Of a DNA stretch of 41,090 bases, positions 1-41,090 are shown one piece after another. Numbering within the stretch: position 1 is the first letter of the stretch; the number at the start of each line of letters is the position of its first letter. The notes beneath the pieces were generated by a model. The model made no database searches. It saw only the letters and a program-made list of their open reading frames with translations, and had not been told where the DNA came from. A program made the position numbers and the translations under genes. Source of the DNA: a virus. Taxonomy: Duplodnaviria > Heunggongvirae > Uroviricota > Caudoviricetes. The stretch lies in IMG/VR virus record IMGVR_UViG_2563366960_000010; one strand, 5' to 3'.

Positions 1-516
1 ATGAAATTTAAAAAATGTCTTCTGCCTGTGGCAATGTTAGCGTCATTCACTCTGGCAGGATGCCAGTCAAATGCTGATGATCATGCCGCCGATGTTTATC
101 AAACCGATCAACTGAATACCAAACAAGAAACTAAAACCGTTAATATTATTTCCATTCTTCCCGCAAAAGTTGCCGTAGACAACTCCCAAAATAAACGGAA
201 CGCACAAGCCTTCGGCGCGCTTATTGGTGCAGTCGCTGGCGGTGTAATCGGCCACAACGTGGGGTCTGGCAGCAATTCCGGAACGACGGCAGGTGCAGTT
301 GGCGGCGGAGCTGTTGGCGCGGCAGCGGGTTCTATGGTGAATGATAAAACCTTAGTGGAAGGTGTTTCTTTAACGTATAAGGAAGGCACCAAAGTGTATA
401 CCTCCACCCAGGTGGGTAAAGAGTGCCAGTTTACGACAGGTTTAGCCGTTGTTATTACCACGACGTATAACGAAACGCGTATTCAGCCAAATACGAAATG
501 TCCTGAAAAGAGCTAA
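1..516 (+). CDS. yfgH: Outer-membrane lipoprotein, glycine-zipper (SlyB/PCP-like); probable host flank gene
   Basis: 171-aa ORF with lipoprotein signal peptide and lipobox LAGC, then Gly/Ala-rich glycine-zipper core. Symbol is from remembered yfgH-yfgI-guaA synteny and length match, not a search. Confidence 0.55.
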   Translation: MKFKKCLLPVAMLASFTLAGCQSNADDHAADVYQTDQLNTKQETKTVNIISILPAKVAVDNSQNKRNAQAFGALIGAVAGGVIGHNVGSGSNSGTTAGAVGGGAVGAAAGSMVNDKTLVEGVSLTYKEGTKVYTSTQVGKECQFTTGLAVVITTTYNETRIQPNTKCPEKS

Positions 517-531
517 TGATCAGGAGGAGTC

Positions 532-1071
532 ATGAAGAAAGTTTTTCTTTGCGCCATCTTAGCCTCCTTAAGCTATCCGGCTATCGCCTCATCATTGCAG
601 GATCAACTCTCGGCTGTCGCAGAAGCGGAACAGCAAGGTAAAAATGAAGAGCAAAGGCAGCATGACGAATGGGTCGCGGAGCGCAACAGGGAAATCCAGC
701 AAGAGAAGCAACGTCGCGCAAACGCCCAGGCCGCGGCTAATAAAAGAGCGGCAACGGCAGCGGCGAATAAGAAAGCTCGTCAGGATAAACTGGACGCCGA
801 AGCCACTGCGGACAAAAAACGCGATCAAAGTTATGAAGATGAGCTACGCAGCTTAGAGATTCAGAAACAAAAACTGGCGCTGGCGAAAGAAGAAGCCCGC
901 GTCAAGCGCGAAAACGAATTTATCGATCAGGAACTGAAGCACAAAGCTGCGCAAACCGATGTGGTGCAATCTGAAGCTGACGCAAACAGAAATATGACTG
1001 AAGGCGGTCGCGATCTGATGAAAAGCGTGGGCAAAGCAGAAGAGAACAAATCGGACAGCTGGTTTAACTAA
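532..1071 (+). CDS. yfgI: Secreted coiled-coil protein of unknown function; probable host flank gene
   Basis: 179-aa ORF with SD-like GGAGGAG upstream, signal peptide, charged K/E/Q/A-rich helical body. Symbol from remembered synteny and length only. Confidence 0.5.
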   Translation: MKKVFLCAILASLSYPAIASSLQDQLSAVAEAEQQGKNEEQRQHDEWVAERNREIQQEKQRRANAQAAANKRAATAAANKKARQDKLDAEATADKKRDQSYEDELRSLEIQKQKLALAKEEARVKRENEFIDQELKHKAAQTDVVQSEADANRNMTEGGRDLMKSVGKAEENKSDSWFN

Positions 1072-1109
1072 GCGATGTCAGTAACTTCAAGCCTATGATT
1101 CGTGAGTAT

Positions 1110-1142
1110 AAAAAACCCTCTGTAGTAACAGAGGGTTTTGTT
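1110..1142. terminator. Rho-independent terminator, apparently bidirectional, between flank genes and the lysis cassette
   Basis: A-run, stem CCCTCTG / CAGAGGG with 6-nt loop, then TTTTGTT; lies between convergent genes ending at 1071 and 1290. Confidence 0.6.
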
Positions 1143-1289
1143 CATTCATAGTGCAGGGTTCAAATCATTCCCACTCAATTATTTACGATAACCATAACCA
1201 ATTGAGTGATAACATTTTTCCAAATCTCAATTTTTCCCGTACCGTTTTATATACCGTCACCGGAAATCAGTACCATGAAAAATGCCATG

Positions 1290-1772
1290 CTATCTGGTCA
1301 AAGTGTCGTACTGTTTTTCGCAGACTCTTCCGGCTTCGGCTGCCCGGTCAGCATACTCTGCCAGTTGTCTGTTTCTCTCGAGAGATTTGCTGAGCACGTC
1401 GGCAAGCAAAACTCCGGTGTCTGCGGCTGACGACCCAGCGCCGACAATGGCGTTATACTGCCTGAGCTGCTCACGGATGGCAAAGAGTTGTTGCTGCAAC
1501 CGGCCAGCGCTAGCGGCAGCATCAAGAGCATCATTGCGCGCCTGGTCGATCCTCTGCTGAGCTTCACGTTCATTGGTCACTTTCTCCTGTTCGTAGTACT
1601 GACGAACTTTGTCTTCTTCGGCTTTGCGGTCTTCTTCCGCCTGAGCATACCCGGCATCGTACTGGCGACTGCCGTGTATATTCCAGGCAACCACTCCTGA
1701 TATGACCAGAACAGCAAGCACTGCCACGATAAGAAACTGTTTCCAGTATGCTTTTACGAATGCCCAGATCAT
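1290..1772 (-). CDS. Rz: i-spanin Rz
   Basis: 160 aa, N-terminal TM helix then charged coiled-coil; start overlaps endolysin stop by 4 nt; last gene of lysis cassette. Confidence 0.75.
1298..1534 (-). CDS. Rz1: o-spanin Rz1 lipoprotein embedded in the +1 frame of Rz
   Basis: Embedded ORF with signal peptide [13 protein letters not shown] (lipobox LAGC) and Pro/Ser-rich mature part; exact start (1534 or 1531) uncertain. Confidence 0.6.
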   Translation of the reverse strand: MMLLMLPLALAGCSNNSLPSVSSSGSITPLSALGRQPQTPEFCLPTCSANLSRETDNWQSMLTGQPKPEESAKNSTTL

Positions 1773-2398
1773 ACCGCCAGCACCTTACTGGCAGTGATGT
1801 ACCGCGCTCGCCGGTCGTCGATGCCGTTCCGGCCACCATTGATAATCAGAGTTACACGTGCAATATCGCCGGTATACTTCATGCATCCTTTGCTGGCGAA
1901 GAACCACGCCGCGCTACGAGCCGCATATTCGTCCTGCGCCAGCAGTTCAGGGCTCTCCAGCAGGTCAACCTTCAGACCGTTTCCGCAATCACGATAGTTA
2001 TTCAAACCGGTAATCTGGATAAGTCCGCGCCCTCGGTAATTCCAGCCATCACCAGGGGCATTGTTCCCCATGCGTTTGCTGTATACCATATTTGCGATCG
2101 CGCGCTGGCGCTCAAGTGGCAATGGTGGTTCACCAGCACGGCGCCCCAGTGCATTAGCCTGCCCCTGAGTGAGACGCCCAGCCCGAACGAAGTTAGCCAG
2201 TCCGCTGACACTGTAGTTGAAATTCTCCTGCAACCTGGTGAAGCCCCCAGACTCATGCCCGACTTGAGCAATAAACATTGCCTGATCTTCTGCTTTGCTG
2301 ATACCAAACTCTTTCATCGCAGAAGTTATATGCGAGAACCAGCGTGCGGCCAGTGCCTCGCTGATACCAGCAGCTCGCTGGAATTGTTTAATCTCCAT
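1769..2398 (-). CDS. Endolysin, glycoside hydrolase family 19 (chitinase class I-like)
   Basis: Starts at MEIKQF (ATG 2398) inside a longer ORF; motif [12 protein letters not shown] and [12 protein letters not shown] typical of GH19 phage endolysins. Confidence 0.85.
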
Positions 2399-2696
2399 GT
2401 TTAGACCTCGATACTTTAAAAATTTGAACGACGTTACCGCGCGTTTTAATAACCGCAGCCAGCATGACAGCGTTGATAATGACCTCAGATAAATCCACAG
2501 CCATTGGCGTACGTAACCAGATTGCATAGGCGACTCGAACAGGAATACTGGCCGCAGCAACAATCAGGAAATAAGCAAGCCATCCTCCCCACCTTCGATG
2601 TTGAGAGCCGTTACGCCGGAATGTGACAACGCGAATTGCTATGCCAGTGCAAATAACTGCATTGGTGATAAGCAAAAAAAACTCATGCGTTACCAT
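2388..2696 (-). CDS. Small two-TM membrane protein in lysis cassette (holin/antiholin-like)
   Basis: 102 aa, two hydrophobic helices, SD GGGGAGAAAAG upstream, overlaps holin end and endolysin start. Confidence 0.5.
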
Positions 2697-3087
2697 CGTC
2701 TTTTCTCCCCGGAATTAACTCGCGTGGATTATCGGAACGGTGATAGAGCCATATACCAATACGCACAGCGACAATTGCTGACACGAATGCGCCTGCAGAG
2801 AAAACAATCCCTTTTTCAAAAGAGTCCTGCGTGATGGTAGGGATCAGGCTGGCTATGCCGATAAGAATTGATGCTGCTGGTTTGTAAAAGAGAAGGCCGC
2901 AAAGAAAGCTGAGCATCGACAGGAGCACCCGGCGACGGATGGGGTACTCTACTGCAGAGGTAACAAAAATTACCGCCCCAGCCAAAGCCCCTAAAGCAAC
3001 CTCCGGAGGGGCACCTGCAATAACCGCAGCAAGAGAACTAAAACTAAGCAACTGATTTAATTGCTCACTTGTTACTTGAGCAGACAT
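2683..3087 (-). CDS. Holin
   Basis: 134 aa with multiple TM segments and charged C-terminus, strong SD AGGAGA, first gene of lysis cassette. Confidence 0.65.
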   Translation of the reverse strand: MSAQVTSEQLNQLLSFSSLAAVIAGAPPEVALGALAGAVIFVTSAVEYPIRRRVLLSMLSFLCGLLFYKPAASILIGIASLIPTITQDSFEKGIVFSAGAFVSAIVAVRIGIWLYHRSDNPRELIPGRKDDGNA

Positions 3088-3368
3088 ACTTTCTCCTGTT
3101 TACTATCTATAAGCCAGTCAATTATTGATGACTAAACCCGCATAGTAAACCATATATGAATCATTATTGTTCCATATCATATATCTCAATAAAAGTACTA
3201 ATGATTTTACAGAACGAGCCAGCAGAGTGGGGGCAGTTGTACAGGAACCATAGACTTAATTTTGTATTTAATAATGCTATGGTGTAATAAACCTGAACAT
3301 GTATTTAAAATACGTACTGATTCATGATAGAATTCAAAGATAACTTTTCACAAACTCCGTTTTTGATA

Positions 3369-3395
3369 CCCGCAAAATATTGCGGGCTTTTTTTT
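3369..3395 (+). terminator. Plus-strand intrinsic terminator abutting the tailspike stop codon
   Basis: Stem CCCGCA / TGCGGG with 6-nt loop followed by T8 on the plus strand; on the minus strand the hairpin is not followed by a U-run. Confidence 0.5.
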
Positions 3396-6300
3396 AACGT
3401 TCTTCCAGAGACTGAATCCGCTCTTTTATCTTATCCATTTCTCTGCGCTGCCATGCTGCCTCGATATAGAATAAGAGATCAGGTCTGACCCCCCATCTAG
3501 ATCCTGCTGGCGTTATTTCAACGCGCTCAATGATGTCTTCCATTACCATCACTGGATTATCATCCTCATCAACAATGATGCTCCCGTCATTATCAGTCAG
3601 CGGCATTTCCCTTTGGCCAGTAATGACGTCATCATATACTGCGGGATAATCGTCATAGCAAAGAAAGGCATAGCGGCATGTTGTGCTTTCTTCTTCCATG
3701 AGTCCGTGAGAAATAAGAACATCACGAAGTTGCTGCGCGATTACACCATGATGTATCCTCGCCCCTTCTTCCCCCTTTATAGCGACAGCGTTCAGCCATT
3801 TATAAGCGATATACCTGACGTCACCCCAGGCATCCAGCAATGCTTCGTCAGGAGAGACCGGCTCTGTCTTTAATGTTCCGTCACTGGTAACCACAGGATT
3901 GGAGCCAAGATAAACTGTCGAGAACCTGTTTCCCGGACCACCAAGAGCATTTACATTATCAAGATAAGGTTTAACATCTCCGTTCTCAAAAAGATGTTCG
4001 AGTGCGTTATATACCGCGCGACGTGGAGTACTGCTTCCGGAACCATGCAACGTTATCATTGCACCATCTGCTGAAGACGTTGTTTCACCGCCGCTAACGA
4101 TTAATCTCTGAGCGGTAACATCATCAGACGGTACTTTCTTCGCAATAATGGCGTAATTACCCTCAAGTTTGACTTCCGCGCGAACTTGTCCTGATGTACC
4201 TGCATGGACAGTCAGTGACTGGACGGCAACATCATCTGTGAAATCAACGGGTACAGGAACCGTCCTCACGCCTGACGTCGACATAAAAGTAGGAAGCGTT
4301 CTGTTAGGAGTGGCTCCGTAGACAAAATCCCTTGAAACAAATTCTTCCTGTTTAATTTTCACCCTGAAACAATACAAATCAGCCGGGTGACCATCGTGAA
4401 CATAAGGATATTTTCTGTTGTTATCCCCTATGCTCCATGGGTTTAGAAAGTCTTCCCCACCGAAAATGTAGTACAGCCAGTTGTCTTTGATACAAACTGA
4501 ACCAACACCAACTGCAGAGTTAACTATTCCGCCCTGATAAATCTGATCAGTAACATTAACCCACTCTACATTATCCAGACTCCACTCATTGACGTTAACT
4601 CTGGTCATAAATGTTCTTGGATAATTTCCTGCATAACGGTTATCAGGTTCTCCTCCTTCCCACTCACCAAATGCGCGCTCACTGCCAAAAATAATCAGCT
4701 CATCGCCAACTTTGGCAAAAGGAAGGTTTGAGTGATGAACATTATTTGGGAAGCGAAGAGAATTCCATGATGTACCTAAATCAGAGCTTCTGTGCAATGA
4801 ACTACCGGGTTGAGTACTTAATGTCCCCCTGGTCGTCAGATACAGAATGCCATCATAATATTTTACACATGGCTCAGATGCATTCGCCTCATATTCTGCA
4901 GGTATGCGTCTGCGAACAAAGCTACCAGGAGAACCGAAAGCATCAGAGAAATAGAGTATCCCAAGCTCGCGTGGACCAATATCACCATTATGGTAGCCAA
5001 CAGCAAAACTGTTATCGCTAATCGTCGCAAAACTGTGAATCTCAGTAACAGGAGTGCTTCCGTCAACAAAAGAAGGAATAGTTCCAAGACTGGTTTTTCT
5101 CCATGGTGACGAGTGAAATGATGTACCAAAACTCCAGTATCTACCCTCGTTATTCTGATCCACATCCTGGGTATTTTGCGTCGTAACTGTAAAAGTATTT
5201 TTATCAATAACAGTAGTCACCGTCATATTCCCGGTAACACCTGTAACACCAGAGTTTGAGAAGTTGACAAAATCACCAGCAAATAATCCGTGATCAGTAA
5301 TGCGAATATAAGCGACTTGCTGATTTGCTGCTTTCGTTATACCACCATAAGCGCGAAGGCTGCGACTCATTGGGCGATCCCACAACTCTGCAACCTGCAG
5401 TTTATTTCCGCTCACGGTCCGCGTCTCAATTACAGCAAAAAGGCGATTTCTGACAACCCCCATACTCATGCAGTGATAGTTAACTGTGGGATAGTTTTCA
5501 TGTAAATCTGTAAGCCATTCCGGCGTTGTCCAGGTCTTCCCGTCATCTCCTGAGCGAACCCATGCAACATGGAGGTTATTTACACCATGGCGGTCTCCAG
5601 CCATAAAAGGCGCATAGATGACATTGTCATATACAAACGTTTTATCCTGCGTCCAGGCGTTGTACCACGGTGTATCTGTAATTTTAAATAACTCTCCCTG
5701 GATAAAATCTTCAGAAGCATAAAAAAGAGGCTGGCCCGGTATTCTCTCAAATAAAAAACGAGCATTTTTAAATCGACTGACATCCGGAAGAGTTGATACT
5801 TTAAAAGTAAGCCCTAATCCGTCAATTTTATAACCTGGAGATGAGGCTTCAAGGCACGCGCTTATTGCAGTGGAATCGTCATTTATACCATCACCAACAG
5901 CTCCAAAATCTTTGGGGCTAATAGCATCACGCATTTTATCCTGGAACGTTCGGTACACAGCCCCAGAACCATACTGAATAAACCAACCAAAACCACCAAC
6001 AACCCCGGCGATTGCAGCATCGACATAATTACGCATTGAGCGATTATTTACAGCGTCCTGCTCAAATGATGGATCTGCAAGGTTAGAAATTTTGTTTTGC
6101 TTTGCATCGTAATATTTTGCAAGCAAAGATGGTTTCATCAATGCACGTCTGAACCACCCAAAACATTGCTGGATCAGCATCGTCAGGTAGTCAAAGGCAT
6201 CTTCATGCACTTCGGGGAAAAATTTTCCCTGATTGCGAAGGTCTGTCTCCTGCACTACATCAAGCACACGATCTATCGTAATTCGCCATCCAGTAGCAAG

Positions 6301-6513
6301 CGGAGACGGAAGAACCACAGAACCGCCACTATAAGTGCCCGCCCCAGTTACCGTATAACCGGTATCCAGAACCAATTCTGTTACGTTTCCGTTCAGGTCA
6401 GACACCTGAACAACCAGGTCTGATTTTCTGAAAATTCGAAAAGTATACGGAAACGATGTCGTAACGCCGTTACCGGTGTATTCGTTGTGGTCAACTTCGG
6501 TTGAGACCGTCAT
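3394..6513 (-). CDS. Tailspike: endosialidase with T7 gp17-like N-terminal adaptor and C-terminal intramolecular chaperone domain
   Basis: 1039 aa. N-terminus resembles T7 tail-fibre adaptor; sialidase-type FERIP motif; two Asp-boxes (SGDDGKTW, SSDLGTSW); C-terminus resembles the self-cleaving chaperone domain of K1F-type endosialidases. Confidence 0.8.
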   Translation of the reverse strand: MTVSTEVDHNEYTGNGVTTSFPYTFRIFRKSDLVVQVSDLNGNVTELVLDTGYTVTGAGTYSGGSVVLPSPLATGWRITIDRVLDVVQETDLRNQGKFFPEVHEDAFDYLTMLIQQCFGWFRRALMKPSLLAKYYDAKQNKISNLADPSFEQDAVNNRSMRNYVDAAIAGVVGGFGWFIQYGSGAVYRTFQDKMRDAISPKDFGAVGDGINDDSTAISACLEASSPGYKIDGLGLTFKVSTLPDVSRFKNARFLFERIPGQPLFYASEDFIQGELFKITDTPWYNAWTQDKTFVYDNVIYAPFMAGDRHGVNNLHVAWVRSGDDGKTWTTPEWLTDLHENYPTVNYHCMSMGVVRNRLFAVIETRTVSGNKLQVAELWDRPMSRSLRAYGGITKAANQQVAYIRITDHGLFAGDFVNFSNSGVTGVTGNMTVTTVIDKNTFTVTTQNTQDVDQNNEGRYWSFGTSFHSSPWRKTSLGTIPSFVDGSTPVTEIHSFATISDNSFAVGYHNGDIGPRELGILYFSDAFGSPGSFVRRRIPAEYEANASEPCVKYYDGILYLTTRGTLSTQPGSSLHRSSDLGTSWNSLRFPNNVHHSNLPFAKVGDELIIFGSERAFGEWEGGEPDNRYAGNYPRTFMTRVNVNEWSLDNVEWVNVTDQIYQGGIVNSAVGVGSVCIKDNWLYYIFGGEDFLNPWSIGDNNRKYPYVHDGHPADLYCFRVKIKQEEFVSRDFVYGATPNRTLPTFMSTSGVRTVPVPVDFTDDVAVQSLTVHAGTSGQVRAEVKLEGNYAIIAKKVPSDDVTAQRLIVSGGETTSSADGAMITLHGSGSSTPRRAVYNALEHLFENGDVKPYLDNVNALGGPGNRFSTVYLGSNPVVTSDGTLKTEPVSPDEALLDAWGDVRYIAYKWLNAVAIKGEEGARIHHGVIAQQLRDVLISHGLMEEESTTCRYAFLCYDDYPAVYDDVITGQREMPLTDNDGSIIVDEDDNPVMVMEDIIERVEITPAGSRWGVRPDLLFYIEAAWQRREMDKIKERIQSLEER

Positions 6514-6617
6514 GTTAAATCTCCAGATAGTCGCAGCACCCGTTGCGCCGCATATCTGGTTATTCTATTACCTGGAAAACCACATATGGATAGAAAGGCT
6601 GTAAATACGAATAGATA

Positions 6618-6632
6618 TTACCTTTCAGGTAA
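6618..6632. promoter_or_regulatory. Operator-like 15-bp palindrome TTACCT-N3-AGGTAA
   Basis: Perfect inverted repeat TTACCTTTCAGGTAA upstream of the LexA box and the small antirepressor-like gene. Confidence 0.55.
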
Positions 6633-6669
6633 TTTGCAAAACGTGCTGGATAGCAAACAAATTATTTGA

Positions 6670-6689
6670 TACTGTATAAATATACAGTT
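6670..6689. promoter_or_regulatory. LexA (SOS) box
   Basis: TACTGTATAAATATACAGTT is a near-perfect match to the CTGT-N8-ACAG consensus, 20 nt upstream of the ATG at 6709. Confidence 0.7.
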
Positions 6690-6708
6690 ATTGCATGGAG
6701 AAGATAAG

Positions 6709-6966
6709 ATGCAGCAGTATCACTATCCACTGGAAGACGGATTTACCGAAAGGATTCACACGCCGGGAGGCGTCAGGTCACTGGTGGAGGGATCGCACTT
6801 GATGAAATTACTCCGGGATCTCGATAAGGATGGATTTAATGTCGATGGCCCACTTGCCGAACTGACTGCACTGATTAACTACGTCACCAGCTCACAGATG
6901 TCTATGCAGGATCTGCAAACACATCTCGACTATTGTGCCGAACAATTACGAAAACAAACCCGGTAA
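6709..6966 (+). CDS. Small protein homologous to the C-terminal domain of the antirepressor at 8115-8825; candidate SOS-controlled antirepressor or modulator
   Basis: 85 aa from ATG 6709 with SD GGAG. By eye about 40% identical to the last ~80 aa of the Ant ORF (shared IH.P.GV, LM.LL, DG..V.G..AEL, QTH). Confidence 0.6.
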   Translation: MQQYHYPLEDGFTERIHTPGGVRSLVEGSHLMKLLRDLDKDGFNVDGPLAELTALINYVTSSQMSMQDLQTHLDYCAEQLRKQTR

Positions 6967-6988
6967 ATTTAAAGGCCGCAAGAGCGGC

Positions 6989-7717
6989 CTATCGTTTCGC
7001 TTTGTGCTCGTCCCAGCACGTTTTGCACCATGCCATTAAGCCGTCCGCATTTTGATTATTAGGGTAAAAGCTGGTCCGTTTTCTGCGGACATTACAAATT
7101 GGGCACCACTTCATATGGCGTGTATTCTTTGGGCCATCGAGACACCTTGCACACCACTTAGTCAATCCATCTGGATTTTTTGACGATTTCCGGAATTTGT
7201 CATATGGAAGGTTTATTCTGCATCGCAAACACTGCTTGCGGCCACTTGAAACTCTGTTAGCTGATTCTTCTTTTGGCGGCGATACAGAAGGTATTCTTGC
7301 TGGCTCTGATACTGCCTGAGGTGCTTTTTTAGATGACTGAGACGATATGTCATCACCAGGGAATCTTCCATGATATGCCGGACGCATTGATACTCCAGGT
7401 GGAAGCTCAGCTGTAAACGGCTTTGGCTGAATCAGTTGCCTCTCTTTTGCTAACTCCTGCTGTTTACAATATGTCTGGATTACCGCACTATCATAAGCAG
7501 GAGGTGCGGAAATATTAGGCGCATTACCTCCAGTTTTTTGAAACTGAGTAGAGGTGTGTTCTATCACCTGTGTACGATTAATCGTTATCTCCCCATCTTC
7601 GGTCTTTATCGTTTTGTTATGATTAACGACCGTACGATCAGAGATCTTAGTCTTGTTCTGGTTGATAACGTAAATAATCACCGCAACCACACCAACAACT
7701 ATCCAGAAAACTTCCAT
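6989..7717 (-). CDS. Membrane-anchored protein with tandem CxxC zinc-ribbon repeats; candidate superinfection-exclusion factor
   Basis: 242 aa; N-terminal TM helix, Pro/Ser-rich linker, C-terminal twofold repeat C-x2-C ... DGL..WC-x2-C; SD GAGGA upstream; operator palindrome just upstream. Confidence 0.55.
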   Translation of the reverse strand: MEVFWIVVGVVAVIIYVINQNKTKISDRTVVNHNKTIKTEDGEITINRTQVIEHTSTQFQKTGGNAPNISAPPAYDSAVIQTYCKQQELAKERQLIQPKPFTAELPPGVSMRPAYHGRFPGDDISSQSSKKAPQAVSEPARIPSVSPPKEESANRVSSGRKQCLRCRINLPYDKFRKSSKNPDGLTKWCARCLDGPKNTRHMKWCPICNVRRKRTSFYPNNQNADGLMAWCKTCWDEHKAKR

Positions 7718-7737
7718 TGCTTTTCCTCACAATAACA

Positions 7738-7752
7738 TTACCTTAAAGGTAA
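7738..7752. promoter_or_regulatory. Operator-like palindrome TTACCTTAAAGGTAA
   Basis: Perfect 15-bp inverted repeat 21 nt upstream of the minus-strand start at 7717. Confidence 0.55.
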
Positions 7753-7830
7753 TATCTTGCTTTCAGGTGATCAAGCGTTAAACGCCACCAACCAAATACG
7801 GTTGATTTTGATATTTCTCCGCGTTTATCA

Positions 7831-7845
7831 TTACCTTTGCGGTAA
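7831..7845. promoter_or_regulatory. Operator-like palindrome TTACCTTTGCGGTAA (one mismatch)
   Basis: Near-perfect copy preceded by candidate -35/-10 elements (TTGATT ... TATCAT); upstream of the structured leader before ant. Confidence 0.5.
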
Positions 7846-7935
7846 ATTTACATCGCACTCCTCTTGTGCCATAGTAATCGGGCACTGGCAAAATCCAGTG
7901 CCGGGATTGGCGTCCCGGGTTACTAAGTGGCGCAT

Positions 7936-7959
7936 ACCACGCCAGACGTGGTTTTTTTA
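7936..7959 (+). terminator. Intrinsic terminator inside the leader upstream of the antirepressor gene
   Basis: Stem ACCACG / CGTGGT with 5-nt loop followed by T7; preceded by a strong hairpin GGCACTGG / CCAGTGCC at 7881-7902. Confidence 0.6.
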
Positions 7960-8114
7960 TGCGTTAAGCACAGCTATATCCGAATTATGGTGGGCTGGGC
8001 AGGGGTCCGAAAGGACGCCGGTACCACTTAGGCCGGTACGCCAACCTTGTCCAGTTCACCACCAGTAATTGGCGTTGCGGTGGTGATTAAAATCACTAAG
8101 TGGAGATAACCACC

Positions 8115-8825
8115 ATGGCTAATGCTCAAACTTCCATCTTCAAATTTGAATCTGTTAACCCTATCCGTTCCATCATTATCGATGGCCAACCATGGTTTGT
8201 AGCCCAAGACGTTTGTAGTGCGCTGCGTATCCAAAACGTCACCCAAGCACTTGAAAAACTGGATGATGATGAAAGGTCTATGTTCAACATAGGGCATGAA
8301 CATCGTGCAATTTTTGACAGCCGAGTAAAAGAGATCAACATCATCTCCGAGTCAGGCCTCTACACACTGATCCTCCGCTGCCGCGACGCAGTGACACCAG
8401 GCACTATCCCCTACCGCTTTCGTAAATGGGTTACGGGTGAGGTTCTTCCTCAGATCCGCCGCACCGGAAGCTACATTAAAAACTCGCTCCCGCAGGAAGA
8501 ACGCATAAAGATGGTTGCCGACCAGGTGGCCAACGCCACGGCGTCAGCAGTAATGCAGGCGATGAAGATAGAGAACAAAACCTACAGCGCCCCACTGAAT
8601 CCCGGCTACCGCAGCCTGATTCATTCGCCGTCTGGTGTTCTCGGCCTGACGGAGAACTCACTGCTGATGAATCTGCTGAACCAGTTACAGGACGACGGGC
8701 ACGACGTATCGGGCGCGGCGGCGGAGCTGACCACCATGTTCTGCTACATCGTCGGTGTGAGCAAATGCCTGCGTGATATCCAGACCCACGCGGAATACAT
8801 CAACGACAAGGCAGGGTTCTTCTGA
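8115..8825 (+). CDS. ant: Antirepressor, Bro-N/KilA-N family N-terminal domain
   Basis: 236 aa from ATG 8115 with SD GGAG; N-terminal Bro-N pattern (IFKFE...IRSIIIDGQPWFVAQDV); C-terminal domain paralogous to the 85-aa ORF. Confidence 0.75.
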   Translation: MANAQTSIFKFESVNPIRSIIIDGQPWFVAQDVCSALRIQNVTQALEKLDDDERSMFNIGHEHRAIFDSRVKEINIISESGLYTLILRCRDAVTPGTIPYRFRKWVTGEVLPQIRRTGSYIKNSLPQEERIKMVADQVANATASAVMQAMKIENKTYSAPLNPGYRSLIHSPSGVLGLTENSLLMNLLNQLQDDGHDVSGAAAELTTMFCYIVGVSKCLRDIQTHAEYINDKAGFF

Positions 8826-8833
8826 CGGGCGGT

Positions 8834-8860
8834 GGCACAGGGATGTGCCTTTAAATAATT
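8834..8860 (+). terminator. Weak terminator-like hairpin after ant
   Basis: Stem GGCACA / TGTGCC then TTTAAATAATT; short T-run, so weak. Confidence 0.3.
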
Positions 8861-8897
8861 CTGTACAGATTGCAGACTGTGGGTGAATAGCGTACTA

Positions 8898-8912
8898 TTA
8901 CCTTAAAGGTAA
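8898..8912. promoter_or_regulatory. Operator-like palindrome TTACCTTAAAGGTAA abutting the SD of the 55-aa gene
   Basis: Perfect copy immediately followed by AGGAGG and ATG 8925. Confidence 0.55.
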
Positions 8913-8924
8913 AGGAGGCGCGAT

Positions 8925-9092
8925 ATGACAGCGTTGAAAAATCGTACTCAGCACAATGAACAAGCCAAGCAATGCTGGGATGTCATTGGAAAAGTTATGC
9001 TTGGCCGCGCAAGCAAAGAGCGCGACAAGGATATGGTTTACCAGACAGGAACATCTTTCAGCGACTTCAAGGCGGCATTTCGCTCCAAATAG
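8925..9092 (+). CDS. Small basic protein (55 aa), first gene of an accessory two-gene cassette
   Basis: ATG with perfect SD AGGAGG at 6-nt spacing; below the 60-aa cutoff of the ORF track; no family recognised. Confidence 0.5.
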   Translation: MTALKNRTQHNEQAKQCWDVIGKVMLGRASKERDKDMVYQTGTSFSDFKAAFRSK

Positions 9093-9112
9093 AAGCACAT
9101 CAGGAGTTTTCC

Positions 9113-9553
9113 TTGAAGTTTAACATTAGAATATCTAATAGTTTTCTACATGGGGAAAGCAACACCCCTTTCGCTGTAGACGGACCTTTCCTTACTGATG
9201 ATGAAATAAAAATCATACAAAGTTTTTTAGAGGATGTTGCCAATGGAAGGGCGCTTGTTGGAAAAAACAAGCCCTCGTGGGTTGATGATAACCATGATAA
9301 AATTCCCGGCTCAGACAATTATGAGCAAGAGAATTATTGGCATTATCATTGTGGGCCAACATGGTATCCAAACACATTTAAGAATTATACCATTAACTTA
9401 AATTTCAACCCTGGCGGAAGGCATTCTAATGAATGCATTCATTATGCAAAAAATGATAATGAAATTGTCATTGTTGGATTTTCAAGAGAACACATACCTT
9501 TCCTTTCATCAGATGGAAACAACAATCCGCTTTTTAATGATGAAGAAGAATAG
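9113..9553 (+). CDS. Hypothetical 146-aa protein in AT-rich cargo region
   Basis: TTG start with SD CAGGAG 6 nt upstream; region markedly AT-rich versus neighbours; Asn/Asp-rich, acidic tail; terminator follows directly. Confidence 0.5.
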   Translation: MKFNIRISNSFLHGESNTPFAVDGPFLTDDEIKIIQSFLEDVANGRALVGKNKPSWVDDNHDKIPGSDNYEQENYWHYHCGPTWYPNTFKNYTINLNFNPGGRHSNECIHYAKNDNEIVIVGFSREHIPFLSSDGNNNPLFNDEEE

Positions 9554-9576
9554 CCCGCGCTGCGGGCTTTTTTGTG
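9554..9576 (+). terminator. Intrinsic terminator after the AT-rich cassette
   Basis: Stem GCCCGC / GCGGGC followed by TTTTTTG immediately after the stop at 9553. Confidence 0.7.
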
Positions 9577-9645
9577 GACGAAACAAAAGTCAGTGCTACA
9601 CTCATTGACGCCACATTGAGGTGGCTTATAGATGGAAATTTCACA

Positions 9646-9807
9646 ATGAAAAAAGCATTTGCTGCACTGTTCGTTTTGTTGTCTCTGGTAGCTTCAACTC
9701 AGGCCTTTGCCGGTCGTTGTCAGCACGACAGCGACACTGCTGCTGACGGCTCCCGCTGCGGTGGGCGTTCTGCGGACTCCCGTCCGGGCGGCGGTGGCAT
9801 TCGTTAA
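9646..9807 (+). CDS. Small secreted Gly/Arg/Asp-rich peptide with two cysteines
   Basis: Signal peptide MKKAFAALFVLLSLVASTQAFA then ~31-aa mature peptide; weak SD; longer track ORF would start at GTG 9574. Confidence 0.45.
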   Translation: MKKAFAALFVLLSLVASTQAFAGRCQHDSDTAADGSRCGGRSADSRPGGGGIR

Positions 9808-9830
9808 AAACAAGGCCGCGAAAGCGGCCT
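9803..9830 (-). terminator. Terminator closing the minus-strand internal virion protein operon
   Basis: Stem GGCCGC / GCGGCC (9813-9830) followed on the minus strand by a U-rich run. Confidence 0.55.
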
Positions 9831-9842
9831 GTGACATGTCAC
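9831..9842. repeat. GTGACATGTCAC palindrome copy 1 (14-mer CGTGACATGTCACA on minus strand)
   Basis: Perfect 12-bp palindrome between convergent genes; same core at 27027 and 29292. Confidence 0.6.
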
Positions 9843-9849
9843 GCTCACG

Positions 9850-9990
9850 TTATGACAAGCCTATGTACCCTGCTACACCAGATAATATCATAATAACTGC
9901 AACAGCAAATTCGCCATCGTCAATGATACATTTACGGTTCATAACGCCAAGTGCAACAAGCGCAAACACAACAAGAATAAAAGCAATCAT
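9850..9990 (-). CDS. Small hydrophobic membrane peptide (46 aa) coupled to the last internal virion protein gene
   Basis: ATG 9 nt after the stop of the 824-aa gene, SD AGGA; two hydrophobic segments; below ORF-track cutoff. Confidence 0.45.
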   Translation of the reverse strand: MIAFILVVFALVALGVMNRKCIIDDGEFAVAVIMILSGVAGYIGLS

Positions 9991-9999
9991 TTCTCATCC

Positions 10000-12474
10000 T
10001 TATTGCGGAGTGACATCCTGTGGTCGCCACCAGTATGTCTGGTTAAACTCTTTCTTCGAACGTTGCTCCATTTTACGCAAATAACCTGGTGAAAAATACT
10101 CCTGCATCTGGTTAAAGATCATGTGATCGAGAGCCGCCTTCAAGTACCAGAGATTCGCACCTGGCATCAGACCTTTCCCCAGCTTAACCAGATCACCACC
10201 AGTCTGCTCACTCTTCCCTTCCACAGCATTTAACGGTATGCCCTGAGCAATCTTCACTACGTCATCAACCAGACCAGCTACCGGGCCAAGCATCGACGCC
10301 AGCGCGCCGCTTCCGTACCTAGTGTGATCTGACAATAAAAAGTCACCGTAAAGGCCAAGACCACCACCTTTCAGTAGAGCACCAAGCCAAAATTTAGCAG
10401 CATCTTCTCCTGTCATCTCGCGAGGATTACGACCAGACGCAAGGTCGTTAAGTTGCTGCGACAAAGCGCCAAGAATGGTCGTACTGGCAATAAACGTCGC
10501 AATATATGCCGCACGCCCACCAGCAGACGGCATACCCATAGCGCGTGACCAGTGACGCATAACCACCGAGATAGGGAACGATTTAAACAGGAAAACACTT
10601 CTCGTTAATTCACCTTTCCATGTTCCACGCTGAATACCAGAACCGGTTATCAGTTGCTCACGTGCTCCCGGTGTAATAACAGCCATATCAACTTCTTCAG
10701 TTACGGCACCGAGCAGTTTACGCATTGCCTCAAATTTCACGCGTTCAGGCTCACCAAGATGTTTAACTGCTGAATCAGGGATACGCATAATGCTTTCCGG
10801 TGTCAGCATCGTATTATTACCGTTCCCCCAGTCCTCCTGTTTCGCCAGCTTCCATACGCTCCAGTCTGTGTCAGTAATCCCTTTGCTTTTCAGGATACGA
10901 AAATCAGAGTCATCGAGGCTACGAAGGTCTGGTGTACGTGACACTACTTCTCCCAGGCTTCCCATCATGGTTACGCCATAGGCGCGCTTGTGCGCATCTG
11001 ACCATGCTGTAAGCCCACTGGCACGCATTACCGCCGTTGCCGCCCAACGAGACACTGACGGCCCCATATTATCCATCGCCCAGCGGTTAACGCTGCCAAG
11101 TAGAGATTCCATCGCCAGACCAGCGCGGCGCGCCCGCGCAAGTTCTGTACGGTTCGTTGGGTCCATAGCTTCAAGCTGGTTGCGGAATAACTGGTTCATT
11201 GGAAGGTTGGTAACCTTCGCAGACAGATACATGGTTCCAAGATCAGAGAACGATGACAGCAACGCGGATCCGAGTCTGCTGGCAACCAGCCAGTTGCGGA
11301 TATTGTCAGACCATCGCGCGATGTGCGGATTCGCTACAGGCTGTGTCTTTCCGGAAATAAAGTTGTACAGATTCTCTGTGTTGTTCGCCAGCCGCTCGAC
11401 TTTACCGGTTTTACTCGGGTTAGCTGTTGCCGTTTCTGCCTTCACCTGATCAAGAAGAGAGCGGAAAACATGATCGGGGTTTGGGCCATATGTTTCCACC
11501 AGTGCAATATCTTTACTGATACCTTCCAGGTGACCGACCATGATTTCCCATAGAGAGCGATCGCCATAAAGTTGCTGATATTGCAGATAGGAATCTGCAT
11601 CTTTGAAATGTATCTGTCGTGATGCATTACCACGGTTAGCACGTGCGCCGGAAATTCGCATTCCGGTATCAGTAAGCTTATTCAGCCCACCAGTAGCGAT
11701 CGTGTTATAAGCCTCTCCAAGAAATGAAGACAACTCGGCATCGTTCATCAGTTGTCCATCGGCTCGGATATAATATTTGCGATCCAGCTTACCTATAACA
11801 TCGCTAACCCACTTATCCTTTGATACTGCCCCAACCTTTTCCATAGAATGATGTTGAGGGATCCCCCAGTTTTCGAGATAGCCAATGTCCCCACCAGCAT
11901 CATTAAACCGGCGGCGCAGCAGCTCTGTAACTTCTCTCCACGCCTTAGCACCGTTTCTTGCTTTAGCATTGCCAGTATTTTGCCCCCGCATTTCATATAC
12001 CAGGTCACGTACGCCCGCTTCATCTTCAAACAGACCAAAAAAGCGAGGATCAACTGCTTCGAATGCCTCCTGCAATTGACTCAATGCATAATCACGGGTG
12101 GCTTTTGTTCTGGATTCAACAGAGAGGAAATTAGATTTACCGTCTGCATTAAAAGCTATAGTACGGTTAAGAGCGCCAAGTTTCCCATCAGCCCCTTGAT
12201 AGCTATTGATAAATTTATCCAATCTCTGACGCGCGGCTATAGTGAGAGCCACACGACGTTTCTTTAATGCCGCTTCTCGCTGTAATTCTTCAGATGCCAA
12301 TTGTGCTGCTCGATATAGCCGCTCTGATTCGGAAAGTTGTCTCCACGACATCGGGTCATCACGAGCAATGGAGCGCATATTTCGATAAATGCGGTCTTCA
12401 ATGTTCTGTATTTCTCGCGCCGTTAACGTGCGCTGCGCCGCCTGCTGGACCGCTTGTATACATTCCTGTCTCAT
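10000..12474 (-). CDS. Internal virion / DNA-ejection protein (C-terminal part of a T7 gp16-like function)
   Basis: 824 aa, follows the 600-aa gene with 5-nt spacing; position and size in T7-like virion module. Confidence 0.55.
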   Translation of the reverse strand: MRQECIQAVQQAAQRTLTAREIQNIEDRIYRNMRSIARDDPMSWRQLSESERLYRAAQLASEELQREAALKKRRVALTIAARQRLDKFINSYQGADGKLGALNRTIAFNADGKSNFLSVESRTKATRDYALSQLQEAFEAVDPRFFGLFEDEAGVRDLVYEMRGQNTGNAKARNGAKAWREVTELLRRRFNDAGGDIGYLENWGIPQHHSMEKVGAVSKDKWVSDVIGKLDRKYYIRADGQLMNDAELSSFLGEAYNTIATGGLNKLTDTGMRISGARANRGNASRQIHFKDADSYLQYQQLYGDRSLWEIMVGHLEGISKDIALVETYGPNPDHVFRSLLDQVKAETATANPSKTGKVERLANNTENLYNFISGKTQPVANPHIARWSDNIRNWLVASRLGSALLSSFSDLGTMYLSAKVTNLPMNQLFRNQLEAMDPTNRTELARARRAGLAMESLLGSVNRWAMDNMGPSVSRWAATAVMRASGLTAWSDAHKRAYGVTMMGSLGEVVSRTPDLRSLDDSDFRILKSKGITDTDWSVWKLAKQEDWGNGNNTMLTPESIMRIPDSAVKHLGEPERVKFEAMRKLLGAVTEEVDMAVITPGAREQLITGSGIQRGTWKGELTRSVFLFKSFPISVVMRHWSRAMGMPSAGGRAAYIATFIASTTILGALSQQLNDLASGRNPREMTGEDAAKFWLGALLKGGGLGLYGDFLLSDHTRYGSGALASMLGPVAGLVDDVVKIAQGIPLNAVEGKSEQTGGDLVKLGKGLMPGANLWYLKAALDHMIFNQMQEYFSPGYLRKMEQRSKKEFNQTYWWRPQDVTPQ

Positions 12475-12479
12475 TTAAT

Positions 12480-14282
12480 TTAACCTCTCAAGAAACACGC
12501 CACAGCGACATCAAACAGGCTGGAATCCTGTATTGCCTGCTCACTTTCCCTGTTCGCTTCATCCAGTACTTCACGCGCGCTGCGCGATTGTGGATTACCA
12601 TCATCATCCAGCACGGTGATTATCATGTCCGGATATTCAAGCAGCGAGTCTTCAGCTATACGCAGATCAATATCTCCTGCCGGATCTGCCATCATTTTTT
12701 GTTCTGTCTGTTGCAATATCTTACCGGGATCAAAAGGAGCTACTTCGTCTGGCGTCCTGACCTCTGCTGTTTTATAGAATGAAACAGCCTGAGCATTAAG
12801 TTCACTTTCTGCCTGCTGTCTCCGAGCCAGTTCTGCTCGAGCTTCAAAAAACTGACCGCCAGGCTCATGCGGTGCCAACGCGTTACGGGAAAATTCCAGG
12901 CGTTCTTGTGCCTGCCGGATTCGTTGGTCAATATCCCGAAGTCTGGCCTGTTTATCTGATCGAGCACGAGACAAAGCTTTACCGCTACCGGCTGGATCTT
13001 CTGCAAGAATTTGTGCGCGCTGTTCAGTGAGATTTTCAATAATTCGTTGGCTATTAGCGATTTCAGACTGGTAAACCTGTCTATCGCCACGCGGCAAAAG
13101 CTGCGCGGCCTGTTCTTCAAGCAACCGATTTTCTATAGCGCGCGCCGTTACTCCATCATCTACAGATGACAGAGCCTCATTAACTGCCTGAGACAGCAGA
13201 CTCTTGCGTCCAGGAATTTCACTGAAAGATGCAGACTCAACAATGCTGGCAACGTCTACAGGTCTCCCCTGGCTAACATCAGACATGGCTTTTCGCAGAG
13301 CCTGAATGTGCGAATTACGCGAAAGCACGTTGATCGGCACGCCGGGAGCAATATCAATTTCAGCATGATGAGCGGCATTCGCCGCCAGTGCAGCATCGAT
13401 ATCAACTGGTGAAAAATTTGGTGCGCTTGTAGACTCGCCGCGAGAGTTAATAAATCTGCCGACACCACCAAACGCCACCCCAAGAACAGCATCAATAGCA
13501 ATTGCCTGTCGATCCAACACATCATACTGGTTAGCCATTTCGCTATAGCCACCATCACGAAGCGTTTTTGCAGTAAGCCCACGCTGTGCCATACCGAACG
13601 CAATATTTGTACCTGCGGCATAGGCAATATCTGGCGTTGCACGTACTGCTGTTGCTGCGGCGCGTCGCACTGAACTTTCACCCGTCCGCGCAAGCTGAGC
13701 CGCCACACCTTCCGCCAGCGCACCACCAGCACGTAACCCGAGGCTCATAGGGATCAGTGTTCCGGCACCAGCAGTAATACCCTGCACTAATCCCGCTTCC
13801 TGCGCCGTCCTGAAATCAACACCCTGTGCTGTAAGCCGTTCAAACTCAGAAAAACCCTGTAGAGAAGTTACCGCCGCAGCACCTCCGACCGGACCACCGA
13901 GCGTTGTACCGACAACAGCCTGCCCGCCCATATCGAACAACCCATAAAGGACCTGCCCGGCGGTTCCGGTTGTCGCGGCATCAGGCGTCAGCCGCTTAAC
14001 CTGCTGCTCTGCTAGTTTTCTCTGCTCAGCAATGTATGAAACTGAAGTGTCATTGATCGAGGTGTTTTCGTTAACAAACTGAGCAATCGGGGATACGATT
14101 TTATCCATCCCTGCCCATAGCAACTGATCTGGCTTTGCCACCAGCCCGGAGTACAAACCAGACAATGCCGCTCCTACAGCATTGTCGAAAAAACCAACAT
14201 CGCTGTTAAAGCCAGCTGGATTTGATGCTGCTTCGTCAAGCTGCTGATTCTGGTTTACTGGATTAAGGCCAAAGTAACTCAT
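12480..14282 (-). CDS. Internal virion / ejection protein, Gly/Ala-rich with hydrophobic segments
   Basis: 600 aa with Gly-rich hydrophobic stretches and coiled-coil C-terminal half; start overlaps previous gene stop. Confidence 0.5.
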   Translation of the reverse strand: MSYFGLNPVNQNQQLDEAASNPAGFNSDVGFFDNAVGAALSGLYSGLVAKPDQLLWAGMDKIVSPIAQFVNENTSINDTSVSYIAEQRKLAEQQVKRLTPDAATTGTAGQVLYGLFDMGGQAVVGTTLGGPVGGAAAVTSLQGFSEFERLTAQGVDFRTAQEAGLVQGITAGAGTLIPMSLGLRAGGALAEGVAAQLARTGESSVRRAAATAVRATPDIAYAAGTNIAFGMAQRGLTAKTLRDGGYSEMANQYDVLDRQAIAIDAVLGVAFGGVGRFINSRGESTSAPNFSPVDIDAALAANAAHHAEIDIAPGVPINVLSRNSHIQALRKAMSDVSQGRPVDVASIVESASFSEIPGRKSLLSQAVNEALSSVDDGVTARAIENRLLEEQAAQLLPRGDRQVYQSEIANSQRIIENLTEQRAQILAEDPAGSGKALSRARSDKQARLRDIDQRIRQAQERLEFSRNALAPHEPGGQFFEARAELARRQQAESELNAQAVSFYKTAEVRTPDEVAPFDPGKILQQTEQKMMADPAGDIDLRIAEDSLLEYPDMIITVLDDDGNPQSRSAREVLDEANRESEQAIQDSSLFDVAVACFLRG

Positions 14283-16792
14283 TGCGGAATATCTCCGGAG
14301 AATCTCTGACGCTTCTGTGTCAGATTAAGAACAACGGGAGAACCATCATCTTTCAGCAGATAACCAGTACCAAGTTTCACCAGGTACTGACTATCGCCGT
14401 AACTTTGCAAACCATACTGACCAGGCGGTGTTTTTATCCCGGAGCCGACAACTTGTTCATTCCAAGCCTGATTAACCTGCTTATCGAATTGCTCTGCAGA
14501 CATTCCCCACGGCAAAAGGACATTCCCCATTCCGTTATAGTCATGCACGCCACCTGTAGCTACGTTAACAGCCTGTTTCCAGACATCATTGTCAATTTCG
14601 CCTGATACCACGCCTTTTTTCGCCATCACACCAGCGTAATAATCCTTTGCGATCTCGTATGCCATTGATGCGCCCTGAGCGTCACCAGCAAATGCATCCT
14701 TCACCATGTCAGAAAACTCAAGGCGAAGATCAGCATCTTTAGGCATCGGAATACCTTTCGCATCATCAGTACCTTTACGAGCCGCCGCGCCAGCAAGAAT
14801 TGTCTGCGCAGCGGTTTCAGGAGACACGGAAACATCCGGATTAAACCAGTTTTTTTCTGCCAAAATACCACCAGGCTTATCCATCAGTATCCCGGCAACG
14901 GCAGCAGATGGAGCGTTGGCACTGATCTGCTGTAGTGCTGACATATACACCTGCCCACCACCAGTGCTCTGCCTGATGGTATCGAGATATGCTGCCTGTT
15001 GGGAAACTGGAGCATCACGAAAGAAAACACCGATCTGATTGGCCTCGTCTTTGGAAAAGAACGTCAGTGGAGTGCCATATGACTTAGCAAGGTCACTGAC
15101 CTGAGCGGCACGCAAGGCAACGCTCTGTCCAAAGTTATCCTTATTGCTCATGTCGATAGGCTTTGCCTGTCGGGAGGCAAGAGAGAACTGCACAGGATCC
15201 GACTGCCGCTGCTTTATCACCTGATTTGCAGCCGAAACAACGTTGTCATAAAGAGTTGCGCGTGCCGCATACCCCTCCCCTGTATCACCAGTATCCGGGC
15301 GTAATTGCTCAACATATGCTGTAATGCTGCTTGTCGGCATGTTGCGGAAAGAGCCTATATACTGTCCGGCGATCTGCGTATTCTTAAACTCGGTATATCG
15401 CAGGTTTCCTTCTCTGACTCCATAAGCTGCAATAAAATCATCCTCACCAGGTGGGTTAGGAAATTCAATGCCACGCATATACGCAGCCGTCGCATCGCGA
15501 ACCCGGCTGTCGAGCATCGTTTTATATTCAGCCTGCTGTTGTCTGGCTAGTGCATCAGTCTGTCGCAACACGCTGGCCTGATCTGATTCACTTAAAGCAT
15601 CGAACCAGGCTACACCGGTATAACGTTTATTTTTTGTCGGTAGCTGAGAAAGCCCCAGCGCAGCACTAACACCTGCAGTTAACTGCTGATCACTGTATGG
15701 CTGGCTACCGTTTTCATGATGGATAATGGCTGCACAAAGCGCCTTCAGGGTATCAGGATTTGATGCATCGAGAGGCTCATCAGCAGAAACGCCAAGTTGT
15801 TCGCACACTGCTTTGATATACGACATAGTGTCATTTTTATCAGTAGGCGGTGCCCAGCGATTAATTATCTCGCTGACGGTATCAATACCCTGCCGCTGAT
15901 ACGACATCAGGTTCCGCCCTAATGCACGAATACCGTGTTCAGGGGTTTCGAATTTGGCAAAGCGACCATCATCACCAGTCTGCCCAACCCACGGATTAGT
16001 TTTGCTGTATTCAAGATTGCCGGGGTTATTGTTGCGTATACCGCGGGTACGATCGGAAGAGCCACTATCTGCTACAGCACGGCGAGAACCAGCAGCAGTA
16101 TCGCTTAACTCGCCGTTTTGCTGTCTTACCTGAAGATAGTTTGCTCCAATAGCATTTTGAGCAGTTGCTTTTGCTGTTGCTTCTTTAAACTCGATTTTCT
16201 TGGCCTGGATTTGCTCGTCACTCCAGCCATGTGCAATGCCGTAATCCTCAATTTGCTGGAAAGTTTGCTTATTAGCCAATACGTATGCGGCGTTGTCGCC
16301 ATACAATGCTGCGGCATTTTTACCATTGTTCAGCAGCGTAGCCTGAAACTGGCCTTCTTCGTAGGCATTTATTTGCCCTATCTCGTGCCGCCCGGCCTGC
16401 GTAGTGAACTGAATGCGCTGCTGCTGCGCCTGCTGCATGAAAGCATTACGAGCCTGTTCATCCGGCAGCGACATAGCCAGTTGTTCGACCTGAGCATCAA
16501 ACTGCTGCGTATACTCCTGACCTTTTCCAATAGCATTTTTCCCTTTCAGGTTAAGCAAACCTGTTTCAGGGTTATTCAGCAGATCGCTGCTTATCTGGCT
16601 TAAGCTAAGAGAAGCATCCTGAGCCATAGCAACATTCGCACGCTGTTTTGCCTGCGCAATAATACCTGCATATTGCTCTGCAACATCGCCAAGTACATCA
16701 CCGACATTTGGTGTCTGAAACGATGAGAATCCCTGCGTCGAAATCCCTCTGCTCTGAACCTGACGGCCCGATGTTGTTGGTACAACTGGCAT
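14279..16792 (-). CDS. Internal virion protein with a possible peptidoglycan-hydrolase-like segment
   Basis: 837 aa; segment GIRNNNPGNLEYS...WAPP resembles a motif I associate with virion muralytic domains (uncertain). Confidence 0.45.
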   Translation of the reverse strand: MPVVPTTSGRQVQSRGISTQGFSSFQTPNVGDVLGDVAEQYAGIIAQAKQRANVAMAQDASLSLSQISSDLLNNPETGLLNLKGKNAIGKGQEYTQQFDAQVEQLAMSLPDEQARNAFMQQAQQQRIQFTTQAGRHEIGQINAYEEGQFQATLLNNGKNAAALYGDNAAYVLANKQTFQQIEDYGIAHGWSDEQIQAKKIEFKEATAKATAQNAIGANYLQVRQQNGELSDTAAGSRRAVADSGSSDRTRGIRNNNPGNLEYSKTNPWVGQTGDDGRFAKFETPEHGIRALGRNLMSYQRQGIDTVSEIINRWAPPTDKNDTMSYIKAVCEQLGVSADEPLDASNPDTLKALCAAIIHHENGSQPYSDQQLTAGVSAALGLSQLPTKNKRYTGVAWFDALSESDQASVLRQTDALARQQQAEYKTMLDSRVRDATAAYMRGIEFPNPPGEDDFIAAYGVREGNLRYTEFKNTQIAGQYIGSFRNMPTSSITAYVEQLRPDTGDTGEGYAARATLYDNVVSAANQVIKQRQSDPVQFSLASRQAKPIDMSNKDNFGQSVALRAAQVSDLAKSYGTPLTFFSKDEANQIGVFFRDAPVSQQAAYLDTIRQSTGGGQVYMSALQQISANAPSAAVAGILMDKPGGILAEKNWFNPDVSVSPETAAQTILAGAAARKGTDDAKGIPMPKDADLRLEFSDMVKDAFAGDAQGASMAYEIAKDYYAGVMAKKGVVSGEIDNDVWKQAVNVATGGVHDYNGMGNVLLPWGMSAEQFDKQVNQAWNEQVVGSGIKTPPGQYGLQSYGDSQYLVKLGTGYLLKDDGSPVVLNLTQKRQRFSGDIPQ

Positions 16793-16804
16793 CTTATTAT
16801 CCCC

Positions 16805-17344
16805 TTATCGACCGGTTGGAGTGCCAACAGCAGCAGAAATCGGCGCAGCCTTCTGAGAGAACGGGCTCCACGTTCCGCCGCCCATCTGGTATGCACCGTA
16901 TGCTTTTAGTGGTGCCGTTAACAAAGTGCTGGTCATCGATGATTTAGCAGCCGACTGAGCAGCAGCCCCCTGTGCCTGAGCATTCATTCCCTGAACCTGA
17001 TACCCATATGCCTCACGCTGAGCATTATTCACTGTCGTTAACGCATCAAGAGTGCCGAACTGAGCATTATCCGCAAAAACGTCAAGAGCTGTTCCGCTAC
17101 TTAATTCCGCACCGGTAGCCCCCATAGTGGCCGCCGCAGTGCCTGAGCGTTGACGCATTTCACGACGACGCTGATCCGCTTCAATATTCCCACGATTGAT
17201 TGAATCCTGTGCCTGAGCTTCAGCAATTTCAGCATTCCGATCAGCTATGGCTGACTGGTATTTTGCCTGCTTGCTCTGGCTGTACATTGACGCGGCTGTG
17301 GATGCCACTGTGACGGCAACCAAAGCGATGGCTGGGTTACACAT
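16805..17344 (-). CDS. Internal virion protein, T7 gp14-like
   Basis: 179 aa, starts MC with hydrophobic N-terminus, Ala/Gln-rich, ends AAPISAAVGTPTGR resembling the T7 gp14 C-terminus. Confidence 0.55.
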   Translation of the reverse strand: MCNPAIALVAVTVASTAASMYSQSKQAKYQSAIADRNAEIAEAQAQDSINRGNIEADQRRREMRQRSGTAAATMGATGAELSSGTALDVFADNAQFGTLDALTTVNNAQREAYGYQVQGMNAQAQGAAAQSAAKSSMTSTLLTAPLKAYGAYQMGGGTWSPFSQKAAPISAAVGTPTGR

Positions 17345-17808
17345 TATTTTCTCTCCATGTGAAATCTGTGGAAATTAAGACCAAGAGCACCATAAGGCGC
17401 GGCTTCTTCAAGCCTGAATCCAAGCCAGTGCAGCCATGCTTTGGCAACATGGTTTCGCTCGTCGACGTAGTTTTCCAGGCGCGGATAAACTGCCAGCATC
17501 TGCTGCAATACAGGGCGGCAGTGGCGAAGAAATGTCTTCTGATATTTTTCAATACGGCTGGTTCCTACCAGCCAGGGCGTACCATTGCCACCGATCATTG
17601 ACGCCGGAGATACGCCAAACATGGTTACCAGTTCTCCGTTCGCAAATCCTGACCAGGCCATAGTCGCAGTACGCAGACCAACACGCAGCGCATCTTCGGT
17701 AGTCATCAGTGATACCGCATACAGTTCGTCAATATCAGCCTGACGAACATCCGGCAAAATCATCTGAAGATGCTCTTCGGTTGCGGGAATAATTTGAACA
17801 TTGATCAT
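17344..17808 (-). CDS. Virion assembly/internal protein (gp13-like position)
   Basis: 154 aa between tail-tube B-like and gp14-like genes; overlapping start/stop codons. Confidence 0.4.
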   Translation of the reverse strand: MINVQIIPATEEHLQMILPDVRQADIDELYAVSLMTTEDALRVGLRTATMAWSGFANGELVTMFGVSPASMIGGNGTPWLVGTSRIEKYQKTFLRHCRPVLQQMLAVYPRLENYVDERNHVAKAWLHWLGFRLEEAAPYGALGLNFHRFHMERK

Positions 17809-20279
17809 CAGAACCCACCAACAGTAAGGCGAGGAATAACGGCAAGAACAGACAGCGGCAACGGATCAAGCTGACGGATTTTTACACGTCCGTTTTTGCC
17901 CCAGTTACTGTCCAGTTTCACTTCTACTTTTCCGGTAGCATCATCAACAGGATCATCGTAGAACTCGAATTCACGCTGTGGATATTCGTACCATTTACCG
18001 CCGGGCGTAGTCGCCCAGATGCCGCGACTGGCATTCACAACCAGAGTAACGGACGGGATCACCTGTTTTTTGTCCAGCAGCGTTTCCTGTCCGTTAATGT
18101 TGATATCCAGTGTTTCGAATTCAGCAGTTATTGGCAGGCCGATGTGCACTACAGCCCCCGGTGATTCCAGCGTGACGGCACATCCGGAAACCACTTTCTG
18201 TGGTTCCACGTTCGCATCAGAGAGAATGTTTACGGTCTGGCCTTCAAGATGAGACAGGCCTCCAAATGTCCGGCGCGCCATCTGCCAGTTCGTGGTGGCC
18301 ACATTCCTGAGGGATGGCGGGACGTTCCTGTTAGCACGAACCACTACAGCGGTATTGCTGGTTACAGAAATAATGTCGCAACGTAATTCTTTTGACACCT
18401 CATCGCCAGTATCAGGATCAGTTCCGGTATAAGGGAACTGTAGTTGCGCGCCGACATCACTACTGGTGAAGTACGCACCACCAGAAACACTGATTGTATA
18501 TTCCGCGCGGTAATCCCATTCGCCAGAACCACCAGTGATGATCATCGTTCTGTCAGACGTATTTCTTCCATCATAGCTAAGGCCAGAATCAACAAAGAAA
18601 GCATCTTCATCGCTGGTAAATAAACGGCTGGACAGTCGCTCGATGTATCTCACTGTTTGCCCGTTAACGGTTCGGTTAACGACGAAATACACCGCATCTT
18701 CATTGCCTTCGCTGATACTGCATGTGCTTTCATATTTTCCGGTACTGGATTGTGGTGCCCATGCAAAAACCTGCTGATCACGCAAATAGGTCATCACCAG
18801 TAATTTACCGTCATCACGGATGCAGAAGGCGCTGGAGTAAGGGACTATTGAGAAGCACCAGTCAACAATGCTGTGCTTCTGAAAAAGATGATTGGCAAGG
18901 ATAGTAAGGTCGTTCCCCTGATAGCCGTCAACATCGAATGAGTAGGCCAGATCACGGACAACACTGCCTTTCTCCTGGACGAACAGAGCAATATTCGCCA
19001 CGGCAATTGGTGGGACATTGCTCGAGCCATTTGATCCCTGAGAGCTGAATGCAAATGATGATGGGGTAAGCACTTTGTTCTGGTCGCCAGTGATGACGTA
19101 CTCACCTCCGGAAGTCAGCGCCACCAGCGAACCAACATCAATCAGGTGACGGATCTCATTAACCTGACGCCCGGCATAGGTGTAGATAATTCTGTCGTCA
19201 TCCTGCGTAGGATTGCTTTTGCCAAAATCCTTATAATCCCCAGTACGGCTGGCCCAGATAGTCTGAGGGAACGCAGTCGATGCGGCGAAGTAAAGACGCT
19301 GTTGATAATAAACAACAGTGCCAGGATAACCATTAACACTGTTCCAGGCATATTTAGCCCATTTATAGCTGGCATTATCCTCGCCAACGACCTGCGAAGG
19401 GATATAGGAAATCACCTCGGCAGTTGCAGTAGTGCCATTTGCAGCAGTGATACGGGCAATGCCAAAACCACTGTGCAGATACTCCCACTCAATGCCAGTA
19501 TCATCATCACCGGATCCGCCCCAGCCATCCCATGATGTGCCTTCTGTATGCGAAGGGCGCAAAGTACCTGTTTTGCCTGCTGTAACGGCGCGATAGTAGT
19601 TACTGTCTGCACGGCGAATATCGCCAATCGACGTACTCTTACTGGTTTCCCATACAGGTACTGAATCCACTGCAGGCTGTTCCAGATAGAACAATTTGCC
19701 TACCTGCTCCGCGCCAAAAATAGAGACGCTTGCCGTTAACGTAATTGTCCCGGTGCTGGCGCTGGCATAAACCGTCACTGACTCATCAATATTGATATCT
19801 TCAAATGGCCCGTTCTTCGTTACCACATCAACCAGTTGCCAGTTGTCATGCGCATAGCGACGCAACTCTTTCGGCGGGTATGCCGGATGAACAAGCGTAA
19901 GCACGTCTGCGCTTTGCGTGAATTTAATTCGGAACAGATCGGCTTCAGTATATGGCGTGGCAATTTCATAAATAACATTGCTGCTGTTCAGCACCAACGC
20001 ACCATCTTTGATAACGCGCATGTACTGGTGTCCGAACTCCAGAGCATAGGTCTGAACCGTCGAGAACTGGAACGGGATCAGGCGGCATTTCCGATTTGGG
20101 TATTTGGCGGCACCGACAAAACGCGTACCAGGTCGATTCTCAACGCCGCCATACTGCCGCACGATAAAGTTATCGCACTTGCGCAATGCCACCTGGTACT
20201 TCGCCATGTCGATACGTCCGTACAACGACGGTCCAATCTCACCACCAGCAAAGCTGGGCTGGATCCAACTGATAGCCAT
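17808..20279 (-). CDS. Tail tubular protein B (nozzle), T7 gp12-like
   Basis: 823 aa, size and position match T7 gp12 (794 aa); immediately downstream of adaptor-like gene. Confidence 0.55.
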   Translation of the reverse strand: MAISWIQPSFAGGEIGPSLYGRIDMAKYQVALRKCDNFIVRQYGGVENRPGTRFVGAAKYPNRKCRLIPFQFSTVQTYALEFGHQYMRVIKDGALVLNSSNVIYEIATPYTEADLFRIKFTQSADVLTLVHPAYPPKELRRYAHDNWQLVDVVTKNGPFEDINIDESVTVYASASTGTITLTASVSIFGAEQVGKLFYLEQPAVDSVPVWETSKSTSIGDIRRADSNYYRAVTAGKTGTLRPSHTEGTSWDGWGGSGDDDTGIEWEYLHSGFGIARITAANGTTATAEVISYIPSQVVGEDNASYKWAKYAWNSVNGYPGTVVYYQQRLYFAASTAFPQTIWASRTGDYKDFGKSNPTQDDDRIIYTYAGRQVNEIRHLIDVGSLVALTSGGEYVITGDQNKVLTPSSFAFSSQGSNGSSNVPPIAVANIALFVQEKGSVVRDLAYSFDVDGYQGNDLTILANHLFQKHSIVDWCFSIVPYSSAFCIRDDGKLLVMTYLRDQQVFAWAPQSSTGKYESTCSISEGNEDAVYFVVNRTVNGQTVRYIERLSSRLFTSDEDAFFVDSGLSYDGRNTSDRTMIITGGSGEWDYRAEYTISVSGGAYFTSSDVGAQLQFPYTGTDPDTGDEVSKELRCDIISVTSNTAVVVRANRNVPPSLRNVATTNWQMARRTFGGLSHLEGQTVNILSDANVEPQKVVSGCAVTLESPGAVVHIGLPITAEFETLDININGQETLLDKKQVIPSVTLVVNASRGIWATTPGGKWYEYPQREFEFYDDPVDDATGKVEVKLDSNWGKNGRVKIRQLDPLPLSVLAVIPRLTVGGF

Positions 20280-20887
20280 CAGGACAACCTCGCAATGGTA
20301 AACTCGTCAACCGGTGGCTGTGGTTCCTGTGATTCATTCTGGCTATGCGAGCCAGCACTAAGAATCACGCGATTGTACATATTGAGAGCAAATGTACCGA
20401 GATCCGCATTCCCAGTCAGCGCCATGTTAATGGCTGCCGCAAGACGCCAGGCCAGCGCCTCCATAAAAATGGCATCAAACATGTTTACATCTGAAACGCG
20501 AGAGACATACTTGAGCCATGCCTGAGGCTGGTCTGTGTAGATCAACTTTCCTGTTCCGTTGGTGTCTGCACCAACTTCGTACTGAACGCGCATTGCTGCT
20601 GTTGGATTGCGTACACCAGGAAGCATAATTTCAGTAATGCGCAGACAATCTGACGGGTACTGGTACGCATATTCCCAGTCAGGCGGTGGATTGCTCGTAT
20701 CTGCAAGCGCCACGCGTTTGGTAGCAAAGTTCCAGTCAAAATCAGAAAGCACAGCATCACGGCAGGCCTCAAAGTGCAGCGAACATTCCCCCGCTTCCTT
20801 GCTGGCTTCCGTCAGGCTGTTAATGCTGCGGCTGTTGCCAATATTGGACAGCGCACGATTACAGATCTCTACTACAGAGGCCATCAC
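20279..20887 (-). CDS. Tail tubular protein A (adaptor), T7 gp11-like
   Basis: 202 aa; N-terminal pattern resembles T7 gp11; position before nozzle gene. Confidence 0.5.
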   Translation of the reverse strand: MMASVVEICNRALSNIGNSRSINSLTEASKEAGECSLHFEACRDAVLSDFDWNFATKRVALADTSNPPPDWEYAYQYPSDCLRITEIMLPGVRNPTAAMRVQYEVGADTNGTGKLIYTDQPQAWLKYVSRVSDVNMFDAIFMEALAWRLAAAINMALTGNADLGTFALNMYNRVILSAGSHSQNESQEPQPPVDEFTIARLS

Positions 20888-21213
20888 TCACCTCCGTTAC
20901 CGTACAGAGTTTCAGCCGCTGATTTTTCTACATCCCCGGAAACAGGAGCGATCGCCATATCAGTGATCTGCAGATCGGCGCTGCGATTAACACCATCGTC
21001 AGTTTCTTTGGCAGACAGGCCTCGAATAACAGCCTTTGCAGTTATCATCACTTCTGTTCCGACGCCCTGAGGTTGCGCCTTCAGCTTATTCAATGTGTCG
21101 TTATTAAGAGTGATGCACAGCCCCCACGGGTATTCATCGCGAGTTCTGGTTTCTCCGCTCTCATCCTGGTAGCTGTCAGTGCCGGTTTTGAGGTTTACGA
21201 GTTCCATATACAC
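20884..21213 (-). CDS. Hypothetical virion protein
   Basis: 109-aa ORF translationally coupled within the structural operon. Confidence 0.4.
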   Translation of the reverse strand: MYMELVNLKTGTDSYQDESGETRTRDEYPWGLCITLNNDTLNKLKAQPQGVGTEVMITAKAVIRGLSAKETDDGVNRSADLQITDMAIAPVSGDVEKSAAETLYGNGGE

Positions 21214-21257
21214 TCCTGCAATAAAGGGGCCGAAGCCCCTTGTCTGATCCGCGAGGC

Positions 21258-21602
21258 TTACACGCCCAGTTCTTTACGCTTATCTGCGATCTTCTCGCGG
21301 AGCGTTTCGGCTTTGGCGTTATGGTGTGGCTTCTCGTTAAAGAGCAATTCGTACTCTTCACGGAGCTTATCCAGTTCACCATCATCTGACACGTCGTTGA
21401 TGATTTTGGTGCTGGTTGCTGCCATTGACACCTTTCCTGCAACTTTTGCTTTTGCCTGTCTGGCTGCATCGTTAACAGGTTCCAGTGCGCTACCAGGCTC
21501 ACCTTCGTATTCGATTTCTGCCCCCTCCGGCCACAGAGTGTTATGGATATGAGAGAGGCGCAGAACGCGGTATCTTGGTTTCTCACCTGACATCGATATC
21601 AC
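21258..21602 (-). CDS. Hypothetical virion protein
   Basis: 114-aa ORF in structural operon, charged C-terminal helix. Confidence 0.4.
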   Translation of the reverse strand: MISMSGEKPRYRVLRLSHIHNTLWPEGAEIEYEGEPGSALEPVNDAARQAKAKVAGKVSMAATSTKIINDVSDDGELDKLREEYELLFNEKPHHNAKAETLREKIADKRKELGV

Positions 21603-21603
21603 C

Positions 21604-22041
21604 TTAACCAGTTACTTTTGAGCGGATCGGATACGGCGTATTGGCATCAACATCAAGACTGATACCAGCAGTGAATTCGCCAGCCGTTAGTGGGCCAGTT
21701 GCGACGGAGTAGTTAACACGCAGATATCGCTGAACACCGGCAGGCACCTTTGCAGAAACAACTCGTTTACCTGCTGTCAGGGCGGTCTTTGCCAGTGCGC
21801 CACTATCATAAATAGTGGTCCATGAGCTGTTATTCTCACTCGTCTGCAACTGGATGTTTACAGTTGCATCACCGCTTGCTGCGGCGGCTGTGTTAACCAG
21901 CGCCCAAAACTCAAGCGGGTAACCCACGCCGATATCACGACGTTTTCCGTCAATTGGACCGAGATCGATTACGTCAGTAGAAGCCGCGGTATTCGTAACC
22001 GCCTGAGCTTCGGAGAACATCAACAGTTTGTCGGTGATCAT
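21604..22041 (-). CDS. Hypothetical beta-rich virion protein (possible capsid decoration/minor capsid protein)
   Basis: 145 aa directly downstream of major capsid gene; Thr/Ser/Val-rich. Confidence 0.4.
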   Translation of the reverse strand: MITDKLLMFSEAQAVTNTAASTDVIDLGPIDGKRRDIGVGYPLEFWALVNTAAAASGDATVNIQLQTSENNSSWTTIYDSGALAKTALTAGKRVVSAKVPAGVQRYLRVNYSVATGPLTAGEFTAGISLDVDANTPYPIRSKVTG

Positions 22042-22092
22042 CTTCTTTCTCCATTAGTGGGTCTGTTACGACCCACAGGTTAATAACAGGCG

Positions 22093-23085
22093 TTACACCA
22101 CGCGGGCTTCTGTTTCCAGAAGCGCATCAGTTTCACGGATTGGTACACCACGGAATGAAGTCCACCACTCGCCTTCTGTCTCTTTTACGCTGATAGCCAG
22201 AGATGTTTTCTCCAGAGACTGCAGATCAAGAGCCTGGCCTACAGTGCGGTTCATGTAGAACACCGGGCGGCCCATGCCACGGTTTGGAATGCGATGTAGT
22301 GCTTTAACCATCAACTTCGCAATATTTGCGGCAGAGGATGGTTCTGAAAGATTGCTGACATCGATGTTTGCAATGCGAACAACATAACGCCAGTCACGCA
22401 GAGCAAGTCCGTTATCCCATTTGTAATGGGTGCGATAGCCTTCGTACTTGCCGCCATTAGCATCTTCCAGTGTCACCTGGCCTTTATCTTCCATCTGGAT
22501 GCCAGCCTTCTGCCCTTTCGGGAAGATGCCATGCACGGTGTTTTCGCCCCACACCACTAACCAGATTGAGGTGTTATCTGTACCCGTGCCACCAGCATCA
22601 ATGATGTTCTGAGCATTACCCGCAGACAGGCTGGAATAGCGGGAGGACAGTCCCATAAACTGCTGAGGGTTAACGCTGGAATCACCATAAAACAGCGTCT
22701 GCGCCATCTGCTGATTCATCGCTTCAATAAATGCGCGGTCTTCAGACAGGCGGAATTCGGCGGTATTGCCGTTCAGATCAGCCAGTGACTTATCGACTTC
22801 CGCATAGGTTTCCAGCATGCCAACGGAATCGGTTACCTGCACTGTGGTTGATTTGCTTGGCTGTACGCCATAGTTCAGCAAACGCCAGGTAGCTGAAGGT
22901 AAACCAGAACGAATGGTGGTTCGGTGTCCGGTAGGAAGGTTCCCTTCGACAAAAGGCATATCCTGAAGGATCGGGTTAGTTTGACCGAGAAGCTCGATAA
23001 TCTTATCGACTTTCCCGTTTGGATCGACGCGCTTACCCCAGTCAGCCAGCGTTAGCGCAGTTAAGCCTTTAACAGCCATTGTCAT
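22093..23085 (-). CDS. Major capsid protein
   Basis: 330 aa, follows scaffold-like gene, strong SD; assignment by size and synteny. Confidence 0.65.
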   Translation of the reverse strand: MTMAVKGLTALTLADWGKRVDPNGKVDKIIELLGQTNPILQDMPFVEGNLPTGHRTTIRSGLPSATWRLLNYGVQPSKSTTVQVTDSVGMLETYAEVDKSLADLNGNTAEFRLSEDRAFIEAMNQQMAQTLFYGDSSVNPQQFMGLSSRYSSLSAGNAQNIIDAGGTGTDNTSIWLVVWGENTVHGIFPKGQKAGIQMEDKGQVTLEDANGGKYEGYRTHYKWDNGLALRDWRYVVRIANIDVSNLSEPSSAANIAKLMVKALHRIPNRGMGRPVFYMNRTVGQALDLQSLEKTSLAISVKETEGEWWTSFRGVPIRETDALLETEARVV

Positions 23086-23093
23086 TTCCTCTC

Positions 23094-23795
23094 TTATTTG
23101 CCATAGAGCACTTCGGCCGCACTACGCTGGCCTTCATTACCACCGGTGACCATGCCATCTTCAGACATCGCCTTTCCGATTTTCACGAACGTTTTGACCA
23201 GATCAGGGTGATTACCCAGCCCGGTGGTGTTCAGATATTCTTTGAGTTCAGGTGTCCCGAACTGGTCAAGCGCACGCTGTGCGGCGCTAAGGTTAGAAAT
23301 CAACTTGTCGCCACCGATTTCTTTGTCGGCTTTTACATCCGCAGCCCACTGCTCGGTTGTTTTCTGCCAGGCTTCTGCCTGGCGCTGCTGAACACCTGCC
23401 AGAATCTTCGGATAAGCATCAACCAGCTTTTGCGCTTGCTCGTTGGTCAGGTTTAGTTCTCGCGCCACCGGCTCGAATTCCTTCAACGCTTCTGTATCCA
23501 GCTCTACGCCTTCGGCAGCCTGAAACTCGTACTTTTCAGGCGCACCCTCTGGTTTATCGCCGTCCTTTTTTTCATCCTGCTTATCGTTTTCAGGCTTTTT
23601 GTCATCAGCAGGTTTATCGCCATCAGCAACAGGTTGTGGCTTATCACCTTCCTGTTGTGATGGATCACCAACTGGAGCAGGGTTATCACCTGCAGGCGCT
23701 GACGGTTCTGACGCAGCCGGAGCTGCTCCACCATCGACTGGTTGCTCATTGCAAAGACGGCGATACAGCAAACGCTCAAATAAATTCATGATCAC
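23094..23795 (-). CDS. Scaffolding protein
   Basis: 233 aa, acidic low-complexity Pro/Asp/Lys-rich N-terminal half, helical C-terminal half, between portal and capsid. Confidence 0.6.
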   Translation of the reverse strand: MIMNLFERLLYRRLCNEQPVDGGAAPAASEPSAPAGDNPAPVGDPSQQEGDKPQPVADGDKPADDKKPENDKQDEKKDGDKPEGAPEKYEFQAAEGVELDTEALKEFEPVARELNLTNEQAQKLVDAYPKILAGVQQRQAEAWQKTTEQWAADVKADKEIGGDKLISNLSAAQRALDQFGTPELKEYLNTTGLGNHPDLVKTFVKIGKAMSEDGMVTGGNEGQRSAAEVLYGK

Positions 23796-24088
23796 TCCTG
23801 TTCACTGGCCTCTTTGGCCATCTTCAAATACTGTTCAGGGCAATGCGCCATAACGCGCTGAAACAGTTCCAGCGCCAGATTGCGTTGCCCCTCATTAAAT
23901 GCCATTGCCATAGCATCCATCGGAGAGATAGCGGAAAACACCCGGCCTTTCTCCAGCACCGACCAGACAACGCGACGCCCCTGTTCACTGCTCATGACAA
24001 AGCGAATGTCATCAATTTCACGCTGTGCCATGTCACGTTGCTTACGGGCGTTTTCTTCTTTCAGTTGATCGTCTTCGAAATCTGTCAT
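23792..24088 (-). CDS. Small acidic head-assembly-associated protein
   Basis: 98-aa ORF overlapping portal stop and scaffold start. Confidence 0.4.
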   Translation of the reverse strand: MTDFEDDQLKEENARKQRDMAQREIDDIRFVMSSEQGRRVVWSVLEKGRVFSAISPMDAMAMAFNEGQRNLALELFQRVMAHCPEQYLKMAKEASEQE

Positions 24089-25764
24089 TGTGATTGCCCA
24101 CCCTGACCACTAACTGCATTCGCCATAGCTGACAAAACACTCGGATCCGAAGTTTTAGCTTCGCTTAGCGTCTTGGCACCCTGTGCCGCCGCCATCCCCA
24201 TCGCCATCATTTGTTGCTGCTGTTGTTGCTGTGCCCGTTGCTGGCGAGCCTGCTCAACCTGTTCCTGCGGAACAATGACGGTTGGAGACACTCCGGACAT
24301 ATCAGCGAATGCATCGATCGCCTGATCAACGTTGAGTTTGTCGAGAGCTTCTGGTTTCGCTTGCGCAAGTTGACCAATGAAGTTAACCGTGGACGCCAGA
24401 CTGGACAGGCCGATAGACTTCTGCGCCTGAGCCATGACGGAAATGTATTCGACCTTCAGGGGCATGCCTTCCATCGCGTCAGGCGGTGTCGGCAGCATGT
24501 TTTTACGCACCATCATCGAGAAAGCGCGGTCAATGAGAGGATTAAGACATTCGTCGTTCAGACGCTCCAGAACCGGCCCCAACATCAGAAGTTTTTCTTC
24601 TTTCATTTCGATCACCGCTTCAACAGGCATCGAGCGGGTATTGATGTTCTGCAACATCATGAACAGATCGACAAAGTAGGCGCTGTTAATGATTTGACGG
24701 GTGTCCTGAATGTCTGCCACCAAATCTGCTGTACTGGGGTTAACCAGATAAGCAGGCCTGAAACCATCCTGACCAGTAATCTGATCGATATACGTGATGT
24801 CGCCAGGAAGAAGGGAGGCACGCTGATTCTTGAGGGAAGTCGGAGCAACCATCGGCGGATTGGTGGCTTTATCAATCAACTGCGACTTGCGCTTCTGGAG
24901 AAGCTGCAATGCCTTAACAGGTCCAAGCGCCAGCATACCCGGGCATGATGATCCATAAACATCTTCGCCGTTAACTTCCCAGCGCGGAGCCATAATTGGA
25001 AACTCATCGAATCCGGACTCACGCAACAACTTGTCGTTATCGCCACCAACCTCGTAATAAACCGATTTGAATGGCTTGTTCTTGCTATCCAGCTTCGATG
25101 TATCGCGGTCAATGTTCGGGTAAACCGAATGCATCACTTCAATCCACTTCTCGTAGGTGCCGCTTTCCCACATGCTTTTTACGGATTCGCTGACGTTATT
25201 TAGCCCGAACTCCTGAACAAGCTGACGAACAGTCATAGAGAACTTGCGAAAACAGGTGTCCACACTGCCACGAGGTGAGTTAGCCAGGTAGTAACTGCCT
25301 ATCGGGAATGGCATTGTGCGAATGATGTCCTCGTCATCCTCCAGCACCGCCATTGCACCAGTGCTGTATGTGCCGAGGCTTCCGTATAACTGCGGAAGAG
25401 ACTGGTAGAGATTCGACTTATTGAACATATCGTTCATGCGGTTCTGAACTGCCTCAAGCCACAACTTAACAGGGCCATAGTCCATCATTTCAGGATCTGG
25501 CGTAGCCAGGCGAAACCACGGACGGGCGGGGCTTGTTATGCCTGACATCATGCCGCTGGCAAGAGTGCGCGCCGCCATAGTCCCGGTCGAATCAATAATG
25601 CGTGTATTGCGTCGATCGTTACGGTTAACCTCAGAAGTCAGAAAGCGGGAACCACGCGGGTTGATGTAATCACTCAACTCGCGCCAGTGCGGCTCGAACG
25701 ACTGACGCTCGCTTTCAAGTTGTGCGAACTGTTTGTTCAATCGCTCTTTAGTTGTTTCCGCCAT
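24085..25764 (-). CDS. Portal protein (T7 gp8-like head-to-tail connector)
   Basis: 559 aa; Gln-rich C-terminal tail (QQRAQQQQQQQMMAMGMAAAQGA) resembles T7 gp8 C-terminus; SD GGAGTC. Confidence 0.75.
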   Translation of the reverse strand: MAETTKERLNKQFAQLESERQSFEPHWRELSDYINPRGSRFLTSEVNRNDRRNTRIIDSTGTMAARTLASGMMSGITSPARPWFRLATPDPEMMDYGPVKLWLEAVQNRMNDMFNKSNLYQSLPQLYGSLGTYSTGAMAVLEDDEDIIRTMPFPIGSYYLANSPRGSVDTCFRKFSMTVRQLVQEFGLNNVSESVKSMWESGTYEKWIEVMHSVYPNIDRDTSKLDSKNKPFKSVYYEVGGDNDKLLRESGFDEFPIMAPRWEVNGEDVYGSSCPGMLALGPVKALQLLQKRKSQLIDKATNPPMVAPTSLKNQRASLLPGDITYIDQITGQDGFRPAYLVNPSTADLVADIQDTRQIINSAYFVDLFMMLQNINTRSMPVEAVIEMKEEKLLMLGPVLERLNDECLNPLIDRAFSMMVRKNMLPTPPDAMEGMPLKVEYISVMAQAQKSIGLSSLASTVNFIGQLAQAKPEALDKLNVDQAIDAFADMSGVSPTVIVPQEQVEQARQQRAQQQQQQQMMAMGMAAAQGAKTLSEAKTSDPSVLSAMANAVSGQGGQSQ

Positions 25765-25778
25765 TTCAATGACTCCGG

Positions 25779-25985
25779 TTACTGACCAAGCAGCGTTTTA
25801 CCGCTGGTATTAGCGGTTGATGTGTCGCCCTGAGAACCGGTAAGCAGCGTAGAACTACGACCAGCAGCAGCGCGACGGCGACGAGTTTCTTCGTCGCGGG
25901 CATCAACAACGGCGGCATCCTGCTCCTGTGGTGCTGCCTGAACTTCTGGTGTTGCAGGCACTGATGGTGAGCTACCCATGCACAT
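25779..25985 (-). CDS. Small low-complexity protein upstream of portal
   Basis: 68 aa, Ala/Pro/Thr-rich; initiation region GGAGTCATTGAT-ATG nearly identical to that of the portal gene. Confidence 0.4.
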   Translation of the reverse strand: MCMGSSPSVPATPEVQAAPQEQDAAVVDARDEETRRRRAAAGRSSTLLTGSQGDTSTANTSGKTLLGQ

Positions 25986-26075
25986 ATCAATGACTCCGTA
26001 CGCAATTAAATTATTACCAATTTAACCACATATGATTTATTTATCGTAGGTAGTTGACATTTAACGCACAAATTA

Positions 26076-26090
26076 TTACCTTTCAGGTAA
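26076..26090. promoter_or_regulatory. Operator-like palindrome TTACCTTTCAGGTAA upstream of the tRNA island
   Basis: Perfect copy; a TTGACA hexamer lies 17 nt upstream. Confidence 0.5.
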
Positions 26091-26412
26091 CCAAAGAGTT
26101 CATTCCGGTTACTAACCTGACTGGCTTGTCGTTAAATTGAACAGGTGGAGTGAGCTTTTATTTTGAGCAGTACGGCGTATGGCACATGCGCCGATAGCGG
26201 TCTGGATACGTTTAAGGGGCACCCTCCCTTGCTCGGGCAAACGAACCAGGTAGCCGGAATGTGCAAGTCGAGCGGTTTTATTCCGCGCACGTGGATTCAC
26301 CATCCCGGCGATTCGGTGTGACGCCTCGGAAGAGACGAGGGTACAACGATGAGAGCATTTATGGAGCCGCGACAAAGTGTGGCGCCTTAACAGGCTAAGT
26401 GCTCTCAGCGTT

Positions 26413-26489
26413 GTGGCATTAGCTCAGTTGGACAGAGCAACCGCCTTCTAAGCGGTTGGTCGCAGGTTCGAATCCTGCATGCCACGCCA
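26413..26489 (+). tRNA. tRNA-Arg (anticodon UCU), phage-encoded, argU-like
   Basis: 77-nt cloverleaf folded by hand: acceptor GTGGCAT/ATGCCAC, T-arm GCAGG-TTCGAAT-CCTGC, anticodon loop CTTCTAA, discriminator G, encoded CCA; core resembles E. coli argU but stems differ. Confidence 0.85.
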
Positions 26490-26532
26490 GAATCACGCCT
26501 AAGGACCGTGATGCCAGAAGTTCCAGGTGCTT

Positions 26533-26574
26533 GGCGGTGATGGTTTCCCTTGAAGGACTATCACCGCCCTTTTT
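26533..26574 (+). terminator. Intrinsic terminator downstream of the tRNA
   Basis: 9-bp stem GGCGGTGAT / (A)TCACCGCC followed by CTTTTT. Confidence 0.6.
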
Positions 26575-26652
26575 ACAGCAGGACGCCATTGCGATGACTT
26601 CATGCTGTAAACCAGTACAGCCACGGAAGGCATAACTCATTGCTTCCAGTTC

Positions 26653-26677
26653 GCCCGGTTCGTCCGGGCATTTTTTT
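26653..26677 (+). terminator. Second intrinsic terminator immediately upstream of the 110-aa gene SD
   Basis: Stem GCCCGG / CCGGGC followed by T7; SD AAGGTGA and ATG 26690 follow directly. Confidence 0.6.
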
Positions 26678-26689
26678 AAGGTGAAAATC

Positions 26690-27022
26690 ATGAAAGAGAA
26701 GACTGCAGCTGAGCGCTATGCCGCAGCTATCAATGCCGCGATGGCGATTGTAAACCTGCGTGAAGAGATTAAAGATCTCCTTGCAATTATCCATAACAAC
26801 CTGACATGTACAGAGTTGCTTGGCGGTCAGTACAACGGTGAGGCGGTGAAGGAGGCATTTAAAAATGCCGAGGTAGGAATAATTCCAGCAAACTATGTCA
26901 AGGCTGAATGTGTGCTCCTAAAGGCACGAGTGAGTCTGCATGAAGATCCTGGTAATCTCGGTCGAACTGCAATGCGTTACGTGATAGACGAGTCGAATGC
27001 CAAACACAATCTACCGAAATAA
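26690..27022 (+). CDS. Hypothetical 110-aa helical protein in tRNA island (accessory gene)
   Basis: ORF with SD AAGGTGA, opposite in orientation to the flanking late operon; no family recognised. Confidence 0.5.
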   Translation: MKEKTAAERYAAAINAAMAIVNLREEIKDLLAIIHNNLTCTELLGGQYNGEAVKEAFKNAEVGIIPANYVKAECVLLKARVSLHEDPGNLGRTAMRYVIDESNAKHNLPK

Positions 27023-27026
27023 CACC

Positions 27027-27038
27027 GTGACATGTCAC
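27027..27038. repeat. GTGACATGTCAC palindrome copy 2 (14-mer CGTGACATGTCACA)
   Basis: Perfect copy 5 nt after the stop of the 110-aa gene, between convergent genes. Confidence 0.6.
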
Positions 27039-27112
27039 AAACAGACAGCCTATGAGCTGGCTTTGTTTTATCCTCACCAGAGGATATCAACGACATTATC
27101 CCCACCAGCGGA

Positions 27113-28588
27113 TTAAGCATAGGGATCGTAATCTGTGATGGCCTTGCCTTGCTGGTTCTGCTGACCGGGAATTCGCAGACGCTTCGACACAGGGAACGCA
27201 AACGTCAGCAGTAGCGCATCGCCTTTACCAGGAGAACGCCCAAGTCGCTCTTTGATATCTTCCTTCGGTTCGATAACGATTTTACCGTCCACTCGAACTT
27301 TGTACTCTGCTGCCGACAGGTCGTCCGCTGTTTCCTGGTCATCCAGCATGCCGCCCAGCCTCAGCCATGTCTTGCATGAATTGAACATCTCCCCACGCTT
27401 GTTGAGCATCTGCGGGTCAGTAGACGCGCCACCGAACGGAACAAGTTGCCATGTACGACCCCATCCGTCACCGATTGACTTCAGACCGGTTCCGTAACCG
27501 AAGTCGATGAACACCGCGTCAGCCTGATACTGGTCTTCAAAGTCAGCGATACGCTTCGCCATAATCAGATCGTCGGTAGTCTTGTTGCCAGTCCACAGCA
27601 CCTTACTGTGTAGCCCCTGCCGCAGGTATATCACCGCGTCATCAACGCCTGAATATGCCGGGTCAACACCGATTATCACCGGAGCATGCGCCACCTGCGC
27701 AGCGGTTACCACCCGTTTCATTGCCTCATCAGTAAGACCGGTAGGGATAAACTGCAATTCAGATGCATCAGGGAATATGCCGCGCACACGGATTTTAACG
27801 AAGTCGCTGTCTTCCCCGTAGTCATCAACCCATTTCTGCAACTGCTGTTTGTTAGTGCCTTCCACCGTTCGGCTGTCAATCTGCGCAGTTTTCCAGCGGT
27901 GTTTATATTTGCGGAAACATTCGCGGAAACGTCCGGTATTACGCGTCGGGTTTCCGAACGCCACCCAGATAATCTCAGTGTCTTCGTCCGTTAGTGCACC
28001 CTCGGCAACTTCCCACACCAGATCCGCAATGTTCGACGCTTCATCGAATACCACGATGATGCGTTTGCGCTCGTTGTGTAGTCCGGCGAATGCCTCAGTG
28101 TTGTGCTCAGACCAGGGGATTGCGTCAGCTCGCCACCGCTTGTCGTGTCCAGGATCATTGCTGTACATCGCGGTAGCGGTACAGGTAAACCAGTCTTTCG
28201 TGATAGCAAGGTTCGACCACTTGATAATTTCCGGCCAGGTCTTCGTTCGTAGCTGGTTGTCGGTGTTGGCGGTCACCACGACCTTACAATCCTCGCAAGT
28301 GGACATGCCCCAGTTGATCAGCATTGAGATGAATGCGGATTTACCAATACCGTGACCCGAAGCACGTGCCAGCATAAGCGGCTGATAGCGCGTCTCTGGA
28401 TTCTGCAGGTGATCACGTATCTCTCGGAACGCATCAGCCTGCCACTGACGTGGGCCGGTAGCATGTGCCAGTTCAGTCCCCTCTTCCCCCCACGGGAACG
28501 CATAGAGGGCATAGCCAAGCGGATCGTGAGTGAACCCTGCAATATCCTCGATCAACTGCTCTTCAGGAGATAACGCTGTATCTGTCAC
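27113..28588 (-). CDS. terL: Terminase large subunit
   Basis: 491 aa, Walker A-like GHGIGKS, acidic nuclease-domain motifs; 4-nt overlap with upstream small terminase gene. Confidence 0.85.
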   Translation of the reverse strand: MTDTALSPEEQLIEDIAGFTHDPLGYALYAFPWGEEGTELAHATGPRQWQADAFREIRDHLQNPETRYQPLMLARASGHGIGKSAFISMLINWGMSTCEDCKVVVTANTDNQLRTKTWPEIIKWSNLAITKDWFTCTATAMYSNDPGHDKRWRADAIPWSEHNTEAFAGLHNERKRIIVVFDEASNIADLVWEVAEGALTDEDTEIIWVAFGNPTRNTGRFRECFRKYKHRWKTAQIDSRTVEGTNKQQLQKWVDDYGEDSDFVKIRVRGIFPDASELQFIPTGLTDEAMKRVVTAAQVAHAPVIIGVDPAYSGVDDAVIYLRQGLHSKVLWTGNKTTDDLIMAKRIADFEDQYQADAVFIDFGYGTGLKSIGDGWGRTWQLVPFGGASTDPQMLNKRGEMFNSCKTWLRLGGMLDDQETADDLSAAEYKVRVDGKIVIEPKEDIKERLGRSPGKGDALLLTFAFPVSKRLRIPGQQNQQGKAITDYDPYA

Positions 28589-29181
28589 TGATTACCATCC
28601 TGACGTTCTTTGAGTCGCTTCCTGGCTGCTGCTATGCGATCAGCAATTGTCACATTCACATTAACATCCAGACGTTCTTTGAACGCGTTGACATCAACAT
28701 GCTTACCAATCAGCTCAAGGTTCTTCACCTTGTCAGGCCATTTAATTTTTTTGAGGATTGTCTCTATCGAATCCTCGTTCATGTTCATGATGGTCGATGA
28801 CAGATCAAAGCCACTAAGCGTAGTGCGCCAGATTTTCGGCCACTCACGGATTGGTTTAAGGCTCCCATCGTCGTTGAGGATGTCGATCACGTCCATCTGG
28901 TCGATCTCCACCAGGCGCATGAGAACGTAATCAGCACTGACGCGCATTCGTTTGTTGCGCTCCTCCATCAACTCGGCAATCCGTTTTTGAATGCGTTCAT
29001 CGCGCATCATGACACTGGCTTTAACTGCCGCTGTATTTGGGGAGAATCCTGCGTTAATCGCTGCCTGAGTCTGGTTTTCAGGCGTTTTGATGTATGACTG
29101 GCAATAAGCCTCCTGCATTGCTGTTAGTGGCTTAAATTGCGTTGATTTGCGTTTATAGGTTTTAGGTTCAGCAGGCATCAT
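28585..29181 (-). CDS. terS: Terminase small subunit
   Basis: Upstream of and overlapping terL; N-terminal HTH-like segment; start taken at ATG 29181, the track ORF extends to a TTG at 29259. Confidence 0.55.
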   Translation of the reverse strand: MMPAEPKTYKRKSTQFKPLTAMQEAYCQSYIKTPENQTQAAINAGFSPNTAAVKASVMMRDERIQKRIAELMEERNKRMRVSADYVLMRLVEIDQMDVIDILNDDGSLKPIREWPKIWRTTLSGFDLSSTIMNMNEDSIETILKKIKWPDKVKNLELIGKHVDVNAFKERLDVNVNVTIADRIAAARKRLKERQDGNQ

Positions 29182-29291
29182 AACCACCGTGGTAATAGTT
29201 ACCGTTGTGGTAATAGTACCATGCAAAATAAAGCCGCCATAGTTGGCGGCAGTATTCAAAACCCATCAAATTCATCATGCATAATCTACTC

Positions 29292-29303
29292 GTGACATGT
29301 CAC
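29292..29303. repeat. GTGACATGTCAC palindrome copy 3 (14-mer CGTGACATGTCACA)
   Basis: Perfect copy overlapping the stop codon of the 115-aa gene, upstream of terS. Confidence 0.6.
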
Positions 29304-29647
29304 ACTATTAATTTCGTTTCATGCCAGCCTTTAGTCACCCAGCATTGCGAGTCACCATTACACGGGCATGAATTAACTGGAACTCTCTCGCCGCACTTAC
29401 CGCAACATTTTCTGCTGATCGATTTTATACGCCCGCGCACGCGTGCATCATCCTGGCGGATCAGTAACGCGATGTACTCGGCCATTTCATAGGGATCGCG
29501 ACCAGGGCGCCGGGCGGCGCAGTTCCGCGCCAGCATTTCCTGCTCCTGCTTATCCAGCACCAGTTCAATTTTGCGCTCACCGGCGGCGGACTGCCGAGCG
29601 CGCTGCGCGGCTTTGCGTTCTGCGGGGGATTTAGCCACGAATCGCAC
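29300..29647 (-). CDS. Hypothetical protein with basic helical N-terminus and Cys-rich C-terminus (possible DNA-binding regulator)
   Basis: 115 aa, GTG start; C-terminal cluster CCGKCGERVPVNSCPCNGDSQC; last gene before terS. Confidence 0.45.
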   Translation of the reverse strand: MRFVAKSPAERKAAQRARQSAAGERKIELVLDKQEQEMLARNCAARRPGRDPYEMAEYIALLIRQDDARVRGRIKSISRKCCGKCGERVPVNSCPCNGDSQCWVTKGWHETKLIV

Positions 29648-29753
29648 TCCACGCCAGATTGATTAATGACTCCCAGGTAATATAAACCCGGATACCAGCA
29701 GCCAGGCCGAAACCAATCACCATGGCATAAAGCAGAGCGTTGCACTTGTTCAT
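29631..29753 (-). CDS. Small hydrophobic membrane peptide (40 aa)
   Basis: ATG overlaps the DUF551 stop (TGATG), excellent SD AGGAGGTGA; single TM-like segment; below ORF-track cutoff. Confidence 0.5.
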   Translation of the reverse strand: MNKCNALLYAMVIGFGLAAGIRVYITWESLINLAWSAIRG

Positions 29754-30532
29754 CACTTCACCTCCTGCTGCGGTGCTGCTGGCATTTCACGCCAGTGCGT
29801 AACTGAGTGCGGATCCGGATATTCGGTGCCATCATCCCAGCGATTGCCATTCCACATTGCAGACCACATCTCACCGTCTTCATACATGACCATTACCGGA
29901 ATTAACTTATCCGGCATTCTCTCACTACAGCTTATCCAACCATCCGGAGTTACCGGATAGTTGCCAGCCTGAACAGTAGGCATATCAGGACCTTTGCGAA
30001 TCGCCCTGGCAAGATCGATTGGGTCGTCGTACAACCAGTCACCTGTTTGCGGATGATTGGCTTCTGCCAATTGTGCAGCCCACTCCAGGCCGTCTTTGTG
30101 TCCTTGCAGATAGTCCAGCGGTAACTCATCACTATTACTTACAGGTTCGGCCTGAAGCATGGCGGCGCGGCAGGCGTTCCAGCCTCTCACCTCTGCAATA
30201 GCGGCAACAGCATCGACCGCGTACATTTTAAGAGGGTTAGGCATTGGTTTTTCTTCAGGTACTACTGGCACTGGAGGGGCGGCATAAACAGGAATAACGT
30301 CCGATTGCTCTTTATTGCTTTCATCCGTCAAAGCCCAGAATAATTTTCCGGCCGGATGTTTGAAAATATAAGCAACTGGTTCTGCGCTATCAGCTTCGCG
30401 CCGCTTCTGTAGCTCTGCTGCCATTGCTCTCACGACTTCAACTGGTACCCTTGCAGCAAACTCTATGTTGGTGATCAGCTCATTAAGATATTGCTCGCTG
30501 GGATACTGTTTCTTATCGGTTAAAGGGGTCAT
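29753..30532 (-). CDS. DUF551-domain protein
   Basis: 259 aa; C-terminal W..I...ERMP......VTHWREMP pattern typical of DUF551 in lambdoid nin regions. Confidence 0.6.
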   Translation of the reverse strand: MTPLTDKKQYPSEQYLNELITNIEFAARVPVEVVRAMAAELQKRREADSAEPVAYIFKHPAGKLFWALTDESNKEQSDVIPVYAAPPVPVVPEEKPMPNPLKMYAVDAVAAIAEVRGWNACRAAMLQAEPVSNSDELPLDYLQGHKDGLEWAAQLAEANHPQTGDWLYDDPIDLARAIRKGPDMPTVQAGNYPVTPDGWISCSERMPDKLIPVMVMYEDGEMWSAMWNGNRWDDGTEYPDPHSVTHWREMPAAPQQEVK

Positions 30533-30533
30533 A

Positions 30534-31025
30534 TCACTCTCCTTTGATGCGAATGCCAGTGGTACTCATTCTCCTGATTTCCCAGAGCACACGAGGAACA
30601 CCACCGTTTCCGACCGGATCGCGTTTACTCCGCAGGGCGACGCTTGATTCCGCCCAGCTTTTTCTTGGAGGAAGCTCTTTCACACGAACAAAACCAGCTG
30701 CGCGAAGAGATGCTCCTGATTCATCTGCCCGGGTGTACGTAATACAACGTTGATAACCCATAGCTTTTGCTGCCCGCCAGACAGCACCATAAAGCGCGCT
30801 GTTAGCGTTGCGTTCTCCTGTGGTACATGTGCGATTTACTTCAAGCGTTAATCCATCGTCCAAATGTCGTGCAACAGGTCTACCGGCTGTCGCCACACCT
30901 ATCAATTCTCCGGCATCATTTCTCAGACCAATGCTGAATTTATGCCCCACCGGGGGTTTATTGTGTCGGTGATGTCTTGATATAAACGCCTTCGCAACAC
31001 GAAGAGTAACCGGTGAAATTTGCAC
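30534..31025 (-). CDS. Hypothetical protein (nin-region)
   Basis: About 163 aa from GTG 31025 with SD AAGGAGAG (track ORF extends to 31064); contains HRH..PPVGH; family not recognised. Confidence 0.45.
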   Translation of the reverse strand: MQISPVTLRVAKAFISRHHRHNKPPVGHKFSIGLRNDAGELIGVATAGRPVARHLDDGLTLEVNRTCTTGERNANSALYGAVWRAAKAMGYQRCITYTRADESGASLRAAGFVRVKELPPRKSWAESSVALRSKRDPVGNGGVPRVLWEIRRMSTTGIRIKGE

Positions 31026-31027
31026 TC

Positions 31028-31744
31028 TCACTCTCCTTTGATGCCAATGTTTACAGCCTGGCAAGCCTCTTTGAGCACCCAGTCAACAGCGTCTTTCCAT
31101 GCTCCGGTTTCGACTGGCGGGTTCTCACGTTTTACCTGCTCATAAAAACGCACCGCTTTAATCAGTCCTTCCGGTACTACTGGCGATGGCTGTTTAGCTT
31201 CTAAATCAGCAATTCTGTCAACCACGGCATCTACAGCATCTGAAAAGCCGAACAAGTTGCTCCACTCCGGCCTATCCCCGGTTGCTGCAAAATACATATC
31301 AGCTAAAGCAGACTCAGCATGATCACGCTCGCTGATGAGTTGCTCTTCGCTTTTCTCCAGTTCAGCAATACGCTTACTTCCATCCGAGATAACACCTTCG
31401 TAATATTCACGCTGCTCGTTGAGTTTTGATTTTGTCTCCTCAAGTTCAGCAACCAGTTTTCGAAGCCCTTCAATCTCACCATTGCGAGCAATGAGGTCGC
31501 GGCACATGCTTTCGTTCTCATCCAGCAGTGCAAGCACGGTAGCCGGATTAGCCTTGGCAACAAAATCCCGGACTGGCTTACAATCAATCTCCGCAATGGG
31601 TTGATACGATGTGTAGCCATGCTGTCTTGTATAACTACCGTGACGAATAACGAAAAAATCACCATTTATTTTTTTAGCCTGCCACTTATCTTCACCGGCT
31701 TTCTCTGCCGCTTCACGCAGTGCATGATAGTTAATTTTGTTCAC
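31028..31744 (-). CDS. Ead/Ea22-like protein
   Basis: 238 aa; N-terminus MNKINYHALREAAEKAGEDKW resembles Ead/Ea22-like prophage proteins; central coiled coil. Confidence 0.55.
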   Translation of the reverse strand: MNKINYHALREAAEKAGEDKWQAKKINGDFFVIRHGSYTRQHGYTSYQPIAEIDCKPVRDFVAKANPATVLALLDENESMCRDLIARNGEIEGLRKLVAELEETKSKLNEQREYYEGVISDGSKRIAELEKSEEQLISERDHAESALADMYFAATGDRPEWSNLFGFSDAVDAVVDRIADLEAKQPSPVVPEGLIKAVRFYEQVKRENPPVETGAWKDAVDWVLKEACQAVNIGIKGE

Positions 31745-32346
31745 TGGTTGCCTCCTTTGCGAAGCTCTGCGGCAAAGTCAACTAACCACTCGGTCATTTC
31801 AACCTTCCCTACCAGGTCTGAACCAGGAAACATACAGCAATCACTCTGCGCCGCTTTGAAATCCTTATACTCATATTCCTGAGCCACCAGATTTTTTGCA
31901 GCTTCTATAACAGCATCCACCCCCTGCGCCCGTACTTCAGCCAGGAAAGCGTCGGTGGCTTGGGTTTCGATATCGTTAATTTCAGGAAGAATCTCTTCCC
32001 ATGTAGCGATATCGCCATTCAAATGCCATCCGGCAATTCCACTGGAGTTATCCGCAACACTGCGAACGGCTTCAATAGTTTCATGCATTGCCGCATTCTC
32101 CGCTGCCAGCGCCGAAAACTTCTCGTGTGCCAACTTAACAGCCGCATCAGCCTGCTTAATTGACTCAATCGCTTTCTGCTGGTCTTCGGCCAGCGCATTA
32201 GCACGCACCAGTTGCACTTCCAGTTGCGTTGCCAAATCGCTGATCAGCTTTGCCACACTGCGCATATCAACGGCACCACATTCTGCTTTCAGTTCCGAAG
32301 CCATCTCATGCCAGGCGGCAACTAACCCTTTGATATTACTTTCCAT
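31741..32346 (-). CDS. Coiled-coil protein, possibly Ead/Ea22-like
   Basis: 201 aa, helical, overlaps downstream gene start; assignment by position and composition. Confidence 0.4.
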   Translation of the reverse strand: MESNIKGLVAAWHEMASELKAECGAVDMRSVAKLISDLATQLEVQLVRANALAEDQQKAIESIKQADAAVKLAHEKFSALAAENAAMHETIEAVRSVADNSSGIAGWHLNGDIATWEEILPEINDIETQATDAFLAEVRAQGVDAVIEAAKNLVAQEYEYKDFKAAQSDCCMFPGSDLVGKVEMTEWLVDFAAELRKGGNQ

Positions 32347-32407
32347 CTTTACCCTCGCTTATCCACATAACTTATTGATTACATTGATAACTAAAAAGAT
32401 CGTCGAT

Positions 32408-32752
32408 TCAGAACTCTTCGATGTTCCAGCCACCACCTGCTTTCTTTGGTTTAACCGTTACCCCGATGATTCGGAACGGATACTGATCTGCGGCGACTTT
32501 GGTTTTCACCCTGGCGTCGTCGGTCCAGAAACCTTTCACTTCGTGCAGTTCCATCTCTCCGGTGGCGAGCATCACAGCGAAATCGGGCGTATAGAACGTG
32601 TTGTCAGCTAACCGCAGCTTGATACCCTCGAATCGATACCAGGCGATTTCCCCTGCACGTTTACGCTGCTCAAGGTGCTGGCAATACGCAGATTCTGTTT
32701 TGTTCATCTGGCCTGTTTTGAGTCGACCAAGAGCCTGTATCTGTTTTCTCAT
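32408..32752 (-). CDS. DUF1064-like phage protein
   Basis: 114 aa with pattern recalled for DUF1064 proteins; operator palindrome sits immediately upstream. Confidence 0.5.
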   Translation of the reverse strand: MRKQIQALGRLKTGQMNKTESAYCQHLEQRKRAGEIAWYRFEGIKLRLADNTFYTPDFAVMLATGEMELHEVKGFWTDDARVKTKVAADQYPFRIIGVTVKPKKAGGGWNIEEF

Positions 32753-32755
32753 GAT

Positions 32756-32770
32756 TTACCTCTAAGGTAA
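32756..32770. promoter_or_regulatory. Operator-like palindrome TTACCTCTAAGGTAA
   Basis: Perfect half-sites; on the minus strand the AGGTAA half lies 3 nt before the DUF1064 ATG. Confidence 0.55.
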
Positions 32771-32817
32771 TTAAAAACCATATAAGACACGAAATCAATA
32801 GAGTTTAGAATATTTTG

Positions 32818-32832
32818 TTACCTTGTAGGTAA
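32818..32832. promoter_or_regulatory. Operator-like palindrome TTACCTTGTAGGTAA
   Basis: Perfect half-sites 47 bp from the previous copy, in the intergenic region between the P-like and DUF1064 genes. Confidence 0.55.
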
Positions 32833-32869
32833 TTGTTGAGGCGTAAAAAAATGCGCTATCGCGCTGGTA

Positions 32870-33646
32870 TTACTTGATAAATCCTGCCGCCTTTCCCCGC
32901 CTGTATTCCTCCATCAGCCACTGCGCCGGTGTTATTCCCCCAAGGGTGGCGGCGTTAGGCATGCACCCGAAACTTCGCCCTGGTGGATGGTAAACGTCTC
33001 TCCCTGTGTCCGGAGGTGTACTCATGGGCTCTGGCTTTGCCTGTATGCTGATCACCGGATCGGGTATCTGCTGTCCGGAAGCCACCTTTTTCGCCCAATC
33101 ATCGAGCAGCCTGCGCGCGTGTTTCTCAACCTCACTCTCGCTAAGCTGGCGCTGATACATTGCACGACGGGTATCACATACGACCCAGTACATAACCGGA
33201 TGCCGCCACGGGAATCTTTCGGGACCACCAGGATATAAACTTTTTTCCTTGCTGTACCGGTGAAACTCCGCCATCACATCGTCAATGGTGACGCCAAGAA
33301 CCATCTTGCTGTCTTTGCACCACTTGATGAATTGCCCTGGCGACGGCCAGAACGGAGATTCACTGGCGCGGGCGTGGCGCATACCAGCGTTAACCTGTTC
33401 CATTGTAGTGATCCCATTCTCCAGAAACGCAAGCATCCATTGCTTACGGAATTCATTAAGTTTGTTCTGCTCCCTTATGGTCGAAACGCTTGCAGGAAAT
33501 GCAGCCTGTAACTGGACAAATAGTTCATTGAAAATTCTAGCAACCTGCTCCTTTTTGCCATTGCTGTCACGCCGCTCTTCATGCACAGCAACACCATGCT
33601 CACGTAAGCGATCGTACTCATTGAGAAGTTCTGGAGTTGATTTCAT
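32870..33646 (-). CDS. Replication protein, lambda P-like (helicase loader)
   Basis: 258 aa with strong resemblance to lambda P (FPAS, QW.LAF.ENGITTMEQVNAGMR, PSPGQF..WC). Confidence 0.8.
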   Translation of the reverse strand: MKSTPELLNEYDRLREHGVAVHEERRDSNGKKEQVARIFNELFVQLQAAFPASVSTIREQNKLNEFRKQWMLAFLENGITTMEQVNAGMRHARASESPFWPSPGQFIKWCKDSKMVLGVTIDDVMAEFHRYSKEKSLYPGGPERFPWRHPVMYWVVCDTRRAMYQRQLSESEVEKHARRLLDDWAKKVASGQQIPDPVISIQAKPEPMSTPPDTGRDVYHPPGRSFGCMPNAATLGGITPAQWLMEEYRRGKAAGFIK

Positions 33647-34448
33647 CCCACACCCCTTCTATCCAGTCAGTGTTATTCCAGTCAAGCTCATCGCTTTTCC
33701 CGGCATTTTTTGATTTTCCCCTGATATGATTTACGTGCCTGGCGAATTTTTGTTCCCACTGAACCTGCGTGAACACTTTGCCCTCAGCCATCCAGTAATC
33801 CCGGAATGCAGCAAGTTCAGCAGGTGTAAATTCCGGTTCCGGCAGGGCCGTTCCCCACAGCGCAGCACGCCGCCGAAAATCTGGCGACGGTAGCCAGCCA
33901 TCTGTCATCGGAAATTTCCCGATGGGTTCACTCAGGCCATCCAGAAATTCAGGTTCTGCCACCTGCAACGGCGTACTGTTCGCTTCACTGGTCGGAGCAC
34001 CCTCGCGCACGTGCGCTATGTGTGGGGTTTTATATATATCTTCCTCTTCCTCTTCCTCTGGTAACTCCTTTTGTAACGCTGTTGGCGTTACTTTTTGCGT
34101 TACTCGTTTTCTATGCTCTGCCACTCTTCTATTCGTAAGTGCACGTTTTTTCGATGATTCTCCATTATGTCGCTCAAAGTTTGGAAGAATTAGTTTGCCG
34201 TCATGATAAGCAAGCCATCCGACGCTAATGAGGGCGTCAGCAAATCCTGTAATAAAAGCGAGTCTATCAAGTACTCCTTTTGTAACGCTGCCAGCGTTAC
34301 CGTCTATTGTTTGCTGGTCAGCCCATGCCCATATACGAACCAGCTTTCCAAGAACAGCATCTGGATCAATACCCAGAATTTCTGCTATCTGAAAAATTTC
34401 AGGTTTATCAGGAGTGATAACTTCAACCTTAATCCAGCTGCTTGCCAT
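33618..34448 (-). CDS. Replication initiation protein, DUF1376/YdaU-like with DnaT-like C-terminal domain
   Basis: About 276 aa from ATG 34448 with SD GAGGGG; acidic EEEEEED linker; C-terminal segment resembles DnaT-type domains; upstream of P-like gene. Confidence 0.55.
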   Translation of the reverse strand: MASSWIKVEVITPDKPEIFQIAEILGIDPDAVLGKLVRIWAWADQQTIDGNAGSVTKGVLDRLAFITGFADALISVGWLAYHDGKLILPNFERHNGESSKKRALTNRRVAEHRKRVTQKVTPTALQKELPEEEEEEDIYKTPHIAHVREGAPTSEANSTPLQVAEPEFLDGLSEPIGKFPMTDGWLPSPDFRRRAALWGTALPEPEFTPAELAAFRDYWMAEGKVFTQVQWEQKFARHVNHIRGKSKNAGKSDELDWNNTDWIEGVWDEINSRTSQ

Positions 34449-34641
34449 AGGTTTCCCCTCTTGCACTCTTTAGTGCACAAGCAAATTCATTACGATGGCG
34501 GTTGGCGCTATTCATTGCACATTCAACACATGTTCCGTTCAGAACATACCTTTCAGAGAGATGGCCGTGACGGCACCGCTTTCCTGTGAAATAGCGATTT
34601 AACCCGGCTTTTGCGGCCTCCATTCTGGTTACTATCTTCAA
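34429..34641 (-). CDS. Small zinc-finger protein (possible regulator)
   Basis: 70 aa, TTG start with SD AAGGGG; motif C-x-H ... C-x2-C. Confidence 0.4.
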   Translation of the reverse strand: MKIVTRMEAAKAGLNRYFTGKRCRHGHLSERYVLNGTCVECAMNSANRHRNEFACALKSARGETYGKQLD

Positions 34642-34740
34642 TTTTTCCGCCCCTTTTTGTTATTGATATTGGCTATTTTGCACAATTGGAAAATTTGATC
34701 AACCAGATTTGGTTTTTTATTACCCTTAAGGTGCGAATAG

Positions 34741-34767
34741 ATATGAAAAGACCGCCGGATGGCGGTC
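34741..34767 (-). terminator. Terminator-like hairpin downstream of the cro-like gene
   Basis: Minus-strand hairpin GACCGCC / GGCGGTC followed by UUUUCAUAU; short U-run, possibly antitermination-dependent. Confidence 0.4.
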
Positions 34768-34789
34768 TACAGAGGGTTGTGGCTGGATA

Positions 34790-35020
34790 TCATGAGTAGA
34801 AGAAGTATGCCAGTTCTGCTTTTGAGCGCAGCCATTGTCTTGTTTTACAGGCTTTAAAAAGCCCATTCATCAATACTTTACCTGGCATTTTGCGCTTGCC
34901 TGTTAAGTGAGTCTGGATATAGTGACTCGTCGTTCCGGCTTCCTGTGCGAAGGCTTCACGCTCATCCGGAGTAAGTGCAAGCCAGTGCTTTTTGAAATCG
35001 AAATGTCCGTTATCGCTCAT
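34790..35020 (-). CDS. Cro-like HTH DNA-binding protein
   Basis: 76 aa, HTH-like segment, divergent from repressor gene across an operator-containing region; first gene of the replication operon. Confidence 0.55.
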   Translation of the reverse strand: MSDNGHFDFKKHWLALTPDEREAFAQEAGTTSHYIQTHLTGKRKMPGKVLMNGLFKACKTRQWLRSKAELAYFFYS

Positions 35021-35056
35021 AGCTATTGCCTGATATTTATTTCAGATAATAAATAT

Positions 35057-35119
35057 TCACCCATAAGGTAACAAAAATCAAGGATAGTTACCTATGAGGT
35101 GCATTTACCTGTTGGGTAA
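35057..35119. promoter_or_regulatory. Immunity-region operator cluster (three sites) between divergent cro-like and repressor genes
   Basis: TCACCCATAAGGTAA (35057-35071), TTACCTATGAGGTGC (35088-35102), TTACCTGTTGGGTAA (35105-35119); degenerate versions of the 15-bp palindrome. Confidence 0.6.
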
Positions 35120-35174
35120 TATTGCTTTAAATTGAATCATCTACTGATTCATATATGAGGCGATTTTCCAGAAA

Positions 35175-35759
35175 ATGAAAAGTATCCAGGACGTCCGCAG
35201 GCAAAATCTCAACGACTTGATCGACCGTGAATTCAATGGTGTTCAGACGCGGATGGCAGAAAAACTTGGAACTCAGGCAAATCTGGTAAACCGCTGGGCT
35301 CTTGGCAAGAAGGTTATCGGCGACCAGGTTGCACGAAAAATTGAAGCTGCCGCCAATAAACCCCGTAACTGGCTTGATATTGATCGTTCGCTTTCTCAGG
35401 AGGGTTTTCAGCCTGTCGGCCCGAGCGATATAGGTCAGCTGGCGGCTCACAACCTGGAACGCTGGATGAGCGAAAGCCGCGACCTTTCAACACAGGGAAA
35501 ACTTCACCGCGCATCCGGCGTCGCCCAGGTGACAATCAGCCGCCTGTTAAACAATGAGGTCAGCGTTTCCATTTCCACCCTGGAGAATGTTGCATCCGCA
35601 TTCGGGCGTCACGGATATGAACTACTGATTCACCCGCACGACCCTGCGACTATCAACTATGACCGCTCACGCTACGCATTGTTACCCGAAACCGAGAAAG
35701 CAAAGATCGAAAGTTACATTGAATTTGTCATCAACCAGAACGAAAAAAGCAAACAATAA
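35175..35759 (+). CDS. Prophage repressor candidate with tandem XRE-type HTH domains and no S24 peptidase domain
   Basis: 194 aa; two HTH-like segments; no Ser-Lys autocleavage domain recognisable; divergent from the cro-like gene. Confidence 0.6.
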   Translation: MKSIQDVRRQNLNDLIDREFNGVQTRMAEKLGTQANLVNRWALGKKVIGDQVARKIEAAANKPRNWLDIDRSLSQEGFQPVGPSDIGQLAAHNLERWMSESRDLSTQGKLHRASGVAQVTISRLLNNEVSVSISTLENVASAFGRHGYELLIHPHDPATINYDRSRYALLPETEKAKIESYIEFVINQNEKSKQ

Positions 35760-35780
35760 AACTATAGTTTTCAGTAAGTA

Positions 35781-35805
35781 AGCCGCCTCATGGCGGCTTT
35801 TTTAT
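35781..35805 (+). terminator. Intrinsic terminator after the repressor gene
   Basis: Stem AGCCGCC / GGCGGCT followed by TTTTTTATT. Confidence 0.65.
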
Positions 35806-35816
35806 TGCCAGATAGA

Positions 35817-35831
35817 TTACCTTACGGGTAA
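35817..35831. promoter_or_regulatory. Operator-like palindrome TTACCTTACGGGTAA (one mismatch) at the early-left promoter
   Basis: Lies just upstream of TTGACA (35851-35856); GGTAAC half-site repeats at 35888-35907 follow. Confidence 0.5.
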
Positions 35832-35912
35832 TTTTTTTAACTCATATCTATTGACACCAAACCAAATAAGCATAATTATTACCCCAACGGTAACAGACCG
35901 AGGTAACAAGTT

Positions 35913-36065
35913 ATGCAGTGGAAAATCATCAACGGTTGGTACTGCGTTACTGCATGCGGATTCATGAGCTGGAAGTTCCGCACCTTACAGGAAGGCATTA
36001 AGTGGGCTTTCGTCAGCAAAGAAGCTCGCGATGTAGCCAACGATAACGAGATATGGGAGGGCTGA
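35913..36065 (+). CDS. Small Trp/Cys-containing protein (50 aa), first gene of the early-left operon
   Basis: ATG with SD GAGGTAA; below ORF-track cutoff; function unknown. Confidence 0.4.
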   Translation: MQWKIINGWYCVTACGFMSWKFRTLQEGIKWAFVSKEARDVANDNEIWEG

Positions 36066-36067
36066 TA

Positions 36068-36367
36068 ATGAACGTTAATCAGCAGAAAAATCTTCAAAAA
36101 ATCATGCTGGCATTCGACAAGGACTACCGCCTGTCAGAACAGCTATATGACCGACAAGTTGAACTGATTGAGAGCATCCGACTTCATCAACTGTCCTCAA
36201 CTTTCGACGTTGTAACAGGCAAAGGCGTTCGTCAGGAAGTGCTGGAGGCTGCTAAAGACAGCCCTGAGTTCGAAGAACTGATGGATGCCTACCGGCGCGA
36301 GGCAATGGCAATTATAGCGCGCTGGGATCTGGCGGATCAGCTTGATGGGCAGAGGGACGCGGCATGA
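36068..36367 (+). CDS. Hypothetical early protein (99 aa) preceding the recombination genes
   Basis: ATG 36068 with SD GGGAGGG; stop overlaps the exonuclease start (ATGA). Confidence 0.45.
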   Translation: MNVNQQKNLQKIMLAFDKDYRLSEQLYDRQVELIESIRLHQLSSTFDVVTGKGVRQEVLEAAKDSPEFEELMDAYRREAMAIIARWDLADQLDGQRDAA

Positions 36368-37263
36368 TGCGGAACGCTGGAATCATGGATAGAACAAAAT
36401 ACATCGGAGGAAGCGATGTTGCAGGGATTCTTGGAATTAGCCCATGGCGCACCCCGCTTGAGGTTTATCTGGATAAGGTCCAGCCACGTGTCAAACCAGT
36501 AGACCCAAGCAAGCAGAAAGTTTTCACGCGTGGCCAGCGTATGGAGCCATACGTAATAGACCTGCTTTCTGAGGAAACAGGGATGGAAATCGTTCATCGC
36601 GGAAACCGCTATATCCACCGTGATTACGATTTTATTGCAGCTGAGATCGATGCAGAAGCAGCGTCAGGCGAGAACATTGAGATCAAAACAGTTAGTCCGT
36701 TCAAAGCCAAAGAATGGGGAGAAATCCAGACAGATGCAATTCCTGTGCATTACACGGCCCAGGCCATGCACGGGTTGATGGTTACAAACAAACAGGTATG
36801 CGTTTTCGGTGTGCTTATCGGTGGCGACGACTTCCGAATCTATCGGGTTGAGCGTGATGAAGAAACTATCCAGGCGATCTTAGAAAAAGAAATCGCTTTC
36901 TGGGACCGAGTGAAAAATCTTAACCCGCCGGAAGCTACCAGCGTAAGCGATGTATCGCTGATGTTTGAGAAAGATGCCGGGACAAGTATCGAGGCTGACG
37001 GAAAGGCACTCGCACTATTCAACGATCTACGAGACATGAAATCACGCAGAAAATCACTGGAAGAAGAAATAGCTATATCAGAAGAGAAGCTGAAGATGTA
37101 CATGCAAGAGCACTCAGTCCTGACCCTGGACGGAAAGCCGCTCTGCACATGGAAATCTCAGATCAGCAACAGATTCGACCAGAAGCTATTCCAGTCAGTA
37201 CACCCTGAGTTATTCGAAAAATTCAAAACAACAACGACACAACGCGTCTTCAGAATGAAGTAA
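36364..37263 (+). CDS. YqaJ-like viral recombinase exonuclease (lambda Exo-type)
   Basis: 299 aa; N-terminal DRTKYIGGSDVAGILGISPWRTPLEVYLDK matches the YqaJ pattern; directly upstream of recT. Confidence 0.8.
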   Translation: MMRNAGIMDRTKYIGGSDVAGILGISPWRTPLEVYLDKVQPRVKPVDPSKQKVFTRGQRMEPYVIDLLSEETGMEIVHRGNRYIHRDYDFIAAEIDAEAASGENIEIKTVSPFKAKEWGEIQTDAIPVHYTAQAMHGLMVTNKQVCVFGVLIGGDDFRIYRVERDEETIQAILEKEIAFWDRVKNLNPPEATSVSDVSLMFEKDAGTSIEADGKALALFNDLRDMKSRRKSLEEEIAISEEKLKMYMQEHSVLTLDGKPLCTWKSQISNRFDQKLFQSVHPELFEKFKTTTTQRVFRMK

Positions 37264-37272
37264 GGAGAAAAA

Positions 37273-38295
37273 ATGTCTATCAATGCACTTAAGGCAGCGG
37301 CTACCGGTAACCAAGTTGCACATCATAATGAGAAACCAACAACTCTGGCCGGACTTCTGGCAGACCCAAAAATTAAAGCTCAGATGGCTTTGGCACTTCC
37401 AAAGCACATGACAGCAGACCGTCTGGCGCGCATAGCAACCACAGAGATCAGAAAGGTTCCAAAACTTGCATCATGCGACCAAGCCAGCTTCCTGGGGGCA
37501 ATTATGCAATGTGCCCAATTGGGTCTTGAACCAGGCGGAGCTCTTGGACACGCTTACCTGATACCGTTCGACAAACGCCAGAAAGTAAATGGAAGATGGG
37601 AAACCGTATCTACAGAAGCACAGCTGATTATCGGCTATCGCGGAATGATTGACCTTGCCCGCCGCTCTGGGCAGATCCTGAGTATCTCGGCTCGTACCGT
37701 ACATACAAACGACAAATTCAGCTACTCATACGGCCTGGAAGAAACGCTCGAGCATTTACCTTGCGAAACAGGTGACCGCGGAGAATTAACGCACGTTTAC
37801 GCCGTTGCACGACTGAAAGATGGCGGAGTCCAATTTGAAGTTATGAGCCGGGCAGACGTTGAGAAAGTTCGTGCACTGAGCAAAGCCGGTAGCAGTGGCC
37901 CATGGGTTGATCACTTCGATGAGATGGCTAAAAAAACAGTAATTCGCCGACTGTTCAAATATCTTCCTGTTTCTATTGAAATGCAGAAGGCTGTTGTTAT
38001 GGATGAGCGCGCTGAAGCTGGACTTAGCCAAGATAACGCAGCTGTTATCACTGGTGAATATTCCGTAGTTGACGATGAGCGTCAACACCTGTCGCCAATT
38101 TCAGATTCAGAACGAGAAGAAGCTCGAGAATATATCATCGCGATACTTAATAGCCTGGATCCATCTGCTGAAGATGCAAAAACGATGTTCAAGCGCGCTG
38201 AAAATGAAATTAACACCATGGCTGAAAAGCTCGGTGATGAATATCACCAAAAATTCATGATGACGCTTAACGATATGCGTCCAGAATTCGAGTAA
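37273..38295 (+). CDS. recT: RecT-family single-strand annealing protein
   Basis: 340 aa with extended identity to Rac RecT as recalled (LGLEPG.ALGHAYL.PF, LIIGYRGMIDLARRSGQI, THVYAVARLKDGG.QFEVM, GPWV.H..EMAKKT.IRRLFKYLPVSIE). Confidence 0.9.
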   Translation: MSINALKAAATGNQVAHHNEKPTTLAGLLADPKIKAQMALALPKHMTADRLARIATTEIRKVPKLASCDQASFLGAIMQCAQLGLEPGGALGHAYLIPFDKRQKVNGRWETVSTEAQLIIGYRGMIDLARRSGQILSISARTVHTNDKFSYSYGLEETLEHLPCETGDRGELTHVYAVARLKDGGVQFEVMSRADVEKVRALSKAGSSGPWVDHFDEMAKKTVIRRLFKYLPVSIEMQKAVVMDERAEAGLSQDNAAVITGEYSVVDDERQHLSPISDSEREEAREYIIAILNSLDPSAEDAKTMFKRAENEINTMAEKLGDEYHQKFMMTLNDMRPEFE

Positions 38296-38344
38296 CCACC
38301 ACCGCGGCGCCACGTGCGCCGCACTGCAACCAAGAGAGGTATTC

Positions 38345-38593
38345 ATGAAAGGTGCATTAGGTAAGAAAGAACTCCTGGCGGTGGTGCCACTGTCATGGAG
38401 CACTATCGACCGTATGGAGCGCGCAGGGGAATTTCCTAAACGCTGGTATATCACCGATAAACGCTGCGCATGGAACCGTGATGAAGTTGAGCGTTGGCTT
38501 GATGAACGTCAGGCAGCAAGCCCGGCAGAGTTCCAGGGTAAAAAGCCTCCTGTTCAGCAACGTGTATATCGTCCCGTGAGCAACGCTGCATGA
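38345..38593 (+). CDS. AlpA-family phage transcriptional regulator / excisionase-like
   Basis: 82 aa with the AlpA-type pattern (LSWSTIDRMERAGEFPKRWYITDKRCAWNRDEVERWL). Confidence 0.65.
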   Translation: MKGALGKKELLAVVPLSWSTIDRMERAGEFPKRWYITDKRCAWNRDEVERWLDERQAASPAEFQGKKPPVQQRVYRPVSNAA

Positions 38594-38702
38594 GTGCGCT
38601 GCTAAGGCACTGGAGCAAATGGTCAGGATGGTACTTATTCCTGGCCTCTGTTTCAGCATGGCTTTATCTGCTGGCATTAATTTTCAGAGAGGGTTGGATT
38701 AA

Positions 38703-39002
38703 GTGAGAAAGTTAAGCCGACTTGAAAAATATCACATGAATAAGGTTTCAATGCGCAGTCCGTCAAAGATTGTCGCCGTTACTCCTGCGGCGATAGAGAT
38801 CGAAAAACGCGCGATTGAAAGAGAGAAAAAAGGGCAATTCCGCATTGCCGCTCACCTTTGGCTTCAGTGTATGGATGTTGCTTCTGGTGATGTTGAACGT
38901 GCAAGGATCGCGGTTCGCAGGGACCAATGTATCACAAAAGGTAACGGCCTTCGCCGTGGCGACTATAGCGGCATAGGATGTTGTGGGGTGGTTTATGACT
39001 AA
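38703..39002 (+). CDS. PerC/ANR-like small regulator (tentative)
   Basis: 99 aa, GTG start; central AAHLWLQC...RIAVRRDQC resembles the PerC pattern as recalled. Confidence 0.4.
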   Translation: MRKLSRLEKYHMNKVSMRSPSKIVAVTPAAIEIEKRAIEREKKGQFRIAAHLWLQCMDVASGDVERARIAVRRDQCITKGNGLRRGDYSGIGCCGVVYD

Positions 39003-39645
39003 GAAATACACACTAATCTATGCAGATCCACCCTGGGTATACCGGGACAAAGCCGCAGATGGTAATCGCGGTGCCGGTTTTAAATATCCGGTTATGAGTG
39101 TGCTGGATATCTGCCGCCTTCCTGTGTGGGATTTGGCCGATGAAAACTGTCTGTTGGCCATGTGGTGGGTGCCAACACAACCACTCGAAGCACTAAAAGT
39201 TGTTGAAGCCTGGGGATTCCGTCTGATGACGATGAAGGGCTTCACGTGGATAAAATGTGGTAGTCGACAACCAGATAAACTGGTTATGGGTATGGGACAC
39301 ATGACTCGCGCCAATAGTGAAGATTGCCTGTTTGCGGTAAAGGGAAAACTACCTACGCGCATTAATGCAGGGATCGTTCAGTCATTTACCGCACCGCGGC
39401 TTGAGCATTCAAGAAAGCCAGATATCGTTCGTGAAAAACTTGTGCAATTATTAGGCGATATTTCTCGCATTGAACTGTTCGCCCGCCAGACGTCTCATGG
39501 CTTTGATGTTTGGGGTAATCAGTGCGAAGACCCGGCAGTGCAACTACACCCTGGATACGCGTTGGATATTGGCGGATTAACAAATGCATTCAGCAATGCT
39601 CCGCTGTCACCAACAGACATCCAGGGGCGGGAGCGTGCTGCATGA
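38995..39645 (+). CDS. Orphan DNA N6-adenine methyltransferase, MT-A70 family
   Basis: About 216 aa from ATG 38995; catalytic DPPW in LIYADPPWVY; no adjacent restriction gene. Confidence 0.8.
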   Translation: MTKKYTLIYADPPWVYRDKAADGNRGAGFKYPVMSVLDICRLPVWDLADENCLLAMWWVPTQPLEALKVVEAWGFRLMTMKGFTWIKCGSRQPDKLVMGMGHMTRANSEDCLFAVKGKLPTRINAGIVQSFTAPRLEHSRKPDIVREKLVQLLGDISRIELFARQTSHGFDVWGNQCEDPAVQLHPGYALDIGGLTNAFSNAPLSPTDIQGRERAA

Positions 39646-39836
39646 ACAGGGCATCACCAGCAGATTTAAGAAAATGCCTTGAAACTGCAAACATGCTTGC
39701 ACACAGCGGGATCAGGTTTGTTCCAATTCCCGCTGTCACTGATGCTGAATTTGCAACACTGTCAGCAATATTCGAAAACAAAATTGAATCACTGGCAGCA
39801 GAAGCAGAGATGGAAGAAAATCAGCAGAACTATTAA
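39642..39836 (+). CDS. Small hypothetical protein adjacent to integrase
   Basis: 64 aa from an ATG overlapping the methyltransferase stop (ATGA); the track ORF's upstream extension overlaps the methyltransferase and is unlikely. Confidence 0.4.
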   Translation: MNRASPADLRKCLETANMLAHSGIRFVPIPAVTDAEFATLSAIFENKIESLAAEAEMEENQQNY

Positions 39837-39839
39837 ACG

Positions 39840-41090
39840 TTATTCCCCCGCCATCCACTTCTCAAACTTCGACGGGGAGAACGGAATCAGATCCGTATGC
39901 TCCCCGTCAATCCATGAATCAATCATATCGGCCCACTGCTGCAACATGTAGGCGCGCTGTCTGGCGTATTCCGCTTTGTTATATACGGCGCGCACACCTT
40001 TCTGCTCATGTGCCAGAGCCTTTTCAATCCAGTCTGAAGGATAACCAGCCTCATGCAACAACGTACTGGCTGTACGGCGCATATCATGTACAGTGAAGTC
40101 CTGAATATGCTCACCATCTTCATTTATTATTTTCACCGTTCTGTCGATCAGAGAGTTCAGCGCGGCATTAGATAATGGCTTCCGGAAATTGTAACGACCA
40201 GGAACCAGATATTCACTTCCACCAGCGCACATCTGCAACCCGACCAATATATCCTGTGCCTGTTTAGGCAGGTAAATAACGTGCGCCCGGCTTCCCTTCA
40301 TGCGGTCTGGAGGAATTGTCCATGTCCATTTTTTAAAATCTATTTCATCCCACGTTGCATTGGTGAATTCGCCCTTACGAACCATAGTGATAAGCACCAG
40401 TTTTAAAGCCATTTTCATAGTGCCCATAGCACCAATGGCATCCAGCGTGCGGAAGAACAGGCCAATTTCTTCTGGTGCCAGTGTTCGCTCTCGTGGTTTA
40501 AATATGGCGATAGACGAAGGTTTAATGTCAGCCGCAGGATTAAACAAACCATGACCACGGTCATTGGCGTGACGGTATACGCTACTGATGATCTCCCTGG
40601 CCTGCACTGCTGTTGCCCGGCCACCGCGTTCGACAATCCGGTCACACAAATCACGAACCATCGATGTGGTAATTTCAGCCATCATTTTATTGCCAAGAAC
40701 CGGAAGTATGTCACGGTCGATCACCGCCTGTTTCATTGCGCGGGTACTGTCAGCCAGGATGACGTGTTTCATATAACTGTCGGTATGTACCGCAAACGTC
40801 TCGGCACCACGAATCTTTTTGATACCGTCACGTTTAGCCGCAGCCGGTGACTGGCCTGCTTTAAGCAGCTTCTTTGCAGCAATCAGTTCTTCTCGCGCTT
40901 CTGCCAGGCTGATACCGTCACGCCCATACTGCCCGATTACCAGTGTTTCGCGGCGACCGTTGATACGGTAGTCATAGCGAAACGAGACCGTGCCTGACGT
41001 AAGCACAGCTACATACAGCCCGTCACGATCGGAGACCTTGTACAGTTTGTCCTGCGGCTTGAGGTTTTTTAATTTTGTATCGGTAAGCAC
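39840..41090 (-). CDS. int: Tyrosine integrase, P4-type; 5' end probably truncated by the window edge
   Basis: 416 aa in window; arm-binding N-terminus LTDTKLKNLKP..LY.V.DRDGLYV and C-terminal catalytic region HDMRRTASTLLHEAGY; first in-window codon is GTG at the last base, so the true start is likely beyond 41090. Confidence 0.85.
   Translation of the reverse strand: MLTDTKLKNLKPQDKLYKVSDRDGLYVAVLTSGTVSFRYDYRINGRRETLVIGQYGRDGISLAEAREELIAAKKLLKAGQSPAAAKRDGIKKIRGAETFAVHTDSYMKHVILADSTRAMKQAVIDRDILPVLGNKMMAEITTSMVRDLCDRIVERGGRATAVQAREIISSVYRHANDRGHGLFNPAADIKPSSIAIFKPRERTLAPEEIGLFFRTLDAIGAMGTMKMALKLVLITMVRKGEFTNATWDEIDFKKWTWTIPPDRMKGSRAHVIYLPKQAQDILVGLQMCAGGSEYLVPGRYNFRKPLSNAALNSLIDRTVKIINEDGEHIQDFTVHDMRRTASTLLHEAGYPSDWIEKALAHEQKGVRAVYNKAEYARQRAYMLQQWADMIDSWIDGEHTDLIPFSPSKFEKWMAGE

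Follow-up and report, generated by a model that had tools for sequence, protein, structure and literature searches.

Toxins of the RelE/YafQ/YoeB/HigB type are basic proteins of about 85-95 aa with a histidine just past the last strand, encoded by the second and larger gene of a pair in which a small antitoxin-like gene comes first and specifies a partner with an RHH, Phd/YefM or HTH fold. A different arrangement is found in a prophage of Escherichia coli O157:H7, where the pair PaaA2-ParE2 is part of the paaR2-paaA2-parE2 system and thus comes with a dedicated regulator gene. ParE2 is a ParE-type toxin that is not known to have RNase-type histidines, and PaaA2 is one of the antitoxins that lack a DNA-binding domain and fold on their toxin, which gives them an extended-helix look. 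Further toxin-antitoxin pairs in phage genomes include PfiT/PfiA of the filamentous prophage Pf4 and the cassettes of the YafO family (PF13957), which combine a small basic upstream protein with a larger acidic downstream protein. More generally, phage morons and cargo hotspots consist of an insert with a promoter region and a terminator between conserved phage genes, the insert varying among close relatives and differing in GC content.

Here, we describe a two-gene cassette that resembles each of these systems in part. The window, i.e. the whole stretch of 41,090 nt that was analysed, is a segment of an E. coli chromosome from yfgI to guaA with an integrated prophage, a phiV10/epsilon15-like podovirus of the genus Uetakevirus that is integrated at guaA and encodes an endosialidase, a K1-capsule-specific tailspike. 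Over positions 8800-9650 the sequence matches phage phiv142-3 at 100% and a prophage of E. coli MS20653 at 99.9% identity. The cassette lies between a Bro-N/Ant antirepressor gene (ant) on the left and a gene for a 53-aa signal-peptide protein on the right, with the tailspike to one side of this neighbourhood and internal virion protein genes to the other. Like the RelE/YafQ/YoeB/HigB pairs, it has a small antitoxin-like gene first and a larger gene second, and the larger protein has a histidine (H127) just past its last strand. Unlike these toxins, this protein is 146 aa long with two extra conserved insertions, is acidic (pI 4.9, net charge -11) and shows no significant sequence similarity to them, while its 55-aa partner lacks an RHH, Phd/YefM or HTH fold. 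We consider it moderately probable that the two genes make up a mobile toxin-antitoxin-like module with a RelE/ParE fold that represents a new family and resides in a phage cargo slot. This agrees with an earlier suggestion of a toxin-antitoxin, abortive-infection or exclusion module, made from the sequence alone, the first option of which has gained support from the predicted fold of the larger protein, from the conservation of the small partner and from the presence of YafO-family pairs in the same slot.

Every element that this sequence-only reading had described between 8898 and 9576 was found where it had been placed (Table 1). The 55-aa basic protein and the TTG-initiated 146-aa protein are the same two CDSs that RefSeq/PGAP annotates in the 99.9%-identical prophage, the second one likewise from its TTG start. 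The two genes are 20 nt apart and each possesses its own Shine-Dalgarno sequence, the upstream gene combining AGGAGG with an ATG start, unlike the TTG of the downstream gene. The start residue of the 146-aa protein is the same in its homologues, where it is encoded by TTG, GTG or ATG, and at three of the six loci examined the downstream gene has a weak start codon (TTG, TTG and GTG).

Table 1 Features of the cassette and of related palindrome copies in the window
Feature	Position	Strand	Remarks
Bro-N/Ant antirepressor gene (ant)	8100/8133..8825		left neighbour of the cassette
Hairpin GGCACA-GGGA-TGTGCC, then TTTAAATAATT	8834..8849	+	just 3' of the ant stop; weak, terminator-like; read from the sequence
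Candidate promoter TTGCAG-17-TACTAT	8870..8898	+	read from the sequence; 7/12 consensus positions
Palindrome TTACCTTAAAGGTAA	8898..8912	.	15 bp, perfect, 7-1-7; left slot boundary
Shine-Dalgarno AGGAGG, 55-aa gene	8913..8918	+	6 nt before the ATG at 8925
55-aa basic helical protein, PHROG 8607	8925..9092	+	putative antitoxin/neutralising partner
Shine-Dalgarno AGGAG, second gene	9102..9106	+	6 nt before the TTG at 9113
146-aa protein, PHROG 5954, WP_000671198.1 (PGAP)	9113..9553	+	putative endoribonuclease toxin; predicted RelE/ParE-superfamily fold
Intrinsic terminator AGCCCGCGCTGCGGGCT + TTTTTT	9552..9574	+	stem AGCCCGC-GCT-GCGGGCT at 9552-9568, then TTTTTTG; overlaps the stop codon; right slot boundary
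53-aa signal-peptide gene	9646..9807		right neighbour of the cassette
Cro-like gene	34790..35020	-	divergent from the CI-like repressor gene
CI-like repressor gene	35175..35759	+
Two palindrome copies			between the cro-like and CI-like repressor genes
Two palindrome copies			just 3' of the CI-like repressor gene, before the next operon
Palindrome copies			upstream of the tailspike, the isrK/C4-ant operon, the head operon and a nin-like gene
Two palindrome copies			within the 5' end of terS

Upstream of the cassette, the hairpin behind ant is present in all slot variants (left flank alignment of loci L002 and L035-L039), and a terminator scan made no call there. The candidate promoter is likewise conserved among the slot variants. 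It scores under the threshold of a sigma-70 scan, which itself proposed GTGGCA-16-AATAAT at 8832-8859. From its position in the sequence, transcription initiated at the candidate promoter would start inside the palindrome; read-through transcription from ant into the cassette may be an alternative to such a slot promoter.

The description of the second gene as AT-rich was borne out by windowed GC content, with a minimum of 0.353 at 9200-9499; against 49.0% for the prophage, the 55-aa gene has a GC content of 47.0% and the 146-aa gene one of 35.6%. Among the hosts examined, which range from Proteus to Erwinia, the larger gene always has a GC content of 33-42%, which is 4-14 points under the average of its locus, with the smallest gaps in AT-rich hosts. 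Because low GC is a trait of the whole family, the AT-richness is no sign of a recent arrival in this prophage. Of the proposed recent horizontal acquisition, the acquisition stands, as this is an accessory cassette that is interchangeable with other cargos in its slot, but "recent" does not.

The 146-aa protein matches PHROG 5954 (E 7e-74) and the 55-aa protein PHROG 8607 (E 4e-39), whose annotations hold no function; searches of Pfam, NCBIfam and PADLOC returned no match for either protein, and none of 101 members of the 146-aa family had a match in these databases either. This family, annotated as "hypothetical" in RefSeq and previously unnamed, comprises 34 clusters at 90% identity, mostly from Enterobacterales with additional ones from Pasteurellaceae, and an exhaustive HMM search yielded 118 representatives at 50% identity. 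Across 101 diverse aligned relatives, H77, H79 and H127 are invariant and conservation reaches 90% or more at G50, N52, K53, S55, Y78 and Y111, and the closer relatives share the motifs GKNKPSW, YWHYHCG, ECIHY and IVGxSxxHxPF.

For the 146-aa protein a RelE/ParE-superfamily fold is predicted. The predicted structure consists of a strand (4-7), two helices (9-13 and 29-43) and three further strands (75-79, 108-114 and 117-124), which corresponds to the N-terminal strand, two helices and three-stranded antiparallel sheet of the superfamily and resembles its solved members. Two conserved insertions interrupt this RelE-like core, one at about 44-74, after helix 2 and containing GKNKPSW, and one at about 80-107, between strands 2 and 3. 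H77 and H79 are located on the WHYH strand and H127 just past the last strand (IVGFSREH127), a topology from which the three histidines would cluster in space; being invariant, they are candidate catalytic residues. The distance of H127 from the last strand is presumably the same as that of H87 in YafQ and H83 in YoeB, and from this placement we infer an RNase-type member of the superfamily. RNase-type toxins score higher here, and the protein also differs from ParE2 by its invariant histidine triad.

Comparisons at the sequence level gave no such link, which argues against a toxin-antitoxin reading in so far as the family is not connected by sequence methods to any known toxin family. Alignment with hhalign to RelE, YafQ, YoeB and HigB gave probabilities of at most 2.8%, which is not significant. 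These sub-threshold profile alignments are collinear with the RelE topology, GKNKPSW being placed opposite GKGKPEP of YoeB, below significance, and RHSNECIHYAKND-NEIVIVGFS opposite the strand 3-4 hairpin of RelE. Two profiles searched against PDB sequences produced chance-like matches only and no RelE-type chain, and a Foldseek search against viral structures (BFVD) gave no match. Two single matches were discarded: a sub-threshold PDB match to 9l08 (E 2.8e-4) added up three weak repeats in a cytochrome c555 trimer, each of which was non-significant on its own, and a match in a genome scan (L034) was ribosomal protein L13, in which GKNKPSW occurs by chance.

Membership of the YafO family, suggested by eye from WHYH, TS..IHY and IVGF..H, was rejected as unproven: BLASTP gave E 1.5, hhalign gave a probability of 0.1% and then 0.9%, and the PF13957 profile did not match the 146-aa family at E values up to 10. 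In the alignment with 0.9% probability, WHYH stands opposite RHTH and TS..VIHY opposite TSD.FLVY of the YafO-like family, in collinear order. The slot protein of phage TL-2011b, by comparison, scores 26.3 bits against PF13957. Also, a gene at about 26.7 kb whose product PGAP annotates as "Gp49 family protein" was weighed as a possible second RelE-like gene and dropped, since both name and sequence point elsewhere; we take it to belong to the N4 gp49/Sf6 gene 66 family, presumably unrelated to RelE. A near-identical E. coli record is collinear with the window only to about 29 kb.

The 55-aa protein is basic (pI 9.8, net charge +5). An AF2 model, run on a shallow alignment and of modest confidence (pLDDT 71.5, pTM 0.34), shows a long helix (2-41) followed by a short one (45-53); an RHH or HTH fold is absent from this model. 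In this respect the protein resembles antitoxins of the PaaA2 kind. With predicted helices only, the protein does not have the appearance of a DNA-binding, autoregulating antitoxin, and it is likewise unlike the antitoxin PfiA, the likening of the cassette to PfiT/PfiA being one that is not drawn from sequence relationship. Close relatives of the 55-aa protein form a narrow family of 12 clusters. A partner on the same strand and upstream of the larger gene was present at every homologous locus examined, i.e. in Pectobacterium, Klebsiella, Proteus, Erwinia, 13 Pasteurellaceae, Aeromonas, Neisseriaceae and a Vibrio inovirus, and all these partners share a C-terminal motif some 40 aa long, (E)-x-(K/A)-x-x-(W/A)-D-x-V-L-L-x-R ... 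Y/F ... S-x-x-D-F/L-x-x-A. The region N-terminal to this motif is variable, and the partners accordingly range from 50 aa in the Vibrio inovirus over 56 aa (Pectobacterium), 58 aa (Erwinia), 62 aa (Proteus), 71 aa (Aeromonas) and 102 aa (Klebsiella) to 159-211 aa in Pasteurellaceae and Neisseriaceae, where an N-terminal extension of 100-150 aa contains a hydrophobic segment. The genes of homologous pairs are closely spaced, either overlapping or separated by up to about 31 nt, so that the pair forms a closely coupled bicistron of a small and a larger gene as in type II toxin-antitoxin systems.

As is also common to type II systems, the pair has a patchy, mobile distribution as a self-contained unit. 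It occurs in podovirus, lambdoid, P2/Mu-like and filamentous prophages as well as at one phage-free chromosomal site, in Enterobacterales, Pasteurellaceae, Aeromonas, Vibrio and Neisseriaceae. In a podovirus-like prophage of Pectobacterium it occupies the same Ant-adjacent position, in lambdoid prophages of Klebsiella it lies in the nin region, in a Haemophilus myovirus prophage it is found between tape-measure and baseplate genes, a filamentous phage of Vibrio (9.8 kb) carries it, and in Erwinia the two genes by themselves form an insert that separates accA from housekeeping genes. One Pasteurellaceae copy adjoins the gene of a giant MuF/ART polyvalent protein. This adjacency, and the hydrophobic N-terminus of the Pasteurellaceae partners, would suit a toxin-immunity pair of a polymorphic or contact-dependent toxin system. 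The 146-aa protein is, however, devoid of a delivery, secretion or pre-toxin domain and is a free-standing ORF at every locus examined, and immunity genes normally come after their toxin gene, whereas the partner here precedes the larger gene. That the ORFs are spurious is excluded, given 118 conserved representatives with invariant motifs. We regard an explanation along either of these lines as extremely improbable, and a secreted toxin with its immunity protein as much less likely than a role in lysogenic conversion or in the lytic programme or counter-defence of the phage, which are considered below.

The position of the cassette within the prophage proved to be an exchangeable cargo slot. 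When 851 bp spanning the locus were compared with 5426 complete E. coli genomes, 474 had a partial match and 77 the full cassette. Related E. coli prophages carry at least seven cargos in the slot, and the breakpoints coincide exactly with the palindrome and the terminator: similarity ends right after the palindrome (...TATTACCyyAArGGTAAA) and restarts at the terminator (AGCCCGCnnnGCGGGCTTTTTTGTGG). Besides the present cassette, the slot holds YafO-family toxin bicistrons of 59+181 aa (as in phage TL-2011b) or 108+170 aa, a 62+110 aa pair, a 108-aa protein with a 182-aa DUF2335 protein, a 179-aa DUF4760 protein or a 210-aa protein, and in phiV10 it is essentially empty. Similarity to TL-2011b stops at about 8913, which makes AGGAGG at 8913-8918 the first cassette-specific sequence. 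These limits of similarity indicate that operator and terminator are the slot's and not the cassette's; the view that the cassette has an operator and a terminator of its own was thus not sustained, as both are fixtures of the phage slot that are common to unrelated cargos. With morons and cargo hotspots the cassette has in common a place between conserved phage genes, variation among close relatives and a deviating GC content. The locus is set apart from them in that promoter, operator and terminator belong to the slot and the operator is a dispersed palindrome that flanks the repressor gene. The findings support the view of the cassette as a discrete, horizontally acquired accessory cargo. 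The YafO-family bicistrons, which lie between an identical palindrome and terminator in TL-2011b and many E. coli prophages, share with the cassette both the slot and the small basic/larger acidic layout, but their partner proteins are unrelated to the 55-aa protein.

The palindrome at the left slot boundary is one of many in the prophage. Allowing one mismatch, TTACC-N5-GGTAA occurs 13 times in the window against 0.55 copies expected, a number that no shuffled sequence reached, and phiV10 has 14 copies (0.76 expected) in corresponding locations. In the window, the CI-like repressor gene has four copies around it (Table 1), and since this layout resembles OR and OL of lambda, TTACC-N5-GGTAA is, judged from position alone, most likely a dispersed operator of the CI-like prophage repressor. 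A 15-mer of the same type is also found ahead of the module in the prophages of Pectobacterium and Klebsiella, and is absent from the non-phage copies of Erwinia and Proteus. The operator of MqsA, AACCT-N3-AGGTT (PMC4894380), shares the core ACCT-N3-AGGT and differs at the outer position; as this core is present in only 6 of the 13 copies, identity with the MqsA operator was rejected and the likeness is a resemblance only.

If the CI-like repressor silences the slot promoter in the lysogen through this motif, the cassette might be a module of the lytic programme or of counter-defence, expressed only at induction or upon fresh infection to degrade host mRNA, exclude co-infecting phages or provide an antitoxin-like peptide against a host abortive-infection toxin. 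The palindrome at the predicted transcription start is indeed the motif found between the cro-like and CI-like genes and 3' of the repressor gene, it is conserved at the equivalent sites of phiV10, and the joint upregulation of most prophage genes in serum (see below) resembles a partial derepression. Against this, binding of the repressor to the motif is deduced from position only, the transcript is present in LB-grown lysogens and a deletion has a phenotype in lysogens, the Erwinia module lies outside a prophage and has no palindrome, and the conserved pairing with invariant catalytic-type residues suits a self-contained toxin-antitoxin pair better than a decoy. Taken together, we consider such a lytic or counter-defence function clearly unlikely.

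The locus has one published phenotype, reduced survival in serum, which was assigned to "orf10" of phiv142-3 (PMC7724020). This orf10 (QGF19616.1, 52 aa) maps to 9243-9401, in the +1 frame within the 146-aa gene; its frame is interrupted by stops in nine of ten homologous loci and the 146-aa frame is conserved. On this sequence comparison, the 146-aa ORF is the real gene behind the serum-resistance phenotype. The lambda-Red homology arms used for the orf10 knock-out map to 9183-9242 and 9402-9461, so that the 146-aa protein lost its residues 44-97, with GKNKPSW and WHYHCG among them, and the 55-aa gene was left intact. The transcript is detectable in LB-grown lysogens and rises 2^4.12-fold (about 17-fold) in chicken serum, along with most other prophage genes, including the tailspike and replication genes (PMC7724020). 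The knock-out is viable and grows normally in LB; in serum its growth is reduced and its survival drops to about 60%, and transcripts of the K1 capsule genes kps are about 2-fold lower (PMC7724020). The phenotype was reportedly complemented (PMC7724020), by a clone for which the expressed reading frame is ambiguous. The module is of consequence to the lysogen, as the serum phenotype shows, but this phenotype does not by itself reveal the mechanism.

These data could also be explained by a lysogenic-conversion factor rather than a toxin, i.e. the 146-aa protein, with or without its partner, would modulate host expression (e.g. of K1 kps) and thereby aid serum survival without growth arrest, its RelE-like fold serving selective RNA processing or as a non-catalytic scaffold. 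The serum induction and the serum defect of the residue 44-97 deletion (PMC7724020) speak for it, as do the K1-specific tailspike of this prophage and the acidic nature of the 146-aa protein, unlike ribosome-binding RelE toxins. The effects are modest, however, and could follow indirectly from low-level toxin activity, and the wrong gene model of the study leaves the complementing product uncertain. Moreover, the module is also found in non-K1 hosts (Vibrio, Haemophilus, Erwinia and Pectobacterium), so that a capsule-specific role cannot be the function of the family. We judge lysogenic conversion without a toxin rather unlikely as the explanation; it is at the same time compatible with a toxin-antitoxin mechanism, the two not being mutually exclusive.

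In the toxin-antitoxin reading that we prefer, the 55-aa protein would be translated first, from its strong Shine-Dalgarno sequence and ATG, and would bind and neutralise the 146-aa protein, the product of a weak TTG start, which in turn would be an mRNA-cutting endoribonuclease of the RelE/YafQ/YoeB type. That the larger gene could be knocked out next to an intact small gene, with the strain remaining viable, is the outcome expected when the toxin of such a pair is removed. As a DNA-binding fold is not predicted for the partner, the phage, and not autoregulation, probably governs expression; the promoter region ends in a copy of the probable operator of the CI-like repressor, which would place the cassette under repressor control, and this probable use of a phage operator differs from PaaA2-ParE2 with its dedicated regulator. 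The pay-off could be fitness of prophage or host under stress, defence against other phages, or addiction. Apart from the lack of a sequence link noted above, other features count against this reading: an acidic toxin with a basic partner reverses the charges of classic RelE/RelB and fits poorly with binding to the ribosomal A-site, and the hydrophobic N-terminal extension of the Pasteurellaceae and Neisseriaceae partners is unusual for an antitoxin.

A bolder, distinctly improbable version holds that the repressor-wired Uetakevirus slot swaps toxin-antitoxin-like bicistrons, and that the 146-aa protein is a regulated RNA-processing enzyme and not a growth-arrest toxin, whose release under stress (serum) remodels host transcripts, including those of capsule genes. 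If true, this would make a prophage toxin-antitoxin-like module a stress-coupled modulator of virulence.

With the moderately probable toxin-antitoxin reading, PHROG 5954 and PHROG 8607 obtain a testable identity, as a toxin with a RelE fold and its short helical partner of a new type. The analysis in addition indicates a dispersed operator motif for a phage repressor and precisely defines a slot, from palindrome to terminator in guaA-integrated Uetakevirus prophages, in which several inserts are toxin-antitoxin-like and which may be mined for toxin-antitoxin and defence genes. Finally, it re-annotates a virulence-associated gene: the phenotype published for avian pathogenic E. coli can be reinterpreted as that of a deletion which hit the core of a putative toxin.

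The slot between ant and the gene of the 53-aa signal-peptide protein holds at least seven alternative cargos among E. coli prophages (8913-9551 compared with the related slots L002 and L035-L039), namely the 55- and 146-aa pair of the window, two YafO-family pairs, a 62- and 110-aa pair, a 108-aa protein together with a DUF2335 protein, a DUF4760 protein and a 210-aa protein. When these seven cargos were searched in PADLOC, none was present. The same module was found in the 9.8 kb filamentous Vibrio phage 10N.261.55.B9_PE002 (L041; 1453-2055, minus strand), in which a 149-aa homologue (42% identical) is abutted by a 50-aa partner. The upstream partners in the Pasteurellaceae and Neisseriaceae loci (L017-L032) measure 159-211 aa and carry an N-terminal hydrophobic, signal-peptide-like segment, which is unusual for an antitoxin, followed by a conserved C-terminal motif.

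In phage phiv142-3, "orf10" has been tied to serum resistance (PMC7724020). This reading frame lies in the +1 frame, out of frame and internal to the 146-aa gene at 9113-9553, and is not kept in the homologues; its published deletion takes out amino acids 44-97 of the 146-aa protein.

The palindrome TTACC-N5-GGTAA is present in 13 copies in the window, where 0.55 are expected, and in 14 copies in the related phage phiV10, at sites equivalent to those of the window. The region that separates the cro-like gene from the CI-like gene contains two copies, and a further two lie directly 3' of the CI-like repressor gene; the prophage repressor probably uses the palindrome as a dispersed operator. The core of the palindrome is similar to the MqsA site AACCT-N3-AGGTT, but the outer position differs.

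Two of the copies lie 5' of an arrangement in which Rfam matches to isrK and C4 directly precede ant, and which we take to be, in this podovirus prophage, the P1/P7-type c4-ant immunity arrangement. PHROGs 450 and 15539 are common to the C-terminal third of Ant and an upstream 91-aa ORF, and this shared similarity suggests that the ORF is a duplicated or detached C-terminal domain of Ant. The 242-aa protein encoded nearby combines an N-terminal hydrophobic segment with two C-terminal Cys-rich repeats, the latter weakly matching Stc1, endonuclease VII, HNH and Lar-like zinc-ribbon profiles. The tRNA gene is called tRNA-Arg by PGAP in a near-identical prophage.

Features of the window and their positions
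Feature	Position	Strand	Remark
Tailspike	3394-6513	-	1039-aa endosialidase, K1-capsule depolymerase type
91-aa ORF	6691-6966	+	PHROGs 450 and 15539
242-aa protein gene	6989-7717	-	PHROG 6762
isrK Hfq-binding sRNA	7882-7958	+	Rfam, 67.7 bits
C4 antisense RNA	7983-8066	+	Rfam, 66 bits
Ant protein gene	8100-8825	+	C-terminal third matches PHROGs 450 and 15539
"orf10" of phiv142-3	9243-9401		
tRNA gene	26413-26486	+	between head operon and terminase region
TTACC-N5-GGTAA copies (15 bp each)	6618, 7738, 7831, 8898, 26076, 29181, 29199, 32756, 32818, 35057, 35105, 35817, 35879		

The window is a mosaic relative of phiv142-3 and not the identical phage, since the tailspikes differ: the counterpart of the endosialidase in phiv142-3 is a shorter tail fibre of ~710 aa. 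The K1-type specificity of the tailspike is relevant because knockout of the cassette reportedly reduced K1 capsule gene expression (PMC7724020).

Follow-up and report, generated by a model that had tools for sequence, protein, structure and literature searches.

At one edge of the ejection operon of an Escherichia coli prophage, two very short reading frames converge on a hairpin, and the locus raises the question of whether both frames encode proteins and, if so, what proteins of this size might do at such a place. The window, by which we mean the whole stretch of 41,090 nt that was analyzed, comes from a phiV10/epsilon15-like (Uetakevirus) prophage of E. coli; positions 9400–10100 are 100% identical to the chromosome of E. 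coli strain 04-00955 and are partly matched by phiV10, phiv142-3, HEMP4, and Salmonella relatives. The minus-strand operon carries three large internal/ejection genes, for products of 837, 600, and 824 aa, the last of which is the 824-aa protein that is a homolog of phiV10 gp20 and the positional equivalent of epsilon15 gp17. Pointing towards this gene from the other side are a Bro-N antirepressor gene (8139–8825, plus strand) and small genes of unknown function, a layout that, on the antirepressor side, can be likened to the immI region of P22. A search of positions 8800–10100 against Rfam returned sub-threshold chance matches only. The elements of the junction are as follows:

9552–9568, plus strand: intrinsic terminator, AGCCCGCGCTGCGGGCT followed by TTTTTT (terminator scan; fold −14.6 kcal/mol)
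9575–9602, plus strand: candidate sigma-70 promoter, TGGACG (9575–9580), 16-nt spacer, TGn-TACACT; recurs in relatives
9610–9625, plus strand: leader hairpin GCCAC-ATTGAG-GTGGC, 20 nt 5' of the start codon (fold)
9646–9711, plus strand: predicted signal peptide, residues 1–22 of a 53-aa protein, MKKAFAALFVLLSLVASTQAFA; n/h/c-region pattern kept, sequence varying, no lipobox
9712–9807, plus strand: predicted mature peptide of 31 residues and stop codon, G-[NR]-C-x6-A-x-D-G-S-R-C-G-G-R-S-A-x-x-R-P-G-G, two Cys 12 residues apart
9813–9830, minus strand: intrinsic terminator of the ejection/virion operon, AGGCCGC-TTTC-GCGGCCT followed by TTGTTTTTAAC (terminator scan, fold)
9831–9842, no strand assigned: perfect palindrome of 12 bp, GTGACATGTCAC, separating the terminator stem from the stop codon of the 46-aa gene
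9850–9990, minus strand: predicted two-transmembrane hairpin peptide of 46 aa, MIAFILVVFALVALGVM-NRKCIIDDGE-FAVAVIMILSGVAGYIGLS, corresponding to phiV10 gp21 and PHROG 7892
9991–10002, minus strand: junction TAA-GGATGAGAA-ATG, with the stop codon of the 824-aa gene, a 9-nt spacer, and an AGGA Shine-Dalgarno sequence overlapping the stop
10000–12474, minus strand: gene for the 824-aa virion/ejection protein (PHROG 684 profile match, E = 0)

Both frames lie exactly where an earlier note, made by reading the sequence alone, had placed them: the plus-strand ORF at 9646–9807 encodes 53 aa, MKKAFAALFVLLSLVASTQAFA followed by GRCQHDSDTAADGSRCGGRSADSRPGGGGIR, and the ATG of the 46-aa ORF stands 9 nt past the TAA of the 824-aa gene. 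The note had also called the two proteins unannotated, and here it was mistaken. The 53-aa protein is present in RefSeq as WP_000708858.1 (hypothetical protein) and corresponds to gp43 of TL-2011b (UniProt A0A0A1A7U0), which is labeled "putative transmembrane anchored protein"; the 46-aa peptide is WP_001561040.1 (hypothetical protein) and is 96% identical to the 46-aa gp21 of phiV10, labeled "putative integral membrane protein". Each is matched over its full length by a PHROG profile, the 53-aa protein by PHROG 14503 (E value 2.3e-40, residues 1–53 of 53) and the 46-aa peptide by PHROG 7892 (E value 1.1e-32, residues 1–46 of 46). Both are, moreover, conserved as ORFs in related sequences. Pooled over enterobacterial and Tolumonas loci, pN/pS comes to 0.15 in the mature part of the 53-aa gene and to 0.36 in its signal part, with pS about 0.65–0.70, and constraint falls on the mature peptide, not on the hydrophobic N-terminus. 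In 51 IMG/VR loci, the 46-aa gene has 23 different intact alleles, with a pooled pN/pS of 0.21 and variable sites distributed 17/6/27 over the three codon positions, and the peptide is at least 74% identical in E. coli, Citrobacter, Salmonella, and Hafnia; selection on this gene is not absolute, however, because frameshifted or extended alleles occur in 8 of the 51 loci. The two ORFs are genuine genes, already catalogued as hypothetical, of a common E. coli prophage type.

By inspection, the N-terminus of the 53-aa protein consists of MKK, a hydrophobic core of 13 residues (AFAALFVLLSLVA), and STQ-AFA followed by G, which places AFA at positions −3 to −1. It thus has the charged n-region, the h-region, and the small residues at −3/−1 of a Sec (SPase I) precursor and has no L-x-x-C lipobox, in agreement with the earlier reading of a signal peptide followed by a mature peptide of about 31 aa with two cysteines. 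The same pattern is recognized by a crude rule in 77 of 93 family members despite drift of the sequence itself. Signal-peptide rules and conservation together suggest that cleavage would occur after AFA, and similar reasoning suggests a single disulfide between Cys25 and Cys38. PHROG 14503, of which the protein is a full-length member, is annotated "membrane associated protein" and placed in the moron category, and 57 close homologs bear the NCBI name "transmembrane anchored protein". The latter name is only a prediction and is probably wrong or at least misleading, since what it takes for an anchor has the appearance of a signal peptide that can be cleaved. Across the 93 family members, the mature peptide has a median of 28 residues, a median net charge of 0, and a median of 14% hydrophobic residues, and two Cys are found in all but one (92/93); in the window, its net charge is +1 and 13% of its residues are hydrophobic. 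Positions C25, A32, G35, S36, C38, R41, R46, G48, and G49 are invariant in the family. AF2 supplied with the 93-sequence alignment predicted a defined fold, with pLDDT values of 74–84 across residues 21–50, and with 31 sequences it gave a low-confidence mature part.

The mature peptide is built around a motif of about 27 residues, G-N-C-x6-A-x-D-G-S-R-C-G-x-R-[SA]-A-x-x-R-P-G-G, with the spacing unchanged in 138 of the 140 instances. Scanning genomes for A[AS]DGSRCGG identified 48 loci/genomes, including Rhizobiales, Cyanobacteria, Paraburkholderia, a Polyangiaceae MAG, and Tolumonas; a profile search collected 481 representatives at 50% identity, and a broader alignment, clustered at 90% identity, contains at least 1,231 clusters from Proteobacteria, Cyanobacteria, and Myxococcota. 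The motif occurs in several architectures: free, as a signal peptide plus the motif only; at the C-terminal end of larger or lipoprotein-like proteins, as their tail; directly after a signal peptide, with a TM helix and then a cytoplasmic domain behind it; in tandem; and as a longer four-Cys variant, CxCPYN...GSRCGGRSAYSRPGG..PLCY, which is sometimes found behind an SH3b domain. Searches of Pfam, NCBIfam, and PDB at the level of sequence and fold returned no match to the family. A likeness to the DxDxDGxxCE calcium loop of Excalibur, the CKPHDC loop of Ivy, or canonical protease-inhibitor loops was considered and found to be unsupported by the searches, and the residues concerned are not conserved across the family. 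The best explanation of this distribution appears to be that the motif is a very widespread, uncharacterized extracytoplasmic mini-domain, and its occurrence in chromosomal settings that seem not to be phage derived and in cyanobacteria suggests that it may have a basic role that is independent of phages.

The gene for the 53-aa protein is surrounded by regulatory elements of its own. The terminator at 9552–9568 ends the upstream gene, which encodes 146 aa (PHROG 5954), and insulates the 53-aa cassette; it is kept with the cassette in TL-2011b and EC.W1-9 even though the upstream gene differs. In the candidate promoter that follows it, the extended TG lies at 9594–9595 and the −10 element at 9597–9602, and a TGGAYG-N16/17-TACAMT arrangement is also present 5' of the Klebsiella and Buttiauxella homologs (TGGAYG-N17-TACAAT in the alignment). 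This element fits the consensus at 8 of 12 positions and falls below the threshold of the terminator/promoter scan, which did not list it; with so weak and uncalled an element, expression of the 53-aa gene in the lysogen can only be called putative. A second candidate, TTGACG-N16-TATAGA (9606–9633), was rejected, being conserved in near-identical copies only and leaving almost no leader. The leader hairpin has a consensus 5-bp stem in 12 gammaproteobacterial loci, among them Pseudomonas (GCGCC-N6-GGCGC), and three of the five pairs show compensatory changes, in which both sides are altered and pairing is kept; a GGAA Shine-Dalgarno sequence lies 3' of it at 9634–9637. At 58% GC, the cassette differs from its surroundings, the upstream gene having 36% and the window 49%.

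The distribution of this cassette marks it as mobile. It is present in some and absent from other near-identical phages, and phiV10, like 10 IMG/VR loci, retains only the last 18–22 nt of the 53-aa gene as a 3' stub, so the gene is evidently dispensable for phage growth. Its upstream neighbor is a YafO-family toxin gene in TL-2011b and in 29 of 80 IMG/VR loci, a DUF2335 gene in a Klebsiella phage, and the PHROG 5954 gene in the window, and the convergent gene that faces it likewise differs; the neighbors vary among the TL-2011b, EC.W1-9, Klebsiella, and Pseudomonas phages that carry the cassette. Among 5,426 complete E. coli genomes, 422–469 carry the cassette, in up to three copies per genome, and the identical 53-aa sequence is found on at least 1,000 contigs. 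Farther afield, a Pseudomonas prophage encodes a family member directly 3' of its homolog of the 824-aa protein (28% identity, E value 2e-72), with its own leader hairpin and terminator; another member is encoded in a lambda-like prophage of Paraburkholderia, and a Mesorhizobium member lies in an ordinary chromosomal region that is apparently not phage derived. No neighbor gene is conserved beyond close relatives across the 48 loci of the genome scan. Judged by these comparisons, the 53-aa gene is a self-contained, mobile, and dispensable cassette. Neighbors scattered among the 48 loci include resolvases, an SNase-like gene (Mesorhizobium), and antirepressors (enterics).

Between the two genes lies the hairpin at 9813–9830, which the earlier note had taken for a terminator shared by both strands. 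This holds for the ejection operon on the minus strand, where the stem is followed by a T-run (GGCCGCTTTCGCGGCC-TTGTTTTTAAC), and fails for the plus strand, on which the palindrome GTGACATGTCAC comes next and there is no T-run. As a canonical terminator, the hairpin can thus serve the ejection operon alone; the phiV10 record annotates it as a terminator, and epsilon15 has one annotated at the corresponding position. The palindrome is present in the window in four copies at one mismatch or fewer, against 0.13 expected, and its position is shared by epsilon15, phiV10, phiv142-3, BUCT711, and, with few exceptions, the 51 IMG/VR loci, irrespective of the gene that precedes it.

The 46-aa peptide has two hydrophobic segments joined by the linker NRKCIIDDGE, and its gene follows the last ejection gene both in the 51 IMG/VR loci and in 15 phage records. 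The junction with the 824-aa gene is identical or near-identical across the 51 loci and the terminator always follows, an arrangement that suggests coupling of translation to the 824-aa gene. A scan of the 500 nt upstream found no promoter-like site for the 46-aa gene, and the peptide is therefore probably made with the late operon. Coupling to a late gene and the lack of a promoter of its own would fit late lytic expression better than classical exclusion expressed from the lysogen. We also considered and rejected a class II holin, since the peptide ends in ...GYIGLS without a charged tail and matches no holin PHROG or Pfam model. The annotation of epsilon15 places its holin and endolysin genes elsewhere.

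The place that the 46-aa gene occupies is conserved and its content is not. In phiv142-3 and the Klebsiella phage BUCT711, it holds an unannotated ORF of 57 aa with two TM segments, likewise 9 nt after the stop codon though unrelated to the 46-aa peptide, and a protein of 98 aa with three TM segments. The occupant in epsilon15 is gp18, which has 64 aa and two TM segments and overlaps the stop of gp17. In further E. coli prophages, whose backbones are near-identical, the slot holds a lipoprotein of 137 aa, or a small hydrophobic ORF and a lipoprotein of 138 aa, and a second Klebsiella phage and EC.W1-9 carry a soluble protein of 204 aa and an exported protein of 283 aa. The two-TM peptides found in this slot belong to different PHROGs or to none, no sequence similarity was detected among them, and the gap across loci falls into classes of 196, 466, 528, and 636 nt. 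Such conservation of a slot whose content is prone to swapping is the behavior to be expected of an exchangeable accessory envelope gene and not of a fixed virion component. The earlier remark that the membrane peptide sits where immunity or exclusion peptides often occur gains some substance from these exchanges of unrelated membrane peptides and lipoproteins between near-identical backbones; on the other hand, no PADLOC defense model matches at an E value of 0.1 or less, whether for the 53-aa and 46-aa proteins or for those of 146, 55, 57, and 98 aa.

The two small genes do not form a functional pair. A full 53-aa gene is present in 7 of the 51 loci that carry the 46-aa gene, and of the 80 loci whose 53-aa protein is identical, 39 adjoin an ejection gene and 3 of these have the 196-nt arrangement of the window, a pattern of co-occurrence on which we reject such a pairing.

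We propose that both ORFs encode accessory envelope proteins of epsilon15/phiV10-like prophages, with exclusion or envelope modification as our leading guess, and we give this proposal as a whole somewhat less than an even chance. Within the self-contained cassette, an upstream terminator, a weak promoter, a hairpin leader, the ORF, and a hairpin follow one another, and the 53-aa precursor would be exported by Sec and cut after AFA. A near-neutral peptide of about 31 residues, rich in Gly, Arg, Asp, and Ser, would thereby be freed into the periplasm and would fold around the Cys25–Cys38 disulfide. It might then bind a conserved component of the envelope, or the periplasm-spanning ejection machinery of an incoming phage, and such binding could alter the envelope properties of the lysogen, superinfection exclusion being the leading guess. 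The 46-aa inner-membrane hairpin peptide, for its part, would be made by coupling to the last ejection gene, with the minus-strand terminator ending the transcript, and could act as an exchangeable accessory envelope factor, most plausibly in exclusion or envelope modification; we regard it as accessory, and not as a fixed part of the virion, because its hypervariable slot holds other membrane peptides or lipoproteins in related phages. Any function of either protein is something that we infer. Superinfection exclusion seems the most plausible role because the locus lies beside ejection/tailspike genes, because of the analogy to P22 sieA and T4 Spackle, and because every alternative occupant of the slot is targeted to the envelope; even so, it stays well short of an even chance.

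Several other explanations of these genes have to be weighed against this proposal. The 53-aa product could instead be a periplasmic factor of benefit to the host, whose disulfide-loop domain binds a metal ion, an anion, or a cell-wall component and which travels as lysogenic-conversion cargo unrelated to exclusion. The occurrence of the motif in many non-phage settings of several phyla, its fusion to SH3b and other extracytoplasmic domains or its tethering to the membrane, and the compatibility of the invariant D, S, R, R, and two C with ligand binding all speak for such a factor. Our searches, however, found no similarity to known binding domains, and in Gammaproteobacteria the gene returns, in epsilon15-like phages of three genera, at one specific place, the ejection-operon/tailspike junction; we think a host-benefit factor rather unlikely, though it is one of the two main rivals, the other being a structural or assembly role for the 46-aa peptide. 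The earlier note had suggested a secreted signaling or antimicrobial peptide, for which the signal peptide and the short Cys-containing mature part are the evidence. The median charge and hydrophobic content of the family do not fit an antimicrobial peptide, and no exporter, immunity, or receptor gene lies nearby. A Sec signal in a diderm delivers to the periplasm only, and the membrane-tethered and lipoprotein forms of the motif point to action within the envelope; on these grounds we consider a secreted signal or antimicrobial very improbable.

The 46-aa peptide might, alternatively, belong to the working machinery of ejection or assembly; made along with the last ejection protein, it would be packaged or would serve that protein as a membrane chaperone. 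Its tight coupling to the 824-aa gene with a conserved 9-nt geometry, the lack of a promoter of its own, and the presence of a small two-TM peptide at the same place in epsilon15, phiV10-type, and phiv142-3-type phages would all be in keeping with this idea. Yet the three two-TM peptides share no similarity though the adjoining 824-aa proteins are near-identical, in other close relatives the first gene of the slot encodes a lipoprotein or a different protein, the Pseudomonas homolog of the 824-aa protein is without such a peptide, and frameshifted variants occur, and we judge a part in the machinery to be unlikely. Short frames are abundant here, with 52 ORFs of 20 aa or more within 3 kb, and this might suggest that at least one of the two is a chance frame in the terminator region between genes. 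Such an idea is contradicted by pN/pS values well below 1 at near-saturated synonymous change, by homologs in distant taxa, and by the matches of both proteins to PHROG families, and with next to no probability left to it we regard it as excluded by the conservation analysis.

A bolder version of the accessory-envelope proposal, which we offer as a long shot, is that the motif is a new extracytoplasmic mini-domain, very broad in its phylogenetic range, that recognizes a specific ligand or protein, that epsilon15-like and other temperate phages deploy a free periplasmic copy of it that blocks the trans-envelope ejection machinery or a conserved machine of the envelope, and that the post-ejection slot is a dedicated exclusion-gene slot in which membrane peptides and lipoproteins are swapped. 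If this were true, the 53-aa product would represent a new class of peptide-sized superinfection-exclusion factor. Searches of Pfam, NCBIfam, and PADLOC with both peptides, their neighbors, and multi-domain relatives returned nothing relevant (HxsA3 at a non-significant E value of 0.07 and DUF5367 at 0.025), and the literature searched for the family name, the motif strings, and epsilon15/phiV10 contains no functional data for either protein. A family of exported peptides is thus absent from Pfam, NCBIfam, PDB, and the searched literature despite comprising at least 1,231 clusters from several phyla in many architectures. A disulfide-loop peptide of 28–31 residues that ranges from enterobacterial prophages to cyanobacteria could easily be synthesized and tested for its structure, its ligand, and its phage phenotype. 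The end of the Uetakevirus ejection operon, in turn, is a slot in which small envelope proteins are hot-swapped, some of them encoded by ORFs that the deposited genomes leave unannotated, and is a promising place to find new exclusion or envelope-modifying factors.

Comparison with known systems places these proteins more closely. The 53-aa product differs from cationic antimicrobial peptides and bacteriocins in charge, hydrophobicity, and linked genes, and from arbitrium-type signaling in that its neighbors are the Bro-N antirepressor and small unknown genes, with no conserved adjoining receptor-like gene in the 48 loci. The so-called morons of lambdoid phages (HK97 gp15, lambda bor/lom) are autonomous insertions of promoter, gene, and terminator. 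The 53-aa cassette is unlike them in lying in the junction region of a podovirus and not in a lambdoid late operon, and its promoter is a candidate only; it resembles them in its presence or absence among close relatives, its dispensability, and its deviating GC content. Its flanks, with the terminator at 9552–9568 upstream, a hairpin downstream, and a sub-threshold promoter-like element conserved in relatives, may be a further likeness. On the other strand, epsilon15 gp18 is the positional equivalent of the 46-aa peptide and is followed by the same palindrome and a terminator, but the two have no detectable sequence similarity and belong to different PHROGs. SieA of P22 is a superinfection exclusion protein of the inner membrane whose gene lies directly 3' of ejection gene 16, beside the antirepressor (immI-like) region. 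It is expressed in the lysogen and is much larger than the 46-aa peptide, to which no sequence relationship was detected and whose gene is without a recognizable promoter of its own; the layout is nevertheless alike, with a membrane peptide after the last ejection gene and a Bro-N antirepressor gene nearby. Spackle (Sp) of T4 is a small periplasmic protein with a signal peptide that blocks the tail lysozyme of superinfecting phage. Sp is about three times larger than the 53-aa product, and no similarity of sequence or fold was found between them, but as a small Sec-exported periplasmic phage protein it provides the working analogy for what the 53-aa product may be.

Members of the 53-aa family are named "transmembrane anchored protein" by NCBI and UniProt in organisms ranging from E. 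coli to Dolichospermum and Mesorhizobium, and no model in NCBIfam release 20 matched the family. Because the hydrophobic segment of these proteins looks like a cleaved signal peptide, we consider this name to be probably a misnomer that has been propagated. The two-cysteine motif of the family has a longer relative with four cysteines, Y-[SP]-G-x-C-x-C-P-Y-[ND]...G-S-R-C-G-G-R-S-A-Y-S-R-P-G-G-x-x-P-L-C-Y..DV, which is carried by the protein relatives P0196, P0189, P0210, P0212, P0233, and similar sequences. This variant occurs singly or in tandem, in one case behind a bacterial SH3 domain, and a Pfam search with it gave no match. In seven Mesorhizobium/Rhizobium loci (L020, L021, L026, L028, L029, L033, and L046), the motif forms the C-terminal tail of a lipoprotein-like protein of ~110 aa (LLSGCAADYLN...). 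Downstream of the gene for this protein, six of the seven loci (all except L026) encode a member of one conserved neighbour cluster, and the member in L020 contains a staphylococcal-nuclease-like domain.

On its 5' side, the 53-aa gene is preceded by two genes and a conserved hairpin:

8925-9092, plus strand, 55-aa gene (PHROG 8607)
9113-9553, plus strand, 146-aa gene (PHROG 5954)
9610-9625, leader hairpin with a conserved 5-bp stem; equivalents in the relatives' loci L004-L013, L053, L054, and L107

The 146-aa gene has a GC content of 35.6% versus 49% for the window, and in other phages its place is taken by a gene for either a YafO-family toxin or a DUF2335 protein; this site is another variable cargo position. 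The leader hairpin is located ~15-20 nt 5' of the start codon of 53-aa family genes in Gammaproteobacteria, and its stem shows compensatory changes (GCCAC/GTGGC, GCGCC/GGCGC, and GCCGC/GGCGG). It could stabilize the mRNA or serve as a regulatory site.

In phiV10 (L002/L076), only the final 18-22 nt of the 53-aa gene are present, beside and just after the operon terminator, and the same remnant is found in loci L060-62, L064, L066-67, L069, L074, and L080. Because this 3' remnant is a deletion scar, the 53-aa gene was lost in these phages.

On the other side of the terminator, the slot after the 824-aa gene contains an unannotated 57-aa ORF with two TM segments (MFLIILSVII...) in two phages:

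3750-3923, minus strand, phiv142-3 (L052, MN187550)
4005-4178, minus strand, Klebsiella phage BUCT711 (L053)

The 824-aa gene ends 9 nt before this ORF starts, and the 46-aa gene in the window is arranged in the same way. Sequence similarity between the 57-aa ORF and the 46-aa gene was not found, and a PHROG search with the 57-aa ORF gave no match.

The perfect palindrome GTGACATGTCAC is present in the window in four copies at no more than one mismatch versus 0.13 expected:

9831-9842, exact
24025-24036, one mismatch
27027-27038, exact
29292-29303, exact

All exact copies are in intergenic gaps of the late operon: one lies where the structural operon ends, one follows an ORF of large-terminase size, and one is immediately upstream of ORF 28585-29259. 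The palindrome may act as an operator, as a site of RNA processing, or as a boundary site between modules. The operon-end copy is also found in epsilon15, phiV10, phiv142-3, BUCT711, TL-2011b, and ~50 IMG/VR loci, and in all of these it is present irrespective of which gene precedes it.

Follow-up and report, generated by a model that had tools for sequence, protein, structure and literature searches.

The real novelty in the gap between the terminase large subunit gene (terL) and the portal gene of a phiV10/epsilon15-like phage is an RNA of 170 nt, here called domain A, which lies ahead of a tRNA gene, is conserved and covarying, and stands outside Rfam. It is an unannotated RNA without a family of its own in that database, and it evolves under purifying selection that preserves its structure. 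The gap itself is probably a separate early transcription unit, as far as its sequence signals tell, and we give a probability of roughly 45% to the reading that this unit is a stand-alone, repressor-controlled operon for stable RNA, which provides a tRNA and a new functional RNA.

All coordinates refer to the window, that is, the whole stretch of 41,090 nt that was analysed. Its gene order is that of the phiV10 and epsilon15 records. At 26006-27112, inside late genes on the minus strand, an island on the plus strand lies between terL and gp3/portal (Table 1). A preliminary description had pointed out this opposite orientation, and each feature that it listed was found again in its place. Its impression of an oddity of this phage did not survive: the island is kept across the genus Uetakevirus, in phages of E. 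coli, Salmonella, Klebsiella, Citrobacter, and Enterobacter, and a tRNA-Arg is annotated in several GenBank records, those of typing phages 9 and 10, SPN9TCW, and Klebsiella phage ST512-KPC3phi13.3 among them. Thus, the tRNA island alone is routine and in part already known from GenBank annotation. At the place homologous to the hairpin between the convergent 110-aa ORF and terL, the phiV10 record carries a rho-independent terminator. In the epsilon15 reference genome, domain A, module B and the tRNA are gone, and therefore the island RNA is presumably dispensable for growth.

Table 1. Features of the island and its flanking genes (coordinates in the window).
Feature	Position	Strand	Remarks
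Portal	24085-25764	-	Flanking gene
gp3-like ORF, 68 aa	25779-25985	-	Flanking gene
Island promoter	26054-26090	+	TTGACA 26054-26059, 17-nt spacer, TACCTT 26077-26082
Operator palindrome TTACCTTTCAGGTAA	26076-26090	+	Overlaps island promoter
Leader hairpin	26094-26159	+	Degenerate copy of module B-type hairpin; MFE -21.9 kcal/mol
Domain A, conserved pseudoknotted RNA	26172-26340	+	Five helices, one pseudoknot
P1 hairpin of domain A	26173-26193	+	
P2 of domain A	26202-26205 with 26246-26249	+	
Invariant strand GGUAGCCGGAAUGUGCAAG of domain A	26249-26267	+	19 nt, unpaired
P4 of domain A	26292-26296 with 26302-26306	+	
Pseudoknot of domain A	CACC 26298-26301 with GGUG 26315-26318	+	
P5 hairpin of domain A	26324-26340	+	Loop GAAGAGA
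Module B, long irregular hairpin ACAACGAUGAGAGCA...UGCUCUCAGCGUUGU	26343-26414	+	MFE -35.6 kcal/mol
tRNA-Arg, anticodon UCU, encoded CCA	26413-26489	+	ARAGORN, Rfam RF00005
Hairpin H, AUCACG-CCUAAGGAC-CGUGAU	26492-26512	+	3' of tRNA here, 3' of module C in relatives
Terminator T1	26533-26577	+	14-bp stem 26533-26568, -22.0 kcal/mol, CCCUUGA-type loop conserved
Two conserved hairpins between T1 and T2	26575-26608, 26625-26647	+	
Terminator T2, GCCCGG-UUCGU-CCGGGC	26653-26677	+	Hairpin 26653-26669, 6 G-C pairs, -11.6 kcal/mol
110-aa ORF with SD	26678-27022	+	AAGGTG 26678-26683, ATG 26690, stop 27020-27022
Hairpin between convergent 110-aa ORF and terL	27030-27075		Terminator-like on - strand, T-rich on + strand
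terL	27113-28588	-	Flanking gene

What tells us that domain A is an RNA? Among 30 diverse homologues, 93.8% of cells are paired against 25-52% in slid controls, and 12 pairs with 64 cells show changes on both sides, a result matched by none of 500 shuffles; 60 of the 177 alignment columns are invariant. A covariance model built for it, R1, scores 134.7 bits on domain A and finds a single copy within the window. G-U pairs place the element on the plus strand, and the minus strand was rejected as the functional one since these pairs would turn into A-C mismatches there. The GC content, 0.49 over the window, is 0.54 in 26100-26412 and 0.60 in 26172-26340. A coding reading of 26100-26412 was also rejected: the frame of a local 52-aa ORF is broken by stops in most homologues, homologue lengths show no preference for multiples of 3 (10/13/7), so that indels do not follow codons, and the covariation comes with G-U pairs. 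Together with the fold of the predicted transcript (26090-26680; -236 kcal/mol against -197 +/- 6.6 in shuffles, z = -6.0), the stops and the covariation bear out the earlier view that some 300 bp 5' of the tRNA are non-coding and structured. The words "hairpin-dense" were apt for this stretch; its treatment as a side remark was not, since it is a member of a widespread RNA family supported by covariation.

Within the island, searches of Rfam 15, run with the gathering threshold and again with a limit of E<10, gave the tRNA as the sole family, and over 26090-26412 at E<10 there were only noise-level matches to eukaryotic snoRNA and lncRNA models, on the opposite strand. Seven related loci, searched over the element at E<=1, gave one match, to Methylophilales-1, which stays below threshold (30.3 bits, gathering score 79.9, E 0.041) and falls into module C of its locus (L015, 6202-6297). 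Literature searches with sequence strings, and on put/HK639, N-independent SfV, ST64B sRNA, structured RNAs and phiV10/Uetakevirus, brought up no account of the element; neither the ZX5 paper nor the Pas-sRNA preprint bears on it.

Homologues of domain A are present in 1839 of 5426 complete E. coli genomes, about one third, always unannotated and in some cases under spurious CDS calls; O26:H11 11368 and UTI89 are among the strains with the element. They occur in three contexts: Uetakevirus, the PL leader of lambdoids of the SfV/mEp460/cdtI/mEp390 type, and P1-like plasmids. Domain A moves between these unrelated phages along with module B, the tRNA or a tRNA-like module, and T1, and such joint travel suggests an autonomous cassette with its own terminator. 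The company of tRNA genes is variable: a tRNA-Arg lies downstream of the element in 30 loci, a tRNA-Ile2 ends 9-10 nt upstream of it in 18 loci, and a bona fide tRNA nearby is absent in 104 of 154 loci. In phage P1, domain A is found alone, directly upstream of ban and right behind trnI, without B, C and T1. ST64B, a prophage of SL1344, has B-C-T1 behind a different 5' domain in place of domain A, which is therefore not an obligatory part of the cassette. The element is gone from CPS-53 of K-12, which is related to the early-left operon of SfV type, and K-12 transcriptomes are thus uninformative on it.

How would the island be transcribed? The layout of TTGACA-N17-TACCTT with an overlapping palindrome is found in all Uetakevirus-type loci. 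The window contains 13 copies of the palindrome, TTACC-N5-GGTAA, where 0.55 would be expected; an HTH_3 ORF (35175-35759), a repressor candidate, is enclosed by pairs of them, and the homologous operator site is labelled "repressor, lysogeny" in the epsilon15 record. Since the promoter overlaps a repressor operator of this kind, we infer that it is used and that the island unit is probably expressed early in lytic growth. A generic promoter scan of 25700-27400 called no promoter-like site, the island promoter included, which was missed because of its weak -10 hexamer (3/6). Where the window has the leader hairpin, Klebsiella relatives have a complete module B, and in the relatives L108 and L123 the unit stops at T2 and the next gene is preceded by a new operator of its own.

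The tRNA is the only one that ARAGORN called in the whole window, as tRNA-Arg(tct), and the full-length match to RF00005 reaches 73.3 bits against a gathering score of 29. It agrees with argU of K-12 at 64 of 77 positions. All differences fall into the acceptor and anticodon stems, where each is balanced by a compensating change; in the D arm, the anticodon loop and the T arm the two tRNAs match completely or almost completely. A20, C35, and the discriminator G73 are arginine identity elements. The anticodon loop CUUCUAA is the same as in argU, and the D-loop GGA with A20, as well as G73 before CCA, are kept. Its outermost acceptor pairs, GUGG/CCAC, agree with the ends of module C and not with argU, and the sequences on either side of the tRNA bear no relation to the argU locus of K-12. 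Thus, the argU-like tRNA-Arg(UCU) with altered stems is genuine, being called by two programs. As for its use, AGA makes up 7.6 per 1000 codons in the window (11,761 codons), compared with about 2 per 1000 in the host, and is concentrated in non-head genes: the tailspike ORF at 3394-6513 has 16 AGA codons, and capsid, portal, and terL have none. The suggestion that the tRNA serves rare AGA codons accordingly suits the early and tail genes and fails for the adjacent head genes.

Around the tRNA, the modules are arranged with precision. The 3' strand of module B extends into the first two tRNA bases and so meets the tRNA 5' end in a fixed register; its basal helix covaries (GAGAGCA/UGCUCUC, AAGAGCA/UGCUCUU, GAGAGUA/UACUCUC, and GAUGGCU/AGUCAUC), and the module may resemble the "GGUAAGAGCGCACC" segment of RNase P. 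In many relatives the tRNA is replaced by module C, which is tRNA-like and not a tRNA, and hairpin H is kept behind either of them in all Uetakevirus-type loci. T1 and T2 are both G+C-rich hairpins followed by a U-run, as intrinsic terminators are. The stem of T1 is followed by CUUUUU, with CUUUUUACA as the tail, and its homologue GGCGGU...ACCGCC CUUUUUACA is found behind the element in the lambdoids cdtI, mEp460, and ST64B. The hairpin of T2 is followed by A and seven U (AUUUUUUU), and its stem covaries in relatives (GCCCGG/CCGGGC versus GCCCAC/GUGGGC). A scan of 25700-27400 found 4 terminator-like sites against 1.5 +/- 1.0 in shuffles. Between the terminators, a 13-nt string, CAUUGCUUCCAGU (26638-26650), gives a weak RyhB-like match in Rfam (22 bits, E 0.25).

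The tandem terminators 3' of the tRNA, the second of which adjoins the SD of the 110-aa ORF, are as first described: AAGGTG lies directly behind the U-run of T2, and the ORF starts 13 nt 3' of T2. To call this an attenuator-type arrangement is only a description, since no antiterminator competing with T1 or T2 appears in the MFE or centroid folds of the predicted transcript, and the units of L108 and L123 end at T2. Competing ACAAC/GUUGU pairings do exist, and T1 and T2 are not part of them. The 110-aa protein belongs to PHROG 27507, of unknown function (3.5e-75), and gave no match in Pfam or PADLOC; its homologues form only 15 clusters among 5.8 billion proteins, all hypothetical or unnamed, and its AlphaFold2 model has a pLDDT of 48.8. 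In relatives the same position is taken by at least 10 unrelated families, one Tad2-like and another an HNH endonuclease. It is a swappable slot for accessory genes, and the generic scan found no sigma-70-like promoter between T1 and the ORF.

The stable-RNA operon would work as follows. After infection or induction the repressor would leave the overlapping operator and RNA polymerase would start at the island promoter, making an untranslated, structured precursor of about 590 nt that contains the leader hairpin, A, B, the tRNA, three small hairpins and the two terminators. RNase P would cut at G26413 and host enzymes would trim the 3' side, and the tRNA thus freed may add to the small host pool of argU tRNA when early and tail genes of the phage, which are rich in AGA, are translated. 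The same cut would release an A-B RNA with a defined 3' end. Domain A would be a functional RNA by itself, more than a leader, with invariant unpaired strands that probably serve to bind some conserved component of the host at an early stage of lytic growth. T1 and T2 would be the true end of the RNA gene, and the 110-aa ORF, having no detectable promoter of its own, would be translated only from transcripts leaking through the terminators. This reading is favoured by the single copy of domain A per genome, with none on the PR side, and by the L108 and L123 units, which stop at T2 and leave the next gene to a new operator. Against it stand the weak -10 hexamer of the island promoter, which the generic scan missed, the epsilon15 reference genome without A, B, and tRNA, and ST64B, whose cassette does without A. 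Against it stands also P1, in which domain A alone precedes ban and could serve the downstream mRNA.

Could domain A with B and C even represent a phage RNA of a new class, directed at the host as lytic growth begins? This is a tentative idea, with the odds clearly on the other side. Such an RNA may be an RNA-only antiterminator replacing N in the many lambdoid prophages without it, or a decoy or inhibitor of a host factor or defence system; the latter would fit the first-expressed position and the tRNAs, tRNA-like modules and anti-Thoeris-type cargo nearby.

The lambdoids are the most awkward case for a stable-RNA operon. In those without N, the element begins 25-60 nt behind a consensus-like PL promoter with operators and is followed by a T1-homologous terminator-like hairpin, a second long hairpin and the first early-left ORF, so that the entire early-left operon is separated from PL by the cassette and its terminators. 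The annotation of these relatives shows no N-like gene, and in cdtI the N-terminus of the first early-left ORF is not rich in arginine. The P1 hairpin of Kosakonia prophages comes about 7 nt behind TTGACA-N17-TAAACT. Such placement suits a cis-acting antiterminator better than a plain RNA gene. If domain A, possibly with B, were a processive antiterminator analogous to HK022 put or to the boxA type of rrn operons, the nascent RNA would stay on its polymerase, which would read through T1, T2, and Rho-dependent sites; the cargo ORF could then be expressed here, the early-left operon in lambdoids lacking N, and ban in P1. The promoterless ORF whose SD adjoins T2 fits this idea, and many copies of module B contain UGCUCUUU, the boxA core. 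The P5 loop presumably resembles the boxB loop of lambda nutL, which we count on the same side. The isolation of the mEp phages as Nus-dependent (PMC11893012) points the same way.

Nevertheless, we consider an antiterminator rather doubtful. Like put, domain A in lambdoids without N is a structured nascent RNA behind a repressor-controlled early promoter and upstream of terminators; however, put is an RNA-only processive antiterminator of two stems and about 70 nt, present as putL and putR (PMC9378689), whereas domain A has 170 nt with five helices and a pseudoknot and exists as one copy per genome (153 of 154 loci), with no module found on the PR side of mEp460. Homology to put was rejected: nhmmer with the domain A profile gave no match in HK022 24000-40751, a region assumed to include PL and PR, neither of which is annotated in the record, and the R1 covariance model was just as negative. 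With respect to nut sites, the window has GAAGAGA in the P5 loop, and its counterpart of UGCUCUUU is UGCUCUCAG; the boxA-like string lies base-paired within a stem and is not conserved here. In addition, T1 travels with the cassette between phage types, L108 and L123 have nothing past T2 that requires read-through, and persistent antitermination would push polymerase into terL antisense.

Another explanation needs no specific function of A and B at all: they would be a structured leader. It would guard the precursor, which is long and untranslated, against Rho and RNases, assist the folding or RNase P cleavage of the tRNA or tRNA-like module, and, in P1 and lambdoids, provide the processed mRNA downstream with a stable 5' end. 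In fact, the element is always found in untranslated stretches near tRNAs or tRNA-like modules, as in the tRNA-Arg and tRNA-Ile2 loci counted above; the register between module B and the tRNA is fixed; and in P1 the element is the 5' part of the ban leader, directly behind trnI. For such a task, however, a hairpin would suffice, yet more than helices is kept: the invariant columns include an unpaired strand of 19 nt and extend over phages that share nothing else, the pseudoknot and helices are maintained by compensatory changes, and most loci do without a bona fide tRNA nearby. A functionless leader is therefore improbable in our eyes.

Conserved unpaired nucleotides, a pseudoknot and a multi-helix core are also typical of aptamers, and in all module C cassettes GUUGU has two ACAAC strands as alternative partners. 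A riboswitch-type aptamer sensing a ligand or tRNA would then set read-through of T1 and T2 via the competing ACAAC/GUUGU at the base of B and GUUGUGG/CCACAAC in the closing stem of module C. This is very unlikely: the terminators lie 190-310 nt downstream with a whole tRNA intervening, no structural link from A to T1 or T2 was found, A stands in P1 with no terminator at all, and no riboswitch of Rfam matches. Least credible of all is that the island is a captured piece of host argU or a decaying remnant without expressed product, since its likeness to argU in the D arm, anticodon loop and T arm is outweighed by the unrelated flanks, the compensated stem changes, the conservation in phages of five host genera and the structure-preserving evolution of domain A.

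It is to be considered how the island relates to systems already known. Stx phages carry argN and argO as phage-borne tRNA-Arg(UCU) genes. As in the window, a phage-borne argU-like tRNA-Arg(UCU) goes there with a temperate enterobacterial phage and AGA use above that of the host, and the tRNAs of the P1 ban operon likewise lie in a repressor-controlled early operon, which also contains domain A. Unlike these examples, the window tRNA is embedded in a fixed RNA cassette and can be replaced by module C. GOLLD and ROOL, reportedly described by Weinberg et al. in 2009 and 2017, are large, ornate prophage ncRNAs of unknown function, often located beside or around tRNA genes. Domain A differs from them in being modular and shorter, in giving no match to the GOLLD and ROOL models of Rfam at E<10 and in its hosts, which are Enterobacterales, whereas those of GOLLD and ROOL are mainly Firmicutes and environmental bacteria. 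With rRNA and tRNA operons the island shares a transcript that is long, untranslated and structured, and whose neighbouring RNAs would receive their ends from tRNA processing. The boxA of those operons has its like in the string found in many copies of module B, which is base-paired and not conserved in the window, and the unit is not known to depend on Nus factors. Finally, the cargo slot resembles morons as a fixed site where unrelated small genes are swapped, including those for an HNH endonuclease and a protein with a Tad2-like anti-Thoeris domain. Unlike a classical moron with its own promoter, the 110-aa ORF sits closely behind a strong terminator, and the variable gene and terminator are accompanied by no promoter-like site in 25700-27400.

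Among three unrelated groups of temperate phages, domain A stands where a repressor-controlled early operon is transcribed first. Adding the family to RNA databases would stop annotation pipelines from calling ORFs over the element. An action of domain A on transcription would explain how lambdoids without N pass the terminators behind PL, and an action in trans would make it a widespread RNA effector of phages in well-studied and genetically tractable hosts.

The genome in the window belongs to the phiV10/epsilon15-like phages (Uetakevirus); its segment 25700-27400 matches vB_EcoP_ZX5, HEMP4, phiV10 and the O157 typing phages 9 and 10 with 98% identity along about 80% of the segment. The tRNA, the two terminators and the 110-aa ORF, which the preliminary description had placed on the plus strand between terL and portal, are all present. 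The stretch upstream of the tRNA is structured and non-coding, also as described there, and it leads to what we regard as the main result: its domain A is a widespread, unannotated RNA family with covariation support.

Coordinates of the island, its neighbouring genes and the related control elements of the window
Feature	Position	Strand	Remarks
Portal	24085-25764	-	
gp3-like ORF	25779-25985	-	68 aa
Domain A (structured RNA)	26172-26340	+	134.7 bits, covariance model from the alignment
Module B	26343-26414	+	long irregular hairpin after P5; basal helix covaries among homologues
tRNA-Arg(tct)	26413-26489	+	ARAGORN; Rfam tRNA 73.3 bits; single tRNA in the island
Loop of hairpin H	26498-26504	+	CCUAAGG
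Terminator-like hairpin T1	26533-26568	+	-22.0 kcal/mol
Terminator-like hairpin T2	26653-26669	+	-11.6 kcal/mol
110-aa ORF	start 26690	+	13 nt past the U-run of T2
terL	27113-28588	-	
isrK and C4 antisense RNA, in tandem	7882-8066	+	Rfam, 67.7 and 66 bits
Bro-N anti-repressor ORF	8100-8825		
HTH_3 ORF	35175-35759		
TTACC-N5-GGTAA sites	6618, 7738, 7831, 8898, 26076, 29181, 29199, 32756, 32818, 35057, 35105, 35817, 35879		

How can such a stretch be recognized as an RNA? Thirty homologues with pairwise differences above about 8% were aligned, and a structure drawn up by hand, with 27 pairs and five helices, was tested on them; P1 is a 9-bp hairpin, the model also lists P2 and P5, and the P4 loop (UCACC) forms a pseudoknot with a downstream GGUG, in which a C-G pair is replaced by A-U in five sequences. 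Standard pairs are formed in 93.8% of the cells (27 pairs, 30 sequences), against 25-52% in a control with the 3′ partners slid by 1-3 columns. Both sides have changed in 12 pairs (64 cells), and none of 500 shuffles reached the observed values. The plus strand must be the RNA strand, because the frequent G-U pairs would read A-C on the opposite one. A protein-coding reading of the region was rejected: the frame of the local ORF is broken in most homologues, and length differences are not multiples of three. Rfam 15 gives no match to domain A even at E<10, and the covariance model hits the window only once. Domain A is thus no member of GOLLD, ROOL or any Rfam family, although it resembles GOLLD and ROOL in kind, as a large structured prophage RNA that is tRNA-linked and of unknown function.

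In a distant blastn search with 26006-26412, Uetakevirus relatives were matched as expected, and 26172-26412 also matched lambdoid phages that are not otherwise related (cdtI, mEp460, 2H10 and Stx2c phages) at about 82% identity; the identity was about 79% for P1, P7 and P1-like phages, and Klebsiella and Stenotrophomonas siphoviruses gave weaker matches. Most of these records carry no annotation under the matched stretch, and the others at most a 'hypothetical protein' CDS. Hypothetical CDSs that overlap the tRNA or the RNA element from the opposite strand, namely phiV10p04 (L001 2220-2471), mEp460_037 and 036 (L155 6943-7496) and cdtI orf40 (L005 2782-3237), are probably spurious. The 241-nt query occurs in 1839 of 5426 complete E. 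coli genomes (1921 chromosomal places, 550 on plasmids), with no annotated feature under the match in any of the 40 E. coli records listed. An exact-match scan with the invariant 19-mer GGTAGCCGGAATGTGCAAG hit at least 120 viral contigs and 24 species-representative genome contigs, where the true matches are all from Enterobacterales except one short, probably mis-binned MAG contig. By upstream context, 154 loci are divided into about 50 of Uetakevirus type, 18 of P1 type and about 83 of lambdoid type. In P1 the element lies between trnI and ban; in cdtI, mEp460, mEp390-type phages and BUCT708 it comes directly 3′ of the repressor gene and has that gene's orientation. In cdtI the element is preceded, at a distance of about 30 nt, by operators and a promoter close to consensus (TTGACA-16-CATAAT), so that it would be transcribed first from PL. 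A single locus (L050, IMGVR_UViG_2791355294_000005) has tandem copies of domain A on the same strand, at 3987-4159 and 4781-4963, about 800 nt apart.

Domain A is followed by further modules. The 3′ strand of module B ends in GCGUU|GU and overlaps the start of the tRNA; in many copies of module B that strand holds the boxA core UGCUCUUU, which is base-paired and not conserved in the window. In most relatives the tRNA is replaced by module C, 90-190 nt closed by GUUGUGG...CCACAAC, frequently with an acceptor-like stem, D-arm-like and T-arm-like hairpins and an ACCA or ACCC tail, which neither ARAGORN nor Rfam calls as a tRNA or tmRNA. T-arm-like hairpins (GGUUCGAUUCC) recur in the variable parts of modules B and C of five of the compared loci (L003, L019, L021, L123 and L127). 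Among the 154 loci, 30 have tRNA-Arg(UCU) downstream of domain A, 18 (P1-type) have tRNA-Ile2 ending 9-10 nt upstream of it, two have tRNA-Ile(aat) 3′ of it at about 420 nt, and the other 104 lack a bona fide tRNA. The modules are separable, as three genomes tell. The epsilon15 reference genome (L007, NC_004775, 1790-1875), compared with L003 (2861-3300), has lost most of domain A, all of module B and the tRNA; this looks like a recombinational deletion, since its breakpoint falls in UUCCCUUGAUGCU, a motif common to the loops of P2 and T1. ST64B (L157, NC_004313, 27238-28052, minus strand) leaves 815 nt between cI (sb38) and sb37, where PL is followed by about 300 nt of an unrelated 5′ domain and then by modules B and C, T1 and another hairpin; thus the B-C-T1 cassette is less restricted than domain A, and further unrecognized families may exist among other 5′ domains. 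P1 itself has domain A only.

The tRNA part of the island is ordinary; the tRNA conforms to its family in every testable respect, and several relatives in GenBank already carry an annotation for it. It had been described as argU-like with altered stems, and ARAGORN, Rfam and an alignment to K-12 argU bear this out: 64 of 77 positions are identical, the anticodon loop and T arm entirely so, one loop base differs in the D arm, and everything else that differs lies in the acceptor and anticodon stems, where the changes are compensated. Its flanks show no likeness to the host argU locus, and therefore it is not a captured host fragment. Its outer acceptor pairs (GUGG/CCAC) fit the frame of module C, not argU, which suggests that a tRNA may have been grafted into an RNA cassette. 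In the long ORFs of the window (11,761 codons) AGA and AGG are used at 7.6 and 3.9 per 1000; the genes with AGA are early, accessory and tail genes, the tailspike ORF alone having 16 such codons, and the capsid, portal and terL genes have none. A conventional codon-supply role is plausible.

Every Uetakevirus-type relative shares a common frame of putative promoter and operator, RNA modules, a constant 3′ part (hairpin H, T1, two hairpins, T2), and SD with ORF. The promoter (TTGACA, 17-nt spacer, TACCTT) is overlapped by the palindrome ATTACC-N5-GGTAA, and its weak -10 hexamer was not called by a generic promoter scan. TTACC-N5-GGTAA has 13 copies in the window against 0.55 expected; pairs flank the HTH_3 ORF, further copies lie 5′ of the isrK/C4/Bro-N anti-repressor module (7738-8825), and the epsilon15 record labels the homologous palindrome a repressor-binding site. 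Such dispersed operators look like the layout of P1, and we infer from these sites that the island would be off in a lysogen and come on at an early stage of the lytic cycle. The arrangement of isrK and C4 just 5′ of the Bro-N ORF is that of a P1/P7-type immI module, and cdtI, a carrier of domain A, has the same isrK/C4 pair (L005 277-465).

In the constant 3′ part, the loop of hairpin H is self-complementary and kept as CCUNAGG in relatives, so kissing-loop dimerization of the RNA is conceivable. Directly 5′ of T2 lies CAUUGCUUCCAGU (26638-26650), also kept in relatives and apparently found unchanged in the core of the RyhB sRNA; the Rfam RyhB model gives only 22 bits (E 0.25) there. The T1-to-T2 stretch could be an Hfq-type sRNA in its own right. 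The ORF position after T2 is a swappable accessory slot, occupied in relatives by at least ten unrelated families: Phage_gp49_66 in phiV10 and epsilon15, a Tad2-like anti-Thoeris domain protein (PF11195, 4e-26) in Klebsiella phage ST512-KPC3phi13.3 (L008 3185-3706), an HNH endonuclease or a 292-aa membrane/coiled-coil protein in others. The 110-aa protein of the window belongs to PHROG 27507, of unknown function; neither Pfam nor PADLOC gives a match, its homologues form only 15 clusters, none named, among 5.8 billion proteins, and its AlphaFold2 model is unreliable (pLDDT 48.8). Since the promoter scan found no promoter-like site between T1 and the ORF, this is not a classical moron. For T1, T2 and the ORF, described earlier as looking like an attenuator-type arrangement, no competing structure was found, so that attenuation here would be hypothetical.

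What, then, might domain A do? We tentatively prefer, with a probability of about 0.45 for the whole model, that it is an autonomous functional RNA gene, whose RNA would be co-transcribed with the tRNA or tRNA-like RNA in a unit ended by T1/T2. In favour of this, the cassette, T1 included, passes as a whole from one phage type to another; a genome has a single copy, with none at PR; and in two loci (L108 and L123) T2 is the end of the unit, with a new operator behind it. A cis-acting antiterminator seems rather unlikely: the element does come right after PL in N-less lambdoids, separated from the whole early-left operon by a terminator-like hairpin and another, long one, and T2 abuts the SD in the window, but it is single-copy, stand-alone units exist, and it stands outside the put family in sequence, architecture and copy number, although it may still act in a put-like way. 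That domain A is a passive leader or stabilizer, as its association with tRNAs and ban might tell, is similarly doubtful in view of its extreme conservation. For an autonomous RNA gene, the conserved unpaired strands point to a putative conserved host partner. The RNA family upstream of the tRNA is a real finding, and it merits experimental follow-up.

What the first reader, a model, noticed from the sequence alone, without database searches (positions are those of the whole stretch)
29292..29753. Cys-rich small protein and a coupled 40-aa membrane peptide immediately upstream of the late operon
No Q-like antiterminator was recognised. The last gene before terS encodes a 115-aa protein with a basic helical N-terminus and a C-terminal cluster CCGKCGERVPVNSCPCNGDSQC, and its stop overlaps one GTGACATGTCAC copy, making it a candidate late-gene regulator. 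Just upstream, an unannotated 40-aa hydrophobic peptide is coupled to the DUF551 gene through a TGATG overlap with a perfect SD.
Basis: inference. Interest (0 to 1): 0.45.

Follow-up and report, generated by a model that had tools for sequence, protein, structure and literature searches.

The report
Phage DNA-binding protein with matS-like sites
The last gene before the packaging genes of this phiV10/epsilon15-like prophage encodes a small zinc-containing DNA-binding protein that always travels with a 12-base palindrome resembling the bacterial matS site, and probably controls whether transcription stops or continues at operon ends; its function has never been tested.

Summary
On the minus strand a DUF551 gene, a 40-aa membrane-peptide ORF and a Cys-rich ORF overlap one another. 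The TGA stop of the Cys-rich ORF lies inside GTGACATGTCAC. One correction: the protein is almost certainly 112 aa (GTG at 29638), not 115.

The window is a Uetakevirus-type prophage. The protein is epsilon15 gp49 / phiV10 gp55 / N15 gp46 (phrog_536). It has no Pfam family, and I found no functional study.

GTGAC-N2-GTCAC occurs three times in the window (0.01 expected), at the same three operon ends as in phiV10 and epsilon15. In homologues down to 35% identity, on four other phage backbones, a site with the same half-sites and spacing but a free central dinucleotide sits at or near the gene's stop. This is matS minus one central base.

Sites usually lie just upstream of intrinsic terminators. 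On three backbones the gene directly precedes a terminator-guarded late operon. On two others it coexists with Q or Ogr.

The protein very probably binds the palindrome. It probably modulates read-through at operon boundaries, direction unresolved. The 40-aa ORF is a real small-protein family.

The parts
29300..29638 (-). Gene for the 112-aa ribbon-helix-helix + zinc-knuckle protein (epsilon15 gp49 / phiV10 gp55 / N15 gp46 family, phrog_536). The mechanical ORF extends to GTG 29647 (115 aa).
29292..29303 (.). Palindrome copy 1, GTGACATGTCAC, overlapping the TGA stop of the regulator gene. Inferred binding site.
   Evidence: Same position in 77 of 80 close loci despite at least four different downstream contexts. 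Kept with other central dinucleotides in distant homologues.
27027..27038 (.). Palindrome copy 2, between the end of terL (-) and the end of a convergent 113-aa moron gene (+). It lies next to a hairpin that is a good terminator for the moron strand.
   Evidence: Same position in phiV10 (2262) and epsilon15 (2142). Many variants of this junction.
9831..9842 (.). Palindrome copy 3, just after the last small gene of the structural operon and abutting an intrinsic terminator (hairpin 9830-9813, T-run to about 9806, minus strand).
   Evidence: Same position in phiV10 (19493) and epsilon15 (19517). Terminator detected 0 nt from the site.
29225..29250 (-). Intrinsic terminator (GCCGCCAACTATGGCGGC + TTTATTTT) between palindrome copy 1 and terS.
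   Evidence: RNA fold. Conserved in relatives.
29180..29214 (.). Two tandem prophage-repressor operators (ATTACC-N5-GGTAAT type) between the terminator and the terS start codon.
   Evidence: 13 copies in the window against 1 expected. The same element is annotated as a repressor site upstream of terS in epsilon15.
28585..29181 (-). terS, first late gene. Probable start ATG 29181 (197 aa), followed by terL 27113..28588.
   Evidence: PF03592 E 1.4e-29. phrog_51. A 594-bp terS is annotated in TL-2011b and EC.W1-9.
29631..29753 (-). 40-aa single-pass membrane peptide gene. Its start overlaps the DUF551 stop (TGATG), and its last 8 nt overlap the regulator start.
   Evidence: phrog_5525 E 7.6e-30. 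Present in 34 related loci. 40-aa homologue of 50% identity in P1-like phage SJ46.
29753..30532 (-). DUF551-domain gene (259 aa) upstream of the peptide gene.
   Evidence: PF04448 E 5.8e-18.

Best explanation
The gene encodes a 112-aa dimeric DNA-binding protein. A basic N-terminal helix and a ribbon-helix-helix read the 12-bp palindrome GTGAC-N2-GTCAC in the way MatP reads matS. A long helix then carries a four-Cys zinc knuckle that distantly resembles TraR/DksA.

One site always lies at the 3' end of the protein's own gene, which is the end of the early operon. In this phage two more sites lie at the ends of the terminase/moron units and of the structural operon. In each case the site sits between a stop codon and an intrinsic terminator.

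From these sites the protein most likely modulates RNA polymerase as it crosses operon boundaries. My preferred version is that it lets transcription from the early operon pass the terminator in front of terS, a Q-like switch loaded from a DNA site. The mirror-image version, a roadblock that reinforces termination and insulates the operons, is almost as likely.

Shown: the fold, the site statistics, the co-occurrence of protein and site, and the association with terminators. Inferred: the binding itself, any contact with RNA polymerase, and the sign of the effect.
For: Fold:
- The AlphaFold2 model has pLDDT 92.9.
- MatP reads matS with helix alpha4 plus strand beta1 (PMC8669397). The phage protein shares exactly these elements.

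Site:
- 3 copies in the window against 0.01 expected.
- In 1.57 Mb of related loci there are 221 copies with a 2-nt spacer and none with 1-, 3- or 4-nt spacers.
- The three positions are the same in phiV10 and epsilon15.

Co-occurrence:
- The site is at the stop codon in 77 of 80 close loci, with at least four different downstream contexts.
- Homologues of 35-45% identity keep GTGAC-NN-GTCAC at or within 5 nt after the stop. Central dinucleotides seen are AG, GG, GC, GT, CA, TG and AC. This holds even when the stop is TAG and lies outside the palindrome.
- The backbones involved are N15/phiKO2, a P2-like Yersinia phage, a Vibrio phage and another lambdoid type.

Terminators:
- 137 of 228 sites have a terminator-like hairpin within 110 nt, against 93 of 825 random positions.

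Position:
- The gene directly precedes a late operon that starts behind one or two strong terminators in L086/L087 and Vibrio K303, and in this window.
- No Q-like family was found among the proteins scanned.

Zinc half:
- The top three hits of the family profile against PDB sequences are TraR, TraR and YbiI, at E about 0.06.
- hhalign against a TraR alignment gives E 8e-5, probability 61%.
Against: - No experiment exists, and no paper on the protein or the motif was found.
- Sequence-level similarity to RHH families is only marginal. Similarity to MatP is not significant.
- The family coexists with Q in N15/phiKO2 and with Ogr in a P2-like phage.
- Copy 2 precedes a terminator only for the moron strand, where read-through would make antisense terL RNA.
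- Repressor operators directly upstream of terS and the other late blocks suggest that late genes are derepressed directly.
- Some sites lie immediately upstream of a ribosome-binding site, or inside a gene (N15 repA).
- About 12 of the 78 loci in the second set of relatives lack the site at the stop; some of these are cut off at the locus end.
Confidence: 0.55

Rival explanations
1. Boundary roadblock or insulator. The protein binds the palindromes and stops RNA polymerase, or helps the adjacent terminator. This would keep early-operon, moron and antirepressor transcripts from running into or against the late operons. Late genes would be driven from their own repressor-controlled promoters.
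For: - All three sites lie at 3' ends of transcription units, two of them between convergent units.
- The stop codon - palindrome - terminator arrangement recurs with many different morons.
- Repressor operators sit in front of terS, the gp3-like operon and the tailspike region.
- In L086 and K303 the site lies 70-100 nt upstream of the late promoter-like site, that is, at the end of the preceding operon.
- In N15 one site separates the repA operon from the antirepressor operon.
- The model is compatible with coexistence with Q or Ogr.
Against: - A steric roadblock needs no conserved zinc module with TraR-like features.
- In L086, L087 and K303 something must still overcome the strong terminators in front of the holin gene, and no other candidate was recognised.
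- The gene lies in an operon expected to be silent in lysogens, where insulation of morons would matter most.
Confidence: 0.3
2. Mini-MatP acting on DNA organisation rather than on transcription. The protein marks phage DNA at matS-like sites. It would bridge or loop those sites, or interfere with host MukBEF/MatP or SMC-type defences.
For: - The best structural match is MatP-matS.
- The half-sites are identical to matS. GTGACATGTCAC equals the E. coli consensus matS GTGACATTGTCAC minus one base.
- The hosts of the family (Enterobacterales, Vibrio, Aeromonas) are, from my own knowledge, the groups that have MatP and MukBEF.
- There are about three sites per genome in Uetakeviruses, N15 and K303.
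Against: - There is no significant sequence similarity to MatP, and no hit to the MatP Pfam domains.
- The protein lacks most of the MatP four-helix bundle and the coiled coil.
- The P2-like phage has only one site.
- The strong association with stop codons and terminators is not expected for a purely architectural protein.
Confidence: 0.08
3. Protein and palindrome are functionally unrelated. The palindrome would be a conserved recombination junction or part of terminator modules, or a site for another factor. The protein would be a TraR-like RNA-polymerase-binding factor or an ordinary repressor with another operator.
For: - Sequence to one side of each palindrome is highly mosaic, as at known module boundaries.
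- There is a weak TraR/YbiI similarity.
Against: - Half-sites and the 2-nt spacing are invariant while flanks, central bases and even the stop codon change, over five phage backbones, always next to this gene.
- A recombination junction would not keep dyad symmetry with a free centre. That pattern is the signature of a dimeric DNA-binding protein.
Confidence: 0.07

Closest known systems
MatP-matS (Ter macrodomain organiser of E. coli and relatives)
   Same: - The DNA half-sites GTGAC/GTCAC are identical.
- MatP uses alpha4 plus beta1 for recognition (PMC8669397).
- Both have few sites per genome.
   Different: - The site is 12 bp (2-nt centre), not 13 bp. No 13-bp copy occurs in 1.57 Mb of related phage DNA.
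- No significant sequence similarity and no hit to the MatP Pfam domains.
- Three of the four bundle helices and the C-terminal coiled coil are missing, and there is a zinc knuckle instead.
- Sites sit at stop codons and terminators.
Lambda-type Q antiterminators (Q-lambda, Q82, Q21)
   Same: - The gene is the last one of the early operon, directly upstream of a late operon that begins behind a strong terminator (three backbones).
- The DNA site lies next to the gene.
- Q-lambda also carries a zinc finger (my own knowledge).
   Different: - No sequence or fold match to any Q family.
- The site is not placed consistently within a promoter.
- Extra sites lie at operon ends.
- The family coexists with a Q-like protein in N15/phiKO2.
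TraR/DksA C4 zinc-finger RNA-polymerase secondary-channel factors (F TraR, YbiI)
   Same: - Both have a long helix, then C-x2-C-G-x2-P ... G ... C, then a short C-terminal helix.
- TraR and YbiI are the only near-threshold hits of the family profile against all PDB sequences.
- hhalign gives E 8e-5.
   Different: - No PF01258 hit.
- The second CxxC is replaced, and a mid-loop Cys is the probable fourth ligand.
- The helix that enters the polymerase channel in TraR is here the second helix of an RHH dimer.
- hhalign probability is only 61%.
Arc/Mnt/CopG-type RHH phage and plasmid repressors and RHH antitoxins
   Same: - Dimeric recognition of a short symmetric operator.
   Different: - Those operators overlap promoters upstream of the regulated gene.
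- Here the site is at the 3' end of the protein's own gene and next to terminators.
- This protein has an extra N-terminal recognition helix and a zinc module.
P2 Ogr / P4 Delta zinc-finger late activators
   Same: Both are small phage zinc proteins linked with late gene control and a dyad DNA element.
   Different: - No hit to the Ogr_Delta family.
- The Cys spacing and DNA element differ (Ogr uses TGT-N12-ACA).
- An Ogr gene and Ogr-type promoters coexist with the homologue in the Yersinia phage.

Membership tests
Ribbon-helix-helix (Arc/MetJ/CopG) superfamily | Beta-strand, helix, helix fold that dimerises into a two-stranded ribbon | tested here: met
   [not shown]
Ribbon-helix-helix (Arc/MetJ/CopG) superfamily | Significant match to an RHH sequence family (Pfam RHH_1, RHH_5 and others) | tested here: inconclusive
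   Only 1-2 of 54 members match each RHH-type family (RHH_5, RepB-RCR_reg, RHH_1), at E 0.013-0.07. The window protein gives none.
MatP | MatP N-terminal four-helix bundle and MatP_C domains (PF06303, PF17414) | tested here: not met
   No Pfam hit. hhalign of the family against E. coli MatP gives probability 0.3%. Only the alpha4-like helix plus the RHH are shared structurally.
MatP | Recognises the 13-bp matS GTGACRNYGTCAC | tested here: not met
   The associated sites are 12 bp, GTGAC-N2-GTCAC. There are 221 copies with the N2 spacer and none with N3, and no 13-bp site in the window. Binding itself was not tested.
DksA/TraR C4-type zinc finger (PF01258) | C-x2-C-x17-C-x2-C zinc finger after a long helix, with a match to PF01258 | tested here: inconclusive
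   No Pfam hit. Profile against PDB gives TraR and YbiI at E about 0.06. hhalign gives E 8e-5, probability 61%. The second CxxC is not conserved.
DksA/TraR C4-type zinc finger (PF01258) | Binds the RNA polymerase secondary channel | not testable with these tools
   This needs pull-down, cryo-EM or in vitro transcription.
Lambdoid Q antiterminators | Sequence membership in one of the Q families | tested here: not met
   No Pfam, PHROG or NCBIfam hit to any antiterminator family. No structural hit.
Lambdoid Q antiterminators | Gene directly upstream of a late promoter followed by a terminator that must be read through | tested here: inconclusive
   Met in L086 and K303. L087 has the terminator but no promoter-like site. 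Arguably met in the window. Not met in N15/phiKO2 or the P2-like phage.
Lambdoid Q antiterminators | Makes RNA polymerase terminator-resistant | not testable with these tools
   This needs reporter or in vitro transcription assays.
Ogr/Delta late activators | Ogr_Delta zinc finger, with TGT-N12-ACA late promoters | tested here: not met
   No family hit. The Yersinia phage carries a separate Ogr gene and TGT-N12-ACA promoters.
phrog_536 / epsilon15 gp49 / N15 gp46 family | Full-length match to the family profile | tested here: met
   phrog_536 E 6e-54 over 110 of 115 positions. 786 clusters at 90% identity. About 150 clusters at 50% identity.
phrog_5525 (40-aa peptide) | Full-length match to the family profile | tested here: met
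   E 7.6e-30 over 40 of 40 positions. SJ46 gp090 is 40 aa and 50% identical.

The most novel reading that the evidence does not exclude
A previously unrecognised class of DNA-site-loaded antiterminator. A MatP-like ribbon-helix-helix reads a 12-bp matS-like palindrome placed just upstream of intrinsic terminators. A TraR-like zinc module then engages RNA polymerase as it passes. Early-operon transcription would thereby extend into the late genes. This would be the functional equivalent of lambda Q in Uetakeviruses and in at least two other phage groups that lack a recognisable Q.
Probability: 0.15. Interest if true: 0.8.

Novelty: new variant of a known kind. Interest (0 to 1): 0.58.

Why it matters
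How late genes are switched on in epsilon15/phiV10-type phages is not known. These phages include reporter phages used to detect E. coli O157 and common prophages of Salmonella, Klebsiella and E. coli.

This work pairs an uncharacterised but widespread protein family with a precise 12-bp DNA site and a small set of positions. The question becomes directly testable with a gel shift, a ChIP and a terminator read-through reporter.

The near-identity of the site to the host matS, and the MatP-like reading head, raise two further questions. One is whether the phage protein and MatP share ancestry. The other is whether there is cross-talk with the host's Ter/MukBEF system.

If the zinc half really is TraR-like, this would be the first case I know of in which that polymerase-binding module is tethered to a DNA site.

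Tried and rejected
- Pfam, NCBIfam and sequence searches of PDB with the single protein gave nothing.
- The single-sequence AlphaFold model was poor (pLDDT 62). It was replaced by the alignment-based model.
- Foldseek against PDB and BFVD was uninformative. The afdb50 library was unavailable.
- Profile-based locus search failed because no conserved stretch was found.
- The searches seeded with TraR and MatP returned only close relatives (at least 66% and at least 97% identity). The TraR profile is therefore shallow, and no MatP profile test was possible.
- hhalign of the family against single-sequence MatP was not significant.
- The Dupaigne 2012 MatP-matS paper is not held.

Readings rejected:
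- The palindrome as a sigma-70 promoter. Copy 1 gives a 9-of-12 match, but copies 2 and 3 and several homologous sites have no -10 element or no room for one.
- The palindrome as an RNA hairpin element. The half-sites are invariant rather than covarying, the centre is not self-complementary in several lineages, and the stem is weak.
- A link to the Mom-like gene through a Com-type translational activator. The Mom gene is not a constant neighbour.
- A packaging (pac/cos) role. The N15 sites are far from the terminase genes and cos.
- Literature searches for the motif, epsilon15 gp49 and Uetakevirus late transcription found nothing relevant.

Full report
**What is in the sequence**

All genes of the finding lie on the minus strand.
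- A DUF551 gene spans 29753..30532 (PF04448, E 5.8e-18) and ends in TGA.
- The last base of that TGA is the first base of an ATG (29753) that opens a 40-codon ORF. The SD GGAGGTGA lies 4 nt upstream of the ATG.
- The 40-aa ORF ends at TAA 29633-29631.
- It overlaps a Cys-rich ORF whose TGA stop (29302-29300) lies inside GTGACATGTCAC (29292-29303).
- An intrinsic terminator follows (hairpin 29250-29233 plus a T-run).
- Two repressor-type operators come next (29214-29180), then terS (PF03592) and terL.

The mechanical ORF is 115 aa from GTG 29647. However, 100 of the 120 closest homologue clusters listed are 112 aa. In related loci the start is a conserved (A/G)TGGCTAA that overlaps whichever gene lies upstream by 8 nt. 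The true start here is GTG 29638, with GGAG 8 nt upstream.

**What the element is**

The window is a Uetakevirus-type prophage, related to phiV10, epsilon15 and TL-2011b.

The protein is phiV10 gp55, epsilon15 gp49 and, by the epsilon15 record's note, N15 gp46.
- It belongs to phrog_536, labelled 'transcriptional regulator' (E 6e-54). RefSeq uses the same label.
- It has no Pfam or NCBIfam family.
- I found no paper that studies it.
- The family is moderate in size: 786 clusters at 90% identity and about 150 at 50%.
- It occurs in phages of Escherichia, Salmonella, Klebsiella, Enterobacter, Yersinia, Pectobacterium, Vibrio and Aeromonas.

**Structure**

An alignment of 54 full-length members shows:
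- invariant C79 and C82;
- near-invariant P87, G95 and C99, plus a Cys about nine residues after C82;
- conserved R8 and R13 in a basic N-terminal helix.

AlphaFold2 with this alignment gives a confident model (pLDDT 92.9). Its elements are helix 5-18, an extended segment 20-28, helix 30-42, a long helix 52-74, a knuckle 77-99 and helix 100-108.

At the sequence level the RHH assignment is only marginal. Similarity to MatP is not significant.

A profile of the family against all PDB sequences gives three near-threshold hits: TraR, TraR and YbiI. All are DksA/TraR-type zinc fingers, aligned over residues 49-110 (E about 0.06). hhalign against a shallow TraR alignment gives E 8e-5, probability 61%. 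I treat the TraR likeness as a lead, not a result.

**The palindrome belongs to the protein**

- GTGACNNGTCAC occurs three times in the window, against 0.01 expected. Copies are at 29292, 27027 and 9831.
- phiV10 and epsilon15 carry it at the same three places although the flanks differ.
- In 77 of 80 close IMG/VR loci it overlaps the stop codon. What follows varies: terminator plus terS, an extra gene, a LexA-box/umuD-like promoter, or epsilon15-type sequence.
- Homologues of only 35-45% identity keep the half-sites and the 2-nt spacing but vary the centre (AG, GG, GC, GT, CA, TG, AC). The site lies at or within 5 nt after the stop, even when the stop is TAG and outside the palindrome.
- These homologues sit on quite different backbones:
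  - N15/phiKO2;
  - a P2-like Yersinia phage;
  - a lambdoid type (L086/L087);
  - Vibrio phage K303, where the sites are not at the stop but about 230 nt downstream, directly upstream of terS, and upstream of one other gene.
- In 1.57 Mb of fetched loci there are 221 copies with a 2-nt spacer and none with 1, 3 or 4 nt.

Invariant dyad half-sites with a free centre are what a dimeric DNA-binding protein leaves behind. They are not what an RNA hairpin or a mere recombination junction would leave. Binding is inferred, not shown.

**Likeness to matS**

The host matS consensus is GTGACRNYGTCAC (PMC6907758). The E. coli consensus is GTGACATTGTCAC (PMC8669397). The phage site is that sequence minus one central base.

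The protein fails the MatP membership tests on domains, sequence and site length. It therefore works like MatP at the reading head but is not a MatP.

**Where the sites lie**

In this window each copy sits between a stop codon and an intrinsic terminator, for the unit that ends there:
- the regulator gene (copy 1; terminator 39 nt on);
- the convergent moron after terL (copy 2);
- the structural operon (copy 3; terminator abutting).

Over all loci, 137 of 228 sites have a terminator-like hairpin within 110 nt, against 93 of 825 random positions. The lineages are not independent.

In L086 the order is gene, site, promoter-like site, two strong terminators, then holin, endolysin, terS and terL. 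L087 has the same gene order, with two sites and a strong terminator directly before the holin gene, but no promoter-like match. K303 is arranged like L086. In these phages something must read through the terminators. I recognised no Q-like protein there or in the window (the scans were not exhaustive).

Against a general late-activator role:
- N15/phiKO2 have a Q-like gene and an annotated late promoter 2 kb away.
- The Yersinia phage has Ogr and Ogr-type promoters.
- In Uetakeviruses, repressor operators lie directly upstream of terS and the other late blocks.

**Mechanism**

My best-supported statement is that the protein is a site-specific DNA-binding regulator acting on transcription at operon boundaries. 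My estimates are:
- about 0.8 that it binds the palindrome;
- about 0.55 that its role is control of read-through or termination there;
- about 0.08 for a MatP-like architectural or anti-SMC role;
- about 0.07 for no link between protein and site.

**The 40-aa ORF**

It matches phrog_5525 over its whole length (E 7.6e-30). It is annotated in phage EC.W1-9. It is found in 34 of the related loci.

A 40-aa homologue of 50% identity exists in the P1-like phage SJ46, with the motif VGFG..AG...YI.WE..IN.AWS on quite different DNA. It is therefore a real small single-pass membrane protein.

Among close relatives the five variable sites are all non-synonymous. That is too few to judge.

The same slot holds other genes elsewhere: an ASCH-like gene, a DUF2591-like gene, epsilon15 gp48 and more. 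All end in the same 8-nt overlap. The peptide is thus an exchangeable accessory gene, linked to the regulator by gene overlap only.

**Verdict**

The protein family is known by name only. The new elements here are its pairing with a matS-like 12-bp site, its MatP-like reading head and its placement at terminators. Together they make a clear experimental programme possible.

Noticed in passing
window 6617, 7737, 7830, 8897, 26075, 29180, 29198, 32755, 32817, 35104, 35816, 35878: ATTACC-N5-GGTAAT repressor-type operators occur 13 times at up to 2 mismatches, against 1 expected. The 12 copies with at most 1 mismatch are listed here. They lie in the immunity region and also directly upstream of terS, the gp3-like structural operon and the tailspike/Bro region. 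Late blocks may therefore be repressed directly by the prophage repressor.
   Followed up: partly
window 26413-26489 (+) and 26681-27022 (+): A tRNA-Arg(TCT) gene and a 113-aa moron gene lie on the strand opposite to the late genes, between terL and the structural operon. Their unit ends at palindrome copy 2.
   Followed up: partly
window 30534-31064 (-): A Mom-like DNA-modification gene (phrog_1384 E 9.6e-42; Pfam Mom below its cut-off) lies immediately upstream of the DUF551 gene, three genes upstream of the regulator.
   Followed up: no
window 24025-24036; phiV10 (L004) 5306: A one-mismatch copy of the palindrome (GTGCCATGTCAC) lies inside the gp5/p08-like gene, at the equivalent position in phiV10. 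It may be a coding coincidence or a weak fourth site.
   Followed up: no
window 29176-29310 (-): The RNA around the terminator upstream of terS folds better than shuffles (z -3.8). The sequences flanking the terminator hairpin pair with each other. This could be a processing site, since epsilon15 annotates RNase III sites elsewhere.
   Followed up: no
window 29631-29638 and related loci: The 8-nt junction (A/G)TGGCTAA is shared by at least six unrelated upstream genes that all end in Gly-stop. It looks like a module boundary used in recombination.
   Followed up: partly
L089 5500-6740: A non-coding, G+C-rich stretch of about 1.2 kb lies between the regulator homologue and the next gene and ends in a terminator. 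It has no Rfam match at gathering threshold.
   Followed up: partly
L167 (Yersinia phage vB_YenM_31.17) about 32430-32650 (+): An Ogr-like zinc-finger ORF (MMHCPRCKFAAHARSSRYLSDETKERYHQC...) is not annotated. The record instead annotates a 92-aa ORF on the opposite strand.
   Followed up: partly
L086 702-725 and 919-940: Two near-identical strong terminators lie in tandem upstream of the lysis genes. The second falls inside the longest ORF call for the holin, whose real start is probably further downstream.
   Followed up: no
L169 (N15) 28550, 33237, 39269: N15 has three GTGAC-N2-GTCAC sites. One is at the gene 46 stop, one is inside repA, and one lies between the repA operon and the antirepressor (gene 32-30) promoter/terminator region.
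   Followed up: partly

Follow-up and report, generated by a model that had tools for sequence, protein, structure and literature searches.

The immunity region of the phage studied here is best explained as a switch operated by antirepression of the SPC32H type, in which a small antirepressor, Ant, would inactivate the repressor, Rep; on the grounds of sequence homology and analogy with the solved system we put the probability of this reading at about 85%. Antirepressor-mediated rather than RecA-cleavage-mediated induction, the central claim of the original prediction, is supported because both partners are present in the genome and related by homology to Rep and Ant of SPC32H, a pair that has been crystallised (PDB 5D50, 5D4Z; Kim & Ryu 2013 J Virol; Kim et al. 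2016 PNAS). The genes and the control element on which this assignment primarily rests are:

35175..35759, plus strand: rep, the immunity repressor gene, an ATG ORF of 194 aa with Pfam, PHROG and PDB matches
35780..35799, plus strand: predicted intrinsic terminator of rep; in phiV10, too, a terminator is annotated here
6709..6966, plus strand: ant, encoding the small antirepressor of 85 aa (PDB 5D50_E match; equivalent to PhiV10p24)
6670..6689, unstranded: LexA box TACTGTATAAATATACAGTT, 18/20 to consensus, 20 bp upstream of the ant ORF

The repressor is homologous over its full length to the ‘Repressor’ chain of the SPC32H complex (PDB 5D50_A; E 3.5e-42, query residues 1-190 against chain residues 2-197), and Ant is nearly identical to its SPC32H counterpart, the ‘Anti-repressor protein’ of the same Rep-Ant structure (PDB 5D50_E; E 4e-47, residues 2-84, i.e. 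83 residues with few substitutions). The SPC32H genome record names the homologous genes rep and ant, and both phages share the gene order and belong to the same genus. Judged from its sequence, the 41-kb window, by which we mean the whole analysed stretch of 41,090 nucleotides, represents the whole, or nearly the whole, genome of a temperate podophage of the epsilon15/phiV10 type (genus Uetakevirus). Between positions 34400 and 36100 its DNA is 97-98% identical to that of the E. coli phages Phi05_1387, HEMP4, vB_EcoP_ZX5, TL-2011b and phiV10, and TL-2011b and phiV10 align with most of the window.

Two stretches of the 194-aa protein match Pfam HTH_3 (E 1.2e-9), the best of them at residues 106-147, the N-terminal segment (about residues 20-61) is also recognised by YdaS/HTH-type models, and PHROG repressor families match both halves, residues 1-76 being covered. 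The structure of the isolated SPC32H Rep fragment 92-198 (PDB 5D4Z_A) is found with E 3.6e-20. SPC32H Rep starts with a DNA-binding domain (DBD) at the N-terminus, continues with a middle domain for dimerisation (MDD) and ends in a p53-like tetramerisation domain (CAD/TetDloop), to which Ant binds (PMC9986798). By homology, the present Rep is predicted to comprise an HTH DNA-binding domain (about residues 1-72), a linker (73-88), an HTH-fold domain in the middle for dimerisation (about 89-158) and a terminal part (about 159-194), and its last ca. 35 residues would constitute the tetramerisation and Ant-binding domain. The tandem of XRE-like HTH motifs in the original prediction therefore holds in so far as two HTH-like segments exist, but not as a pair of DNA readers: because the Pfam match at 106-147 falls within the part homologous to the MDD, the second segment is, by analogy with the solved homologue, a dimerisation domain. 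On sequence grounds Rep is better described as a single DNA-reading HTH combined with an HTH-fold oligomerisation module. A single-sequence AlphaFold model of Rep was of low confidence (mean pLDDT 44.8, pTM 0.22).

Rep is about 99-100% identical to the proteins of phiV10, ZX5 (ORF21, 99.5%), TL-2011b and HEMP4 and 78% to that of Enterobacter phage Tyrion, and the identity falls to 43-45% for the repressors of epsilon15, SPC32H and the Klebsiella Uetakeviruses. Compared with SPC32H Rep the identity amounts to 43% overall, with 53% in the N-terminal, 33% in the middle and 47% in the C-terminal domain, and the recognition-helix motif NLVNRW is invariant across four compared Reps of 43-78% identity. 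Because the overall value is only 43%, the oligomeric state of Rep and its contacts with Ant are taken as extrapolations from SPC32H.

The predicted antirepressor paralog under LexA control was recovered as the ORF behind the box TACTGTATAAATATACAGTT, the sole strong LexA box within the window. A LexA box 5' of ant is common to the window, phiV10 and SPC32H. Two further CTGT-N8-ACAG sequences, at 22063 and 26605, were rejected as LexA boxes since they agree with the consensus at only 9/20 and 12/20 positions and 0.58 such sites are expected by chance. The paralogy concerns a Bro-N fusion protein, treated below, the C-terminal ca. 75 residues of which are 42% identical to Ant and match PDB 5D50_E with E 3e-13.

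Rep and an ORF of 76 aa diverge across a spacer of 154 bp, within which three copies of the 15-bp palindrome TTACC-N5-GGTAA, used here as the operator pattern, are located. Further copies accompany the rightward early promoter on the other side of rep:

34790..35020, minus strand: cro-like gene of 76 aa (equivalent to PhiV10p41, epsilon15 gp39 type), divergent from rep
35057..35071, unstranded: cro-proximal operator TCACCCATAAGGTAA, 1 mismatch, inside the spacer of the leftward promoter candidate
35088..35102, unstranded: middle operator TTACCTATGAGGTGC, 2 mismatches
35105..35119, unstranded: rep-proximal operator TTACCTGTTGGGTAA, exact, at a distance of exactly 2 bp from the middle operator
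35851-35879 (region 35817..35893), plus strand: rightward early promoter TTGACA-17-AATTAT, 10/12 matches, 3' of the rep terminator

The three operator copies in the rep/cro spacer, two of them separated by only 2 bp, had been noted beforehand and were confirmed, and an unbiased repeat finder independently recovers them. Their O-16bp-O-2bp-O geometry and their half-sites are kept in the window, Tyrion, Klebsiella phage BUCT711 and SPC32H, and the flanks diverge. Both around the rightward promoter and between rep and cro, the TTACC-N5-GGTAA operators of SPC32H keep the spacing seen here, and the LexA box before ant is shared as well; the central 5 bp, however, consist of A/T only at the rep-flanking sites of SPC32H and are mixed in the present phage. 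For leftward transcription a promoter scanner proposes TTGTTA-17-TATTAT (35074->35046). An invariant block AAAAATCAA, conserved in the four phages, adjoins the cro-proximal operator and reads TTGATT on the minus strand, which might serve as an alternative -35 element of this promoter candidate. Operators at 35817-35831 and 35879-35893, with centres 62 bp apart, bracket the rightward early promoter, a layout also present in SPC32H and BUCT711.

Concerning the gene opposite to rep, the divergent arrangement in the original prediction was found, and the designation cro-like should be read as based on position, a match to phrog_35 (‘transcriptional repressor’, E 5.6e-13) and a conserved AGTTSHYIQTHLTG motif only. 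Searches of Pfam, NCBIfam and PDB gave zero matches for the 76-aa protein. It is 76% identical to its SPC32H counterpart; Ant is even more conserved between the two phages.

The operator pattern is not restricted to the surroundings of rep. In the window 11 exact sites were counted against 0.00 expected from 100 shuffles, and 37 matches with up to two mismatches against 11 expected. As chance alone accounts for 11 of the latter, 2-mismatch matches outside intergenic regions were discarded as background. All 11 exact operators and four degenerate ones are intergenic, and besides those described above they comprise:

6618..6632, unstranded: Rep-type operator in the spacer from which ant and the tailspike gene diverge; SPC32H counterpart at 20013
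7738 and 7831: exact operators around the gene of a 242-aa membrane protein and the second antirepressor module
8898: operator directly 3' of the promoter candidate TTGCAG-17-TACTAT, overlapping the ribosome-binding site of a small ORF
26076..26090, minus strand: exact operator upstream of the portal/structural operon; SPC32H equivalent at 3175
29181..29213, minus strand: operator doublet upstream of the small terminase gene (29199 exact, 29181 with one mismatch)
32756..32832, minus strand: operator pair 32756/32818, centres 62 bp apart, flanking a leftward promoter candidate

The terminase doublet lies 3' of a candidate extended -10 element (TGgTACTAT) and has equivalents in TL-2011b at 11590 and 11608, before terS at 11625. 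The pair 32756/32818 is located downstream of the replication genes and corresponds to SPC32H sites 35972 and 36034; SPC32H carries operators at orthologous places. Four operators share their first base with the final T of a -10-like hexamer. In sum, operators are located in the rep/cro region, at the rightward early, post-replication, terminase and putative toxin-antitoxin promoters, at the portal operon, in the ant/tailspike spacer and at the second antirepressor module. Next to operator 8898, the neighbouring gene is annotated in TL-2011b as a YafO-family toxin.

This intergenic network at promoters suggests a direct silencing by Rep of nearly all transcription units, such that Rep may clamp almost every one of them and not just the two early promoters. 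Based on site distribution, we consider this extension as possible but rather doubtful. If it were true, a single antirepressor would free early, late and accessory genes simultaneously. The pairs with a 62-bp spacing around a promoter, which is kept in SPC32H and a Klebsiella phage, would suit one Rep tetramer gripping both promoter sides with DBDs from different dimers. For SPC32H it is reported that Rep binds DNA as a tetramer, that binding of the dimer is weak, that the DBD pairs at each palindrome are proposed to stem from different Rep dimers and that tetrameric Ant disassembles the Rep tetramer (PMC9638917).

Consistent with these data the following scenario is proposed for the present phage, for which we infer DNA binding, non-cleavage and Ant action from sequence homology and from analogy with SPC32H. 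In the lysogen, Rep tetramers would bind the TTACC-N5-GGTAA palindromes, three at rep/cro, two flanking the rightward early promoter and others presumably at most promoters. Upon DNA damage, RecA-stimulated cleavage of LexA would derepress ant via the LexA box at 6670-6689, and cleavage of Rep, as judged from the SPC32H homologue, should play no part in induction. Tetrameric Ant might then bind the C-terminal domains of Rep and capture its N-terminal domains, thereby splitting the tetramer into dimers with poor DNA binding, so that the lytic promoters would fire. A second, Rep-controlled antirepressor probably reinforces the switch. In SPC32H itself, Rep reportedly remains uncleaved during the SOS response and LexA acts as the repressor of ant; the variant SPC32N is said to owe its virulent-like behaviour to a point mutation in the LexA box.

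The second antirepressor belongs to a module which is absent from SPC32H and organised as follows:

7831..8825, plus strand: second antirepressor module, in the order operator, promoter, isrK, C4 and Bro-N::Ant-like fusion
7831-7845, followed by 7847-7875, plus strand: exact operator abutting a promoter candidate
7882-7958, plus strand: isrK-like sRNA with terminator (Rfam isrK, 67.7 bits, gathering 50)
7983-8066, plus strand: C4 antisense RNA (Rfam C4, 66 bits, gathering 45)
GTG 8100 or probable ATG 8115 to 8825, plus strand: Bro-N::Ant-like fusion, 241-aa ORF (Bro-N E 1e-19)

The 250-nt leader of the Bro-N gene folds much more stably than shuffled sequences (z -4.56) with the start codon positioned within a hairpin, and the gene product is named ‘putative anti-immunity protein’ in the phiV10 record. 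The P1/P7 immI region (C4 RNA-icd-ant) resembles this module. It also matches the isrK-orf45-anrP arrangement of Gifsy-1 in having isrK/C4 RNAs upstream of an antirepressor gene and a structured leader over the start codon; unlike P1 immI and Gifsy-1, the module described here combines an SPC32H Ant-type C-terminus with a Rep-type operator abutting the promoter.

One might consider the fusion protein (8115..8825), released through the isrK/C4 switch, as the main inducer, and the small Ant as redundant or directed in trans mainly at other prophages. The Ant-type domain of the fusion, the two upstream RNAs scoring above their Rfam gathering thresholds and the start codon buried in a strongly folded leader are in line with such a role, as are the activation of anrP translation by IsrK in Gifsy-1 (PMC4825925) and the 1000-fold lower prophage titre after overexpression of the Bro-N antirepressor in ZX5, an experiment that concerned this antirepressor and not the small Ant (PMC9782041). 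However, SPC32H does without the module and yet possesses rep, ant and operators of the same kind; conservation across genera is far stronger for the small Ant with its LexA box; and the promoter of the module abuts a Rep-type operator and is probably silent until Rep is leaving the DNA, so that the module would reinforce the switch in a loop and not trigger it. We regard a leading role of the fusion protein as unlikely and the small Ant as the probable trigger, the Bro-N::Ant-like protein probably providing a second, SOS-independent or reinforcing route.

A lambda-type mechanism, in which RecA-stimulated self-cleavage inactivates the repressor and antirepressors are mere accessories, has to be considered as well. 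With lambda cI, P22 C2 and LexA the present switch shares an N-terminal HTH domain and a divergent cro-like gene, and the lambda-type likeness extends to the right-hand control region with its three operators and to further operators at the leftward-equivalent promoter. The lysogen of ZX5, which carries the same repressor, is inducible by mitomycin C (PMC9782041), a property compatible with both mechanisms. Unlike the cleavable repressors, however, Rep contains neither an S24 domain nor a cleavage site: the lack of a LexA-like S24 domain claimed in the original prediction was corroborated by domain searches in which the 194-aa protein matched no S24/LexA peptidase family even at E<=1, and neither an AG nor a CG dipeptide, as required for an Ala-Gly or Cys-Gly scissile bond, occurs anywhere in it. 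Moreover, homology to a solved non-peptidase protein covers the whole length of Rep, with the C-terminus corresponding to a tetramerisation domain of ca. 35 residues, and oligomerisation would, by analogy, be accomplished by an HTH-fold domain and a p53-like tetramerisation motif, in contrast to lambda-type repressors. Because peptidase domain and cleavage site are both absent, lambda-like self-cleavage appears very improbable and, as far as the sequence permits, is essentially excluded.

That the 194-aa protein is an antitoxin-like or accessory XRE regulator instead of the immunity repressor is hardly credible, as the weak HigA (E 0.0012) and YdaS matches of its N-terminal HTH and the ‘VapI antidote’ annotation in the BP9 record have to be set against the fact that these matches lie below the curated cut-offs, against the immunity-repressor position of the gene, divergent from the cro-like gene and between the replication and recombination operons, against the conserved operators flanking it, against the SPC32H homologue, whose gene is named rep and whose product was crystallised as ‘Repressor’, and against the overexpression data of ZX5, which support a repressor role (PMC9782041).

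Antirepression of the SPC32H kind also has relatives in logic beyond the genus. In coliphage 186, a P2-like myovirus, the LexA-controlled antirepressor Tum inactivates the non-cleavable repressor CI, neither protein being known to be related to Rep or Ant. The Gifsy-1, -2 and -3 prophages with their repressors GfoR, GtgR and GfhR share the principle of a non-cleaved repressor and a small antirepressor, directly LexA-controlled and encoded outside the immunity region (Lemire et al. 2011, PMC3121763). The likeness is one of logic only, and the Gifsy repressor/antirepressor pairs most likely interact as dimers (PMC3121763), in contrast to the tetramers of SPC32H Rep and Ant (PMC9638917).

The finding as such is not new. 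The mechanism of the switch has been published and crystallised for SPC32H, and the exact protein is already annotated as a two-HTH repressor in phiV10, where it is PhiV10p40 and the record reads ‘putative transcriptional repressor; two helix-turn-helix motifs’, and has partly been tested by overexpression in ZX5. There, overproduction of the repressor abolished free phage and lowered transcription of the holin and endolysin genes by over 99.9% (PMC9782041). Only the genome-wide operator map and the layout with two antirepressors possibly go beyond the literature. Recognition of an antirepressor-driven switch helps to predict the stresses by which these prophages are induced. As the Gifsy phages show, an antirepressor can moreover work in trans on further prophages.

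Of 5426 complete E. coli genomes, 540 (about one in ten) carry the immunity region, where the annotation reads only ‘helix-turn-helix’ protein. A scan of viral contigs for diverse relatives returned, among the 80 matches listed, only loci of 99-100% identity. Compared with phiV10, ZX5, TL-2011b and HEMP4, the accessory regions of the window are mosaic and the immunity locus is essentially unchanged. A Uetakevirus that infects E. coli is among the temperate phage species seen in 2-5% of gut viromes (PMC12629997).

Predicted operators of the Rep type, which follow the pattern TTACC-N5-GGTAA that the 194-aa immunity repressor Rep would recognise, are present not only in the immunity region but at almost all intergenic promoter regions of the window.

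6618, 7738, 7831, 8898, 26076, 29181/29199, 32756/32818, 34720 and 35817/35879: predicted Rep-type operators with the TTACC-N5-GGTAA pattern
34720-34734: degenerate operator TTACCCTTAAGGTGC, directly beyond the cro-like gene's terminator and ahead of the replication genes

Two layouts recur: either the last T of the -10 hexamer is also the first base of the operator, or the promoter is bracketed by a pair of operators 62 bp apart. Operators occupy orthologous places in Salmonella phage SPC32H and E. coli phage TL-2011b, and in Klebsiella phage BUCT711 at the promoter downstream of rep. The degenerate copy at 34720-34734 has no counterpart in SPC32H at up to one mismatch. In the spacer between ant, the gene of the small antirepressor, and the tailspike gene, a 10-bp block within 6640-6655 (TGCTGGATAG) is invariant in the window, E. 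coli phage phiV10 and SPC32H, while its flanks are variable. This block, with the operator at 6618 on one side and the LexA box on the other, could be part of the ant or tailspike promoter or the site of another regulator.

A second antirepressor is encoded behind a leader containing two RNA elements.

7831-8825: second antirepressor module, consisting of an isrK-like sRNA, a C4 antisense RNA and then the Bro-N protein
7882-7958: isrK-like sRNA, upstream of the Bro-N protein gene
7983-8066: C4 antisense RNA, upstream of the Bro-N protein gene

The start codon of the Bro-N protein gene lies within the strongly structured leader, and the protein carries an SPC32H Ant-type C-terminal domain. The DNA encoding this domain (8592-8848) is 95% identical to TL-2011b 32011-32267, the 3′ end of gp42, a separate gene annotated as 'anti-repressor Ant' which adjoins an Arc-like repressor. 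On the basis of this identity, the Rep-binding, Ant-like domain seems to be a module shuffled among differing N-terminal domains. Residues 106-192 of Rep itself, its dimerisation and tetramerisation half, show a weak, sub-threshold similarity to RstR family repressors (NCBIfam NF041951, E 8e-4). RstR is the repressor of CTXphi and is itself countered by an antirepressor.

Predicted operators also accompany two loci adjacent to the antirepressor genes.

Within 8866-9553: promoter candidate TTGCAG-17-TACTAT, with an operator directly after it
8925..9092: 55-aa ORF, its ribosome-binding site overlapped by this operator
8972..9553: 193-aa ORF, after the 55-aa ORF
6989-7717, minus strand: 242-aa protein gene; CxxC motifs recur in the product, which has a membrane helix at its N-terminus

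Pfam and NCBIfam searches at the 8866-9553 locus gave no match; the counterpart of the 193-aa ORF in TL-2011b is annotated as a YafO-family toxin, and the locus could constitute a toxin-antitoxin pair under Rep control. The 242-aa protein weakly matches Stc1 (E 3e-4), and a predicted operator is located 21 bp upstream of its start.

The remaining features concern recombination and a tRNA.

36364..37263: YqaJ/RecE-like gene, recombination module
37273..38295: RecT gene, recombination module
26413-26489, plus strand: tRNA-Arg (anticodon TCT), between the terminase and portal regions

For the recombination genes (36368-38291) megablast gives no match to either TL-2011b or phiV10, and the flanks of these genes match both phages at 97-98%; the module looks like a mosaic block that has been exchanged. 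In phiV10 a recET fusion is annotated, in contrast to the YqaJ/RecE-like and RecT genes of the window. A tRNA-Arg is likewise annotated in SPC32H, at the place equivalent to 26413-26489.

Follow-up and report, generated by a model that had tools for sequence, protein, structure and literature searches.

The locus described here raises the question of what is modified by an adenine methyltransferase that a temperate phage carries without a restriction partner. The window, that is the whole stretch of 41,090 nucleotides which was analyzed, holds a phiV10/epsilon15-like podophage (genus Uetakevirus) integrated in Escherichia coli at a site adjoining guaA. The host genes yfgH and yfgI occupy bases 1-1071, and the remainder is collinear with phiV10, phiv142-3 and annotated relatives. 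Strain 20Y000092 carries a near-identical prophage between guaA and yfgI.

The methyltransferase gene is already known and carries an ordinary annotation, since it was found in 538 of 5426 complete E. coli genomes (roughly one in ten), in 537 of them as a full-length match at 95-100% identity; in these genomes the RefSeq label is MT-A70 family methyltransferase. Across 38300-41090 the DNA identity to phiV10 and to a further 16 deposited phages is 96.9-99.6%; their records name the gene putative adenine methylase or MT-A70. The gene itself shares 98% DNA identity with phiV10 p33 ("putative adenine methylase"). The literature searched contained no experiment on the phiV10-type protein, and papers on the phiV10-like phages phiv142-3 and ZX5 do not mention the methylase.

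With respect to the prophage as a whole, the tailspike gene (3394-6513, - strand) encodes a full endosialidase domain set (End_beta_propel 1e-233, among others), so that the prophage should target the K1 polysialic-acid capsule and not O-antigen; phiV10 has an oac gene, whereas the corresponding place in the window has none. A tRNA-Arg gene (anticodon TCT; 26413-26489, + strand) lies within the prophage and overlaps a 90-aa ORF on the opposite strand.

The methyltransferase and its operon

The N-terminus of the protein reads MTKKYTLIYADPPW. The ATG at 38995 was taken as the start because homologues begin at the same place (MTKKY or MxKKY in the alignment), and a GTG at 38983 was unsupported as an alternative. 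The DPPW motif occupies residues 11-14 (D11-P12-P13-W14; nt 39025-39036). In the Pfam scan MT-A70 (PF05063) was the sole match and spanned the complete profile (positions 1-172 of 172; E 3e-22; 79.8 bits, with a cut-off of 23.9 bits). PHROG 359 'DNA methyltransferase' (1e-119) and the PADLOC type II methyltransferase model MTase_II (3.6e-77) also matched, and no NCBIfam model is specific for this protein. The motifs follow the permuted order, with motif IV N-terminal and the SAM-binding motifs near the C-terminus, and the HSRKP loop (aa 138-142) and ELFAR...WGNQ (aa 160-176) align with SAM-binding and catalytic segments of ciliate MTA1. Among 74 homologues, down to 36% identity, residues Y31, W85, K87, G101, K141 and E160 are invariant, and D11, P12 and W14 are at least 90% conserved. 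The MT-A70 family comprises 12,064 clusters (50% identity, E <= 0.001).

An AlphaFold2 model computed from the 74-sequence alignment had a pLDDT of 88.1, above 90 for the core (residues 1-180) and near 50 for the tail (185-216); an earlier model from a shallow 32-sequence alignment was discarded (pLDDT 63.8). Foldseek matched this model to the MTA1 and METTL3 catalytic subunits (8xyx_A, 2.8e-14; 5k7w_A, 3.1e-14; TM 0.64-0.69). The protein consists of a catalytic core (aa 1-180) followed by a variable, poorly modelled tail, and no separate target-recognition domain was found in its ~180 structured residues. The open reading frame, the motif, the full-profile Pfam match and the fold all agree with the earlier note, which had described an MT-A70 adenine methyltransferase with a DPPW motif, and judged by its sequence and predicted fold the enzyme looks catalytically competent. 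A Dam-type GATC methyltransferase (Pfam MethyltransfD12/Dam, DPPY) was considered and rejected, as the protein matches MT-A70 only and has DPPW.

Table 1. Coordinates of the methyltransferase gene, its operon and the repeated palindromes in the window
Feature	Position	Strand	Basis or remark
HTH repressor (phiV10 p40 equivalent)	35175..35759	+	sequence matches
Strong terminator of repressor gene	35780-35799		
Operator-like palindromes TTACC-N5-GGTAA bracketing candidate promoter	35817-35831 and 35879-35893		
Candidate early-left promoter, TTGACA-17-AATTAT	35851-35879	+	sequence pattern
YqaJ/RecE-like exonuclease	36364-37263	+	Pfam, PHROG
RecT annealing protein	37273-38295	+	Pfam, PHROG
AlpA/excisionase-like regulator	38345..38593	+	Pfam, PHROG
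38-aa hydrophobic/small membrane ORF (phiV10 p35 equivalent)	38590..38706	+	phiV10 annotation
PerC-family small protein, 83 aa	38751..39002	+	Pfam PerC 6e-07, PHROG 868 5.7e-62
MT-A70 adenine-N6 methyltransferase, 216 aa	38995..39645	+	motifs, Pfam, PHROG, PADLOC, predicted fold
DUF1382 protein, 64 aa	39642..39836	+	Pfam DUF1382 1.8e-30
P4-type tyrosine integrase	39840..41090	-	convergent with operon; start codon is the window end
TTACC-N5-GGTAA, start positions of all copies	6618, 7738, 7831, 8898, 26076, 29199, 32756, 32818, 35105, 35817, 35879		15 bp each
GTGACATGTCAC, exact copies	9831-9842, 27027-27038, 29292-29303		12 bp
GTGACATGTCAC, near copy	24025-24036		one mismatch

The position of the gene is presented in Table 1. 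It had been placed in the early operon next to the integrase, and it does occupy the far end of the early-left operon, on the integrase side; gene and integrase are not adjacent, however, as the DUF1382 gene intervenes and the integrase is encoded on the opposite strand, ending 3 bp past DUF1382. Genes in this part of the operon overlap, by 4 bp between AlpA and the small ORF, by 8 bp between the PerC stop and the methyltransferase start, and by 4 bp (ATGA) between the methyltransferase stop and the DUF1382 start. No terminator-like site was seen on the + strand from the candidate promoter to 39836, and small ORFs also sit downstream of this promoter on the same strand. From this layout the methyltransferase would be transcribed from the repressor-controlled early-left promoter, and the enzyme would mainly be made after infection or induction. 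The exonuclease (299 aa) and RecT (340 aa) are separate genes here, and the phiV10 record shows a single RecE-RecT fusion.

Among the 80 closest viral contigs, 78 have PerC upstream of the methyltransferase, in most cases overlapping it as in the window. DUF1382 was found downstream in only 48 and is thus dispensable. The start of the PerC-like protein at ATG 38751 is supported by a PerC-methyltransferase fusion protein, P0003; the longest ORF opens at GTG 38703. Such fusion ORFs occur in two public assemblies and arise from small deletions (junction at window positions 38990-39000). In P0003 one T has been lost within the 8-bp overlap and in P0001 the deletion is in frame; these may be real variants or assembly errors.

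Orphan status and candidate target sites

That the window holds no partner restriction gene, as had been claimed, was confirmed. Scans of the accessory and early ORFs of at least 90 aa with Pfam, PHROGs and/or PADLOC identified no restriction-modification (R-M) endonuclease, the functions recovered being recombination, replication, regulatory, antirepressor, Mom-like, Ead/Ea22, DUF and tailspike, and the rest of the window is collinear with phiV10-like phages. Membership of a type II R-M system was rejected because the window has no restriction endonuclease gene linked to the methyltransferase. No recurrent endonuclease was observed beside relatives in 70 loci with callable neighbours, drawn from 80 species genomes; the neighbours were phage genes (NinB, NinG, RusA, Q, replication) or conjugative-element genes (CD1107-like, TrbL, topoisomerase). 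In certain epsilon15/phiV10-like prophages PerC and the methyltransferase flank a larger gene, which overlaps the start of the latter (locus L090, 4937-6004). One upstream neighbour in this survey had a Pfam DndB match, and in Salmonella phage SPC32N (KC911857) a gene annotated 'DNA-sulfur modification protein' lies beside the methyltransferase.

The prophage may carry a second DNA-modification gene, to judge from a 176-aa protein (30534-31064, - strand) that matched PHROG 1384 'Mom-like DNA modification protein' at 9.6e-42; its Pfam Mom match (1.2e-4) was below the cut-off, and at the same position the near-identical prophage has an 'XF1762 family protein'. A 242-aa protein (6989-7717, - strand) matched PHROG 6762 and gave no PADLOC match, and its C-terminal zinc-ribbon partly matches Lar-like restriction-alleviation and endonuclease VII families.

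The roles proposed in the earlier note, protecting phage DNA from restriction or modulating gene expression, are generic ones which the enzyme may have. The note had also suggested that the target might include the 12-bp palindrome GTGACATGTCAC or operator palindromes. Both motifs are real. The former occurs in three exact copies where 0.13 would be expected, located in intergenic DNA at the ends of late (structural, terminase) operons, and is possibly a late-gene regulatory or terminator-associated site. TTACC-N5-GGTAA occurs in 11 exact copies (none expected by shuffling) in promoter regions, and from its sequence and placement this set looks like a repressor-operator regulon. Two of the copies flank the early-left promoter, and further ones are found close to the antirepressor/accessory region and to the replication operon. 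The motifs are far from the gene, however, and nothing ties them to the enzyme, so that this suggestion was not borne out. Recognition of 12-15 bp is moreover unlikely for a protein of ~180 structured residues with no target-recognition domain.

The usage of GATC was likewise uninformative and was set aside as a clue to the target. The window contains 163 GATC sites that could serve as substrate (observed/expected 0.77), which is unremarkable among 4-mer palindromes, and the phage shows no enrichment or clustering of GATC. As phiV10 has a terminase annotated as PacB-like, the TGATCA/G hexamers were examined for a cluster resembling that of P1 pac, and there was none.

Substrate of the enzyme

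The target site had been given as unknown, which is out of date in view of two substrate assignments published for an 83%-identical relative from Stx phages, as far as the cited table and article set them out. The gp5 product of Stx phage phiPA8, an MT-A70 protein with DPPW, was examined by Gong, Chakraborty and Koudelka (NAR 2023, PMC10810198) under the name M.EcoPA8orf6770P. Spontaneous induction and virulence were lowered by an IS629 insertion in the gene (phage phiPA2), a defect complemented by the wild-type gene but not by a DPPW-to-APPA mutant (PMC10810198). The purified protein alone had near-background activity on dam- DNA and was nearly inactive on DNA or RNA (PMC10810198). Together with PNB-2, which the upstream gene gp6 encodes, it formed a 1:1 complex which preferred 16S rRNA and 30S subunits, the preference of this holoenzyme for 16S rRNA over DNA being more than 13-fold (PMC10810198). 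The enzyme bound to PNB-2 was reported to raise spontaneous prophage induction, and the C-terminal ~27 residues of the enzyme were proposed as the PNB-2 binding site (PMC10810198).

The same authors call their protein "highly similar" to M.EcoGV (PMC10810198), which is entered as a GATC DNA methylase in vivo (PMC6602927 Table 3; PMC10810198), a result that according to PMC10810198 was obtained without PNB-2. The O104:H4 Stx2 phage P13374 has two methylases only, the MT-A70 gene and one paired with a restriction endonuclease gene; M.EcoGV must therefore be the MT-A70 protein. On the record in these sources the substrate of the Stx-phage relative, GATC DNA or 16S rRNA, is disputed.

Over residues 1-187 the window protein is identical to M.EcoPA8orf6770P at 155 of 187 positions (83%). 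The 32 differences include GMGHMTR in the window and GMGSTTR in the Stx protein, in the loop after strand TW(I/N)K, and for this reason the specificity may differ from that of the Stx-phage enzyme. Beyond residue 187 the two tails (the last 21-29 residues) are unrelated, and the C-terminal segment proposed to bind PNB-2 in the Stx orthologue group is absent from the window protein. With respect to PNB-2 itself, no homologue was found in the window (tblastn, E <= 1), and the PerC-like protein has no similarity to it.

Given the homology to M.EcoGV, as entered in the cited table, and the absence of PNB-2, the orphan enzyme most likely methylates adenine in GATC or in a similarly short DNA motif, a reading by analogy to which we give about an even chance of being correct. 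The analysis establishes the family, the intact motifs, the fold, the operon layout, the lack of a restriction gene and the kinship with the studied enzymes, and what we infer beyond these concerns expression timing, oligomeric state, substrate and biological role. The phiV10-like temperate phage carries a restriction-free MT-A70 adenine-N6 methyltransferase as the penultimate gene of a compact early-left operon with translational coupling, in the order exonuclease, RecT, AlpA-like, small membrane ORF, PerC-like, methyltransferase, DUF1382. The enzyme is essentially a bare catalytic core of ~180 residues with a poorly modelled tail. As it lacks a target-recognition domain, and as its closest structural matches, MTA1 and METTL3, function in hetero-oligomers, it probably acts as a homo-oligomer such as a homodimer, or together with a small partner. 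Its substrate would be the GATC adenine in replicating phage DNA, where the methylation would supplement that by host Dam and might affect prophage induction. The main evidence against GATC in DNA is the in vitro inactivity of the Stx-phage enzyme on dam- DNA together with its preference for rRNA, and a GATC methylase also looks redundant in a Dam+ host; the lack of GATC enrichment or clustering in the phage likewise counts against it.

The strongest alternative, which we nevertheless regard as unlikely, is that the protein is the catalytic subunit of a two-subunit 16S rRNA methyltransferase acting on the 30S subunit and tuning spontaneous prophage induction, with PNB-2 replaced by another adaptor. 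The substitute would most plausibly be the translationally coupled PerC-like protein, docking on the divergent C-terminal tail. The 83%-identical core is shared with an enzyme that has reported rRNA activity (PMC10810198), the closest folds, METTL3 and MTA1, are obligate hetero-oligomers, and the poorly modelled tail differs exactly at the PNB-2 site proposed by Gong et al. In both the window phage and phiPA8 a small upstream gene overlaps the methyltransferase start. Across species the gene immediately upstream was PerC-like more often than of any other family (6 of 70 loci; PNB-2 was upstream in two loci of this survey), and PerC-like genes stand there even before MT-A70 genes only 43-46% identical; the fused PerC-methyltransferase ORFs described above also favour a partnership.

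Several observations nevertheless count against an rRNA substrate. PNB-2 is absent from the window and PerC does not resemble it, and in several phiV10-like prophages a gap of 150-900 bp or another gene intervenes between PerC and the methyltransferase. Moreover, Stx phage P27 encodes a methyltransferase identical to that of phiPA8 behind a different, 67-aa gene whose product shares only its last 21 residues with PNB-2. Searches of the window with PNB-1 and with this 67-aa protein gave weak or insignificant matches, located outside the methyltransferase operon. The rRNA claim itself rests on a colorimetric assay of SAM use, with no modified base mapped (PMC10810198). The reverse cloning primer of Gong et al. 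2023 maps to 1634-1655 of phiPA8 (KP682374; region 1634-2268), and the co-expression constructs of PNB-2 and methyltransferase therefore also carry two further genes, DUF1382 and DUF1627/TrmB-like, neither of which is discussed as a possible component in PMC10810198.

A low-specificity anti-restriction methyltransferase, acting on adenine in a very short or nearly any context and shielding phage DNA, is improbable. M.EcoGII and Hia5 carry out low-specificity adenine methylation which shields DNA from many restriction systems, and eukaryotic MT-A70 relatives read only 2-5 nt. This short recognition would be in keeping with such an enzyme, as would the lack of a target-recognition domain in only ~180 structured residues and the wide distribution of the family, which occurs without linked endonucleases in prophages and conjugative elements from many phyla. 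The closest characterized relative is recorded, however, at least in its table entry, with a defined 4-bp motif, and a Mom-like modification gene is already present in the same phage. Hia5/Hin1523 were rejected as MT-A70 members, as they belong to a different, Dam-related family with DPPY (PMC3299994), and M.EcoGIX, a plasmid-borne, single-strand-specific enzyme, was rejected as a relative. Finally, that the gene is an inactive or vestigial passenger, functionless in the prophage, is very improbable: prophage methyltransferases are often silent in lysogens (PMC4659465) and IS629-disrupted copies occur in Stx phages (PMC10810198), but the frame is intact, all the family-invariant residues are kept, 95-100% identity is maintained over 537 genomes with full-length matches, and the gene is translationally coupled to its neighbours. 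Our ranking thus places GATC or a short DNA motif first, the 16S rRNA holoenzyme second, the low-specificity enzyme third and the inactive passenger last.

Across the relatives the conserved part is a mobile core, and the variable parts are the tail and the upstream small gene. One could speculate, and we consider it doubtful, that enterobacterial prophage MT-A70 cores are modular subunits whose substrate is set by a swappable upstream small protein docking on a swappable tail, PerC being the adaptor in phiV10-like phages. If true, this would tie the PerC family, known only as virulence-gene activators, to nucleic-acid methylation and, in K1 and other pathogenic E. coli, to the regulation of prophage induction or of host genes.

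The value of the window variant is that of a natural control, with the core kept (83%) but without PNB-2 and the matching tail. It bears on the activity of the bare core and on the choice of substrate by PNB-2, PerC-like and other upstream proteins, and could help decide whether prophage MT-A70 enzymes act on DNA or on rRNA. At stake, as the cited sources present it, is GATC DNA methylation versus a PNB-2-dependent 16S rRNA methylation that raises Shiga-toxin phage induction.

Comparison with known systems

The closest counterpart is phiV10 p33 (PhiV10p33, YP_512288, 'putative adenine methylase / DNA methyltransferase'), which is the same gene. Other Uetakevirus copies are those of phiv142-3, vB_EcoP_ZX5, O157 typing phages 9 and 10, and TL-2011b. 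These differ from the window gene by point differences only and share the order AlpA, PerC, methyltransferase, DUF1382, integrase, although some Uetakevirus relatives have a Ser/Thr phosphatase gene in place of DUF1382.

In phiPA8 and the Stx2 phages (Sepvirinae) the gene is, as in the window, integrase-proximal, followed by DUF1382 (51% identical between phiPA8 and the window) and preceded by a small gene overlapping its start. In contrast, PNB-2 (143 aa, putative winged HTH) stands upstream in phiPA8 and a PerC-like gene in the window, and the phage backbones differ.

The MT-A70 phage family is the bacterial sister group of METTL3 and MTA1. Tetrahymena MTA1 and human METTL3 have the same permuted class-beta fold, DPPW and SAM-binding residues as the window protein, with phmmer values of 6e-13 and 1e-5, respectively, at an identity of only 20-26%. 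Their substrates are DNA (6mA at ApT) for MTA1 and mRNA (m6A) for METTL3. Both need non-catalytic partners (MTA9/p1/p2 and METTL14) and carry extra domains, whereas the window encodes no such paralogue.

Hia5/Hin1523 are, like the window gene's class, prophage-encoded restriction-free adenine methyltransferases, and are silent in lysogens. T4 Dam, P1 Dmt and VT2-Sa Dam are phage-borne, restriction-free N6-adenine methyltransferases with GATC specificity. They belong to other families than the window protein (MethyltransfD12/Dam, DPPY, alpha class), but by analogy these Dam-type phage orphans are probably its functional counterparts.
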